Source of the DNA: Lama glama
Taxonomy: Eukaryota
Assembly: GCA_028534125.1 (NCBI GenBank)
Contig: CM052816.1
Span: 22,136,001-22,200,000, forward strand
Length of the DNA: 64,000 nt
Direction: 5' to 3'
Shown here: positions 1 through 64,000 of the stretch, in pieces
How positions within the stretch are numbered: position 1 is the first letter of the stretch
Layout of the letters: every line of letters starts with the position of its first letter
The notes under the pieces: model-generated
Databases searched by the model: none
Told to the model about the DNA's origin: nothing
Seen by the model: the letters and a program-made list of their open reading frames with translations, nothing else
Program-made: the position numbers and the translations under genes

Positions 1-1141
1 ATTTTTTAAATTAAAGATTTCTTTTTTCAATCATGTTTACATATCTAGATACAGATATGTATTTTATTGAGCAAATCTTGATTTTTTGGTAAAAAATAAT
101 ACATTATTTTAAAACTTTACAGTAGGTTTGCATATAGTGTGTAGCATACTTGACTGATTATTGTATATTCAGAGTTTATTTTTTTGTTTGTATGTGAGTT
201 AGTGAAAAATGCCTGATACAACTGCACAATGTAGGGAGAAGTAGAAGCATGGTGGTGCCTTTTTATTGTTCCTTCGGTTTCACTTGTTCTAATTATAGAA
301 GCTTACATCACCTTAGTTGATGAGGAAGGCTTCCCTCTCCCTCTTTGCCTTTTCTTCCTCCATCAGTCCCTAAGGATAGATCATATTTCATACTGCATAT
401 GTGTCCTGCTGGTGGCTCTGACAGGATTTTCAACAGCGTGGTGCTGATCATTTAGTGGACATAGATGACAGTGTACTTCAGCACACTGTTTCTTACAGAA
501 TAGGAAGAGAGTGTTAGTACTCTGGCTTCCCTTTCTTCAGAAAGGATGAGGAATACATTGGATGCAGTTTGAAAGCAGAAATTCCAGAGGGGCACCAGTA
601 ATTAGAGTTAACCATGTCTGATAACTACAAGGATGCATTTCAGATGTTCAAGTTAAGCAAGGGGTTGGGGGAGGAATAGAAAAGCTTGCTATGATCCTTT
701 AAAAGGGATTGTATGTTACCTCTGACATGGTAGAGTGTCATTTATTTGTTCATTTTCCAAAACAGTTAAAAGTATTTTTCCTACGTAAATCAGTACATTT
801 AACAGTTTATATTTCAGAGATTAAATGCTTACAACTAAAATGCAGAAATTAATGGACTGCTTGTTTTATTTTGTAAAACTACATAATTTTCCTTTTGTTC
901 CTCACCTTCTTTTGAGTTTGGCTTCTTTAAATTATGATTATATTATTTCTCTGTGCAAATGGGGAATAAACTGTATGACTCTGCCTGAGATTATTACAAA
1001 CCAGGTTTTTATTAATATTGGGGGTTTTTTTTGCTTTTCATAATGTCTGGAATGTAAATCTTCTGATATCTTACCTTAATCTATGATGATTTTTTTTCGT
1101 CTTTCAGTGATGTTACTTAATGAAAAAAGATACATTTATAG

Positions 1142-1169
1142 ATTATAAATCAATAAAAAAATTAAAAAA
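1142..1169 (+). mobile_element. Extremely 5'-truncated young L1 3' tail
   Basis: attataaatcaataaaaaaattaaaaaa matches the tail of the L1 copies at 13110, 6680 and 38455. TSD atacatttatag at 1130-1141 and 1170-1181. Confidence 0.7.
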
Positions 1170-4100
1170 ATACATTTATAGTTTACTAACTGTTAAAACC
1201 TCATTGGCTTTCTATACAAGATGATTTCAGATGTTCTGCTTTGTCTTTTTGTTTAGAAATAATTTATAGTTATATTTTATATTAGTTTATATAATTTATA
1301 AAATAAATATATAAAATAATTCAATTATTTATATAGCATTTACATTTTTATAAAAATGTATAATGGTTTGAAGCTTTACAAAGCCAGCATACATTGATTG
1401 CTTTATTTGTTAGTAGTTTGAAAGACCTTTTTAAACCTAAAGATTTCATCGGTATGCCTTAGCATCACAGTATTTCATATTCAGAGGAAATGCATTCTTA
1501 AATGACTGTCCTTTGGTGTAGATTCCTAGTAATGTGTTGATCAGGGCATTCCCCTTTGTTGCAGTTACTTCATTTGAATTGGTGAGAATATGAAATGGAG
1601 ATCACAAGAAAATTTTTAAAGTACTGGAAGTGAAAAATCATTTATTCACATAATCATGTATTTTAGTTATTTGATAAATTACTGACTTCAAAATATGTTT
1701 GTTTTTTTTTTGTTCAGTAAGTAAGAGAGTAGTCATTATTTCTGAAGACACAATGTGGTATAGTGTATCATCAGAGTGGTGGTGGGTTCACCTGCTCAAT
1801 ATAGAATTTGGCCTGTTTGTTTGTTTCATGGTATTGTTGCACGGAGAGATTTTGCATGCTAGGCTTACCATACAATTCGCTAGAACGGCAGATTCTATGA
1901 GATGATTGGTAGAACAAGGAAAAGGATGAGGTCATCTTCACTTACAGGCCAATCTAAAGGAAAAGAGAGTTTGTTCTTTTGTGGTGGTGTTTGCTACAGT
2001 AGTTCTAACATATAACATTAGTGGATTGCATTTCATACACAGGGCAGAGGTTTTTTTTTCTTTTTTTTTTTTAAGCAGCTAAGAGGTGCTGTCTGTCTTG
2101 CTCAGCTTGAGGTCCTCCTTTGTGTGCTATCAGCATGATTTATAAAAAGGAGGAAAGATGCCCATTAGGATTTTGCTTTTTTCATTTGATTGTAACTTAT
2201 CCTGTTGGTACTGTATGTGAATATAATGATTGTCTGGCATTGAAACTGAAATGTTCTTAAGTCATGCTAATGTTTGTGTACAGAATGCTCGTCTTTTAGG
2301 AAGTTATCTTTAGGAAATGTTTGGTTTCATTTACACACAAGGTGCCTACTGTCATTTTTCCATTTTTAAAAATGAGTGTTAAAATTAGATTTTAGTTTAT
2401 TCTTGAATGCTTAACATTTTGTTGAAATTCCAACCTATTGTAGTTTATTTAAATTAATTAAATGGAAAAAAATACATTGGTACTTGAAAATCAACCTGTG
2501 CATATTTTCCATATCTTAGGTTTATAAATTAGAGTCATTGTTATTTGTTTTTCTTAGAATTAATTTTATATTTAAATATGTATTTTGTGTATTTTTTGAA
2601 ATTTTCTCAGAAAGCAAATAATGGTTAAGTTTTATGGATACCCAAGTTTATAAATGATCACTTACTGTGAAAGTGTGACTTGTCTTTTATTCAGTGTAAT
2701 ACTTAATTTTTCTAAAGTCATTTCTAGTCTTATAAGTAGTAGCATAATTCAGAGTGGCAATGTAGTGTTGTTCAGAAAAGTGAATATACTTTGCCCAGAG
2801 GTATTGAAAAACTATTTATTTGGTTTTTTGTTTGTTTGTTTTTGGCTAATGACACGGTATTTCTCTCTCTGACAGTCAGTAGAGTCCTTTGTAATAACAC
2901 CTGTCTCTCATGTAATTTAAATTTCTCCTCTAAGGTGCATACCTTTTCCCCTCAAAACAGTGGTAGATGAATAAAGCAAGATAGTTTTATTACTTTGATA
3001 TATTCATTGATGTTACTCTCATAATTTTGCTGCCTGGAGGCATACTGACTGTATTTTGCCATTGGAAACTATGTTTTACTTGGACTGTTGGGAGGCACCA
3101 TTACAAACCTTTAGTGTAAACTCTTTGTGGGAGTGTCTATCTACATTAGATACCTTGTGGCAGAATCTGAAGACTAAGAAGGGTACTAGAGGAATTGTGT
3201 TTTTAGTTTGGACAGGGTGTGTGGTAAGAAAGAAATTTTTTTTCCTGTTATTTTTGTAGAAAAATGGTATTTCATTTTAGTCCAAGCTCAGTTTGAAGCA
3301 GGTTGAATCATTTTCTTTCTGATTCCTTCTGAATTTTACTTCCATTCCAGTCTCTTTCTAGGAATTTAGTGTTGGGCTGTATGTAGGAAGGTACCATATT
3401 GCATAGAATATTCTTCCTTAGAGGGATTAGTGCATGCTGCAAGTCAGCTGTTGTGCCTGTGGGTTTTTTTTCTTCTCAGCTATCCTCTGCAAAATGAAAT
3501 TCTGTTGTTTTCATTTAAATTTGCTATTTACATACAAATCTTAGTATCAGTTTGATATTTTTAATGTTAATTTAAGGTGGTCTTGAAGATTATACCTTTC
3601 CAGAAGTTATTTGATAAATAAGTTTTGCAAGCAGAAACCCATGAAATATTAGTAGTGTTATGAATGAATACATATGTGACATCTGAGAACTAGTCTGCCT
3701 TCTGCTTTTGCAGTGCAGGAGTGTCTTACCAGAGCTAATTATTTTCCCTTGGGAGGACAATACTCTGTTAAATTTGAATAATAATGTTAGGAAGTGTGGC
3801 ATCCCAAATAAAGCAGTCTATCAGTGCATGGAAGTAAAAATCAAAGAGATTTTAAAAACTGAAATAGATGCTTAAGCCATTTTTTTTTTCTTACAGAATT
3901 TAGCTTGCTGACATGTCTCACAGAAGGGTGTGTGTGTTTTCAATAAATTGCTCTTGGGGCTGCATCTGCAGATACAGTAGCCAATTGATCTAATGCAGTT
4001 TCTGAAGGCTTTCTATACAGGTGATGTCATCCTTTTAGCTCTATTCTCCTCCCACTCTCTTTCCTTCTTATTAGATATTTCATCTTACTGCAGAGCATAG

Positions 4101-4990
4101 AATCAATAGGAGCTTCTCCTTAGGGAGCTGCTGTGAAACAGGCAAGGACAGTAGGAATTAGGACACTAACATACAGTCTTGCTTTAGCAGAAGATGTAGT
4201 GTTTTTGTATGATATCATAAATTTTCAACCAGAAAAGCCAGACTTAGATCAGCACTACTGTCTTACTGATGCATTAGAACAAGAAGCAGTGCTGCAGAGC
4301 TGTAAATAGTGCATTTGAAAAGAGAAATTTTTAATTTTGGAGATTCTCAGGCATTCTACAGAACAAACCTGTTAGAGCATATATCTTCTAACTACCATTT
4401 GCTCAACGGTTGATTTTTTTTTTTTTGAACCTCTGGTGATTAACAATATAAAGAAGAAACTTTCATCTTAAGGATACAATGTTCTGGTTTGCTTCTGATG
4501 CAGAAGAATTACTGCAGTGTTTACTCTACAGAATGAAATAAGTTGAAGAAAAGAAAGCTGTATTACAGAAAGGAAAGGTTTCTCAGAATTCAGGAACACA
4601 GATTTGGTGCATGTTGCCTTATTTGCTTTGATTCATACTGTATTAACTGTTGTGTTACCACACTGTGTGCATGTCTGTGCCAGGTGCCTGAGGAAGCATG
4701 TGTATGTCTGTGTGTTCTAAGCCAGAAATATAAACATCTTGCTTTACTGTAATTTGCTTGTTAAAAGTGAACATTTTGATGAAAACTGTTGCAGTTATTT
4801 AGAAGCTAAATTCTAAGCTACTGAAAGCTCCTGATTTCAGTTTGAAAGGGATTTGGAGAAGCTGTTTTTACACTGCAGTTTACACTGCAAATGGTGCATG
4901 ATTTGTAAAAAAAGAAACTTAGAATTTTGTCAACATACTCATCGGTGTGGGTCTGGTTTGAAAAGGAAACTATCCTTTCCAGCTCAGGAA

Positions 4991-5044
4991 ATGGCTTTTC
5001 TTGTTCGCTGTTATGCCAATTGTCTTCAGCCATGGGCCTCCAAA
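4991..5044 (+). CDS. RAPGEF6: Probable alternative (internal) first coding exon of RAPGEF6, MAFLVRCYANCLQPWASK
   Basis: ATG at 4991 in strong Kozak context (gaaATGG). 18 open codons end at a consensus donor AAA|gtaagt (5045), phase 0, which matches the phase-0 exon at 16613. No transcript evidence available. Confidence 0.7.
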
Positions 5045-6665
5045 GTAAGTAATTGTTTTTTTTTTTCTTTGAGATTGATATTATCTAGCTGTTACATTCA
5101 AGTCCTATTTTGAATTGCAAATAAGCTTTATTGTACTATTATATTTTCCAAACTTTAAAAAATAAGAACTGTAAAGCAATCTAAAAAGCTCAACCTCTTG
5201 GCCATTTTGTTTTTCAGTTTAAAGGAATCTCTGAACTATTCTAATGTACCTGATAGAGAATTTTAAAAATACTTTCTTAATAATCTACAGACTTAAAATG
5301 CAATACATTTGAAATGTACTGTCTTCGGACTGAATCATCATTTGTTTATGGCTATTTCTGTACTTCCCTGTGATCTTACTCTTACTTGAATGTATTGTAT
5401 TTACTCACTTCCTTAAATGGTATATTTAGCTATGCTAGTCTCATCTATAGTCATAGGACGTTTTTCACTGATAGGGTACTGTCAAGTAAATTATTGAATT
5501 ACATTATTTTATGAAGACTGGGTAATAATTCTTAAGCAGTGAAATAATAAGAAAATATTATGAAAAGCAGTTACAAGAAAATATTTTAATAATGTTCCTT
5601 TTATTTTCAAAATAGTAGTAAGTGAACCATTAGTAGCTTGAAATTGCTTAAGATCATCTGTTATACTTGTCATTTTAAAACAAACATATTAACTCACAGA
5701 AATGCAAAATGCTACACAACAGGATATGCTTGGTTTTAGGAAAGTATAAAGTGTGATTTAATAAATTGTATTGTTCATAGTGGCTTTTTATATAGATCTA
5801 GAATTTGAGGCCACTTATCTTTCCTGTTATATAAATTTCAAAACAGAAGTGTGAATTTTTAGTTGTGTTTTAGTAAACATTTTAATTGTAACATTGGCTG
5901 TGTTAAGATTTCTTTATGGTCCTGTTGAATAGAGACAGGCACCATACAAGCATTTCTTAGGATGAGCTGAAATCATGTCTTTGTTTAAAGATTGTCCTAT
6001 TGATGGTGACTAAGGAAGAAATACTATGATAGCATCATGGTGTACTGTTTATCTGAAAGATAGCTCATTGGATGTCTTTCTTAAAGGCACCTTCTGGAAG
6101 AACTTTTAAATTCACTGTCCATTTGGCAAACTGCTGATTAAAATATAAAGAGATGGGAAGAAGCCTAGGTACACGCTTCGTTTGTACTATTATCTAGTAA
6201 GGCGTGGATGGTCTCTTTAGTGGAAATGCCACCTGTGGGATCCTATGGATTGCTGATGCTTGGCACTGAGGTTTAAAACAACATATAGAAGGGGAATAGA
6301 TGAGACCAGGTTTAAAAAAATTCAAAGGAAAGAATGAGATATAGGAGTTGTTCTTTAGAATACTAACAAAAAATAGCCTTTGGGTGTACCGGTATCCAAC
6401 TTTTGATTAAAGGTTTAACAAGTGTGGAAGAGCCAAAGAGGATTTTAAATACCAGATTTTTTAAGGTTCCATTAAATGCCTACAGATATTATCTGAGCAG
6501 CATGTTGTGATTTGTACTTTACTGTGTAGATTAAGTATTTATAATAAAGTACATGTTTCCTCCCCTACCCCTTCCATGTTACTATTAATAAAATTTTAAC
6601 TGTGGCTTGTGATTAAGCATATTAAGTTGGTGATTAACTTTTCATACTTGCTACTTTGGTTTTCT

Positions 6666-6720
6666 TTCTTTTTTTTAACTTTTTTTTATTGATTTATAAT
6701 CATTTTACAATGTTGTGTCA
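6666..6720 (-). mobile_element. Young L1 3'-end stub
   Basis: ttttattgatttataatcattttacaatgttgtgtca is the reverse complement of the L1 tail at about 13088-13125. Perfect 14-bp TSD tactttggttttct (6652-6665, 6721-6734). Confidence 0.85.
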
Positions 6721-6820
6721 TACTTTGGTTTTCTAATACATCTATTACTGACCTTACTTATTAGTTTGTTTTTGCCCATACTGCTACTTTGATTTCATTA
6801 CTTCTGAATTCATTTAGTTT

Positions 6821-6927
6821 ATTTTTTTTCAATTGAAGTATAGTCAGTTTACAAAGTTGTGTCAGTTTCTGGTGTATAGCACAATGCTTCTTCAGTCATA
6901 CATGAATATACATATATTTGTTTACAT
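6821..6927 (-). mobile_element. L1 3'-end stub (different artiodactyl/camelid subfamily)
   Basis: ttttcaattgaagtatagtcagtttacaaagttgtgtcagtttctggtgtatagca. Perfect 13-bp TSD attcatttagttt (6808-6820, 6928-6940). Confidence 0.8.
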
Positions 6928-8896
6928 ATTCATTTAGTTTCTTGGTAAAATAAATAGTTCTAGCAGCAATGTTCAAAATGCTTTCTTTTATATTTACCCT
7001 TCAAATAATTCTTTAGTTCTATATAAAAATAATAAATCTAAAGTCTTTTCCCTGTAGCACTTTGAAAAAGTTAATGTGCTTTCTTCCAGCATCCAACATT
7101 GGTGATGAGAAGTCTGGGATTCTTGTAATTGTTCCTGTGTTAAGTAATCTCCTTTTCTTCTTATTGGTTGTTAGTTGTGTCAAATTTGCTTCAATTTGTT
7201 TTATTTTTTATTCTTGGTGCCGTAAAGTTTTACCATGGATTATCTAACTTTTTGTTTTGTTTCCCCTTCTTGGCTGTTGAAAGTCTCTCTTAAGATGAAG
7301 ATTCCCATTTGTCTTCAGTTGTGAGAAATTTGGTGTTTTTTTTGTTTGTTTGTTTGTTTTTGTTTTTTTTTTTCTTGAAAACTGCAAGTCTTTTTCTCTT
7401 GTCACTCCTGGTATTGGAACCCTGGATCTGTCCATTTGTTTCATACTTTTTTCTCACTCGGTGCATTCCCAGTTTGATATTCTGGCTTATTAACTCATTC
7501 TGCATTTGTGACCAACTGCTGTCCTGCTATTTATCTTTTAAATTTCTAAATTGAATCATTGTTACTTATTTCTGAAATCTCTTAAGTGATGCTTTTTCAC
7601 AACCATCCTTTGGAATAACTTGTATTCACTTTATGGATCCTATTTTTCGTCATTTTCATATTAGGTCTTTCTTCAAGTTTAGATTTTTCTCTTTCGTTGA
7701 ATTTTGTTGTTGTTGTTTTCTTTCAGACAGTTGCTTTTCTTGAGTGATTCTTAGTTGAGAGCTCACCTTCCTGGTCTGTTACGGTGCTTGCCCTAAGTGA
7801 TTGTTGACTGGATGGAGGAGGCATTACCCCTTTGACTTCCCGTTTCCTTCTTTAGATGCTCCTACAGTCACTGACCTAGGAAGTGCTTCCTTTCTCACTT
7901 TTACTCACAGCTACATCTATAGGTAATTTCTTGACCCCTACCTCACTTGACCTATCTGCAAAATTTGACACAACTGATCACTTCTTCCTTCTTGACATTG
8001 TTTCTTCAGAGTAAAAGTCATCCGAGACTTGCTGGACAGTGTGTGATCTCTTCCCTTTCCCTTATCTTCTACTCCCTTTCTCCTTGTTCCCTCCAACCTA
8101 CTTTGGTTTCCTTGCTTGTCCTCAGACTTACCAGGCATTCTTAAAACTGATTGCCTCTTTTCTCAACAATTCTATTTGCACTTTTAACAAACTCACTATT
8201 AAGTGCAAATATTGATTGAAAGCTGCTCTGTGGTTTTAAAAATGTTAAAGTGGGGAGAAATCTGTCTTAGAATTGAAAAACTCTAATACTTGTTGAGTTA
8301 TTTAAATGTCCCTGCCCCAGCCCTCATCTTTTAGTAAAAATGAGTTGGGAATGCATATTTCCTCTGTAATTTCACATGCCTCAGGCACAGTAGTGGTTGA
8401 TGTGTATACCCAAGGCTCCAGTGATTAAATGTAGCTATTTCCTTTATGACTTTTGAGAAATTTAGACTACCTCCATAAAACAGGCTCCAGACTGCTTTTG
8501 GGGACTTAGGGTGTATTTTTAACTCTCTCTCCCTGTTAGCTGATACTACTGTGGTATGTCACTCTGTCTAGTCCTAGAAGCTTCTTTATAATTCTGGTGA
8601 CTTGCTTTTGATTTCATAAGGCCTCCGTCTTTTTGTGCCTTGACTAATGTTTCCTGTCTCCCATATGTATGATTTTCTTCCATTTCGTCTTCTTTGCTTC
8701 TAGAGTAATGTTTTTCAAAAGCATATTTCTTCCATTTATTTTCATGCTTAAAACTTTTCTAGTACAAGAAATCTAAGCATCCCAAAATGCTATAACTGGC
8801 CCTTCATCTCTCGTATCTTCCTATATACATCCCTACCTGAGCTACATGGGTTTACTTATTGTTTCCTGAATGCATCATGCTTATTCAAGCCTGTGA

Positions 8897-9180
8897 CCTA
8901 ATATTGTTCAACAGAAATGTAATGTGAATTACGTATGTAATTTTAAACCTTTTGGTAGCCATATTTTAAAAATTTAAGGTAAAATTTATGTGATAATGTG
9001 TCCAGTAAGTTTTCTTCAATATGTAGTAAAAATACAGTAATTATTAATGAAATATTTACTTTAAAAAAAACCTAAATCCAGATTTGCATTTTGTATTTGA
9101 CAGCATGTCTCAGTTTGACTAGCCACGCTTCAAGTTCTCAGTAGCCCTGTGTAACCAGGGCTGTCATGTTGGATGTTACA
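8897..9180. mobile_element. hAT-Charlie MITE (MER3/MER33-like)
   Basis: ...aattttaaaccttttggtagccata...actagccacgcttcaagttctcagtagcc. Related to 17150-17410. Confidence 0.65.
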
Positions 9181-12100
9181 ATTCTGGGTCTCTGTCAGGA
9201 CTATTTAGTACATTTAGTCTGCTCTTTACCCCTGGGGAGAATGAGATCTTCCTAGGTTGCTTTTGTTATTTTAGTATTTTAATTGTTTTTCTTAAATCTC
9301 TCAAAACCCTGATTTTTATCGCTGTTATCACTAACACCAGGTATACCCTAAGGGCTCCTTATTCAGTGATTGGGGAATTAGAACATCAAGCTTGTTAAAA
9401 ATTTATTTATATTTACAGCAAATGAGTGTATAGTTATGAAATGCCTTCCTGTGAGTGGCAAACAGGAACTTACAGACTTCATAATGTGCCCAAGAATCAT
9501 CTTTATTTCTTGATATTTTTAAGATTTTTGAATAAGTGATTTCTGGATACTCACAGTGCTTCTGTATCAGGCAGCTACATTTTAAAAAGCAAGTTCTAAC
9601 AGTGCAATTTGGAATTTAATAGTGATCTTTGAGGAATGCTGTTCTCTTAGGAAATTGTGCAGTTTTTAAATGACTTTTGCTAATTTCTTCAGCCATTGAG
9701 CCTTTTTCCCCACAGTATGTCCATGAGTTTTATCTCCTGAAATAGTATCCCAGAGTGTGCAGTTTAGGAAGTGCTACTTCCACTGAAATACTGAATGTAT
9801 CTGTGCTGAGACTTTATCTGTTCAGATATCCATGGAACCCTCCTGAGCAGCAGTGACAGTGTTTAGAAGTCAAATATTCATGCAGTTGTTCTTCGAATAC
9901 TTAATGAACAGGTATTTTATGTGGGATAGGCATCACTTTGCTAGCCCTTCATTAGGTAGAAATGTGAAATGTAAATATATAACAATATGTTTATGTTTAT
10001 ATATAATATACATATGCGATAGGAATATATAGAGTGTGAGTACTGCATTCAAAGGATTGGAATGAAAACACAAGTATTTCACTTCCCATTCATTCCTCAG
10101 CTTCCCCTACAACTCCTTATGTTGGGAGTATATGTCGTTACCTCATTTATGTCACTTTTTACTCTGTTTCCAATGCTTGTAAGTTAAATGTTTATTATAA
10201 GCCCAACTTTGTATACCAGGTATTCAATATTTGTCATGTTCTCTCAAGGAATTCTAATAAATCTCATCTTTGAAATTTAATACTTCCATCATTACAGAAA
10301 GTTAGAATGTGTACTGTGTGTATAGCAACCCTTAGTTGCTACGGGTTACAGAATCTCAAACATTCCAGTGTTTGTGGCCACTTTTAAATAAGGTAGGAGA
10401 AAATTGCCTTAGCATATATGTGTATATATTTGTTTTCAGTTTTGAAATTTTTCAAATAATCTATTTATAGAAATAATAGGGGAATTCTTTTCCGTATGAA
10501 AATAAAACATTTCAGCTAGATGTTACAAATGAAGCTAAAATTCCTTTTGGACCACCACCCTTGATCTTTTACCTTCACTAGAGAGTGCTGCTATAGATTA
10601 TCTAGTATATATTCCTCTAAATCTTTACCCCTAAACCTAGATAAGTATATACAAAGAAAATATAAAATATTATTTTTATGCTTTTAAAAAACTGAGTCAT
10701 ATCTTTTATATTTATCATGAAAGTTGCTTTTTAAATCAGTACATCTTGGAGTCCTATCCAGGTTTGAACATTCAGACCTCCTTTGGACCGTTGCATTGTA
10801 TTTCATATTAAGCTGTATTACACTTCAGCTGTTATCCCTGCAGTACTTGTTTTATCTTTCCTTTTAACTATTACAAATATTGTTTGTAATGAATGTCCTT
10901 GTACATTCTTCCTTGTGCACCTATATGCTTCTTTAGGGTAAGTACTCAAAGAGGAATTGTTAATTTATAAGATTTATGTATTTTAAATGTAGTAAATCTT
11001 GCATTTGCTCCTCAAAGTAGCTACTTCTCAAATTACTCTCCAGGGTAGCTCTACTAATTCATAACTCCCATCAGCCACTTATGAGAATATTGTCTTCCTC
11101 CGTAGCCTTGCCCATATTTTGTATTATCAAATTTTCTTTTTGCCAGTCTGATGGGGGGGGAAGTTATTTGTATTAATTTTTATTTCCCTGGTTGCTGGCC
11201 CTGTGTAACAGCCTCTTCCAGCTGTTTCTTCTGCTGCTGCTGTTAAGTGGCCTCATGTTGAGATGGCAGAGCCCAGACCAAAGCAGCCTGGATATCTGGA
11301 GATCAAGACCTGTGGGATAAGTTAAAGCCATGCCTAGAGGCCATTTTATAGCTCTAATATGAGTATTTAAAAAGGCAGCAGAAAATCAAAGAGCTGCCTA
11401 TAAATGGTTTCAATAATAAAGAAGACAGGATTATGTTTCAGCTCAAAAATCTCCCTCCCACTTAGTTTCTATTTTTCAGATACAAAGAAAAGATCACATC
11501 TAGGAACGAAGTAGATGGAAATGCAAAGACTGAGTATAGTTTTTAAATGACAAATGTTTGGTTGGGATGTCAGGATGGGGAAGATATTCTATATTCCAAG
11601 ATTTCTGTAGAGATAAGACCAAGGATAAGGAGGTAATCCATAAAAGTTAACACAGTGAATCAAACCCAGAAGAGCAAGTCTACAAATTGGCTTCATAATG
11701 ATACTTCAGATGTACTGAGCGATCTTCATCCTTACTAGACCCTAAATGGCAAACATTATTTTTATCTCTACCTTACTGATAAAGAACTGGGGCAGTGAGA
11801 TTAAGCAAATTGCCCCAAATCTCACACTGAAGTAAGTAATGGAATTGGAATTTAAATCCAGGTTTATCTGAGTCTGCTTCTCTCTGCAATACTTTACTTT
11901 GTGTCAGGAATTCTGTTGGTAACATAAAGATGAAAAGAGATGGTTCCTAGCTTCAAGGAGCTCCCTCTAACAGTGTAGATTAGACACAGATTTATAAGCG
12001 TACAGATCTGTTTATAATTCATAAAGAGAACAGATCTTCATATAGGAATCCTCTCAACTTCTTTATCTGATGGGAATAATAATGATGGTGATTGAAGCTA

Positions 12101-12896
12101 ACATTTGAGTGTTCACATGTACCAAATATGTAAACTGTAGCAAATATATCCTACATGAGTTTTTACAAAGGCTAATTTGAATAAGGGCTGCTGCAAATTT
12201 AAGAATAGTGAGTAAAATAAAAATGATGAATGTAATGTAGGACTAATGCTTATTAGAGCTAGGATTGCTTCTCTTATTAAATGAACTAATAGGTAAATGC
12301 TATTATTATACCCAATTTACAGATTAGGAAACCATGGTCTGGAGAACTTATGAAGGTTGCCTTTGGTCATATAGCTAGGAAATAAGGGTACCAAAATCTG
12401 AAACCCAGGGTGCCTTACTATAAATCCATTGTTCTTTCCTACTAACTTGTTTTCTGTTATCAAGCTAGAAATTCGTAACACCCAGTAGTTACTGTTTTCC
12501 TTATAACTAAGGAAACAAAGGAAGATATTTTTCCTTCAGTAGGAATTGTTGATTTCTTAAACCTTCTCCTCTGTCGATCAGTTCATCTGCCTTTTTTTCC
12601 TTTTCTTCCTGACCCCAGCCAGGGCTTAACAGCTGACTTTTCATGAGCAACCTCAGTTCACTCATCTGCCAGACTACCAGGTCTTGCAAACTTTCCTATT
12701 TTCCACACCCATTTCCTATACGTGAATTTCTGAGGTCCACTGGAGCTCACCTGTTCATAAGAACGAATGCCAAAAGTTTTATTTGGAGGCTGGGAAGGCT
12801 TCTAAGCTAACAGCTTGAATACAGACATAGATGATTAAAATACATAGTTTCTTGAAGACTATGTATACATATGAGGGAAAGATTTACATTAAGAAG

Positions 12897-13162
12897 GTTG
12901 CCAGGAGGGTGGAGGGTGGGAAGGGATAGACTGGGATTTTGAAATTGTAGAATAGATAAACAAGATTACACTGTATAGCACAGGAAAATATACACAAAAT
13001 GTTATGATAACTCACAGAGAAAAAAATGTGACAATGAGTGTGTATATGTCCATGAATGACTGAAAAATGGTGCTGAACACTGGAATTTGACACAACATTG
13101 TAAAATGACTATAAATCAATAAAAAATGTTTTAAAAAAATAAAAAAACCTCAAAAAAAAAAA
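12897..13162 (+). mobile_element. Young L1 3' UTR fragment with poly(A) tail
   Basis: G-rich tract, ...ctgtatagcacaggaaaatata..., AATAAA at 13118 and A-rich tail. Near-identical to the inverted copy at 38437-38572. Confidence 0.85.
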
Positions 13163-13399
13163 AGAAGAGGCTAGAGGTGGAATGTAATCAAGAATGTCAA
13201 GCTAGATATTTTGAAAGTGATTCCTATAGGCAACAGAGAACTATTGTAGATTTCTGGGAAGGGCAGTGACATAAGAGCTACACTGTATGTCTCAGATGGG
13301 TTTAACCCAGCAAGGTGTATATTTTGCTGACTCAAAGTTCTCTATAGGTACAGGCAACTCTTTGAGGCAAGTGTTTTACATGCAGAGACTCAGGTTTTA

Positions 13400-14860
13400 A
13401 TTTTTATTCTGTTTAATATTTCTAATTAATATATTAAATATTCTTTTTAAATAATTTACAATATGACTTCATTGACCTATGAGCTATTTAGAGTTTTTTT
13501 TAATAATTTCCTGATACATGATAATTTTCTAGTTATTTTTGTTACTTATTTCTGACTTATTTGCACTATGATCGTGGGATCTTCTCTGTATAATTTTAGT
13601 CTTTTGAATTTTGTTGAAGCCTGCCTTATTGTCAGTTTTCGTAAATGTTTCTTTATGTGCCCTAAAGGAACGTGTATTTTATAGTTTTTTGTTGCAGTGT
13701 TCTGTGTACATACACTTTAGGTCAAGTTTGTTAATTATGTTCATATCTTCTGTATCTTTACTTTTTATTTTGATTATTCTGTCACTGAGTGATCTGAGGT
13801 AAAATTTCAGTGGCATAATTGTGGATTCATCTACTTCTCCTTTTATCATTATCATTTTTTTGCCTAATACATTTTGAGGCTATGTTATTAAGTACATATC
13901 TGTTTAGTGTTGAACTTTTTATCATTATGAAATGTCCCCTTTCATTTCTACTAATGCTTTATTAATGCTTTTGCCTCACAGTGTGTCTTGTCTGACATAA
14001 ATATAACTACCTAAGCTTTCTTTTAGTTTGTGTTACTATTTTATATAGTCAGTATATGTTGATTTACTCAGATCATGTTGATTTACTCAGAAATTTCCTG
14101 TTTTCATTGGTTTTCCTTCTTTTCCTGCATCTAGCAGCTTTCATTTGGAATAATTTTCTTTATTCCAGTAGATTTTCCTCATTGTATGTCTGCTGGGGTT
14201 ATTTCTCCTCTTCTTTGTTTCTCTGAAAGTGACTTTATTTTGCCCATTTTGAGGACTTTTTTTACTGGGTGTAGAATTACAGCTCTTGGAAATATCACTC
14301 CATTGTCTTCAGGCTTCCAAGTTTCTCTTCTGAAGTCAGCCATCAGTTTAATTTTTGTCTTGTCATAGTAATCTTTTTTCCCAGACTTCTTTTAAGACTT
14401 CTCTGTTTTTCCTTTTTTCCCAACATTTTTACCCTGGTGTGCATAGATGTGGTTTGTCTTTTATTTATCTTGCCAGTAAATCTTAAAGCTGCTTGATCTG
14501 TGAGTTTGTATCTTTTGTCAGTTTTGGAAAAATGCTCAGCCCTCATTACCCACTATGCCTTAAATACCCTTCTGTTTCTATGACTCTGGTTATTTAGATG
14601 TTACCCTTTCACTGTATCTCCTGTTGCTCTTACCCATTCCCTCCTAGCTTCATTCTTTTTACTTTCCGTGTTTCATTCTAGGTATTTTTTTCAGACCAAT
14701 CTTCATTTTTCTTTTTTTTTTTCTTAGCTCTGTCAAATTTGTTATTGAATCCGTCTGTTGACTTTTTAAATTTCCATAATTGTATTTTTCAGTTCTAGAA
14801 TTTTTATGTCATTCTTTGTTAGTTTTTCTTTCTTTGCTAAAATTCTTAGTCTTTTTGGCA
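13400..14860 (-). mobile_element. Ancient L1 (L1M-type) fragments, boundaries approximate
   Basis: T-rich degenerate sequence with antisense L1 ORF1/ORF2-like motifs. Confidence 0.55.
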
Positions 14861-14990
14861 TGACTTTTGAGCTAAGAATGATTATGTTTAAAAAAAAAAT
14901 TCAGAAAAAAAGTATACCACAGAGGTTGTATGTGGTCTGCAAAACCTAAAACACACACTCTTTGGTCTTTTAAAGAAAATGTTTGCCAGC

Positions 14991-15030
14991 GGGGATGATA
15001 CAGCTCAAGTGGTAGAGTGCATGCTTAGCC
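14991..15030 (+). mobile_element. 5' head only of a tRNA-Ala-like/Vic-1 SINE (3'-truncated)
   Basis: ggggatgatacagctcaagtggtagagtgcatgcttagc, followed by unrelated sequence. Confidence 0.75.
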
Positions 15031-16612
15031 AACCTCTCATGTATATGAAATACAGTTATTTTATAATTTGTGTCTGATACTCCATTGTTTGAAAGTTTTT
15101 CTTCACTGATGTCTAGAGTTTATTATTTCTGTTAGTTTTCATGAATGTCATTTTGTCTCTAAAGTGTCTGGATTTATTTGAGCAGTAGATACTGTGTATG
15201 CAAAATTTTTTAAATAATTTGAAACTTCAGATGGTTTTCTTTCCTGTGGTGAAGTTTTGTTTGTTTTCAGTAGCCAACTGGAGGCACTAGTAATCCTGCA
15301 TAGCTTTAATACAACATGAGATGGGAGATGGGATTGAGATGATTCTAAAATGGGCATCAATTTACACTTATTTACTAGAATGTAATGTACTTTGCAGGGT
15401 GGAAATCCAAAGCATGGCCCTTCCATGCTTGGTCTTGGATTATAACTTTTGTTTCTTTAACCAGGGGCTATCAGAAGTGCTTTTCAACCTGTTTACCTCT
15501 TCTTTAAAAATCAGAGAATATTAAGAGAAAAGCAGCTTGAAAGGCCAAATTGTGTATGTGTGCATTAAAATTTTTCTGTTTATCTGAATTAACAGGATTT
15601 ATCATAATCAGCAGGGGAAGTTTGTGATATAGTTTTTGCGTGTGTAGTTTTTATAATTACTGTGACTTCTCTTGAGATAAGATAATTCAGGCTTGGCCAT
15701 TTTGTTCTTTAGGGTATATTTAGTTTCCACTATTTACGTGTGTGTTTCTTAAATGTTTTCCTATAATAAAGTGATGAGAAACCCTGCTCTGAGAAGTAAG
15801 TAGATTTCTTTTAATGGTCCTGAGTAACAGGAAATTGCAGAGAAATTATTTGGAAAATATATCATCATATCTACTATGTAAAACTTTCACTGCTTTGGAA
15901 CACAATGGGTTGTATCTTGTCTCAACTCCTATGGCATTTTTTTTGTGAGACTTCTAAAAATTATGGTGTGAAATACATTTTACAGCCTGCATTCCTGATA
16001 AAAGTGTGATTATGTTAAAGATGAGGTGATGAAATCATTTCATTCTCTGTCTCTTGTATGCCTACACCTAGCACAGTTATTTATTAAATCATCTTGATTA
16101 CTAACAAATTTTTTAGGGGTCAACTATCAACTAATACATTATTAAGTGAAAAGAGGCCTACTAAATTTTTGGAATATTGAATACAGTCAGCTGTTACTTA
16201 AGCCTTGGTGCCAGATACGGTACTTTAATCCAAGATATTGCTGTTTTATGCTGGTATTAGCAACCATTTTGTGTTAGTGAGGGGGAATGTGTGTGTGTGT
16301 AATAGCATTCCTACCCTTTATGGTGACAACAGCTGATTTTTTTTTTTGTGGAAAGAGGCCAAGGTTTTCCTCTGAAATACCATTACTCATGGTAATCTCT
16401 TTTGAAGACTGCTCAGTGGGCTCCCACTGTAGGCTTGCCTATTAGAATACTAATTGGATTCTTATCTTTTCCTAAGAGTGGAGAATTTAGAAGTGAGGTT
16501 GCACATAAATGTAGAGAGAACGAAAGATTTGTTGCAGAAGTTACAGTGTGTCAAGAACTCATCTAAAGATAATGTTTGGTATTTAGATTATCTTAAATTA
16601 TTTTTTCTTCAG

Positions 16613-16744
16613 CTTCCAGCCGATCTTACCAAGATGCACATCGCTGACAACCCTCACCCACAGGTGACTCATGTGTCTTCTAGTCAGTCTGGTTGTAGCA
16701 TTGCCAGTGACTCTGGGAGCAGCAGTTTATCTGATATCTATCAG
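16613..16744 (+). CDS. RAPGEF6: RAPGEF6 internal exon (about exon 7), [44 protein letters not shown]
   Basis: ttttttcttcag acceptor, CAG|gtaata donor, 132 nt, phase 0/0. Peptide recognised as RAPGEF6/RAPGEF2 family. Confidence 0.96.
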
Positions 16745-17149
16745 GTAATACCTTAGGAGTTTAGATGCTGTGCATATGGCTTTTTTATTCTGTCACATAC
16801 CTTGTGCTTATGCCTTAGGTGATCATGTATCTTTTAATTAGGGTGTGAAATTCCGACATAAGGTCTTTGCGAAAATATGCTTTATTTACTGTTTCAGATT
16901 TACAGGCATAATAAAAGAGGTGATCTGTCTTTTGAGGGTGATTAAATATGATCTAGCAGTGTATGGATATAGTGTTCTTTTTAATTTTTTTATCCAAGTG
17001 AGTCTGTATTTAATATGTAATGTTTGTGTTCATAAAAAATAGATCTTGAAACCACTGACCTTAAACTTATAAAAATGTTAATTTTTATAATAATTGACTA
17101 TATAAATCTTCTTTGAAGAAAATTAGAGTTGCCTTTGTATTGTAAAGAC

Positions 17150-17410
17150 ACTGTTAAACTTTGTAGTTGCCACATTTAAAAAGTAAAAGGAAACAGGTAA
17201 AATTAATTTTAATATCTTTTATTGAACACAATATATCCAGATATTCTCATTTCAGCATGTAATCAATGTTTAAAAATTATGAGTTACTTTATTTCTCCAT
17301 ACTAAGTCTTCAGAAGCCAAAGTTTAATACAAATTTATAGCATATCTAAATTCAGACAAGCCACGTCTCAAATGCCACATGTGGCTAGTGGCTGCCATGT
17401 AGTACTGATC
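17150..17410. mobile_element. hAT-Charlie MITE (MER33-like)
   Basis: gtagttgccacatttaaaaagtaaaag...gccacatgtggctagtggctgccatgt. Confidence 0.65.
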
Positions 17411-19903
17411 TCTTGAAATAGAATCATTGTCTGAGGAAAACGTGTTAAACTGATTGTATTTGAGTTACCCAGATTCAGCTGTTTGACAAAAATCAGCATT
17501 CCTCTGTTAAGGGGAATTTGTAGGCAGATGTGAAATGCAAAAAACCCCTCGATTTTTGGTTTATGCAAGGCTTTTCTCTACAGAGGTTGTTTCTGTGGTC
17601 ATGCCATGTATATCCCCTTGTTTCACATTTTATAGTAGACAGAACAGGAATTTTTACAAAGTAAAGCTGCAAACAGTGCAGTGGTTCTGGGGCCACTTAC
17701 TTTGCTCCTATAGTTGTTGGGCTTTGTGCATTTCACCTCTCCCGAAAAGAAATACTTTGTGAAAGAAATTAGAGTTGTTGCATACCTTAAAGTCAGAATA
17801 GAGCTGTGCTTCTCTGGACTCTGTGTTTTTCTTAGTGAAGAACCCGGAGGAAGATTGACCCTGAATTAATGAAATTCAGGGATATGCCTATAGATTTCTT
17901 TCAAGATAAGTGGGAATATCTAGACCTTGCTAAGAAAGGTTGTAAAGCAGAGATGTGTTGTTGACGACCTATACATACCTGGTCTCACTAGAATATCCAT
18001 CTCTAACCCAGATATGATGATATGGTCATCTTTTTGGAGCAAGGAACAGAGCCCTGTATGGTTGTAAGGAAAGGGACAAGGAAATAGTGCACAGATTGAA
18101 GTTCAGGATCACTCGGAAAGGCCTATGGTTTATTCCTGAACAAAAAGATGGGGTCCTGTATCTTTGGCAAGATCCTGGAGGAGCTTCTGTAGAACTGTGC
18201 TTATATTAGCACCTAAAGGATATTCACCTACTGACTGGATGACCCATGTGAAGCTGGGACTGGAGCACAGCTGCTGATGTGGTTGGAAGTCTTCTGCTAT
18301 AGGACTATGGCCAACCTTTTATGTTTTTCTTCCTCAGTAACTCTCTTCACAGTCTATTCTACTTTTTAAGAGATTCATTTTAAGATTGAATAAAACATTA
18401 GCAGGTATCCTTGTCAACTTTCCTGCCCATCAGAAAAGTGCCTTCATTACAAAGTGAAGGAGATACTTTTTCATACCCCTTCATACCCCCAAAACCTGAA
18501 AGTTCTATCATTGGCCTTCCTCCCTTGATCATCATATTCAGCACCAAATCATATCAGTTCTGCTTCATGCGTATCATTGTGTTTGTGTATGTATGTTTGA
18601 TGCTGAGATGTAATTACCCTCTTTAGGATACAGGAAGACATAGAACATTTCCATCACCTCAAAAAGTGCTTTTATGTCCTTTTTCAGTCAGTCCCTTTTC
18701 CTGACCCCTAGCCTCTGGCAACCACCAATCTGTTTTCTACCCTTACAGTTTTACATTTTGGAATCATATAGTTAAAAGATGATGCAGTGTACAAAGTATG
18801 AAGTATAAAGTAACCAATAAGATAAAATAGGTTTCAGTGTATTTAGGGAGAGTGAACAGAGAAAAGGAGGAAAAATAATGAAAATTGAGAACCAAAACAG
18901 AAATTCAGAAATTTAAAAGAGAAAACTTTGTAATACTAAAGTCAAATATGCAAGAGTATAAGATAAAATCTTTTAAGTGTAGCCAAAGAAGGTAAAAATC
19001 CCCAAACTTAGACTTTAGTTAAGCTTAGGACAATAACCAGAGGCTAGAAACAGCATAAAAGTTAAACCCACAAAGATAAAATGAAAAGAAAAGAAATTGG
19101 AATCTTAAATAAATACATGCATATATATTTTATTACTGTTTTATGCCAAATGGTAACAGTGTTTTTCTATTGATGGTAGATTTGTGGGTAGTTGTTATTA
19201 TGTTCCTGCAGCTTCTGTTATGTTTTTCTCAGTGAACATTATTATTTCTACATTTAACAAATTTTCAAGAGAATGTAAATAGAGTGTATAATTAAAAATA
19301 AAAATTGAATAAAATTGTGGAAAAAATTAAAGGAATAATTACTAGAGGATAAAAGAAATAAGAACAGAATAATAATAGATTGATAAACTGTATCTCCCAA
19401 AATGTAGAATTTCTGGACCTACAGTTTAAAAACAAAAAACATGGATACAGTAAGTAACACCAACTAGACTGTGTGTGTGTGTGTATCTCGTCAGATCCTC
19501 AGGACTGAAACAAAGGGAAGAAGAGGGGTGTTAGAGTTACATGTCAATATTGGACCCTTGGTCTCTCTCTTGACCTCAGGTCTCCTTTTAGTACTTGCTA
19601 AAGCCGTGAATACACTCTTTGGTTAATAGACGTTGGTCCACACCGAAAGGTCCTTGTTACTTGATCCTGTCCCAGACCGTTTGGCATAGACCAGATTTGC
19701 TTAGGGACGTTTTGGACAAGACCAAACATCCTGCAAAGCACTTTCTGGTTACAGTTGTATGTTGCCAATGCTTATACCTTGGCCAGCAACATTTGAAGTG
19801 ATTTGCCTGTTACCCAGATCTCAGCATTTGAGAGATTTTAAAAGGCTAACACCAACGATGACTTGTAACAGTTTAAGCAAAGCCTTGTGAAATAATACAG
19901 ATA

Positions 19904-20099
19904 CAATTGACCTTTGAATAAAACGGGTTTGAAATGCACATGTCTACTTATACACAGACGTTTTTTCAGTAGATACACACTACAGTACCTGCATACAGAA
20001 CCACAGCTACAGAGGGCTGACTGTAAAGTTTTATGTGTGTTTTCAACTGCTGAGAGGTAATCAGTGCCCCTAACACCAGTGTTGTTCAAGGGTCAACTA
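19904..20099. mobile_element. TcMar-Tigger MITE (Tigger2/MER8-like)
   Basis: TIRs caattgacctttgaataa ... ttgttcaagggtcaacta, preceded by TA. Confidence 0.8.
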
Positions 20100-21000
20100 T
20101 GTTTCTAATTTGGAGTGTTTGGAGGCAGGGGAGGGAGAGAGACATCCTAACAACAGTTCTTAATAGGAATATTGTTGACACCATTTTATATGGCCAAATG
20201 TGTGAATATGCTCTGATGCGTTTACTTCTTGAGAGTTTTCGTATGTTCTGGTTTAAAAATAAAAGTCCTTGGCTCTCAAAGAAAGTTCAAAATAAAATAT
20301 TTGTCACAGTTTGGGGAAAAAATGTGCAAGTAGTAGTTTCAGTGTGAATATGTTTCTAGTCAGATTAGCTTAAAATTTTAGCTAAAAGTATGCATTAAGA
20401 TGTTAGGATGTTCTTGGATGGAATATTTTATGTATCTTCAATGAATTCTCAAGAGAAATAAGGAGTGCCGCTTTCTCAATTTGTTTTTCTATTTACTTTA
20501 GTCTTTTCCAAGAGCTGGAAGATTGTAAAATGTTAATTACTGAATTAAAGCACTTGTCGTTTCATTAACTTATTTTTAAGTAACCTGAGATACACATCTA
20601 TCTCCCACCTATCTCTCTGGCTTCTATACAGGAAATAAATGTGATCCTAAAAATCCCAACTCTGTGGCAGCATGATTCCGTAACTCAGAGTTCTACTGCC
20701 CATCTTTCCAGAGCTGTGGTGCCACGTTTCCACCAGAATGTTCTTTTGACACTTCAACTAGTTTTATCCTGCTACATGTTTTCTTCTACTTGTCTTTAAT
20801 ATTTCTGTTAAGAATATCATCTGTCTCCTAGTCAAAGTCTCAGTTCTCTTTGCCTGATTCTGTTTTTTTAAAGTCCCACTTACATTGCAGGAACAGTATT
20901 AAACTTTCCTTCTCTATGAAAAAATATTCAGTACTTCACCATTATCTAATTTTCACTATTGACTTCAAATTTGTATTCAAATTCCAAGCCTTTCATTTGT

Positions 21001-21023
21001 TTTTTGGGGGGGGGGGGTGAGGT
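21001..21023 (-). mobile_element. 3' tail-only SINE stub
   Basis: tttttG12tgaggt resembles the reverse complement of the SINE tail (acct..C-tract..A-tract). 15-bp TSD aagcctttc(a/g)ttt(g/c)t at 20986-21000 and 21024-21038. Confidence 0.6.
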
Positions 21024-22975
21024 AAGCCTTTCGTTTCTAACTGTGGTCTGCAAATGGTTTTATATTCCTTTATTCCCCACTTAAACATTCTAGATTTTGG
21101 TCCTTGACAAATACATATGCTGTTCCCTGAACACGTGTGTCTTTTCCTAACCCTGTTTTGGTAGTGCTATTCTGCCTGCGACTCCATCTAGATGATATTT
21201 TCATATTGCCTCTCACATGTTGCCCACAGCTGTTGTTCTGTGGGTCATGTCACTTTCTACACTTTGCTTTTTAGTGTAGTTACTTGTAAACTTGACATTT
21301 TTCATCATCATAGGAAATTTGTGGTGGGCAGAGTCTGTGTATTCCTTTTGTAGGTCATGCTGAGTTAAGCACAGTATTGGCACTAAGGAAGCAATCTGCA
21401 TATATGTATTTTTAGTTGGATTACATTTAGTTGAAAGTATATGCCCATATTGTTTCCAGGGAACATACAGAGGATCACTGCTAACTAAAGCTTGATTATC
21501 CAGAGCAAAGGAGGCCTTTGCCTACCTATCCTGTTGTAGACACAATGGAAAGGGCCAGCCTAGACAGCATTACTGTAAAGAATTAATTTCACAGGGTTCT
21601 TGCCCTAGCCAGAAAGACAAAGAGGAAACATAAGGACAAAGTGGTCTCTGAAAAGGTTGAATGGTGTATTAAAAATGGGAATTCACAAAAGCACTGAAAA
21701 TCTAAGATTCTGGCTTAATATTTGCCCTGAATTAGAAAATGTGGTTTTTGTAAGTTTGTATAACTTCTCATTCTAACCTGTAGTTCCCCTCACTGTAGCC
21801 TCATGCTTATCTAGATGCAAACAGGAAAAGGCTATCTTTTGGTGGTATATTTGAGAAGGCCAAGTCATCAGAAAATCACCTCATTCTGTCTGCCTCACTA
21901 AATTATATTTAAACATATACACAGAGATACATTTATACTGTGAGGAAGGAAAAACCCAAAAATCTTAATACTTTTCTTATTAGCCCTTTCACCAATATAC
22001 CTTTTTTAATCAGGACTTAATTCATTTGTCATTATTTTTCAGAGGATCTGCTGTATTCCAGGTGCTGGGATAAAGTAGTCAAAATGCTAGGGCTCCAATC
22101 TTCTTTGTACCCTACCTTAATGAATGTGGCATATCTATTGCCCTACGTTTTGTTAACAGTGTTGATATTACGAGTCTCTGAGGCTCTGTTAAGTTTTCTT
22201 TTTGGCTTTTTTTCTTCTCTTTGCTTCAGTTTTGGGTAGTTTTTATTTCCTAAAATACATTTGCATTGTTTTCTATGAGTGACCTTTAAATTTAGAGGGT
22301 TTTTTTTAATCTACTGATTTCTTTACAATTATCTGAGACTAGTAAGTTTACAAATTTAAGATTATAAATACAAATTTGTTTTTAAGATTGCTTAGAATAA
22401 TCTCAGCTCCAATTAGATTCAATAATAAGGTACTGGGAAGAGATAAATGTGTGTTCATTTCTTCACAGTTGTTCTATTTTAGCACTTTTCAGTACTACTC
22501 TTTACCTGTTTTATAATTCTGTTCTTAATTTACATGACTGCCTCCCCTATTAGATTCTAAACCTTGTGAAAAAACCATGATACCTTCTTTACAACACCCA
22601 GCATAGGCTAATGAGGTACTCATAAAATGATTGTTGGTAAGCTACCTTTCTCTTTCCTGCACTTCATCTTTTAGGAGATGTTGTACTTTAAAAAAATACA
22701 AGTGTTTATTGGAAAACAGATATTAATACATTTAGTGATGTTTGAGTCTCCTAACCTGGCTCAGATTTATCAACTAGATGTCACACTGAAATGATGACCT
22801 GTATTTTGGGCAGAAAGAAACCTTTTATAAATAAGTATCATTTTGTTTTGATACAGCATACAGTGTTGCCTAATTCTTTATAATATTTGGTAGGGAGGGG
22901 TAGTTTTGCTTACTTCAGACTGTGCCATAGTTTTTATAATATGAAATGATAAGTGATCAAGCTTTCTTTCTGTAG

Positions 22976-23153
22976 GCTACAGAAAGTGAGGTAGGAGATG
23001 TAGATTTAACACGTCTTCCAGAAGGACCTGTTGATTCTGAAGATGAAGAGGAGGAGGATGAAGAGATTGATCGAACAGATCCACTGCAGGGACGAGATCT
23101 TGTTCGAGAATGTCTGGAAAAAGAACCTGCAGACAAAACTGATGATGACATTG
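22976..23153 (+). CDS. RAPGEF6: RAPGEF6 exon (about 8), acidic region [59 protein letters not shown]
   Basis: tttctttctgtag acceptor, G|gtaaga donor, 178 nt, phase 0/1. Confidence 0.96.
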
Positions 23154-23201
23154 GTAAGAAGTACATCTGTTCACAGTAAGAATTTTATAGTTTAATTTAT
23201 A

Positions 23202-23725
23202 TGTAGTTACCTATTGCTGCATAACATATTACGCCAAACATAGTAGCTTATAACAACACACACTTATTTTCTCATAGTTTTTTTGTGGGACAGGAATTCA
23301 GGAACAGCCTAGCTGAGTGGTTCTAGCTCATTGTTTCTCAGAAGACTGTAGTCAGAATGTTGGCAGGGGTTACAGTCTTATGAGACTTCACTGGGCTGAG
23401 CTAGAGGATCTACTTCCAAAGTGGCTGCTCACATGACTTTTGGCATAGAATCTCAGTTCCTTGGCACATGAGCCTCTGAAGGTTGCTTAAAAGTCCTCAC
23501 AACATGACAGTTGGCTTCCTCCAAAGCAAGTAATCCAAAGGAGAATGGAGGCAGATGCCACAGTGTCTTTTATGATCTGGCCTCAAAAGTGATACATCAT
23601 TGCCTTCCCAGTTCTGTTTGTCACACAGAGTGACCCTCATATAATAGGGGAAGATACTGCATGAGGACATGAATATCAAGAGGCAAGAATTGTTTAGGGC
23701 CATCTTCGAGGCTAGCTGCCCCAGT
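23202..23725. mobile_element. MaLR (MLT1-family) solo LTR
   Basis: Begins tgtagttacctattgctgcataaca...ttattttctcatagtt...caggaattcagg and ends ...ggccatcttcgaggctagctgcc, typical MLT1 termini (recognised from memory). Confidence 0.7.
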
Positions 23726-23726
23726 A

Positions 23727-23982
23727 TGAGAGCTTGTTTGGAAGTTCTAGTTGGGGAACACAGCTACTCATATACCCTTGACTGAAGAACAGTTGTCTGT
23801 CAGGCAAGGTTCTCCTCTACTGGGGAAGGTCATCCTCTTTCACCAGGTGCAAAGCTTCAGGAGGGATGCTTGCGTGGAGCTGTAAGGGAGGAAGAGGACA
23901 TGTGCCTAGACAGACAGATCAAGTGAATCAGCCATGGCGATCAGTAGGGTGATGAATGTTGCAGCTGGATCGCCCTCACATC
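23727..23982 (-). pseudogene. 7SK snRNA retropseudogene, 3'-truncated (about nt 2-240), no poly(A) tail
   Basis: The reverse complement reads GATGTGAGGGCGATCCAGCTGCAACAT...CAAGGGTATATGAGTAGCTG...CTAGAACTTCCAAACAAGCTCTCA, matching vertebrate 7SK with many substitutions. Flanked by direct repeat gctgccccagt (23715-23725 and 23986-23996). Confidence 0.93.
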
Positions 23983-25243
23983 TTGGCTGCCCCAGTTTAT
24001 AAAACAAAAGATTCTTTCGTTAATGCGCTTTAATTGCATTAAAGTGATTTTCTCCTTCATGTTTGTATGTTTAAAACACAGTATATCAATGTGCTTTGTC
24101 TATGAACTGTTATAAGTGTTATCAAAAATCATATTTTTGCCTCTAGCTTGAAAAAATATATGTATATACAATTTTTGGTTCAAATTTTATAAAGTCTTTA
24201 ATTTTTTATTGAAGTACTTACTATACTTTGGAGATTGAGTAATACTAAAGATGCTAATGTTATCGGTAAAGATTACTTAGTGTCATTATATATTATGAGT
24301 CAATTAAGATTTTATCTTAGATTTCCCTTCCCCCGCAGTCATATTACTGTGATTCTAACCAGAAGTTACTGCTACTAATAATTATAATCTGTGTGAATAA
24401 AGATTGATACATTTTAACATTCCTTGCCCTGCTAATGACATATAATATAGTTAAGCAACCTAATTTAGACTCTTGTTGTGAATACTTTCTTGACAGAAAT
24501 TGTAAGTGCATTTTTAATGATAAAGAATTGTACACTACATTCTTTTCACAAAGCTTTTTCAGAATTGAAATATAATTAACTTCCAACTATCTGTGGGTGG
24601 ATAGCACCTTATACTTCTCTTTTAGCCCTTACCTTACCTGCCTGCTTAAATATGTTTCTCCTTTATATTTATTTTTATTATTCATGTATCTATACCAGGG
24701 AATGGTCTTAGACAGGCACTCATAAACATTTGTTGATTAGCTAAAAGAGAATTATCTTGTAGTTGCTTTGACAAATCTTAAACTAGTATTCATGTTTGTT
24801 GTCCCTAATTTAATTACTGACTTATATTAATTACTTTTAAAAAATTCTGGCTCAATATGAACTAGACAAAAAGCTTTTTCACTAACCTGTTAGATCAAAG
24901 GACATCACAAACTTAATCACCATGGAGTAGAATCTCGTGCTAGGAGAATAATCTAAACTCTCCAACCGCGTCTGATTTTGTGTGGTTTCCTGGTTCTCTC
25001 TGGAAAGTGTGAATTCTGGTATCTTCCATTGTGCCTGTATTTTCATATGCATCTGAATATATCTGTTAAGCAAATAACTGAATTTTTTTTTAACCAACAG
25101 TCACTTTGTGTCTTGGTTTCTCTAGTTTAACAGCATAAATTCCTAAATTGATTAGGAAATTGGGTATTAAATTCTAGATTTTATTGTATCTTTAGACTGT
25201 AGTCCTTGATGGTCTCCATACTAGAATTTCTGTTTTTTAACAG

Positions 25244-25380
25244 AACAATTACTGGAGTTTATGCACCAGCTTCCGGCTTTTGCAAACATGACCATGTCTG
25301 TAAGGAGAGAACTCTGCTCAGTGATGATTTTTGAAGTGGTAGAGCAGGCTGGAGCTGTTATTCTTGAAGATGGGCAAGAG
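25244..25380 (+). CDS. RAPGEF6: RAPGEF6 exon (about 9), start of cNMP-binding-like domain (E)[45 protein letters not shown]
   Basis: ttttttaacag acceptor, GAG|gtaggt donor, 137 nt, phase 1/0. Confidence 0.96.
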
Positions 25381-25792
25381 GTAGGTTAGCTAATAAATGT
25401 TACACATTACTTGGTATGGCAGCTAATTTTTAGAATAATTTCCATAAGCTTATGTAAATCTTGACTTTTAAAATTTATACAATTTTTAAAATGAATACTG
25501 AATTTAGGGGTAGTTTTCATTTCTGAAGAGATACATTTTGCTTTGTTTTCACTTTACTTTGTCTTAATTTTGATTTCCTGGCAGTGGACCTTGGAACAAG
25601 TAGATGTTCGATGAGTTAATATTCACTGAACCAAATTGGTTTCTCTTCTCAAATTAAGTTGTAAGACATTTAAAAAATTTCTTCATTATTGCTTTATTAT
25701 TATATTTATAACATTATTACTGTCTAAAATGTTTATGAAGTATTTACTCTCCCTATCCCTTTTCTATATTATACAATTTTTTTAAATGAAGG

Positions 25793-25794
<2 letters not shown>

Positions 25795-25834
<40 letters not shown>
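25795..25834. repeat. (GT)20 microsatellite
   Basis: Perfect GT dinucleotide run. Confidence 0.95.
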
Positions 25835-25840
<6 letters not shown>

Positions 25841-27189
25841 TTATAAGTACTTTTGCCTCCCTGTGGACTGCTGTTAGTTGAGGCATTTGTGTAGCAATTC
25901 TATTTTCAAAAGTGAGATATACCAGAAGTGTCATAATTTAAACATTTAAAAACAAACAAAAAAGGACAAATGCACAAACTTGCTGTTGCTTGGATGGCAA
26001 CTTGTAGACGGGTGGAGGGAGGATTCAGAGGACTTGAAAGTTGTTACTGCTGTAGATAGTACTTGATTATTTTTCTTCTGAAACTGATAAAAATTAAAGC
26101 TGAGGTGTCAGTCAGTGAATATTGTCATACACTGTTAGTATGAATATAGGGCCTCAAAGTATTAAGTCTCTAACCTACTGTTCCACTTCTGAATGTCTCT
26201 CCTCAGGACACAATATAAAACTCAAAGAGGTATCCCAAATATACTCATTACAGCTTATATATAACAGTATAAATTGTAAATGACCAAAATACATTCCCCA
26301 AATAAGCAGTAGTTAAGTAAATTATTGTATAGCTACAGGTTATATGTAGGTTTTCAAGTTACTTTAAAATTTGATAGAAATCTTTGAGGGCGGGGACCTT
26401 ATCTCTAGCTTTGTTTACATGCTTTTTTCCAAATATCCTAGAAAATGTCAGGCACATGGGATTTCCAAAAAAAAAAAAAAAAAGTTTGATGAACAAATGA
26501 ATAGTATTAAAATTTTATTAAAATAGTATTAAATTTTTTGAAAAGACAGGGTAGTCTGAATATTTCAGCAATATGAAATAATATAAACATGGGAGAAAAA
26601 TATTAAACTTTAAACTTTTAAATTTTAAACTTTTAACAACAACTATGTGAAAAGTGGGATTTTAAGTAACTTTTATTTTCTTTTCCACTTATTTTGTCTT
26701 TTAGTTTTCCACATTTCTGTAAACAAAAATTTGTTGTGTGCCTGCTTTGTGCCAGATACTGTTCTAGCCATAGCAAGTACAGAGGTGGAAACACCTGACA
26801 CAACCACTGTCCTCAAGTAATTTGTGCATCACAAATTCCACAATGAGTGTATTTTGCATTTCACATAACTCCCAAAAGGCACACTTTTGAAAAAAATATT
26901 TCTTATTGCCACTGACTCTTCTTCAGGAATGATAATCCAGATTTTCCTTAAATCACATTAAACCTGTTGAAAGTTTAGGCTAGTAAAAGGGATACTAAAT
27001 GAGAACAAGTAGTCTTTCATTGATATATAGTGGACCTTAAAATATATCTCCTTAAAGCATTAAATACTTCTGTATAAACTGAAGTCCATATTTTAACATA
27101 GGAGCAATTTTGAATATTTTGTTAGAATGCCTTAAAATTCAGGCTTTTAGTAGTCTTTCTGAATTAATCTCTAGATATCTTTTTTTTCT

Positions 27190-27420
27190 TTTGAATGTTT
27201 GCTCTGTGCCAGGTACTATTCTAACCACTTAGTATGTATAAACTCATCCTTAATTAACACAGAAGTCCCATGATAGGTGCTGTTGTTACAGCCATTTTAG
27301 TGATAGAGAAACTGAAGCCCAGAGAGGTTAAATAAGTTGCCCAGAGTCACTTAGCTAGTCAGTGACAGGCTCTGGATTCAAATTCCAAGAGCTTGTGGTT
27401 TTAACTATAACGTTTTTTGT
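27190..27420 (-). mobile_element. MIR SINE
   Basis: gaaactgaagcccagagaggttaaataagttgcccagagtcac is the reverse MIR core. Further MIR relics at about 11750-11870, 12290-12430, 35820-36030 and 52950-53110. Confidence 0.8.
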
Positions 27421-27662
27421 CTCAGAGTATTTTGGTCAGTTATGAAGAGTCCCTGATTTAATTCAGTGATTAAAAGAAGAAAAAATAAAATAAACTTTAG
27501 TGTTTGCATCACAAGCAGAGTGTTACTCACAGAGTATTTAGTAATATAGTCAGATCTTCTTTCTTTTTTAAATTATGCAAATTCTATATATTGATTGATT
27601 CTTTTTCAAAGATACAACTATCTTTTTTAAAAGATTGTTAAAACCTATTTTTTTCTCTTTAG

Positions 27663-27821
27663 CTTGACTCATGGTATGTTATTTTAAACGGCACTGTAGA
27701 AATTAGTCATCCAGATGGAAAAGTTGAAAATCTCTTTATGGGAAATAGTTTTGGAATTACTCCCACTCTGGATAAGCAGTACATGCGTGGAGTTGTTAGG
27801 ACTAAAGTAGACGATTGTCAG
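27663..27821 (+). CDS. RAPGEF6: RAPGEF6 exon (about 10), cNMP-binding-like domain [53 protein letters not shown]
   Basis: ttttctctttag acceptor, CAG|gtgagt donor, 159 nt, phase 0/0. Confidence 0.96.
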
Positions 27822-28405
27822 GTGAGTTTGTCTCTGGTCATGTCCTCTTGTTTGTTGATTTTAAATGGCTGAGCCTATTTTTCTTTCCTCAAAATAAAAT
27901 GATGTGATTTGAGAATTAGAAGTTTTGAAAAATCACAGTTAATAAAGGAAACTGGATTTTATATCTGACTCAAATATTTGTGGAAATAAACAAACTATAA
28001 ATTTATTAAAGAGAATATACCAAATAAATGTGGTTTGTTAAATTTCTATCTGATAGTAGCCAACTCAGTCCCTTTTTTTTTTTTTAATTAAGAAAAGAAA
28101 TAGGAACTACTGAGTTGTTTGTTTCTAACTTACTCCTGCTTCATGTTTTCTTTGCAGAGGGTCAGTTTTGAGAGAAGTAGATGTTCACTTCTCCTTTTAG
28201 AGTAGAATTCAAACAGTTTTAACTTCTTTGGTCTCTTTGTGCACGAATTATTTATTTCACTTTGATTTTTGTTAAGGAATAAAGGGATTAAATAAAAAAA
28301 GAACTGATGCCACTTGAGTTCTTACCTCTGTGCTCTGCCTTAGTTCGTAGTGATGTATTTATGTATTATAGGTTCGTTAATTGTCCCCATGTTGTTCTTG
28401 GACAG

Positions 28406-28558
28406 TTTGTTTGCATAGCTCAGCAGGATTATTGGAGAATTTTAAATCATGTGGAAAAAAATACCCATAAAGTTGAAGAAGAGGGAGAAATTGTTATGGT
28501 ACATGAGCACCGTGAACTAGATCGAAGTGGAACCAGGAAAGGACACATTGTCATCAAG
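28406..28558 (+). CDS. RAPGEF6: RAPGEF6 exon (about 11), [51 protein letters not shown]
   Basis: ttcttggacag acceptor, AAG|gtgggt donor, 153 nt, phase 0/0. Contained in ORF 28307..28585. Confidence 0.96.
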
Positions 28559-29449
28559 GTGGGTGTTTTTTACTTACTATTCTAGTTACTGACAGAACAA
28601 AGCTTTCATCTTGCTTGTAAGACTTTGAATCAGGTTTTGAGTAGTGCAAGGTAATTCACTAACTTTGGGATCTAATGTAAGTAAATGTGTTGGTTCTTTT
28701 GTCTTTTTCTCAGTTGGTTTTTGCACAATTTATTGATGAAGGGTAACATTGCCATTTGGTTTCAGTATGGAAAGGTATTATTTATAATACACCACAGCTT
28801 TCCTTCTCAAATTTATCTTATGATCCATGGTTATGGGATTAGTTTCATCAAAAACAGCAGCATTTAGAAACAAAACAAATTGAAAGGACCAACCATAAAT
28901 ACATAAAGAATCCTAGACAATTCTTACTGGATCTCTGTGACACTAACTTCTTGGAATCTCAATTTTCTTATCTGAAAATGAGTGTGGTACAGCAGGGCTT
29001 TTTTAAGAGTAAATGTGGTAAATCACAAGACGTAGCATGTTACAGAGTCTGAGTATTAATCCCCATACTGTTTTCTCTAACTCCTTTTTCCCCTTTTCCT
29101 TGTCCCCCTTGCCTTACACTCCCCCATCCTGTTTCTTTAAAGACAGCAAGATGTAAAGAAGAGCAGTTAGAGTTGAAGGAGAGGAGATAAATGCAGGACC
29201 TTTTTTCTTTTCAAGCTCATCTTGGTTGTAGAATAAGTAAATGTGTTATTTTTCATTACAAATGCAGCAGCTTATTTAATAAGAGGGACTGATGTCAGAT
29301 CAGTTCTTCCTCAGGAGGCAGACTATTGTTCAACACTGTCTTTTCTTTTCCTAAACTGATACGTATAAGCTTTCTGTGTAGAGAAGATGAACATATGTGT
29401 GGACTTCCATAGGCTGTCTTTCTATGGAGGCTCATGTTTTTTAATGCTT

Positions 29450-31080
29450 TTTTTTTTAATAAATTTTAAACTTACAGAAAGTTGCAAGAACAGTATAGAG
29501 CCCACCCTGACTCACATTCCCCAGCTGTTAAAATTTCACTGCATTTTCTCTGTTATCATCAGTCTTTTTGAACTATTTGAGAGTAGTCAGCAAATGTGTT
29601 GCCTCATCACTCCTAAATATTCCTGAATTTAATTAATATGAAATGTTTCATTTAATTTTAGGAATTTTAATATTGTGTGTTTTTCCTAAAAACAAGAACC
29701 TCTCCTACATAAACTCCATAGAACCCTTTGAGTTAGGAAATGGACATTGATAAAGTAAAACTATTCTGCCCACAGACCCTATTTAGATTTTCACCAACTC
29801 TCCAGACATTAGCTCTTTTCCTTTCTGGTTCAGAATCTCATCCAGGAATACAGTTGCATTTGGTTGTCATGTCATTTCAGTCTACTCCAGGAACATTCTT
29901 TTCCTGTTCACATTCTCAGTAGTTTTCAAGAATATAGACGTTATCATCTGTAGTATGACCATCAGCCTGGATCTGTCCAGTGTTTCCTCATGCCCAGGCT
30001 AAAGTCATGATGTCCTGGCAGAAATTGCACAGATATGAAGTTGTGCTCTTCTTAGTTCATCATATCAGGGAGCTCACATTGTCAACCTGCTGCACCACCA
30101 GTGAAGTTAACCTTAACCACCTGGTTGCATTGGTGTCTGTCTGCCAAGTTTCTTCACTGTAAAGCCGAGATTTTCCCCTTTATAATTGAGAAGTATTTGG
30201 AGCAGAGATGTTCTGGAATAGTGTCAATCAAACCTCTATCCACTGGTCTTCACTTCCACTGACCACTCCTGCCTGAAATGGTGATTTTCTATTTCCATTA
30301 TTTCTCTTACACTTTAGTCATTTTACTGTAAGAATGAGCAATCTCCCTCCATTAATTTAATTATATTTGTATGGTCTCATGTATTGTATTCCCTTGCCAT
30401 CAGTGTTGTTATGATCATCAAATTGTCCTAGATTTGAACAGTAGGACCCTGTTAAGGCTGACTTTATATCCTTTTGACATGACCCCATCATTTTTGGGGA
30501 GCATCCTTATTATCAGGCAGAACAGGATGTTCCAGGCTCATCTTGCAGTTTTCCTGCCCCAGCTTTGGAATTAGGCATTTCTCCAGAGAGCTCTGAGTCC
30601 TAGTGAAGAATAGCATTTAAAAACCAAGATCTAGGGGAGGGTATATCTCAGTGGTAGAGTGCATGCCTAGCACACACAAGGTCCTGGGTTCAATCCTAGT
30701 ACCTCCATTAAAAATAAATAAAAACTTAATTACCTCCTCCCTCTCCCCCCCAAAAAAATTCTAAAAATAAATTTAAAAAATAAATAAATAAAATAAAAAC
30801 AAAGATCTGGGCATTCATTCTGTGCATTGCTACTGAGGTGTCACTTCTTCTAGTGCCTTTTATCAGACAGAGGTAGGAAATATATGTATTTACTATAAAT
30901 TCATACACATCTATAACTTCTTATATGTAGCCTAGCCTAGCTAGCTACCTATAACAATCATGAGTTCATACCAGTACTCCCAATTCAAGTACTATACCAG
31001 AGTTTTTGGTAGCCTTTTCCTTTCCCTATTTGTAAATACCTTATCCATCAGTGGCTCTAGTTATGCTCTGAATATTTACT
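29450..31080 (-). mobile_element. Ancient L1 3' region (L1MC/ME-like), interrupted by a SINE; boundaries approximate
   Basis: aaattttaaacttacagaaagttgcaagaacagtatag and gttgcatttggttgtcatgtc motifs typical of antisense L1M 3' UTRs. Confidence 0.6.
30634..30794 (+). mobile_element. tRNA-derived camelid SINE (Vic-1-like), full length
   Basis: ggggagggtatatctcagtggtagagtgcatg...gggttcaatcc (A and B boxes), C-rich tract and A tail. TSD aaaaaccaagatctag / aaaaacaaagatctgg at a TT|AAAA site. Confidence 0.9.
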
Positions 31081-32137
31081 TATTTGCTCATCATAAGCAG
31101 ACTCTGTCATGCCAGCCATCTCCTGCAGCCACCAACTCTGCATACTCTGCACCCAGCATCACACCTTGTTGGATGATAGTGAACACCTTGATGACATGCC
31201 TCTCCATGACTGTGCGATTTCTCTTTAAAGTTTTGAATATATGGCCTAGCCTCCATAGAGATCTTGCCTCAGTGATTTAGCTAATCAGAATAATGGCCCT
31301 TCTTTAACATGTTGATCATTTCTACCCCTGACCTAGCTATATGTGAACTAAGAACCAGATTTAACATGTTGATTGCTCACTGTGGGTCAGGTACCCCTGA
31401 GGAAACTCAGTTGTCACCCAGATTTGGGTGATGTGGTGATCAAAGTGTTAAGTGACCTCAGATTATGATTTGCCTGAATGATAGATCCGATTTGGTATTC
31501 TTAGTGTGTTTTGGAGGGTGAGAAAATAGGAATGACCTGTGGGTATCTTGTCCCTTAAATGGATTATATGAAGACCCTTTCCTCTGACTTCATTCTAGAG
31601 AATTTACATGCCTTATTAGCACTGGGTACCCTTTTATATTTTATAATAGATTCTTACATAAGAACATTGTTCACATTAATGTATGTTTGCCATGCATTAA
31701 TTCTGAACTGTGTAGTTGTTTGGATGAATGGAAAAAATTAAAATATGAGGTTATGGGCAACAGTTGGTTTTTATATTTGGTTTAACATCTGGCTTATTTC
31801 TGTATTTGTTCTGTGTACCCACTTTTGAAAAGGCTGCAAAGGTAATAAATTTTAACATTGATTCAGAAGCTCAAGGAGGAGCAGTAGATAAATGTTGTTT
31901 GCATTTCTTTTTATAAATTGGAAAGCAGGCAAGCAGTTAAAACTCTGAATCAATGTAAAAGCTATCTATAGCACTTCTGGTTTCTCTCAAGATGGTAAAC
32001 TAGAATAGAGAAACCATAGAAGAGGAAACTTCTATTCCAGGAAGTACAACAATAAAACAAGCTATCTTGAACTGCTATGTTGTTGCTATAGCCTGGGGCA
32101 GAAGAGAAATTGAGGATGGTTAAATTTGGAAGAAAGC

Positions 32138-32185
32138 TTTATTTATTTACTTCTTTCTTTCTTACTTACTTACTTACTTACTTAC
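32138..32185. repeat. Compound (TTTA)/(TTTC)/(TTAC)n tetranucleotide repeat
   Basis: tttatttatttacttctttctttcttacttacttacttacttacttac. Confidence 0.85.
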
Positions 32186-32532
32186 CGAGTTCAATTCTCA
32201 TCTCTTCCTTTCCTTCTCTTGACTTGAGACAGTCATAACATCATCTCCCCTCCTCCCCCGCCTCCCTGGTATGATGAAATGCCAATAAAAACAGCTACAG
32301 CTGAGTAAATGGTGCTGTGCATGTTTATTCCTCTGCCTTCTCTCTAAAACCTCTGGGTGCTGGTGGACTACAACCTAAGGGAATTACGTACAACCAGTGC
32401 TAGGGGTTTTAAAGGTGAAGCCCTGCTTTGGGAACTTTTATAATAGTGTGGCTACAAAGGGAAGTAATCAATAGGAGTTCTTTGGTTCCTGAGCTATTTA
32501 TTTTCTAATTCTTCCTATCTTTTGATTTTTAG

Positions 32533-32697
32533 GCAACACCTGAGCGTCTCATCATGCATTTAATAGAAGAACATTCCATTGTGGACCCAACTTACATAGA
32601 AGATTTCCTATTAACTTATAGAACATTTCTTGAAAGTCCTTTGGATGTCGGGATCAAACTGCTGGAATGGTTTAAAATTGACAGCTTAAGGGATAAG
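32533..32697 (+). CDS. RAPGEF6: RAPGEF6 exon (about 12), REM/RasGEF-N domain [55 protein letters not shown]
   Basis: gatttttag acceptor, AAG|gttggt donor, 165 nt. The [12 protein letters not shown] motif is typical of REM domains. Confidence 0.96.
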
Positions 32698-33554
32698 GTT
32701 GGTTTTGTAAAGGACATGAAAGTGATTTTAGCCTTTAAATTTTGTTCCCCCCAAACCATTTGCAACTGATAAATGTTTATTTTGATAACCAGATTCAGTT
32801 CATCTAAAAAAGTTAGAATAGATACATCTCTTGCTTAGTTTCTTTTATGACAAAAGAGCATGTTGAAAGTTGATATTTTGCCTTTTAAAAGGCAAAAACT
32901 GAAATAAGACTGTGGTGTAGCTGTAAATTCAAAAACATAACTGTACTTTTTGCATTTTATCAAAATATTCGGTTGTTTCTGAGATCAGTAAAACATTTAG
33001 AAGTTTTTTAATAATTTAGAAAGAATAGTCACCAAGTAAATTTTTGTCAGAGGGCTTAGATTGTTTGTAAAATAGAAATTTATTGACTTTTCTGAGTTGA
33101 AGACTTTATATAATCATTTTAAAACAATTTGTTTTGACTTTAACTTACCATTAATGTGACTTACTTAAATCTGCTCTGAGTGTATTTCTTGCATTATTGT
33201 TTGCTATTTTAAATAGATTATCTTTATTTTATGAGGTGCTTGTACATGGAAAGACTAGTAGTAGTACCTCAGCTACTGCTACGTTAACTACCAATAACTA
33301 TCTCAGTAACTGGTAGGAAGTTAGTTATTTTAAGAAAACTAAAAGTAGGGCCATAGTTGCCTAGTATGTCTTTCTGAGTTATGCTTTAAAGGAAATAAAT
33401 TAGATGTAGCTGAATTCTGTGGAATTCTATTACTTAGGAAACAAACGTGTCCAAAACTACAGGCTTGCCTTTTCCCTGCTTTTGGAGTTGTATATAGTTA
33501 CTTAGGTTGCTGAGGAGATAAATTCATGCTAGAGAATGAAAAAAATATGATTTA

Positions 33555-34738
33555 GGAACAACTAGATATCTAAATGTAAAAGAACAAAGTTTGACCTTTA
33601 CGTTATAGTCAGTATTAACTTAAAATGGATCAGAGACCTAATGTAAGAGCTAAAACTATATAATACTCTTAAAAGAAAAGAAGGGGTGAAAAAACCATGA
33701 CCTTGGATTAGGCAGTGGTTTCTTAGGTATAATACCCAGAGCACAAATTTGAAAAAAGGAAAAAAATAGATAAATTGAACTTCATCAGAATTAAAACCTT
33801 TCTACATCAAAGGAGCTATCAAGAAAAGCAAGACAACAAATAGAATGGGAGAATATATTTGCAAACCGTATGTTTGATAAAGGCCTAGTATCCAGAATAC
33901 ATAAAGAACTCTTACAACTCAACAACAAAAAGACAGTACAATGTAAAAATGGACAAAGGACTTGAATAGACATTTCTCCTAAGAAGATATATAAATGGCC
34001 AGCAATCACGTGAAAAAGATGTTCAGCATCATTCATCTTAGGGAAATGCAAATCAGAAGCACAGTGAGATTCTGCTTCACACCCACTAAGATGGCTTAAA
34101 AAAATGAAAAGGAAACACAAGCATTTCAGGGATGTTGATGTGGAGAAAATGGAATTCCCATATGTTACTTATAGTAATGTAAAACGGTATAGCTGCTACG
34201 AAAAACAGAATTACCATATAACGCAGCAGATCTTCTCCTTAGGTATGTATCCAAAAGAGCTAATAGATGTGCAAACAAAAGTTTTTATACAAATATTCAT
34301 AGCAGCACTATTGATGATAGCAAAAAAGTGGAAACAACCCAAATGTCCATCAGCTGATGAACGGATAAACAAAATGTTACATAGCCATATAAGGAAATAA
34401 TATTCAACCATAAAGAGGCATGAATTGCTGATGCTGCAACATGGATAAGCCTTGAAAATATGCCACGTCAAAGAAGCCAGACACAAAAGGTCACACGTTG
34501 TATGAAATAATCCAAGTAGGCAAAGCACAGAGACAAAAAAGCAAATTAGTATCTGCTAGGGGCTGGAGAGCAGGCAGAATGGAAGGTAACTGTTTACTGG
34601 GAATGGGGTTTTCTTTTGGGGTGATGAAAATGTTCTGGAGATAGTTGTACACCATTGTGAATATACTGAATGGCGCTGAATTGTATACCTAAAAGTGGTT
34701 AAAGTGGTAGATTTTATGTGTATTTTACCACAGTTTTA
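33555..34738 (+). mobile_element. Older L1 (L1MB-like): degenerate ORF2 C-terminus plus 3' UTR
   Basis: ORF2-like remnants (e.g. FIAALLMIAKKWKQPKCPSADERINKM in ORF 34104..34400) and a typical 3' UTR ending ...gtattttaccaca. Confidence 0.85.
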
Positions 34739-35240
34739 ACTTACATTACTCATATTGTTAGGCACATTATTCAGTTCAACCTCCATTTGTTAATTTTTAA
34801 CTTCTTTGTTAATCTATGACACAAAGTAATAAATCAGTTCACAACTTTGAAAATTCATAGTATTTTTGATGTTTCAGAATTTTGGTTAAACATATTCTCA
34901 GTTAAACACTTTTGATGTGATTGCCTGCCCTTTGAAGCTTGTAATTTAAGACAGTCTCTGAAATATACATCCCATATACTTCTTATATGTTAGCATACAG
35001 GCTTGTGTTTTCGTACTGAGGGCACAGAGTCTTGACTCTTACTTTGTGTACAAAAGGAAGCAAAAGCTCAAACAAAACCATGCCTCTCTGTTAGAATGAA
35101 CTTGTGTGTGGCAAAATGGGAAAAGGGGTTAGCCATATAGCTTAGTTCCCCCTCAGTTTGGAACATGCTTTTGGAATCTACTTTTGCAGAAAGGATGCCA
35201 CTGTTATAATCATTATGCTGCCTCTTCCATGTTTCCACAG

Positions 35241-35348
35241 GTAACACGGATTGTATTATTATGGGTAAATAATCATTTTAATGATTTTGAAGGTGATCCT
35301 GCTATGACTCGATTTCTGGAGGAATTTGAAAAAAATCTGGAAGATACA
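35241..35348 (+). CDS. RAPGEF6: RAPGEF6 exon (about 13), REM domain [36 protein letters not shown]
   Basis: tttccacag acceptor, ACA|gtaagg donor, 108 nt, phase 0/0. Confidence 0.96.
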
Positions 35349-36977
35349 GTAAGGCTCAGAAGAATTTTATCTTCTTCAGAGTTTAGGGTTTCTTACCTTA
35401 CCCGTCTTCCAAAGAATAGCAACTCAGAACAGCTTTCATCTTCTCTGTCTTGAGTGTCTGTTCTGAGAACTTCCAAATCTGTATTCTAGAATTCTGTTCA
35501 TCCTCTGCCACTCCAACCCAAACAAAAATGCATCTTCCTGACTCTTCACTGATTTGGACATACACATACACAGACTTAACAGATCTACATTAGATTTTTC
35601 AAGTCTCCTTTCTGCATGTGATTTTACTTAATCAAAATATACAGTGCCTAAGGTAATATCCTCAAGGTCTTCTTAAGGCCTCTTAATATCTCAGGGTCTT
35701 TCATAGTAGCCATTTATAAGTCCGTTTTATTCTCCCTATTAGATATAAAACTTGGAACTGCAACTGGGTTGTCTGCTCCAAACACCTTGAAATTTTAGGA
35801 ATAAATAATAAAGCAGATCAGAAGTCAGATTGCCTAAATTAACATTCAAACTCCACCACTTGCTAGATGTGGGAATTTGGACTAGTTGCACAATCTTACA
35901 TTCTTTGGTTGTCTTATTTTATAGGTAGCAGCCTCTAGTTTATTGGGACTGTCATAAGAATTATAATGAGCTGATAAACATAACAATCTGCAAACAAAAC
36001 CTGGCACATAGCTAATGCTCAAGAAGCATTGTTATTACTCATAGAGTAGAAGTGGAATAAAGAAGGGGCAATTGGCAGATATTTCTGTCCTTTTCCTTAC
36101 CCTTTGGTTCCTGTAGCCTTTTCAGCAGCACATCTGCTTTATACAAATTGGGGAGAATGGACAGGGAACTTGATCAGGAGGCTGTAGAGGCTCACCAACA
36201 TCATTTGGATCTTCCAGTGCTGGCTGTGTGAATATTCAAGGGGCTTATGGAAAATAGAAACTGCTTTACGATTAAGGGATTTTTTTTTCCCCAGTAATCA
36301 AGTCAGTCATCAAGTATTTATTGAATTCTACTTTATACTCAAAGCTGTTATGTAGGATTGGAACAGGCGTAAGACATGTTTCCTGCCCTGAAAAAATGCT
36401 GGCTGCTTGTTATGCACATGAGATTTACACTTATTACACAGATTGAGAATAGTTGAATATTAAACTCGTTTAGAATATGAAAGTTTGAATGTTATTGAGT
36501 GTAAGGAAGATATAAAATAGTATAGAAATAATATTTCTGGGAGAGATGGAGACTTGAATATTAGAGAGTATTTGGAAAGGTGGTTCAAACCCTTTAAGGT
36601 TTTAAATAAAGGTTTAAAAGGTTCTGGTTGTATATCACAGCCAGAAAATAAGCAAGATAACAGTAGAGTATTTTACAGGAAGGCTCAGAAAATGAAGAAT
36701 TTTTTTTTGTTTTTCCTCTCTAAATGAGACATCACTTCAAATTTTTTTCTAACCTGTGATTATCTAGAAGTTTAAAAAAAATCATACTAAGAGATTCTAC
36801 TCTTCAGAGTGCTCTAGGATGGAAGGTTTCCCTCCTTCAGTTTTATTTATCCCTGCTTACGTGTTCTTTACTCTGCTTCAAATACAGTTCTAATTCTAAT
36901 AATTTTAGGTGAATTTTTAAAGCTTTTAGGAATAGATCTATACATTTATATACATCTTACCCTTTTCTGCTTTCTAG

Positions 36978-37181
36978 AAAATGAATGGTCATCTCCGGTT
37001 ATTGAATATTGCCTGTGCTGCAAAGGCTAAATGGAGACAGGTTGTGCTGCAAAAGGCTTCCCGAGAGTCCCCTCTGCATTTCAGCCTTAATGGAGGGAGC
37101 GAGAAGGGATTTGGTATTTTTGTTGAATGTGTAGAACCTAGTAGCAAAGCTGCTGATGTGGGACTGAAACGTGGTGATCAA
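36978..37181 (+). CDS. RAPGEF6: RAPGEF6 exon (about 14), PDZ N-terminal part [68 protein letters not shown]
   Basis: ctgctttctag acceptor, CAA|gtaagt donor, 204 nt. PDZ hallmarks GIFV and GLKRGDQ. Confidence 0.96.
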
Positions 37182-38099
37182 GTAAGTAAATACCCAACCA
37201 CTTTAATTAAAACCTTCGTGTAAGTAATATGTCTGCTACTTTTTTTCTCATCTGATATTTCTTCAAGTAAACATGATCAATTTAAGGAAAAAAAATTGGA
37301 GCCTCTCTTTAGAGGTGGTATTTTTAAATGGTTTATTTTTAAAATATATTTGTCATATATCCATTACTTTTAATGGAAAATTTGATATAGTATATCCAGA
37401 AACAACATGGTAGTCTGGTCACCATCAACCTGAATTGTCCGGCGCATCCTCCTAGGATTAGGAATCTGTATCAGCTGGCAACTTCACAGTATTCCAGAAA
37501 TACCAGTATGTGAGTTAGCACCCTTGCATGTTTTGAAGGAGCGAGCACTTCTACCCATAGCACTCTAAAGTAAGAATGGCCAAAGATTACCATCATAAAT
37601 GATGGTTTCTGTCTAAATTAAGTTTATATGGTAACAGAACTAATAGCATCAACAGAGTTAGCCAGGTAAAGGACTAGGAGAAGGAAGGAGACACTGGGAG
37701 GAAGTTGATAGGGATTTGTTCTTCCCACACAGGCATGAGGTAACCATAGAACAATCTATTTCACAATGTGATTGCTGAGAACCTTGTTACTAAAAAATAC
37801 AATTCCTAGGCCCACCTTAATATGATTCCTCTTATTGATTGTATTAATCACATTCTCCAGAGATGAGGTCTGGGAATCTGTATTTTGAAAAAAGCTCTCT
37901 AGATGATTCTCATGCACACTGAAGAGTGGTTTCTCAAACCTAGCTGAATCACTTGGGAAGTTTACTTTGTTCCATTAAAAATTTTTTGTTTCATTCATTC
38001 ATTTAGAACGTGACTTTATTTTGCATTTAGCCAGACTGTACTATCTTTTTTTTAAATTATAAGGGCATTCACATTACGAAAAGTTGTATACTTCAGAAT

Positions 38100-38320
38100 A
38101 GCGATTCTCAACCAACCATGATTTTGTCACCCAAGAGGCATTTGGCAATGTCTGGAGTTGTTTTTGATTGTCATAACTTGGGAATTACTACTGGCATCTA
38201 GTAGTAGAGGCCAGGGGCCAGGGATACTGCTGAGTAGCCTGCAACACCCCACAGCAAGGCAGTGACACAACAGAGTTATCCAGCCCAAATACCAGTCGTG
38301 CAAGGGGTTAGGAGACTCTG
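38100..38320. mobile_element. MER20 (hAT-Charlie)
   Basis: gattctcaacc...catttggcaatgtctggag...ctactggcatctagtagtagaggccaggg...ttatccagcccaaa, a recognisable MER20 core. Confidence 0.8.
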
Positions 38321-38436
38321 ACATAATTAGCTGAACTTACATCATAATAAAATATTTTAAAATTTTAAAATAAATTACGTAATAAAGAAAAAAAACTCAT
38401 ACAAAGTTTTAATGATATCCTTCCCTTAAAGGAGCT

Positions 38437-38572
38437 TTTTATTTATTTTTTAACATTTTTTATTGATTTATAATCATTTTACAATGTTGTGTCAAATTCC
38501 AGTGTTCAGCACAATTTTTCAGTCATTCATGGACATGTACACACTCATTGTCACATTATTTTCTCTGTGAGT
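38437..38572 (-). mobile_element. Young L1 3'-end fragment
   Basis: Reverse complement closely matches about 13010-13140. Confidence 0.85.
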
Positions 38573-40122
38573 TTTTTAAATTAAAGATTTCTGGGCATTA
38601 CTCCAGACTACTTATTAAGTAGTACTCTAGTAACTAGGAACTTGGAGTCATTATATTAATTGTTCTAGTATTTTCTTGTAAACATGTTCAAGAATCTCAT
38701 TCTTCACAGGAAAAAAAACAACAGTGAAATCCAATGGTTTCATTCCTGAGAGGATAGAAATGTATCATGTTTTTACTTCTTCCCTCAGTGCTCTTGATTA
38801 CCTGACATTTTAGATCTAGATTATAAGTCATTTTTCACATTGTGGATCTTCTCTTTTAAGAATACTTAGAAGTTTTCATTAAGTTTCATAGACTTAACAC
38901 AAGCAATCATTTAGACATTTACACCCGCCTTACTGGTTTCACTGATCACCTCTGCTTCACCTATACCATGTCACCATTATTTTGATTCATCTCACAATTG
39001 CCTTCTAGTACACCTCGTACCTCTTTTAGTATTTTTTTCAAAAAGAGCAAATGAATGCTATAGTTTTATGTGTCTTTTCGAGTGTGATGATGCTTTTGCT
39101 TGGTGAAGTATAAAAATCTTTGACTGCAGTTATTTTTCCCTGTGAACATCAAAGTTACAGAAAAGTATCACATCATCTTAGTATTGCACCAAGTCCAAAT
39201 CAACCTTTATTTTTCTTTCCTAGATCCTTTTGATTCTCCCCACCAACCTCTGCAGTGATGCTTATAGATTTTTTATTCTGTGTCCTTGGAATTCAAAATT
39301 TTCATTAGGATATATTAAAAAAATAGATCTCTTTATTTTCTTTGCATGGTAGTAGATAATCTATTTCAGTATGTAGACTAAAGAATTTTATGATTGCTGG
39401 GAATTTTGCTTCTGTGATTTTTTGTTGTTTTCTTTTCCTAATACCTTGTTTCTAACTTTTTTTTTTTTAATCCTTTTGAAATCTTTGTGTCAATCCTTGA
39501 GATCTGTTTTCGGTGCTTTTTTTTTTTTCTCATTATCTCTTTGTCCTTTTTCCTTGGAATTAGTACTTATTCCTTTGGGATTCTAAGGTACAGCCAAGTT
39601 TGGGAAGCCCTGATATGAAGGATCAGCAATGTCAAATGGAAAAAGACCCTATCACAGCTGTGCTTGTTGATTTTTGACTGCCTGATTCACTCAGTAGCAG
39701 GAAACAGTATTAGATGTATTAAGAGTACAAGTTTTAAATGAATTTGCCTTTCTTTTAAATGCAGCAAATTTGCATTTAGAATACTTCACTAAAATTTGTA
39801 TGTATGCAGTAATTTTTATGAGCTGATATGACATGATTAAAATTTTTCTTTCATATATAAAATATTATGTTAAAAAATTTTTTTCTACATGATCCCGGAG
39901 GGAATGAACTTTAAAAAAATGTTTATTAGTAGAGACTTGGGAAAATATAACAATATAAAGAAAAAAATTGAACTGTAGTCCCATTTCTCAGAGAGGGAAC
40001 AATTGTTCACATTATGGGTGCATTTTACTTGAGTTTTATTTTTTCAACATTAAATCTAAGGTTGCAGGAGTAACTAATACTGTTTCTGTCTTAATTTGTA
40101 TTTTTCAAATACTTTTCTCAAG

Positions 40123-40231
40123 ATAATGGAAGTAAATGGACAAAACTTTGAGAATATAACATTTGTGAAGGCCCTTGAAATTTTGAGGAATAATACTCAT
40201 CTTGCACTTACTGTAAAGACCAACATTTTTG
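40123..40231 (+). CDS. RAPGEF6: RAPGEF6 exon (about 15), PDZ C-terminal part [36 protein letters not shown]
   Basis: cttttctcaag acceptor (AAG), G|gtgagt donor, 109 nt, phase 0/1. PDZ IxEVNG motif. Confidence 0.95.
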
Positions 40232-41262
40232 GTGAGTTTTGTTGTTTAAAAAAAAAATGTAAGCCTTTTTTTTTTTTTTAAGAAGAAAGTCATACAATGA
40301 AAAGGAGCATAGTTAAATGCTGAAAACATGTTTCTGTCTAACATATTTGAGCATTTTAGGAATATTTAGTGTCGAGATATGTATTCTAGAATATTTTTTA
40401 CTTGTATTTAATTATTTTGGTATCATAATAAGGTTTAAAATAGTTGTACAACTACATGCAGTTAATCATTCATGAACTGTTTGCTGAGTATCTATTATGC
40501 ACTGTACTTTGGAGATATTGAATGAAACTTAGAAGTCATAATCAGGCTTTTTTCCCGTTATTAATGTGCATATCAGTCTACATCTGTTGTTTTAGCTAGC
40601 TTTCTGAAATAATAATATGAATGCCAGATTAGCTGTGTTATGGAAATAAATTGAGTAGAACATTAAATTAATCAGTGAATTTTACTGATTTTTAATAACA
40701 GTATACTCTACCTTTCTATGTAAAATGTTGATTACTGTGCCTAAAGTGTGTATTGATCATTTTAATATTTGAATGAAGCAAGGACTGACCTTGTACTTTT
40801 AACTTAATCTACTAATTTGTTTTTTAAACTTTTAGGGAAGACTTACTATGATTTGGTGTTATTAGATGCTATAGGATTTTCTCTGAAATTGAGAAGGCAA
40901 CAGTAAAAACAGTGTAACAGTTGAAAACTTCAGAGTCCTTACGAAATAGGAAGGAAAAAAATTCTCTGCATCATTTAGGTTGCAGCTTGAGAAATAATAG
41001 TTGAATTTTAAAACTATGCCTATGGAAAAGGAAGTGTGTGTGTTCATGTTTCTCCCCAGTTTGGCTCCTCGCTCCATAACTGCACTTAGTCATAATGAAA
41101 AGTGAAACACTAGGTATTTTTCCTCTTTTCATTTGAGTCTCTTTTACTGAATTAAGTCATGCTAAATCTGGCATACAACTGTCTCTTGGCAATTTTCTCA
41201 TATTATATAAACTTAGCATAGAATAAGTAAGTAAACCTTCACAATTTTTTTGATTTCTTAGA

Positions 41263-41399
41263 TTTTGGGGTTTTGTTTTTGTGTTTTGGAGGGGGGCAGG
41301 TAATTATGTTTATTTTTTTAATGGAGGTAGTGGGGATTGAACCCAGGACCTTGTGCCTGTTAAAGTACACACTGTACCACTGAGCTATACCCTCCCTCC
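41263..41399 (-). mobile_element. Camelid SINE (Vic-1-like)
   Basis: ggggattgaacccaggaccttg...ccactgagctataccctccc. TSD-like ttcttaga(t/c)ttt on both sides. Confidence 0.88.
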
Positions 41400-44300
41400 T
41401 TCTTAGACTTTGGACTAGTATCTAGAAACATCAACTTTTGGGTTAAACTAAAAGGAATCTGAGTTTGAAAAATATGAAAGCAGAGCTTGCTCTGCTCTGG
41501 TACCTGAAGCAAATTAATCTCTCTAAGCTTCAGTTTCTCCAACTCCATTTCATAGGCTTCATTTAAGTATCAGTATGTATAAACTTGTTGTGCCTGGCAC
41601 AGTGGTAGTTGCTAGCTGGTATCTAATATGGTTGTGTATCAAAATACAGAGGTAGTATAATGTAGTAATTAACAACATGGACCCTGGGAGACAAAAACAG
41701 TTGAGCAGAAGGGCAAGAGGCAGAGAAATCGCAACCTCAGAACTCTCTGAATGGTGAGAAACAACTGCCGAGCAGAGCTCTAGATTGCACGTTGCGGAGG
41801 GTAGCAGTCACACGCTGCTGTAGAAATGGGCCTGTACCCTCAAGACCTCCCTTTTTACTCCAGGCAAGGTGTCATCAGCCAGCATTCTCCCCATGCAAAA
41901 TACTAAAGAGTATCTCAAAGGAATATTAGTAAAACATTTGTAGAAGTGGAACATTTTAGTCTGGATGTGGTGCCTGGAATAAAGCCTTAGTAACCGTGGC
42001 ATTACTGTGAAGCACAGTTGCGCAGTTACGGCATCTTGTGTAGAGTTCAGAGTCAGAACACCTATGAAAAGGAAAGCTATTACTGGAAAACAGATTTGTT
42101 TAGATGATACTAGATAGTTGATCGTTTCGTATTAATTAAAACTGACAGTCACAGCTCACCGGGCATAGGAGAACCAGGGTTACTGAGGGGACATGATGGA
42201 GAACCTTTAAGTGAACTTACAGATTCTGGAGAAAATAGTTAATTTGAGGAAGAGAAAAAAACCATTTCTGAAATTCTGCTCAGAGAAATCTAAAAATTCA
42301 TTCCTTAAAACAGGATGTTTGAAAAAAAGAAACAACAGTCTTTGAGAAAGAAAATTTTGAAAATAAAATACCAAAGACATTTTAATAGCAAAGACAAGAA
42401 CATTGAATAGAAGGAATAGATAATAAAGTTGAGGAAATCAACTTTATAGAACAACAACAAAAAATAGAATTGAACACTGTTCCAGGAGATCGAAAAGAAA
42501 ATGTAAAGAAGAGATTTTTTTAGGAAACAATAGCTGAGGCCATCCCAGAATGAAAGAAGGATGTGACTCCTAATTTAAAGGGCTACCTATAATCTGAACA
42601 AAATTAGTGTAAAAAAACTTGTCAACTTTCTGTTTCCAGTATTGACCCAGAACAACTAAAAGAGCTAGACTAGTGAAAAGCTACCTGCCATTGAACAGAG
42701 GGGAAATCAGACCTTAAAGAGGTAAACCGAAGTTGTGTCTGCTGTGGGACATTTATCAGTACAGAAAAGACAACTGAGAGACTGAGCCTCTTTTGGCAGT
42801 AGACTCCCAGGAAAAGGTGAAAGAGTGGGAATCCTGCAATTGCTAAGAGCACCAACTCTGGATGTGTCAAATCCCTTACCCCTAGTCCTGAGACTGTGCC
42901 CCCAAAGAATATTTCTTTTTTTCCAGGGCTATATTCCTATCCACATTGAATGGAGCTGAGAGAAGGAGCTGCTGAGTAAACTCACAGGTTTATAGTGTAG
43001 AGCCCACCAAAGGACAGAACACTTAGCGTGACAACAATTGTTCAGGGTTAGGAATTTGAATATCTGACTCTAAAGTGATTGTGACCTGTACTCTAGGCAG
43101 CTCAGAAGAACCTCAGGTTTTGGCCCTCACGCTGGTTCTTGGGTGCCTGGCAAAAAAAAGTAAAAATCCTTTGTAGAGGATGCTAGCAGCAACCTATCAT
43201 TGGTAAAAATAATTTTTCAAATACAGAGTCAAAGGTTGTGAGGCACTCTTAAAAATCAGTATAAGCCAGAGCCAACAGAAACAGTACCACAGAGCTCCAG
43301 AATATCAAAAAATAGACTTTAATGAACTGTTTGATATATCCTTATGTCCATGAAGATAAAAATCAGTTCTGGGTAAGATGGAGCGAGCACATACCAGCCT
43401 TCATCTCCCCCTCAACTCAACAATAAAACCCAGGCAGAATCATGGCCCATCTATTTGAGAAGCTGGAAAATTCAGAGTACCACTGCCAGAAGTCAGTTTA
43501 CCATTTTTTTCACTCCATTATTCCCTGGACTGAACTCAAGGCAAGCTGAAATCTAGATGTGAGTATTATGGTGCAGACTGAGAAAGATCCAGGAGAAGCC
43601 TGGCTTGAGGAGTGGGAAGAGAACTCCTAAAGCTCAGATACAGTTAGGGAATTCCCACAGCTTTTGTTTGTTTGTTTTTTCACTCTTTTTCCTCTATTCT
43701 CTCAGGCCCAACCTCCAAGCAACCTAGTGGCATTGACAAAATTCTGAGGGAGGGGAATGTTCCCCTTTAGTGGAGCTGTGGCTCCAAAAAGACAAGGCAA
43801 GCTTCATTGCTTTTTCCTGCAACTCTCTCTGTCCTTCTACTTGCCCTTAAGGCACGACAGTGGATAGTTTCCCTCTAGAGGACCAAAAAGGGAGCCTAAG
43901 GAACTGGAAAGTACCAGGTTGGTAACTGAGATGGAGGAAACAACCCCATAAAGTTATTTATGAAATCCTGGACTCATTCCCATCCTGTGGGTGCCTGAAT
44001 CTGATCCTATTTAGTATACACCATAGACCTGAGAGCTGGCACAAGTAGACCTCTGCTCAGGTCCCAGACTGACCACTAGGTGGTACAGAGTAGACAGATC
44101 TGTATAGCATTACAAAAGCTTTGAAAATTGAACACTGAAACCACAACCCACAGAAGGCTAAACAAAAATACCAACATTTTCCATAGGATACAAGTAGGAC
44201 TTTTGTTTTTATTTTGTATGGGGTTTGCTCAGCATTTGAATTTGTACATTGATGTCACTCATCAATTTTAGGAATTTCATAGTCACTATTACTACAGATA

Positions 44301-47300
44301 ATGCCTTTGCCTGTCTCTCTCTCCATTCCATATGGGGAATCAGTTATTTATATCTTAGGAGATCTGTGTCCCATGTATATCTCTTACAGTCTGTTTTAGT
44401 CTTTTCCATCTGTTTTCTTTTTCTTTTTTGTTTCAGCTTGGATATTTTCTAATAACCTGTGTCTCAGTTATATTTTCTACTGTGTCTAGGCTACTGATAA
44501 ACACATGCTTTGAATTTTAGGTATTTTTCAGTTCTAGAATATCTACTTGGATCTCTTATAAACTCCAGTTCTCTGTTGAACTTCTTCATCTTTTCATCCA
44601 TTTTATCTCTTTCCCTCTATATTCTTTAATATATTTATAATGATTATTATAAAATATTTGTCTTAACTCCAACATTTGGATTATCTCTTATTCTATTTTT
44701 TCCTCTGGCTATCAGTCATATTTTCTTAATTTGTATGTCCTAAAATTTTTAATTGTATGCTGTACTTTGTATATAAAGGAATTTTAGTGGTGAAATTAGT
44801 ATTTTCTCACAGATAGGATTTGCCATTTCCTCTGTTTAATCACATAGGGTAAGGGGAATTGAGCCAGATCAGACTGGGTTGCAGAATTATTTAGACTGTG
44901 TCCATTGGTTTCAAGTTGAGAACAAGACTTGTCATGTGCTTGATGTAGGCCCCTCGTCTAATGGAACTTTGTCTCTAAGCACTGAGAGATTGTGGGAAAT
45001 TTCACTTTGCTTTTTCAGCCCTGTCCTCCTACCCCTACCCCTACCTCCACTCTCTTGATTCAGAGTCTGGTTGCTTTCTGTCTCTTTTTTATAAGAAGTT
45101 CTGCCCTTGAGAAATTTTGAGCTCAGCTCTTTAGCCTTCTATCCCAAGTAGGTAAGTGTGTTGTGCGTTCACTGGAAGTCTTTTCCTCTTGACTTTCACA
45201 ACTTTCTAACATTTTAAGAAATCTCCCCACTCAGATAATTTATTATGAGCATTTTAATTGTTCAATAAAAGTAACACATGCATGTTTTGCAAATTAAACT
45301 ACTAAAGAAAGACATGTTGGAACCATACCATACCAGTCTCTAGGTGGAATTACTTTGACAGTTACTGTGGTTTTACTTTCTAAAAGTTTACCCCAGTCTA
45401 CATACACTTCATTCACCAACATGTAAGAATGCCTCTGCAGTGGGTATAATCAACTTTATAGTTCTTGATACACATTCTTTAGTAATGAGGGAGGTTGAGC
45501 ACCTTTTTAATGTGCTAACGTTTCTTTTTCATGAAGTCTTTTCATTTGTCCATTGTTATATTGAGTTACTCATCTTTTATTGCTTTGTTTGGAAGTCTAA
45601 AGAACAGTATCTTTTTGTCTTATAGGTTGCATATATTTTCCCCAAGTTTTTTGTCTTTTGTTTGTTTTAGTTTGTATGTGTAATATACATACACAAATGC
45701 ATATATGTAGAGAGTTATAAATTTCTAATCTTTGTATAGTCAAATTTATATTAAACATTTCTTTTATTCTTGGCCATCTTCATTTCTGATTCGTATATCT
45801 GACACTGATGTTTAATGGTATTGTAATTACACTTGCTTACCATCCATTAGTTTTTGTCCTTAACTAATTTTTTAAAATTTAACAGTCATTTCTTTATCTA
45901 CAAATCACAAGTCCTATGGATTTTTACTTAGAATTGCGTACACAAGTCCAGTGAAGATATAAACTACTTTGTACACTATGGAGTCACCTTACATATATAT
46001 TGCAGCCACAGATATCTGCTGCTCAAGGATTTCCTTTGCTCTTAATAGAAAATTCAAATACCTTACCCTTAGCATTATCAGTCCCTTTGTCTACCTTGTT
46101 CTCCAGTCATCTTCATTTTCTTGAACTTTCCTTCTACCATAGGGACTTCAAGATTGAGATTTCCTCTACCTAGGATCATTCCTCCTTCTCTTCCCTTTGC
46201 CTAGTTAAAATCAAGTCACTTTACTGATTTCTTCTTATTCAGTGACTTAATTAAGGAAGATTTCCCCTTTCTTTCTGTCTTAACTCGTTCCTCTCGTTAA
46301 CTTCTCTCTGTACCATGTATCTTTGTATGTTCTACAACAGCAAGCATCTGCAGACATCTAGCATAGTGCATGATGTGTTGATAGATCAGTAAATATTTTT
46401 TATCTTTACCACATGACTTAAAGTGAAATTTTTTTAAAAACTGAGAAGAATTTACTGTATTTTAATCAAGTAGAGTGTCTTTGAAACGTGACTCCTAAAG
46501 ATTTCTATCATCTTCAAGACAGAAAATGTGCCTTTTATAAGCTTACAATGTACTTTGGTAATGTGATATCATCCTGGTTGAAATTTCCAAAATGATCCAG
46601 TTTTACAACTAAATACCAAGCTACTTACGTTGTTATGCATCAGTTCTTAAGTCTTTGTCCATTTGAATCTTTTAAGTCCTTTGATGTTGTGGGAAACTAT
46701 ATATTTATTCCCAAAACAACAGAAAAGATCACAGTTCTCTGTGGTTGAGGTTTCAGTGTGCACATTTATACAATTTATAGCTTTTCTTTTATAAAGGTAC
46801 AGAGTAATGCTGCTCATAGCTATTCCTACTGATAAGCTGAGTTCTGCATCTTACGTGGCTGAACAGACCTGCATATTCAAGAATATGCAGTCACCACTTT
46901 TCTTTCAGTCAGACCCCTCACAGGTACCATGAGGTTTTAGAAATGCTGTGTTCTACTTTAGCATTTATCTTTTTAGTTAGTGGTTTTTTTTCCTCTGGCA
47001 GTTGATCTGTCTTATTTAAGAACACACGTTTAAAACAAGAATAGCCAAAAAGAAAATCTTTATCATGACATCACTTAATTAAAAAACGGGTAACACAGAT
47101 TTCCCTAACTGGAAAGTAATATACCACTAGCTTCTAGATAAATAGCTTTACACAGATTTGTCTTTCTTTCATCTGATCCCAGAGATGTATAGCCTCTCTC
47201 ACAAGGTAAAAAACTGGATAAAGGCAAAGAGATGGCTAGAAAGGCAAGTGCTCCACTGCACTTGCACCCTCTTTAAGGATGAAGTGTAACTCACCAGACT

Positions 47301-47947
47301 TAGGGTTGATAGAAGATTATCTACAGATGATTGGGTTTTTTACTTATTGTAGTGAATTCTTGTTAGCAACTTTCACTTTACTGAGTGACTTAAGTCTCGC
47401 AGATGTTACTTGGAGGAAATTGTCATATATTACAGAATTTAGTACAACTTATTTCTGGTAAAAGCAGGTCCAGTAGAGTTCTTCCCATTTTTTGATGGCT
47501 AAATTTTACAAAACTAGGCCTGACTTAATATACTTATATCTCATCTCAAATGATATGTATCATGATAAAGGATTAACATATAAATGATAGAATCTAAATA
47601 TCTATTTCTGTAATATCTGGGTTGATTAGCAATTATATTGCTTATTACCTAAATAGGAACCCCTGGGCTTTTGAAACATGCTGGCAGTCTGTCCACTTCA
47701 TTTCCATTTTCCCCAGTGACTTTCTTTTATCACTATTGGACAACTCAGAAGTACAATCAGGTATAAAAACAAAAGTGGATGTAGCTGATAAATAAAGGAT
47801 GGGTGTAAATTCCTTAATGTTTAATGAATGAGGCTGTGAAAGGCCAAATGATAGAAAGTGACTATGTTATCCTTAAAATTTGTTGTTGATACAAAAACTT
47901 TCTAATGAGAAGAAAAAAATGACAAGTTTATTTATTTATTTTCACAG

Positions 47948-48188
47948 TGTTCAAAGAGTTACTTAGTAGGACTGAACAGGAGAAATCTGGTATTCCTCAT
48001 ATTCCCAAAATTGCTGAAAAAAAAAGTAATCGGCACTCAATTCAAGATGTACCAGGAGATATTGATCAGACAACACAGGAGAAAGGAAATAAGAAAGTAA
48101 AAGCAAATACTGTTTCTGGTGGAAGAAATAAAATCAGAAAAATTTTGGATAAAACAAGATTTAGTATCTTGCCTCCAAAACTATTTAG
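47948..48188 (+). CDS. RAPGEF6: RAPGEF6 exon (about 16), (V)[30 protein letters not shown]...[19 protein letters not shown]
   Basis: ttttcacag acceptor, AG|gtaggt donor, 241 nt, phase 1/2. Confidence 0.95.
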
Positions 48189-51100
48189 GTAGGTAATGAC
48201 AGTCTCTGTTATGTAGGCATTTTCCTGTTGACTGTGAAGCTTTTTTTATGGGGGGGAGGGGGAAGGGAGGTTTGAGTCAGTTTTGTTTTTTTTTACAATC
48301 AGTGCATCAAAATCTATAAGCAATCCGTAAATAAGTAAGAACAAATTCTGAATATCTCTGTATCACTTCCATGAAATTACTATTGTTAGATAATGTATTC
48401 TTCCGTTAGCCTTGTTTTGAATCTTAGAAAAGACTGCTCATTTTAGGAAATCGTTTTTGTATAATTTTGGTCCATTTTCAGTCTCTTGATCTACAAATTT
48501 GGACACCTTAAATCTTGAGACACATTCAGTAATACTACTTTTTGTCTTTTAAATCATCTTTCTCTTGTTGTGCTATTTATTCCCTCCTGAATTCTAAAGC
48601 TGACCTTTTTAATCATATCTTTTTCTCTTTCCATAATGAGATGTTACCAAAAGTGAGTAAAACTTCAGGATTTTAAATTAAGGTCTGTAAGACACTGATA
48701 AGTCCAGTACCATGATTGGAAATTACTCTAATGTATATTATATCTCTGTATATTTCATATTATCTACTTCCTAAAGTAATCACAAAAGTTCTAATCAAAT
48801 ACAATACTTAGAACATAGTAGGCAATACCTGTTGAATAAGTTAAGACAATGAATCAGTGAAAGAAAGAAAGCATATTCAACTTAATACTTATTTTGGCTC
48901 CTGATAATTCCTGGCACTGTGCCAGGTGATAATTAATTATAGAGCAGGAAATTGTAGTCCCTGCCTTGAAGGAATTCATTTCATAAACCCTTTATTCTTC
49001 ACACATTTATTATAAATTAGAATGTCCAGAAATAGAAATATTGAAAGTAGTACAAGTTTCTCACCCTACAAGAGTTGATCATCTAGAAGGGAAAATAGGC
49101 AAGTGGTATATTACAGGGTGATAAAGGTTTTGATATGTACAGAGGCAGGAGCAAGCTTGGTAGGTTTGAGTAGACTGTTTCTGTGTACGTACCTAAAGAT
49201 GAAGCAAGATAAATAAGTGCTAGGTTATGAAGGGCTTTGAATTTTATGCTGAAGATTTGGTCATAATAGGGAGCCAGAGAAGGCATATGATGTGATAAGA
49301 TTTTTTCTTTTAGGAAGATCTCTCTTTTTGTTGTGTTAGAGATTTGGGGTTGAAGGGTGAACACAATGTAGCAGTGACAGCAGGGAGACTAATGAGAAGC
49401 AACTTGGAACTAGGTAGATGTCAGCTCTCATCTTTTACTTAAAGATCTCAAGGATTTCCTGATCAGAAAATGCTCTTCATGAGTTTTTATTTCCAATTTA
49501 GGGAAGCGCATTTGTTACTCATTTAATTTGGGGCTCACAGAGGATTGAAACATGCTGAGCTGTGTTCTTAATGTCACTCATTTCTAGACAGTTTATTACT
49601 CACTATAAAAAAGTCATAATTTTAAAATAGTAAAATTCTTTTAATATTGAGCATATTCTAGTATGACAGCAGCACAGCAAACACTGTAAGAATAGACTTC
49701 TTCTCACAAATGAGAATTGAATAAGGAGAACATAAGAGGGGCATTCTACACTGAAGAGATTGGAAACAGTTTTGGATAACCAGAAGTCTGCATGAAGGCA
49801 CTGAGGAAAAGGGAAAGGAATGGAGGACCGGAAGGCAGAAAAGAGTTCACAAGGGGAGCTTCTCAGGAGGGACTGCCTTGAGTTCCATTTCCAGAAACCC
49901 TGGTGGGTTTGGTCTGGAATACATATGTCTTCTTTAACAGATTCTTATTTTGAACCGTGGCACAGTTGTGACATGTGTCATCAAAAGCCAGTGAACACTA
50001 TGATTGCCACTGATTTAAGCTTGTTAGTGTCACATTTTACCCAATTGTATTCAAGTTTCAGGCATCTAAATCAGTTTCTCATCTCCAGTGTCTCCTCCAG
50101 GAAATGGGAATTGGTTATTCCATCTGGATTCTACCTGCTTACCGCAGGAGGCATGGAAATTGAGGTGGCCAGGAGCAATCATTTATTTTCAAGCATTCTT
50201 TCTTTATATTAGGACCCCTCAAAATGAAAGATCTAGTAAAAATTGTTTTGCTTAAACTCAGAAGGATTTTATTTTTACTTATTAGTCAACAAGCATTTAT
50301 TGAGTCTCTCCTTTGTGCCAACAGGAGACTGTTGGCTACAAATAGAAAAATTAGTAAAATGCTGCCCTTCAGGAGTTAATATTAAAATAGCTTTCCCTCT
50401 AAACATGTTTCAGTGAAGTAAAATGCTAATAATTTCAACCATATAAATATCCCCCAAATAGATTATTTTAGTAGAATTCATAAAGGTTTTCTTCTGGAGG
50501 CTGTTTTGCAGAGAAAACTGGTTTGTCATTTTACCTTTTAGGCTGGCTACTTTGCATTTTTGAGAACATATGTCATATTTCTTGACACTTAATGATTGCA
50601 AATGAACTTGGACAACCCTTTTTGCTACACACCCACACACCCTAGTCACTAGAAGTTGAACAGAAAAAAAAAGCAGAGAGTATGAATTAGATATTCTGCA
50701 TCAATAATAAGCAAGGATATATAATTTAAAATGCGATATTGTTTGTTTCATCACAGATTGTTAAAGAGAATTGTCAGGGCCAGAACTGATAACATGAGAG
50801 ATAATAAACTCAGATTGCTATGGGAATGTAAAATGATACAACATTTCTATAGAACATTTTGGCTTTTTTTTTAGTAACAGCTTTAAAAATGTTCATAGCT
50901 TTGATTCAGTAATTCCATTTTTGATAATAATTAAATGAAGATTTATATATAGATGTTCTTATTAATATTACCCATAATAAAACAAAGTTGAAAAACCCTA
51001 AATGTCCAACTACAAAGGATTAGATAAATTGTACTCTTTATGGCAAAATGACTAGAAGAAAAAAGATGGATTGTGTTTTTCTCTAAAGGGATTTTATAGG

Positions 51101-51420
51101 TAAATTTTTGATTTCTTGCTTTTTGTATTTTTTAAATTTTTTGTTTTGAATATTTATTTTTCAATTGAGAAAAAAAATTTATGAGGTTAATTCCACAATT
51201 TCTGAACAGCTCCTGTATGTCAGAACTCTTTGGATGGGGCTCTTAGTTCTGCTTTTTGCAGCACTCCTTTAAAGAGTAGGGTACAAATTGTCATAGAGAT
51301 ACTGCAAGAAAGAATGTCCACATTGTCAGAGGAGCAAAGAAAATTAATATAAAGAAGGAACAAATAGCTGAGATTAAGAAGAGGGCATTCACAAAATTCC
51401 TAACCATGACATAATTTTAA

Positions 51421-51560
51421 TTTTATTCACTTTTTGGGGGGCGGGGGGGTAGGGTGGGGTAATTAGGTTTACTTATTATTTTTAGAGGAGGTACTTGGGA
51501 TTAAACCCAAGACCTTGTGTATGCTAAGCATGTCCTCTACCACTTGAGCTACATCCTCCC
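51421..51560 (-). mobile_element. Camelid SINE (Vic-1-like)
   Basis: gggattaaacccaagaccttg...ctctaccacttgagctacatcctcccc. TSD ccatgaca(ta)attttaa. Confidence 0.88.
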
Positions 51561-54335
51561 CCATGACAATTTTAAAGTGAAAGAATACTTCTGAAAATTA
51601 TACGTGAAAAAAAAGTTAATTGGTTTTTAATAACATAAATAAATTAAGACATAGCAATGTGGATTTTGTTGACCTGAAAATATTTCACAATTGAGGAAAT
51701 TTGATCTCCTGTTTTTTAGTCACATCTTTTATTTTGCTTTCTTTAATAATCATAGATTGCCTAAGTAACATTTTTATGTAATTCGTTGTAACAGTCCCTG
51801 AAATGGACTGCCTTGTTTCTTTATCAGAAATTATTTTTCCCCCATTTCTTGTCAACATACTTTCTTTGCATTTAATATTGGGATTATTTTTATTTGTGTA
51901 ATGATATTTATGCAGCCTTTTTAGTTTCATGTTACAAAACTAAAATATATTTTTATTCTAAGTAAATTCAGTGTTGGGAATTACTGAGGAAGTTTTCAAA
52001 ACTATCTTGTTTCTATTACTGCATCACGTTCTCAGGAGACTGTTTTGGTAAGAAATGACAATTACTTAAATAGGCTCTATCAATTCAGCTTCTAAACAAG
52101 CATGAATATTTTGCCAGTTAGATAGTATTTCATTCATGTCATAGCATGGGTTGTACATAGCATTAGTGTATTTTTCATTTATATATGCTCTCACCTTGAT
52201 TGCCATGAGTTTGTAACCAGCTTTACATTATAACTGTACAGTGTCATATCTATTGCTTATTAAAAAGCAGAAGTAATATTAAATAATGTGAGATAAAAAC
52301 TTTTAGTATTTCATGCACTTCTTAGTGTCTATAGCAAGTTCCAGTTTATTGCAGCTGATATGGCCACTTTCCTTTAATAGGAAAATGTAACTTTTTAACA
52401 CTGTTAAAGTTGCATCTAGTTTGATAATTAGTAGGACCAGCTAATTGTTTTAATAATGTGCTTCCTTGGATTTGGTTATCTGACTGTGTCCAAAGATTGG
52501 CAAGTGTTTGAAAAATCAAAGAAAGACTTGTATTTTTTTAAATCTTCATTTTTTACATAGTATGTATTTTTGCCAAAATACTTACAAAGCTATAAATAAA
52601 ATATCTGTAGAAGCCCCCCTCCTTTTTTTCTCTTACGTAACTGTAAAACATTTACTTCTGATCGTTTAGGAATACACACCTAATTATAAGGAGCCAACTT
52701 AGCATAAATAAAAATTACATATCAAATAAAATACTCTCTTTGCCTTCTCTGTAAGATTAGATTAAATTCTCTCCCCAGGAAAACATTTCGTTTCTGTAGG
52801 GCCTTTACCTATTGTACCCACCTTGCCCCACTCTGTTTTCCATATGCGTTCCATAAAATCCATTCTAGATATATATTGTTTTATTTTAATTTTGATAAAA
52901 GTGCTTCACTATCTTCTTAAAAATAGCAATTACGTTTTCCTCTGTGCCAAAATGTTCACCTACATGACCTGTTTTAATCCTTACAGTAGTCCTGGGGGGA
53001 TAGATAGTATTATTCAGAAATTTGGATGAGGTAACCAAGATCCAGAAACAGAAATTTCCCTGAGGTCACACAGCTAATAACTCAGGTCTGTCTGACTTAG
53101 CTTGCTCTTAAAACATTTATTTTTGCTTTCTTCCGTGTCTTCATGCTTCTCCCTGCCTTCTCTCTCTGTCTTGTCCTGTTTCTCTTCCTTGTCTGGCTAC
53201 TAACATTTCTTTAGCTGTTTATTTAGCAGTCCTCTACACTCCATCTTGCGTAGTTTCCTAATCTACCTAAGTCTTATTTTTAACTCCTAACGTTTTCTGA
53301 AAGTTTCCCATATCACTCATTTTTAAGACAGATCTTAATCCATCCCATGATAATAGGCAGGTATACTGTGATGCCTATTTGTGTGTGTAGCAAATACTGG
53401 GTAGAATGATGCACTGAAAAAATGTAAATGGGAATTAGGAATTAGTATTAACCTAAAGTTTTGGTTAGCATAATCACAACTCTTAGAAATAAGTGGTATT
53501 TTGGTGGTGGTTACTGATGGAAATCTTGTCTTCACTGCTGCCCTGTGTTTGTGTAAGACTAGTTTGCTTATCCTCTGATTTACGGGACTTTGAGTGCTAT
53601 CTAAACCTTCAGTGACAGAGTTGTTTCTTTGTTCTTTTTTTTTTTTTTTTCTGTTAGAGATATTTAGGACTGCCTATTTAAGACCTCTTAAATATTTTGA
53701 AGGAAGAGAATTGTATTTGCTTAAACATGGTCATTAAAGTGTTAATTGTCTTTGAAACCTTTAGAGTGAATTAGCTTTAGAAGAGTTGCTTTCTGCTCTG
53801 TTTTTGATGTTCTCATCTAGGGAACAGCCAAATAATTAGACTTGAGAGGTCACATAAGAAATAATGTGCCGTTAGAATAAACTAGAAACTGTAAAATTTT
53901 TTTTCTATTTTCATTTCTCATCCTTTTTTTCCTTCTCCTTTTTATTTGTTGCATGTTGCCATTGTTTGTTGCTATTCTCTGTGTCATCTTCCTGTTGTCT
54001 TTTCTTTGTACTTGCTGGTTTGAGTACTTCCCAGGTTATTCGTATGTTTAAAGACCTCTCTTATTTTGTCACTTAAACCTGGCCCCATTGTTTTCTACAA
54101 CCTGCCGTATTTTTGGCTTGAATTCAGACCCAGCTACATCCTTTGCCTGGAAGGTTGCCAAACTTTTCTGTTAAGACAAAGAATCTTGCTGTAGTGTGGC
54201 TTTGCATTGTTGGATATATATATACGTTAGTGTCCAATGAAACTGAGAGATCTCAAGGACTCCCAGTCAGGTTCATTTTCTCTACCAAAACCAGCAGAAA
54301 CTAAAGATGAAATATAATTACTTCTCTCTGATATA

Positions 54336-54526
54336 CAGTGTGCCCTTGAACAATGCAGGGGTTAATCCTTGTAAAATTTATAGTCAGCCCCCCATGTCTG
54401 TGGTTCTTCCACATCAGCAGATTCATCCAAGCAAGACTGTGTAGTGCTATAGTATTTACTATTGAGAAATATCTACACACTAGTGGACCTGCACAATTCA
54501 AACGTGCATTGTTCAAGGGTCAGCTG
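54336..54526. mobile_element. TcMar-Tigger MITE, same family as 19904-20099, opposite orientation
   Basis: TIRs cagtgtgcccttgaacaa ... ttgttcaagggtcagctg, preceded by TA. Confidence 0.8.
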
Positions 54527-54757
54527 TGATAGAATAACATAACCTTAGGTATATAAGGAAAATCTTGAGTCTAATTGTTGAAAACTTTATTTTTTGCCAT
54601 TTTCGTTATTATAGTTGTCCTATTTTTTAAATTGCTGTACTATTTTAAAATCACCACTTTGAATTGTTTGTCTTTATGCCTTAGTGCAAAGAGAACAGAA
54701 ATGTTTACTTTTAGGACCCTAAAATACTTTAAAGTGATATATGGCATTCTTTTGAAG

Positions 54758-54915
54758 CGATGGAGGCCTGAGCCACTCACAGGACGACAGCATTGTGGGA
54801 ACAAGACACTGTAGGCACAGTCTGGCTATAATGCCTATCCCTGGAACACTGTCATCCAGCAGCCCTGATCTCCTGCAGCCTACCACCAGCATGTTGGATT
54901 TTTCTAATCCGTCAG
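54758..54915 (+). CDS. RAPGEF6: RAPGEF6 exon (about 17), (S)DGGLSHSQDDSIVGTRHCRHSLAIMPIPGTLSSSSPDLLQPTTSMLDFSNPS
   Basis: cattcttttgaag acceptor, CAG|gtaatt donor, 158 nt, phase 2/1. Frame is continuous with both neighbours. This frame is not in the ORF track. Confidence 0.93.
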
Positions 54916-55823
54916 GTAATTTTTCTTTATTTTATATAGCCATATTGGTACCAAATAGATAAACTGGTGGTTGAGGCTTGTGCTACAAATACTAGTGTTG
55001 CTTTCAGCTCTCTGTTTTCATCTCTAGATTTTGACTAAATGCAAAAAGCTAAAGAGAAGCTTATGTATTTTTATCTAAACTAATGTGCTACTTCCTCCAA
55101 TAAGAAAGAAGAAGTATGTATCTTTTCGCAACTGTAATCCAAGCAGTGGAATGTAAAGCAGGGATACTTCTTCTCAGCCAAGAAACATGTTACCCAGGGT
55201 GTGGAAGGGAATAAGGCAGATTATTTTAATCTGAGTGGCCTCAGTTATCTTCTGTGATGTACAGAAATGTGTCAGTAGTTTTCTAGAAACATTGATTTTT
55301 CTCTCCACCACCTGAAGCTAAAGTTGTTTTTGCCACATACAATATTGTTAATTAAAGTAGTGTATAGCATCTCCTTCATTGCTGTTCAAGGTTTTAAGTG
55401 TGGGACATCAAGTTAATTTTCCTGCCTCTGTTCATGTTCAAAGGCAGAAATTGTTATTTACCAATATAACCTAAAGTTTCATTACAAGGAATAAACACTT
55501 TGAAGAATTACTTATATATCCATCACTTGGATGGATTTGAGATGGCTTTCAATAAAAGACACGTACGATTAAAAACTGAAATATATACTTGTGTTCAAGG
55601 AGAGGAGGGAAAAAGATTGCTTCTGCAGAGATGGGTATACTTGTGATTTAGCTTCAGTTTTGAGGCTAAAGTTCTGCCAGCAAGTGTAAAAGGGAAGAAA
55701 CTCAATTATATAAATCTCAGTATTAGATAGGAGGAAGTATAAATGTAATAGTAAAGTTTATGTTTTATTATAGCAACAGAAATAAAAACTCTAGGACATA
55801 ACATAAAAACACAGTTGAACAGT

Positions 55824-55945
55824 GGGGGAGGGTATAGCTCAGTTGTAGAGTGCGTGCTTATCATGCATGAGGTCCTGAGTTCAGTCCCTAGTACCTCCAT
55901 TAAAATAAATAAATAAACCTAATTATCCCCCACCAAAAAAAGAAA
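55824..55945 (+). mobile_element. Camelid SINE (Vic-1-like)
   Basis: gggggagggtatagctcagttgtagagtgcgtgc...gagttcagtccctagtacctcc. TSD-like aaaac(a)cagttgaa. Confidence 0.9.
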
Positions 55946-57709
55946 ACCAGTTGAAAATCATTCTACATATTGTTTCTTCCTTTTCATTTCAGTTGCTTCT
56001 GAATCTCATTAGAGAGATTCTTAAACTCAGTAAGTAGTCTGTCTTGGACACATGCTAATCTCTCTGTGACTACCAGTGTTCTTTCTAGAGGAAAGATTCT
56101 GATAAGTTGTTACTTGGATTAGAAGTTTCTACTGATTTCTGTAAGTCAGAGTTCAGTTATGAGATAGAAACCACTCCACATAGTTGATCAGAAGTTAGTA
56201 TCAGGAATTGTTACCAAGGTATAAAATAAACTATTTACCTGAAAAGGTAAACAAGTAAGGACTAAGATTTCAGAGTTAGGAAACTACAAACTGGATTCAG
56301 CTTCTGGTATGTGAGAGAAATGCCACTACCAGGGTGAAGAAGTGTTGCTGGAGTGATCTAAGAACCAAAAACCCACAAGAAGAAACATAAAGCAGCAAGT
56401 GTCTTCTTCCTTTAACCTTGCAGCATACTCCTGGTGCCCCCTTTTTGTCATAACCTAAGAGGGAGACAGTTGGCAGAGAAGTGTGGTTTGCAGAGTCCCA
56501 GCCCCTTGTGGCAGGGCAGTGTGGGTTTGGAGCCTAAAGACAATAACTTACAACTATTCGTGTTCAGTTTTTACAACATAATTATAAATCCCCTTTCTAG
56601 CCTCCTGTTCTCTGATTCTCCCCACTGTCACTTCATCCGTCTTTTCTGTGTGTATGGCATGTACCTTCAGAACTCTCTTTCTTTGCCTATGTTGTTTGCT
56701 ACCTGTGGTATTTTCTCCCTGCATATCCCATGACATTTTTCTCGTTTCTCAGTGCTGAGCTCAAATGGTACCTCATCTGGGAATCCCTCTGCTGCATAGT
56801 CAGTCCCTCCTTTTTCAGAAATCTCTAGCATATTTTCATTGTCTCTCTTGTATTGCTTGTCATTTGGTTGCATAGGAATTTATTTCTAAGTCTGTGTGTA
56901 CACGTGTTCCACAGCAGCACTTCTTACACTACATTCACAATTATTAAAACACTACCAAAGCACAAACTAAATATGCATCTGTACTTTCATAAAGCAAGTA
57001 TTTAGGGACGCATGACTTAGAGATTAAATGATTTTTTTTATGGCATATGTAGAAGTGGGCCTTGTGAGTAGTAAGAGATGGGTCATAGGGAGAGGAGAGA
57101 GAGACGTTGGGGATTTAGATGGGAGGGCAAAAGATGGAGGTTGGAATTATTAAAACTTAGAAACTGTAAGTCCCATGGCACTGAAATTTAGATCTCTGAA
57201 GAGGATGTGCTACTCAGTTTGATTTCGTAATTCTCTCACTGAAACATGTTGAAATGGCTGAAGATGTCGTTTTAAAGTCTATTCAGAGGAAGTCAGTCTG
57301 CGGCCTTTGTCCATATCAGCAATATAAGGGAACGCAAATAAGATAGGTATTTAACTTAAAAATTATATTTTTAAACCCCAAAATGTGCAGCTTTATGAAA
57401 GGCCTTTTACAGTGCTGTTTATATTTATGTTGAATAAAATATTCATTAACAATTCCAAATTCAGCTCCATAAATTATATATGACAGCACTGAATTTCAGA
57501 TTAGCTATGTATATCACATATATATACTGGAGTACATGTGTGACATCAGCCAAGTTTGATTAACTTTTGTCGATCTTGATCTCAGTTGTGTTTCTGCTCC
57601 ATGTTTAAAATTGTTGTTAGAAAGTAAGGACAGAGCTACCGAACTGTTAAATAGTTTGCTTTTGATTGCTGACTTTTTTATGGTTTTGCTTTGTTTTTGC
57701 TGCCTACAG

Positions 57710-57724
57710 CTGTTGGTTTTTACT
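57710..57724 (+). CDS. RAPGEF6: 15-nt alternative microexon of RAPGEF6 (gives AVGFYY in place of D, before the RA domain)
   Basis: Branch-like gctgac (57668-57673), T/TGC-rich tract, then cctacag|CTGTTGGTTTTTACT|gtaagt. Phase 1/1, frame-preserving, no stop. Confidence 0.8.
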
Positions 57725-60700
57725 GTAAGTATCTTGAAGAGTATGGTATCCTGTTGCTTATGTTTGTATGTACTGTTTTATTATTTTTTATAAGTCAAAT
57801 GATACAGAATTGAATGAAGTTGGAAGCAGAACTTTCCTATCCTCTTACAAGGTTGCCATTGTAAACTGGTGTGTATTGTTTTGGTCATTTTCTTTGAATT
57901 TCTATGTTTTTATACTAATAGAATCAGAATATACTTGCTGTTCTTTAACTTGTAAAGTGTTTTGGAATTTTTGACCTAATCTAAGATGAGGCCTAAAAGA
58001 ATTCAGAGTGTAGCCAAAAGGATTTTGAAACTGAAATTTTTTCATAATCTGCATATGGAACTTTTTGCTTACTCTTTTTCATTTAATAGCACAAACATTT
58101 TGTTTGATTTCTTTAATATTCAGTAAACTTCAGATTCTTTCTTCATGGCAAGTATGAGTTATTTTAATTAATTTTTAATTGCAAAGGAGCATAATTATAG
58201 TTTTTTTTAAGTCAAAATGCAGAGGAAAGATAAAATATGTAACTCTCCACTCCCCGGAATTAACAATTGTTCATTTACTCCTATGTTCTTCCAAAAATTT
58301 CAGTACATGTGAAACATGTGTACCATTTCTTTTACCCCAAATGGTATGCTATTCTTTCTTTCCACTTAGCCCATTTCACCTAGCAGTACACCTTAAGTGC
58401 TTTTCTGTATCAGGACATATTGTTCTGCCAGAGTTTTTTGACATCTGGTAACATATTTAACCAGTACCTTTTCAGTGGACACTTGCAGTGTTGCCTAAGC
58501 CTCTGTGTTTACGTATCTTTGCAAGTTTTAGGTTTGCATTATATTTTGAATTTTGTCAAAAGAATTTGTGCAAATTTGTTTTCTTTCTTGTTATAAAAGT
58601 TCCTACAAAATATCATTTGTTTTGACTCTTGGCCTGCAGAACTTAAAATATTTGCTATCTGGCCCTTTATAGAACAAGATTGCCAATCCTTGTTCCATGC
58701 CATTATACCACTAGCCTATTTTTTTTATTTGTGAGCCTTTTACTATATGCATTGTCTTATTTACTTGATTATTGTCTGTTTTTCTTTGAACCACTGCTTA
58801 TCCTCTTGAATGTAAACAAATCCCTGAGAGCAGAGACTTTGTTCATCTCATTTATTATTCTATTTTCACCACCTAGAATCTGTTGACACATAACATGCAC
58901 TCCATACATAGTTGTTCAGTGATTAACAATTTAAAGCAGAATTAAGAGGCACTATGTTGCTTTTTCTTTTAAATGATCATCTTAAATATCTAAAAAGTTC
59001 TTCCATTTTTAATGTAAACTCAGGGTTAGTAATTCTTCAGTTATCTCATTTTTAATTTTTACTTATGCAAGATTATAGTTAGCACTTTAGAAATTTTGCC
59101 TTTGGTTTGAAAGTCTTAGGATTCATATTCTATTAATAAAATTCTTACATAATAGGTAAATGAATTCAAGAATAGAAATCTCAGATACCTGGACTAATAA
59201 ATGCTATACTGCTCCAAGTTTCTTTTTAAATGTCTATTTTGCTTTATGGGGTTATATTTTTATGTTCATTCTAGCTTTATGCGTAAAATTTGAAATGATT
59301 ATATCATTTTTCTTCTTAATTCAACTTTATTCTAACCTCATCTTTACCACTCTAAAATGGAAAAAGAGATTTACACTGACAGCAATACCAGTGCAGAGAA
59401 ATTTTTCCCTCTAATATCTCACAAATGGTGTTCCCAGTTGACATTTATTACATTGGCAAATAACCAGGATTTGAGTTACGGAGTACCTTTTGGATAATTC
59501 CATTTGCAGATCTGTTCTAGAGGTATCCATTTATGATACCCGAATCCCTCTTATATGGCTATATAACAGTTTGTTCTTTGCATGGGAAACAAATGGTTTT
59601 AAGAGTATTACTTTTTTACGCTGCTTAGCAGGATATACAACAAGATACATACATCTGTTCCTTCACAGAGGTTGTAGTATGTTAGCAGCAAGAGAAGAAA
59701 ATAAGAAATGTGTGCAAATTCCCAACCTGTCTTTGTGAATAAATTTCTCAGAAGAACTTAGTAAAAGAGATCAGAACATCTCCCCATTCCCTTAAGGTCA
59801 GCCAGCAGAGAGTTAGCCCCCAAAGACCTTGTAAACGAATCCAGCTCTAGAGCCCTGAGACTTACATTTGTAAAGAGGATAGGAACAATACAGGTAATAA
59901 TAGTATGTTTTCTGCCCCTTTCATAGAGTTAAAAGGGATAATGAAACCTTTTTGTCCGGTATCTTTCTCTTGGAAAACTCAAATTTACATCTACTTGGAT
60001 TTTCTAGCCCAGGGTGCAGGAGCATCTTGTAAGCATCTCTTAAGAATGTACCTTAAGCCTTGTAGATTTAGAAACCTGATGATGTCACCAACACCCTGAG
60101 AATTGACTCATTGTGAAATGATACAAATGAGGTGTTTGGTGACTCAGATCTTTGCATACATGAAGAAAAGACAGTTTGATGTGTACATCTTACAAAAGGG
60201 ACTTGAATAAATGAAACGTTCTGCTTCCATTTTGATGGTAGATTCAGAAGATTCAACATTTGTTGGCTAAGACTCCTCCTTCCTGGAATTGTATTAACGT
60301 ATTTTCAGTTGTCTGTTCCAATCCTGGGAGTCATTCTCTGTCTTTTTGTGTCCTCAGACTGACAGCGTACCATATTCTGTGAAATTATTTCCTACTGTGT
60401 CTGTTTCATTTCTCTTCTCTTTCCTTTAGCTGGAATTATATCTCAGATGGCTTTGAGACAAATTTGTAATTTTTCTTTTCCTCTTAAAGTTAACAATGTA
60501 TATAATGCTGAGAAAGTAATGCTAGACAAATAGTATATAATTTCTTGAGCCACCAAAATCTCCCCTGCCCACCCCAACTATAATAATCACAAAAAAATTC
60601 ACCAGAATACGTTTTTCCTAATTTAAAAAAAATTTGTAATGATTTATTCTCATAGGGAAAATTTAACATTTGTTCATGTGAAATCTGTTTTCACTTACCT

Positions 60701-61034
60701 TTAATTATATTAAAAATTAGCCCACTGTCATCATATTGAACATTGTTTAGGAGTTTTAGCCAATGCCATAAGACAAGGAAAATAAAAAGGGAAAATACAT
60801 TATTTACATGTACATATTGTATGAACATTTATCTTGAGGTGGGATTTATCTCCTAATAGCAAAAATCACAAAGGCAAAGACAGATTTAACCACCTGAATA
60901 TTTCATATTTTCCTGTATTAAAATATATAAGTGCATTTTCTGAGAAAATCTACAAACATTTGCTACTTTATAATAGACTAAGTGTTGGTACGTAGTATAA
61001 TTCGGTAGGAAAAAGCATAGATTACCAAAAGATA

Positions 61035-61160
61035 TTTTTTGGGGGGGATTTTTGGGATGGGCGTAACTAGGTTTATTTATTTTAACTGCAGTAGTGGGGA
61101 TTGAACCTGTGACCTCATGCATGCTAAGCAGGCGCTCTACCCATGAGCTATACCCTACCC
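61035..61160 (-). mobile_element. Camelid SINE (Vic-1-like)
   Basis: ggggattgaacctgtgacctcatgcatgctaagcaggcgctctacccatgagctatacccta. Confidence 0.88.
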
Positions 61161-61447
61161 AACAGAAGGTATTTTTTTAAAAAAGAATACTAATGGCTCA
61201 TTAAACCAGTGAGTCTCAACAAGTAACCAAAGAAATGAAATATCAAATAATATATTTTTGGAGGGAAGAAAAACATAGTGTTTTCAAGATGAGAAAAAAG
61301 TTTTAATAAACAAAATTGAGTAAATTTTGGTAAGAATGTGACTAAAATTGCCCTTTGTACATTCTAGGATGATAAAATATTATTACTGTCCTGGAGTTCA
61401 GAAGTTTATTTCAAAAACCTTAAAAGTATACATGCTCTCTAACAACA

Positions 61448-61490
61448 TTTCTTTCTTTCTTTCTTTCTTTCTTTCTTTTTTTTTTTTTTT
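61448..61490. repeat. (TTTC)n plus poly-T
   Basis: tttctttctttctttc...tttttttttt. Confidence 0.85.
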
Positions 61491-61997
61491 GGATTTTCTC
61501 TGAGAAAATAGATTGCCTAAAATGTCTTATCCACAGGGAAAGCTTGGGGTGGGGGGAATTATTTATCATCATGTTATTTATAGTAAAGGAAAATGATACA
61601 CAATCTAAATGTCTGTGATTAAGGATTTAGATCACTTAAAATTATAAACTACATGTTATAGAATCCTGTGCTTCCATTAAGAAATGTTTTGTTGAATATT
61701 TAATGACATCAAATTGTTTATAATAAATGAAAAGTTTTATGGCTTCCAAATTGTATGTATTGTATGACTCTAATTCTTCTGTTTTTATCTGTGTTATTCT
61801 CTGAACATAAATTAGTATTTTGTAACCTGAAAAGATAGAATTATTTTCAGTAAATGCAACAATGATTTCTGTTAACCTCCTGAAAAAAAACAGTATATAT
61901 TACTGTTAAGAGAGATCACTGTCTTAGAGATTGCTTTTTGAAGAGTTGAAAAGTTAGCTCCTTGAAAATAAAAGGGCACATTTTTGTTTTTATACAG

Positions 61998-62238
61998 ATA
62001 TTCCTGATCAAGTTATAAGAGTTTTCAAAGCAGATCAACAAAGTTGCTACATTATCATCAGTAAAGACACTACAGCTAAAGAAGTTGTTTGTCATGCTAT
62101 TCATGAATTCGGTTTGACTGGTACATCTGACACATATTCTCTCTGTGAAGTTTCTGTTACTCCTGAAGGTGTCATAAAACAGAGAAGACTTCCAGACCAG
62201 TTCTCCAAATTAGCTGATAGAATTCAGCTCAATGGAAG
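61998..62238 (+). CDS. RAPGEF6: RAPGEF6 exon (about 18), Ras-association domain (D)[79 protein letters not shown](R)
   Basis: tttttatacag acceptor, AG|gtgaat donor, 241 nt, phase 1/2. Confidence 0.96.
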
Positions 62239-62930
62239 GTGAATGTGCTTATTAATGAATGTATTATTGCTAGATGTATTTTCCAAGATTCCATGTTAAA
62301 ACATATTTTAAGTAGAAACATCATGTTTTAGGGCCAGTAGTTCTCTCTAAAGTTAAGATAAGATTTCTTTTTTCAGTTTTCTTTGTCTCCATCATTATGT
62401 AAATGGAATCTGAGAGTGTTAGCACTCTTAAGTGCTACCCAAAATTGAGGGAGAAGGAAAGGAAGGATAGCTTGCTAAATATTTAGCCCTCCTGCTAATA
62501 TAAAGTCCTAGAACCACTGGTGTAGTCCAGTCCCTGTTTTTTATAAAGGAGGAAACTAGATGATGCATATCTTTATATGTATCCGAGTATATATGTGCTA
62601 ATTTATAAATTTGTTTTTTAAATGATCAGTATGTACATTGGTTAAAAGAAGCTAAAATTTTCACAATTCTTTTTCTAAGTTTTCCTTTTATGAATATACA
62701 GGAAATTTTTTTTTAAAAAATGTTTAAATGTGCTCTGAGAGTTATTTGATCAACCAGAAGATTGTTTCAGTAGTACATTTGTTCTTTACTCTGGTGATCT
62801 TTTCTGAGAATAATGCAATCTTTTTAGTGAGCCTAGATTCATATGTAGAATGAGATCCTTGGAAATCTTAAAATGATGATTCATCATGGTTGCTATTAAG
62901 ACAAAGTGGGTTAACTCTGCTTTGCTGGCT

Positions 62931-63145
62931 ACATAGTGGTTCATAGCATGAACCCTGGAGCCAGATTGCCCAATTCAAATCCCAGTTCTGGCTATGTGAC
63001 CTTGAGCAAGTTAGTTTCTCTGTGTCTGAATTTTCTTATCACAATGTGATGATAATAATGGAACTACCTTGTAGGAATGTTACGAGAATTAAATGAATTA
63101 AAAAACATAACATACCTTATAAATGTTAGATATAATTTTATTATC
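62931..63145 (+). mobile_element. MIR SINE
   Basis: catagtggtt...ctggagccagattgcc...tgtgaccttgagcaagtta. Confidence 0.8.
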
Positions 63146-64000
63146 TGTAATTTCAACACTATTATTTATGGTAATCTCTTAGGCATGTGAACAGTATAAA
63201 GGTAGAAGAAAAAGAAGTATAGTTCCTTGACAATAAAAAAATAGATGGACACAAACTTAGGTGTATATCAAGTTGTACATTAGGAAAGGATGAAGTGAAA
63301 GCTGTGTGTAATACAATATGGGACCTCTCCTGTAGCAACAGCCCTGTATAAGATATTCCCCAACTATGAATTCTTTACTTAACCTGTTTCTTAGCTTTTA
63401 AGTGCTGTAAAATTGTGCATCTAAAACAGAGAAAGGAAAATTAAGATTTTTTTATGATTGCTGATTAGGACCATTTGCTGGAATGAGGTTTTGTATTCAT
63501 CAAGGGAGAAATCATTAGTAGAAGAATTCCTATCCTTAATGGTTTTATTCTTCTTTGCTCCTCTTGAAAATTTAGAAGAAAGAAAGAAATGAGTGCAACA
63601 ACAACTTCTGAATAAAAATGTAAACATTCTTGATTCAGGAGTTTATTCATGCTGTCCATGAACGAGTATTTATATAGTACCTTCTGTGTGTCAGGTATCC
63701 TCATAGAGCCCTTATAGAGTTTTTATTCTCAAGAATATACACATGATTGTTCACACATCATGTGAGTAGTTTATTAAAATAATTTAGTTCATGGCATAAT
63801 CAACATTATTTTTACTCTTTAAAATAATAGATGGCAGAATAAGAGGACAGCTTCTTGAGAGTCTTCTCATTTAAAATGTTAATTTTCCATTTCATCTGTA
63901 AATGAATATTCTGCTAACATTTCTGGCCAAAAGTTATTAACAATATAATGATGTTTTGACAACAATAATAATGAAGGAAAGTGCTCATATAAATGTGAAA

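Follow-up and report, generated by a model that had tools for sequence, protein, structure and literature searches.

RAPGEF6 (PDZ-GEF2) is very likely to possess a real alternative first coding exon, located at 4991..5044 of the window (the whole 64-kb stretch of DNA that was analysed), which would be transcribed from a start within an intron and spliced to a downstream exon that opens with LPAD. For the organism of the window, the exon and the isoform that it would generate are predictions. The exon is already present in RefSeq/Ensembl-type RAPGEF6 models of other mammals and is already known as a gene model, so the news lies in the depth of its conservation and in its missing function and not in the exon itself. 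RAPGEF6 and its paralog RAPGEF2 are investigated in studies of cortical development, lymphocyte migration and the genetics of schizophrenia, and an alternative N terminus that hardly varies in either paralog suggests an as yet unstudied role in targeting or binding. The exon also bears on why the protein yield of the Rapgef2 N-terminal forms is not the same in neurons as in other cells.

The gene in the window is the RAPGEF6 of a placental mammal, and it runs off both window ends. By tblastn, most of the window exons match mole RAPGEF6 (P0086) at 94–100%, versus 56–88% for monkey RAPGEF2. The order of the cNMP-like, REM, PDZ and RA domains in the full-length forms is, by Pfam, that expected of the RAPGEF6 class, with the GEF exons lying past the window. 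No other RAPGEF6 coding exon was found in positions 1–16612, and the long-form proteins match nothing before 16604. The MKP first exon of RAPGEF2 likewise has no match in 1–16612, and RAPGEF6 therefore seems to have the exon at 4991, whose product starts with MAF, and to be without MKP, at least within the window.

The ATG at 4991 is found in the context GAA-ATG-G, with a purine at −3 and a G at +4, and the 18 codons that begin with it encode MAFLVRCYANCLQPWASK. The donor AAA/GTAAGT lies directly 3′ of 5044 in phase 0. The acceptor at 16613 is preceded by a long pyrimidine tract and opens the frame LPADLTK...DIYQ, which is followed by a donor after 16744. The start codon, the 18-codon frame and the phase-0 donor are all present in the window as the original prediction described them. 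The proposed joining to LPADLTK at 16613 holds as well: the frames fit, and spliced models in other species start with the peptide and continue with LPAD. No special feature was recognised at 4853, where the prediction had placed the start of its feature, and Tandem Repeats Finder returned no tandem array before 13102 in the window. A strong ATG followed by 8–60 open codons and an in-phase GTAAGT occurs twice on the forward strand of the 64-kb window (4991 and 21675) and not at all on the reverse strand, so this pattern alone does not decide whether the exon is real; the exon is raised above chance by its conservation. The second strong ATG, at 21675, lies in the intron after the LPAD exon, with its in-phase GTAAGT 25 codons on.

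Features of the window at and around the alternative first exon of RAPGEF6
Feature	Position	Strand	Basis or remark
Conserved non-coding block 1 with CCAAT box, candidate promoter element	3975..4003	+	About 1.0 kb 5′ of the ATG
Conserved non-coding block 2 with CRE-like octamer, candidate promoter element	4017..4053	+	One mismatch to the consensus
Putative 5′ untranslated part of the first exon	4054..4990	+	937 nt, 13 ATGs if the start is near the blocks
Weak upstream ATG	4898..4900	+	In frame only in the window sequence; unconserved as a start
AG, possible acceptor of a 57-nt in-frame cassette	4986..4987	+	Kept in some lineages only
Alternative first exon, coding part	4991..5044	+	MAFLVRCYANCLQPWASK, with Cys7 and Cys11; frame, donor, conservation
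5′ splice site GTAAGT, phase 0	5045..5050	+	AAA/GTAAG common to the window, L001 and L002
Common LPAD exon, convergence point of all N-terminal forms	16613..16744	+	Window frame; RAPGEF2 counterpart in passages of PMC5611689
Eleven further RAPGEF6 coding exons (cNMP-binding, REM, PDZ, start of RA)	22976..62239	+	tblastn with mole P0086; Pfam

Of 226 proteins collected, 147 are full-length RAPGEF2 or RAPGEF6. The peptide is present in 58 of these (17 with a RAPGEF2-type junction and 41 others) and in 22 short proteins. M1, A2, F3, L4, R6, C7, Y8, N10, C11, L12, P14 and K18, that is, 12 of the 18 positions, are invariant in all of the resulting 80 rows, a figure that is somewhat overstated because the rows comprise several isoforms per species, mostly predicted models, and were retrieved by searching with the peptide itself, a search that diverged copies would escape. 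The sole change at position 15 in these rows, Trp to Arg, is seen in P0041–P0047, RAPGEF2 proteins of two salamanders. Searches with the junction region returned peptide-bearing RAPGEF2 models in frogs, salamanders, monkey and narwhal, and peptide-bearing RAPGEF6 models in teleosts, frogs, tortoise, quail and mammals. The peptide exactly as encoded in the window, ending in WASK, is followed by LPADLT in the RAPGEF6 models of eight mammal species (two of Microtus, Peromyscus, Mesocricetus, Talpa, Cavia and two of Ochotona). A query with 4898–5044 gave 15 candidate proteins, comprising 14 unspliced genomic ORFs and one frog RAPGEF2 model spliced to LPADFTK. In all 21 unspliced genomic ORFs, the peptide is followed by VS, the read-through past the donor.

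Among the proteins returned by the searches, which are cluster representatives and some members, the peptide stands at Met1 in 56 of the 58 full-length carriers, the other two being from a single frog gene whose model extends upstream into unspliced sequence. Carriers that begin at this methionine occur in many species and none has upstream exons, in agreement with the claim of an internal alternative first coding exon. In addition, the protein P0162 comes from a single contig of 1,705 nt, assembled from reads, that runs from the peptide straight into the four exons downstream. The corresponding exons span more than 22 kb in the window, so spliced RNA exists in some mammal.

The peptide extends deep into the vertebrate tree. 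A HMMER search of the first 62 residues against 1.84 billion representatives gave 54 matches, of which three carry the peptide (P0162, the hagfish protein P0172, and P0212) and three are unrelated low-complexity sequences. No invertebrate copy was recognised among these 54 matches, which is weak evidence given so short a motif. Two hagfish proteins, from one cluster, carry the peptide with residues 5 and 13 changed and, in one of the two, residue 16 as well. Over the first 18 residues, vole RAPGEF6 and monkey RAPGEF2 agree at 17 positions, compared with 66% over the whole proteins, a local identity equalled by 145 of 1451 comparison windows; agreement with hagfish is 15–16 of 18, compared with 45–46% for the whole proteins, and is equalled by about 6% of windows. 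Because the same exon is found in RAPGEF2, RAPGEF6 and hagfish, it is older than the RAPGEF2/RAPGEF6 split. Judged by these comparisons, it is an exon of the single ancestral vertebrate gene that both paralogs have apparently retained.

The nucleotide sequences point in the same direction. A metagenome scan produced 17 pattern matches at three loci (L001, L002 and L003), of which L003 was a chance match and was dropped from the comparison. L001 and L002 are distant copies, and L002 is RAPGEF2-type, its upstream frame matching frog RAPGEF2. Synonymous and non-synonymous codon differences number 10:1 between the window and L001, 7:1 between the window and L002, and 6:0 between L001 and L002, and the start context GAA-ATG-GCT and the donor AAA/GTAAG are kept in all three. 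This synonymous bias and the identity across paralogs argue for selection on the peptide. Conservation of the ATG, frame and donor, on which the original prediction had staked itself, thus extends to both loci and to many vertebrates.

In the proposed mechanism, transcription would start at an intronic RAPGEF6 promoter, the donor after 5044 would be joined to the LPAD exon at 16613, and translation from the ATG at 4991 would yield a protein shorter than long-form RAPGEF6 by about 147 residues. The 18-residue tag would stand in place of the long N terminus (165 residues in chicken), with its degenerate cNMP-like unit and its basic segment from exon 6, and the second cNMP domain and the REM, PDZ, RA and GEF domains would remain in the short form; Pfam does find these domains retained in MAF forms. 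The predicted loss of an N-terminal degenerate cNMP-like region is supported by the match of long-form residues 8–86 to both cAMP-binding domains of EPAC2 (E 1.5e-14). The extra N-terminal domain of EPAC2 has been linked to subcellular targeting in the passages of PMC8534922 drawn on here, and a swap of such a domain for a tag therefore plausibly alters the site of GEF action. By analogy with Rapgef2-MAF (see below), neuronal expression of the RAPGEF6 MAF form is reasonably likely.

The tag is probably a targeting tag that would bring the Rap GEF to a membrane or to a binding partner by means of a short helix presenting F3, L4, C7, Y8, C11 and W15 on one face. On a helical wheel, these six residues do share a face, with the two cysteines 40 degrees apart. 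The hydrophobic moment of the peptide is not above that of shuffles (p 0.08), and an AlphaFold model contains a helix over residues 2–11 at a pLDDT of 26. Overall confidence in the AlphaFold model of P0091 is low (pLDDT 44.7), and the model does not dock the tag. S-acylation of C7 and C11 is the single most likely targeting route, although we hold it only tentatively. Both cysteines are conserved in 80 of 80 rows, beside hydrophobic residues and in a region predicted to lie outside the folded domains. Isoform-specific acylation of N-terminal cysteines is described, in the parts of PMC7802216 used here, for GRIP1b and ABP-L (Cys11), PSD-95 (Cys3/5) and LIMK1 (Cys7/8). For PDZ-GEFs, a phosphatidic-acid route to the membrane already exists according to passages of PMC7325102, so a lipid tag would be an additional route.

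Published palmitoylation data were compared with this proposal. Neither RAPGEF2 nor RAPGEF6 appears in the supplements of PMC4537140 and PMC5468251, a curated palmitoylome and a rat brain ABE/RAC set in which GAP43 is listed. In synaptoneurosomes (PMC12515174), the PALM/INPUT intensity is 0.004 for Rapgef2 versus 0.65 for Gap43, and in a mouse set (PMC12874130) the hydroxylamine/control ratio is 0.78, not significant, with no enrichment. The 18-residue peptide was not found in the two palmitoylome supplements searched for it. The mouse Swiss-Prot entry is numbered like the MKP form, with LLNIACAAK at 372 versus 370 in MAF forms. Because the reference entry is MKP-like and the data sets measure bulk protein, the peptide was probably never searched in them.

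The near-invariant residues other than cysteine exceed what acylation usually needs. There is an appreciable, if lesser, chance that the 18 residues are a non-lipidated protein-binding motif in which the cysteines form part of the interface. Such a motif would fit the absence of any variation at 12 positions across the 80 rows, N10, P14 and K18 among them, as it would the lack of an acylation signal for RAPGEF2/6 in the four data sets, but these data sets probably do not contain the peptide, given the MKP-numbered mouse entry. Both cysteines are, moreover, invariant and located on the hydrophobic face, and residues 1–30 gave no usable match in the ESM Atlas, with no known partner. It is improbable, by comparison, that the point of the isoform is the dropped N terminus, leaving a stable or translatable protein in neurons, with the tag setting stability or N-terminal processing. 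Passages of PMC5611689 report Rapgef2 protein only in tissues that use the short first exon and propose degradation or a translation block of the long forms, but stability would not demand near-invariance across the vertebrate tree, and in RAPGEF2 the MKP exon removes the same region while encoding an unrelated peptide, one that is not the same in frog and in monkey. A targeting tag remains the preferred reading.

With respect to the form of the exon, the original prediction had also allowed a 57-nt in-frame cassette, inserted between exon 6 and the LPAD exon by way of the AG at 4986–4987. Use of the exon mainly or also in this manner now appears quite unlikely. The phase does fit, and the window and the RAPGEF2-type L002 share conserved sequence in the 35 nt directly 5′ of the ATG (83% over 93 nt), where a pyrimidine tract and CAG give the look of an acceptor; this similarity between paralogs leaves a minor use as an internal exon conceivable. 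A Glu codon precedes the Met in 23 of 23 rows, as a cassette would have it, but this is accounted for by the −3 purine of the start context. Exon 6 stands before the peptide in none of the 58 full-length carriers and is present without the peptide in 75 of the 147 full-length proteins. The AG is found in the window and L002 but is missing from L001, and in 14 of the 23 rows the codon ahead of GAA/GAG cannot end in AG, making the acceptor impossible there. A second AG, at 4981–4982, lies directly behind the pyrimidine tract and, as the nearer of the two, would shift the frame by creating a 62-nt exon.

Translation from the ATG at 4898, which would add 31 codons and produce a 49-residue N terminus, is very improbable. 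The frame is open from 4835 and the ATG is present in the window, but its context is weak and the frame is unconserved in relatives: six related unspliced ORFs use a different frame over the aligned stretch, with the switch close to the A run at 4907–4914, and in L001 and L002 the frame is closed by stops 25 and 36 codons upstream and contains no ATG in between. A one-base assembly error in this eight-A run would abolish the 31-residue extension. Just 5′ of the same ATG, at 4867–4889, the window contains an 11-nt direct repeat with a period of 12, which seems to be single-copy in the related ORFs. The probability that the ORF and donor arose by chance, or belong to a conserved untranslated DNA element, is negligible despite the one further pattern of strong ATG plus donor in the window, since synonymous changes outnumber the others 23 to 2 over three non-independent pairwise comparisons, a codon pattern that on the sequences compared has already refuted it, and spliced forms are found in many species.

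For a translated first exon starting at 4991, a candidate promoter is fairly likely to be located about 1 kb upstream. Blocks 1 and 2 are the only upstream similarities between the window and L001 above shuffled controls. Block 1 is identical at 26 of 29 positions and scores 43, compared with a shuffled maximum of 36 in 60 shuffles, with the CCAAT box at −1010 in the window and −1061 in L001. Block 2, identical at 34 of 39 positions with a score of 50, follows in the same order at a similar distance from the ATG. An 11-mer around its octamer recurs in the RAPGEF2-type L002 at −502, and a shared 10-mer appears in 13 of 300 shuffles. The boxes are named after the CCAAT and CRE consensus motifs. 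No upstream CpG island or TATA box was found (CpG o/e 0.05). DNA similarity to other mammal-like loci begins at about 4486, and the changes of frame along it mark this region as non-coding. A start near the blocks would create a leader of about 0.9 kb containing 13 ATGs in the window and 10 in L001, an arrangement that would dampen translation or subject it to control; alternatively, transcription may start nearer the ATG.

A word search of read sets with 3300–5100 found at least half of the words in 19 of 24 runs. Fourteen RNA or guessed-RNA runs hold 0.53–0.64 of the words, and five unlabelled runs hold 0.96–0.98; the pattern fits a first exon of about 1 kb, but a related species diverging by a few percent would explain it just as well, and it is given no weight here. 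Four runs recorded as RNA that hold part of 3300–5100 are labelled reproductive system, a label that, if real, would speak against brain-only use.

Several further forms of RAPGEF6 transcripts were observed. In P0218, a JGI protein from a 1,395-nt contig, the PDZ exon (...KRGDQ) is followed by the LPAD exon, which in the window corresponds to 37181 joined back to 16613, a back-splice order. A circle from the LPAD to the PDZ exon would have 412 codons in frame (mole numbering) and thus no stop, and the order may come either from a circular RAPGEF6 RNA or from an error of assembly. The read-assembled P0162, P0217 and P0218 continue from the exon ending in VDDCQ into the intron (window 27821 onward) and then reach a stop, without a GEF domain. 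The P0162 product is 250 residues long. These ends may represent a retained intron, an early end or partly spliced RNA. In the RAPGEF6 models P0125 (hamster) and P0103 (shark), exon 5 is joined directly to the LPAD exon, skipping exon 6.

Taken together, these elements allow a broader reading, rather unlikely as a whole, in which both vertebrate PDZ-GEFs would carry a vertebrate-born tag, nearly frozen since before the hagfish split, that is doubly S-acylated and anchors them at the membranes of neurons independently of the PDZ/phosphatidic-acid and RA-domain routes. A CRE-type intronic promoter common to the paralogs would allow cAMP or activity to switch on a pre-anchored Rap1/2 activator, to which proteomics would be blind through its reference N termini.

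The closest known system is mouse Rapgef2-MAF, a form amplified by RT-PCR only from brain among six tissues (Jiang et al. 2017, PMC5611689, in the passages used here). Similar to the window exon, Rapgef2-MAF, of the exon 1′ cluster (NCS-Rapgef2), has an alternative first exon spliced to the LPAD exon in those passages. We infer from its name that Rapgef2-MAF is the RAPGEF2 copy of the exon at 4991..5044, the text of PMC5611689 giving no sequence for it. RAPGEF2 proteins starting with MAF have the same 18-mer with Ser at position 16, and the comparison of exons gives 17 of 18 residues, the same donor and the same start context, the link to the published form being made by name. The main difference is that the window exon is the RAPGEF6 copy. 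The original prediction was therefore right that RAPGEF2 has a short isoform whose own first exon is spliced to LPAD but understated the likeness, as RAPGEF2 has this same exon besides MKP. The passages of PMC5611689 mention no RAPGEF6 counterpart, no conservation of the peptide and no acylation (the string "palmit" is absent). Predicted RAPGEF6 isoforms of Ochotona princeps (XP_058533710.1) and Xenopus tropicalis (XP_017947625.1) have the identical Met1 peptide and the identical junction; they are automatic models with no sequence difference from the window exon. In the open-access literature, no study of the RAPGEF6 exon and no paper with the peptide string were found, and the exon is not described in the portions used of PMC6812752, PMC4490285, PMC7325102, PMC4045674 and PMC10178952. 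Work on RAPGEF6 seems to take the long form for granted, which PMC4490285 gives as 177.9 kDa.

Similar to the tag, GRIP1b, ABP-L, PSD-95 and LIMK1 have, in the excerpts considered, a short N terminus with cysteines near hydrophobic residues, no Gly2 and a neuronal context. Their acylation is known, whereas the RAPGEF6 tag is a candidate, and the likeness lies in these features and not in any recognised sequence homology. Long RasGRP2 is a further case of isoform-specific N-terminal S-acylation. For EPAC2 (RAPGEF4), the isoform EPAC2B reportedly lacks the N-terminal CBD-A. EPAC2 belongs to the Rap GEFs and, in the passages of PMC8534922 drawn on here, has an additional, weak cNMP domain at its N terminus that is linked to subcellular targeting; this CBD-A is homologous to the region dropped in the RAPGEF6 short form. 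Compared with EPAC2, the RAPGEF6 short form would replace the domain by a near-invariant Cys-bearing tag, and it is without a DEP domain.

What the first reader, a model, noticed from the sequence alone, without database searches (positions are those of the whole stretch)
57660..57760. Hidden 15-nt microexon that inserts a hydrophobic/di-tyrosine peptide next to the RA domain
Seen: branch-like gctgac about 37 nt upstream, an AG-free T-rich tract with three TGC triplets (ttttgctttgtttttgctgcctacag), 15 nt CTGTTGGTTTTTACT and a consensus gtaagt donor. Inclusion between exons ending 54915 and starting 61998 changes ...SNPS-D-IPDQ to ...SNPS-AVGFYY-IPDQ in frame. Established: UGC motifs just upstream of the 3' splice site mark SRRM4/SRRM3-dependent neural microexons. 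Inference: this is a tissue-specific switch at the edge of the M-Ras/Rap-binding RA domain that adds two potential phospho-Tyr. I recall a similar AVGFY insertion in some mammalian RAPGEF6 isoforms, so it may be annotated elsewhere, but microexons are often missed in non-model genomes.
Basis: partly seen in the sequence, partly recalled or inferred. Interest (0 to 1): 0.72.

Follow-up and report, generated by a model that had tools for sequence, protein, structure and literature searches.

The report
Known neuronal microexon in RAPGEF6
This is a 15-letter exon in the signalling gene RAPGEF6 that is already catalogued in mouse as neuron-enriched, with a likely human counterpart switched on by the splicing factor SRRM4, so it is ordinary; only the job of the short peptide it adds, kept from sharks to mammals, is untested.

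Summary
57710-57724 is a 15-nt AG/GTAAGT-flanked, frame-keeping exon of RAPGEF6 in a likely camelid genome. Inclusion changes SNPS-D-IPDQ to SNPS-AVGFYY-IPDQ.

It is not hidden or new. The identical 15 nt are listed in mouse as an annotated, neuronal-cluster microexon (477 reads; included from E13.5; PMC7821500 supplement). A 15-nt human RAPGEF6 exon at the matching position (VastDB HsaEX0052287) goes from PSI 0 to 85.5 on SRRM4 expression in HEK293 (PMC7935315 supplement).

Public protein records carry the insert in mammals, birds, reptiles, amphibians, teleosts and sharks/rays. None of the 15 camelid records seen has it, so this is at most an annotation gap.

The first Tyr is invariant (163 of 163 records). 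The second is Asn in cartilaginous fishes, which weakens the di-tyrosine idea. Models put the insert in coil three residues before strand 1 of an unchanged RA fold. Its effect on binding is untested; no camelid reads were laid.

Verdict: already known, low interest.

The parts
54758..54915 (+). Upstream RAPGEF6 coding exon, ending ...SNPS plus one base of the next codon
   Evidence: tblastn of camel RAPGEF6 P0003 residues 694-746, 100% identical; GT follows at 54916
57655..57707 (+). 53-nt AG-free, T-rich zone upstream of the microexon acceptor
57669..57673 (+). Predicted branch-point motif CTGAC, A at -38
   Evidence: consensus match only; not mapped
57687..57703 (+). Three TGC triplets (-23, -12, -9) between branch motif and acceptor; likely SRRM3/4 enhancer
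   Evidence: role inferred from 10.1101/2024.09.17.613571 section 10
57708..57709 (+). 3' splice site AG
57710..57724 (+). 15-nt microexon; inclusion replaces D with AVGFYY
   Evidence: identical to mouse chr11:54651748-54651763; peptide in vertebrate protein records
57725..57730 (+). Consensus 5' splice site GTAAGT
61998..62238 (+). Downstream exon encoding most of the RA domain
   Evidence: 100% identical to Camelus ferus RAPGEF6 records; Pfam RA at 750-833 of P0003; exon end read

Best explanation
This is the camelid copy of a conserved 15-nt RAPGEF6 microexon that is neuron-enriched in mouse, is likely switched on by SRRM4/SRRM3 through its upstream UGC motifs, and adds a short hydrophobic peptide just before the RA domain that likely tunes a protein contact rather than the fold. 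Shown here: the splice signals, the frame, the D-to-AVGFYY change and the conservation across jawed vertebrates. Shown in published tables: neuronal inclusion of the identical mouse exon, and SRRM4 induction of the matching human exon. Inferred: the same regulation in camelids (about 0.9) and use of these particular UGCs (about 0.75). Also inferred, and weaker (about 0.4): the G-F-Y core docks on the RA domain, its bound Ras/Rap GTPase or a neighbouring domain, and so changes recruitment or activity of this Rap GEF in neurons.
For: Mouse row: same 15 nt, transcript ENSMUST00000102743, 477 reads, 'Annotated', cluster Neuronal N3, gained in midbrain/hindbrain/neural tube at E13.5 and forebrain at E14.5, no change in skeletal muscle, heart or adrenal. 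The same transcript carries the 24-nt exon named Rapgef6 in PMC12626420. Human row: RAPGEF6 HsaEX0052287, 15 nt, PSI 0 (GFP) and 85.5 (SRRM4) in HEK293; its distance to the 24-nt exon is 19,755 nt against 19,906 nt in mouse. The insert is in 24 of 120 hits, in 120 of 120 listed hits (a query chosen to rank it first), and in 37 of the 126 new records, all sharks and rays. Position tally over 163 inclusion records: G 162, F 160, first Y 163. Both models give the same strand and helix order, with the insert in coil before strand 1.
Against: No camelid reads were laid on the locus, and 0 of 15 camelid protein records seen carry the insert (15 of the 29 members of that cluster were listed). The human exon's sequence was not seen; orthology rests on gene, length and spacing. 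The exon is absent from the mouse-zebrafish conserved list of PMC7821500 (file 5), although other teleost records carry the peptide. UGC is not strictly needed for SRRM4 response. The models give the insert only about pLDDT 62 (block mean) and no secondary structure, so they show no docking. Protein records are many isoforms per species and mostly predicted models, so counts are not independent.
Confidence: 0.8

Rival explanations
1. Same exon, but the peptide works as a phosphotyrosine switch: the conserved Tyr would be phosphorylated in neurons and recruit an SH2 or PTB protein.
For: The first Tyr is present in 163 of 163 inclusion records and lies in a coil region of the model.
Against: The second Tyr is Asn in 37 of 163 records. 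No acidic residue lies directly before the Tyr and there is no NPxY motif (read from the sequence). The near-invariant G and F fit a hydrophobic contact equally well. No phosphoproteomic data were seen.
Confidence: 0.15
2. Same exon, but the peptide is a short linear docking motif for a protein outside the Ras pathway, for example an LC3-interacting-type core F-x-x-I/V made with the next exon.
For: F at position 4 (160 of 163) and I/V three residues later (163 of 163) fit the recalled core [W/F/Y]xx[L/I/V], in sharks as well as mammals.
Against: Such four-residue patterns are common by chance. The usual upstream acidic residues are missing. The I/V is conserved anyway as part of the constitutive exon. 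Two pika records have L in place of F.
Confidence: 0.07
3. The exon is a remnant in camelids: the sequence is intact but no longer spliced in.
For: 0 of 15 camelid records seen include it; no camelid is among the 120 inclusion hits listed.
Against: The 15 nt are identical to mouse and all splice signals are intact. Annotation of neural microexons depends on brain RNA-seq being available (general knowledge).
Confidence: 0.05
4. A chance pseudo-exon in an AT-rich intron.
For: The same signature also picks a non-microexon at 5030-5044.
Against: Identical exon with 477 reads in mouse and a peptide conserved to sharks.
Confidence: 0.01

Closest known systems
Mouse Rapgef6 15-nt microexon, chr11:54651748-54651763 (mm10), Parada et al. 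2021, PMC7821500 supplementary file 2
   Same: Identical 15 nt, same gene and same intron context; RefSeq mouse isoform 1 carries AVGFYY at the same junction.
   Different: Nothing in the exon. Intron length 7,082 nt here against 7,906 nt in mouse. Inclusion is measured in mouse and not in camelids.
Human RAPGEF6 VastDB HsaEX0052287 (chr5:131469801-131469815), SRRM4 target list of Head et al. 2021, PMC7935315
   Same: Same gene, 15 nt, same spacing to the 24-nt exon as in mouse.
   Different: Its sequence was not seen; orthology is inferred.
RAPGEF6 exon 21A (24 nt, HsaEX0052288)
   Same: A second frame-keeping microexon in the same gene.
   Different: It lies about 20 kb downstream, next to the RasGEF domain, encodes RKKRWRSL, is neuro-muscular in mouse and NOVA2-promoted, and is reported to lower Rap1 interaction. 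It is outside this window. Functional data on it do not transfer to the 15-nt exon.
RA domains whose N-terminal extension contacts Ras (NORE1A, afadin RA1)
   Same: The model of this region matches RA-Ras complexes such as 3ddc, 6amb and 5kho in fold.
   Different: The role of their N-terminal extensions is recalled, not checked here. The RAPGEF6 insert is predicted as coil with no shown contact.

Membership tests
SRRM3/4-regulated neural microexons | Exon of 3-27 nt with canonical splice sites | tested here: met
   15 nt, AG/GTAAGT
SRRM3/4-regulated neural microexons | Frame-preserving | tested here: met
   Both forms translate in frame
SRRM3/4-regulated neural microexons | UGC between branch point and AG | tested here: met
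   TGC at -23, -12, -9 below a CTGAC motif at -38; found in 74-79% of such exons per 10.1101/2024.09.17.613571
SRRM3/4-regulated neural microexons | Upstream UC-repeat element of the bipartite enhancer | tested here: inconclusive
   Only one TCTC/CTCT match in the 209 nt upstream, about 130 nt away; the tract is U-rich rather than UC-rich
SRRM3/4-regulated neural microexons | Vertebrate conservation | tested here: met
   Peptide in mammals, birds, reptiles, amphibians, teleosts, sharks and rays
SRRM3/4-regulated neural microexons | Neuron-enriched inclusion in this species | not tested
   No reads laid on the camelid locus; met for the identical mouse exon in published data
SRRM3/4-regulated neural microexons | Inclusion responds to SRRM4 | not testable with these tools
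   Published for the likely human orthologue: PSI 0 to 85.5 in HEK293 overexpression; no loss-of-function data seen
RAPGEF6 (PDZ-GEF2) gene | Flanking exons match RAPGEF6 with cNMP-binding, RasGEF_N, PDZ, RA and RasGEF domains | tested here: met

The most novel reading that the evidence does not exclude
The exon itself is known, but its G-F-Y core, kept from sharks to mammals three residues before RA strand 1, is a neuron-specific add-on binding element. It would change which Ras-family GTPase recruits RAPGEF6 or how long it holds, and would act together with the downstream 24-nt exon to give a distinct neuronal Rap GEF. I found no functional study of this exon in the held library.
Probability: 0.3. 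Interest if true: 0.4.

Novelty: already known. Interest (0 to 1): 0.12.

Why it matters
As a discovery it matters little: the exon is catalogued in mouse and, by inferred orthology, in human. It likely fills a gap in camelid gene models. The residual value is an open question. A deeply conserved neuronal microexon sits at the edge of the RA domain of a Rap GEF, and the functional work I found concerns only the gene's other, 24-nt microexon. A two-isoform binding and GEF assay would settle it.

Tried and rejected
No whole genome is held for this window. The run search listed 24 runs, but none was laid, so it gives no evidence on expression or tissue. A PDB sequence search with the RA exon found nothing at E<=0.001. 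The 150 listed 50%-identity representatives showed no clear inclusion form among the 85 in which the junction could be located; six RAPGEF2-like records had no insert, too few to say the paralogue lacks it. Supplement searches for RAPGEF6 found nothing in PMC9303857 (12 of 18 files), PMC12868881 (1 file) and PMC13281805 (2 files, one cut). Irimia et al. 2014 is not held. The islet preprint names RAPGEF6 as a host gene but not the exon; its supplements are closed and may bear on islet inclusion. CNS and germ-cell splicing mentions of Rapgef6 did not identify the exon in the passages seen. Searches for M-Ras binding to this RA domain returned no usable paper, so that link is recalled. Co-occurrence of the two microexons in protein records (23 of 28 with the insert against 72 of 148 without) was not used as evidence, because the records are non-independent predicted isoforms. 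The candidate at 5030-5044 was rejected as a microexon. Earlier scan notes returned nothing.

Full report
Observation. A 15-nt exon lies at 57710-57724, with AG before it and GTAAGT after it. The 53 nt upstream hold no other AG, a CTGAC motif with its A at -38, and TGC at -23, -12 and -9. Between the exon ending at 54915 and the exon starting at 61998 it keeps the frame and turns SNPS-D-IPDQ into SNPS-AVGFYY-IPDQ. The first and last residues of the insert are junction codons. With criteria drawn post hoc from this site, 200 local shuffles gave 0.06 such sites per 64 kb, against 2 on the real + strand and 0 on the - strand. The other site is the end of an alternative first exon, so the signature needs outside support.

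Gene and organism. The downstream exon is 100% identical to Camelus ferus RAPGEF6 records, and all named hits among the 120 listed are RAPGEF6 or its PDZ-GEF alias. Camel RAPGEF6 residues about 165-827 map exon by exon on the + strand of the window. The window is therefore likely camelid. No whole genome is held.

It is already catalogued. Supplementary file 2 of Parada et al. 2021 (PMC7821500; seen: passages and supplement rows) lists mouse chr11_+_54651748_54651763 with exactly these 15 nt. The row gives 477 reads, type 'Annotated', cluster Neuronal N3, gain of inclusion at E13.5 (midbrain, hindbrain, neural tube) and E14.5 (forebrain), and no difference in skeletal muscle, heart or adrenal. 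The same transcript carries the 24-nt exon that PMC12626420 names Rapgef6 (seen: passages and 12 of 13 supplement files). Head et al. 2021 (PMC7935315; seen: passages, section 17, 12 of 19 supplement files) list RAPGEF6 HsaEX0052287, 15 nt, at PSI 0 with GFP and 85.5 with SRRM4, in the supplement sheet of exons gaining inclusion; the paper defines 314 such targets in HEK293. I did not see the human sequence. Orthology rests on gene, length and spacing to the 24-nt exon (19,755 nt in human, 19,906 nt in mouse), and on primate records with AVGFYY.

Conservation. Of the 120 hits, 24 include the insert, 94 skip it and 2 differ. A query centred on the insert returned 120 of 120 listed hits with it. 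These include mouse isoform 1, primates, horse, a marsupial, an afrotherian, birds, alligator, turtles, lizards, a snake, two frogs and three teleosts. Among 126 new records from sharks and rays carry variants such as AAGFYN. Over all 163 stored inclusion records the positions read A154/V9, V120/A39/I2/T2, G162/A1, F160/L2/Y1, Y163 and Y126/N37; one beaver record with an unrelated sequence at this junction was left out. These are isoform records, many per species and mostly predicted, so they show taxonomic reach and not frequency. The exon is not in the mouse-zebrafish list of PMC7821500. None of the 15 camelid records seen includes it (14 skip, 1 aberrant; 15 of 29 cluster members were listed).

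How it likely works: splicing. Outside neurons the tiny exon with its distant branch site is skipped. In neurons SRRM4, or SRRM3, acting near the UGCs likely promotes its recognition. The mouse and human tables support this for the orthologues. The role of these particular UGCs is inferred from 10.1101/2024.09.17.613571 (seen: passages and section 10), which also reports that UGC is helpful but not strictly needed. No camelid reads were laid, so inclusion in this species is inferred from sequence identity.

How it likely works: protein. Pfam places the RA domain at 750-833 of the skip form, and the insert replaces D747. AlphaFold2 models with and without the insert give the same strand and helix order. 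The insert is coil, three residues before strand 1, at a block-mean pLDDT of about 62. The fold matches RA domains in Ras and Rap complexes. The near-invariant G-F-Y suggests a specific hydrophobic contact with the RA domain, its GTPase or a neighbouring domain (about 0.4). A phosphotyrosine switch is less likely (about 0.15), because the second Tyr is not conserved and no recognisable kinase or PTB context is present. The M-Ras link of this RA domain, and the role of N-terminal extensions in NORE1A and afadin, are recalled; two searches found no usable paper.

Relation to known work. The functional literature I found concerns the other microexon, exon 21A (24 nt, next to the RasGEF domain). 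It is NOVA2-promoted and reported to lower Rap1 interaction (PMC10178952, passages; repeated in PMC10835012, passage). Deleting the matching 24-nt zebrafish exon raises activity (PMC12626420 and PMC13281805, passages). The islet preprint 10.1101/2022.04.02.486809 names RAPGEF6 as a host gene without saying which exon (passages; supplements closed). PMC2394768 and PMC9226075 mention Rapgef6 splicing without identifying this exon in the passages seen. Searches turned up no functional study of the 15-nt exon; the library lacks most subscription papers, including Irimia et al. 2014.

Verdict. A real, correctly read feature and a good catch from raw sequence, but an already known neuron-enriched microexon with a likely SRRM4-responsive human orthologue. 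What is left is a likely annotation gap in camelids and an untested peptide function. Interest 0.12.

Noticed in passing
window 4991-5044 (+): Alternative first coding exon of RAPGEF6 (MAFLVRCYANCLQPWASK) ending at a GTAAGT donor. It opens 7 stored mammalian short isoforms, and a close variant opens one distant relative. Its last 15 nt mimic a microexon signature. The two cysteines could be lipid-modified (inference).
   Followed up: partly
window 14477-14499, 30318-30327, 52036-52047, 1718-1720 (+): Other short AG...GTRAG stretches with pyrimidine-rich, AG-free upstream tracts (23, 10, 12 and 3 nt). The 12-nt one at 52036 keeps frame and has one TGC. None was checked against protein records.
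   Followed up: no
P0356, P0490-P0539 (shark and ray RAPGEF6 records): Cartilaginous fishes end the insert in Asn rather than Tyr (GFYN), which fits a different last base of the microexon.
   Followed up: partly
P0041, P0058, P0479: Lagomorph records show the only mammalian changes in the G-F core: AVGLYY in pika and AVAFYY in rabbit.
   Followed up: no
P0048 (beaver record): A different insert (GNVKPSLY) is annotated at the same junction, possibly a gene-model error.
   Followed up: no
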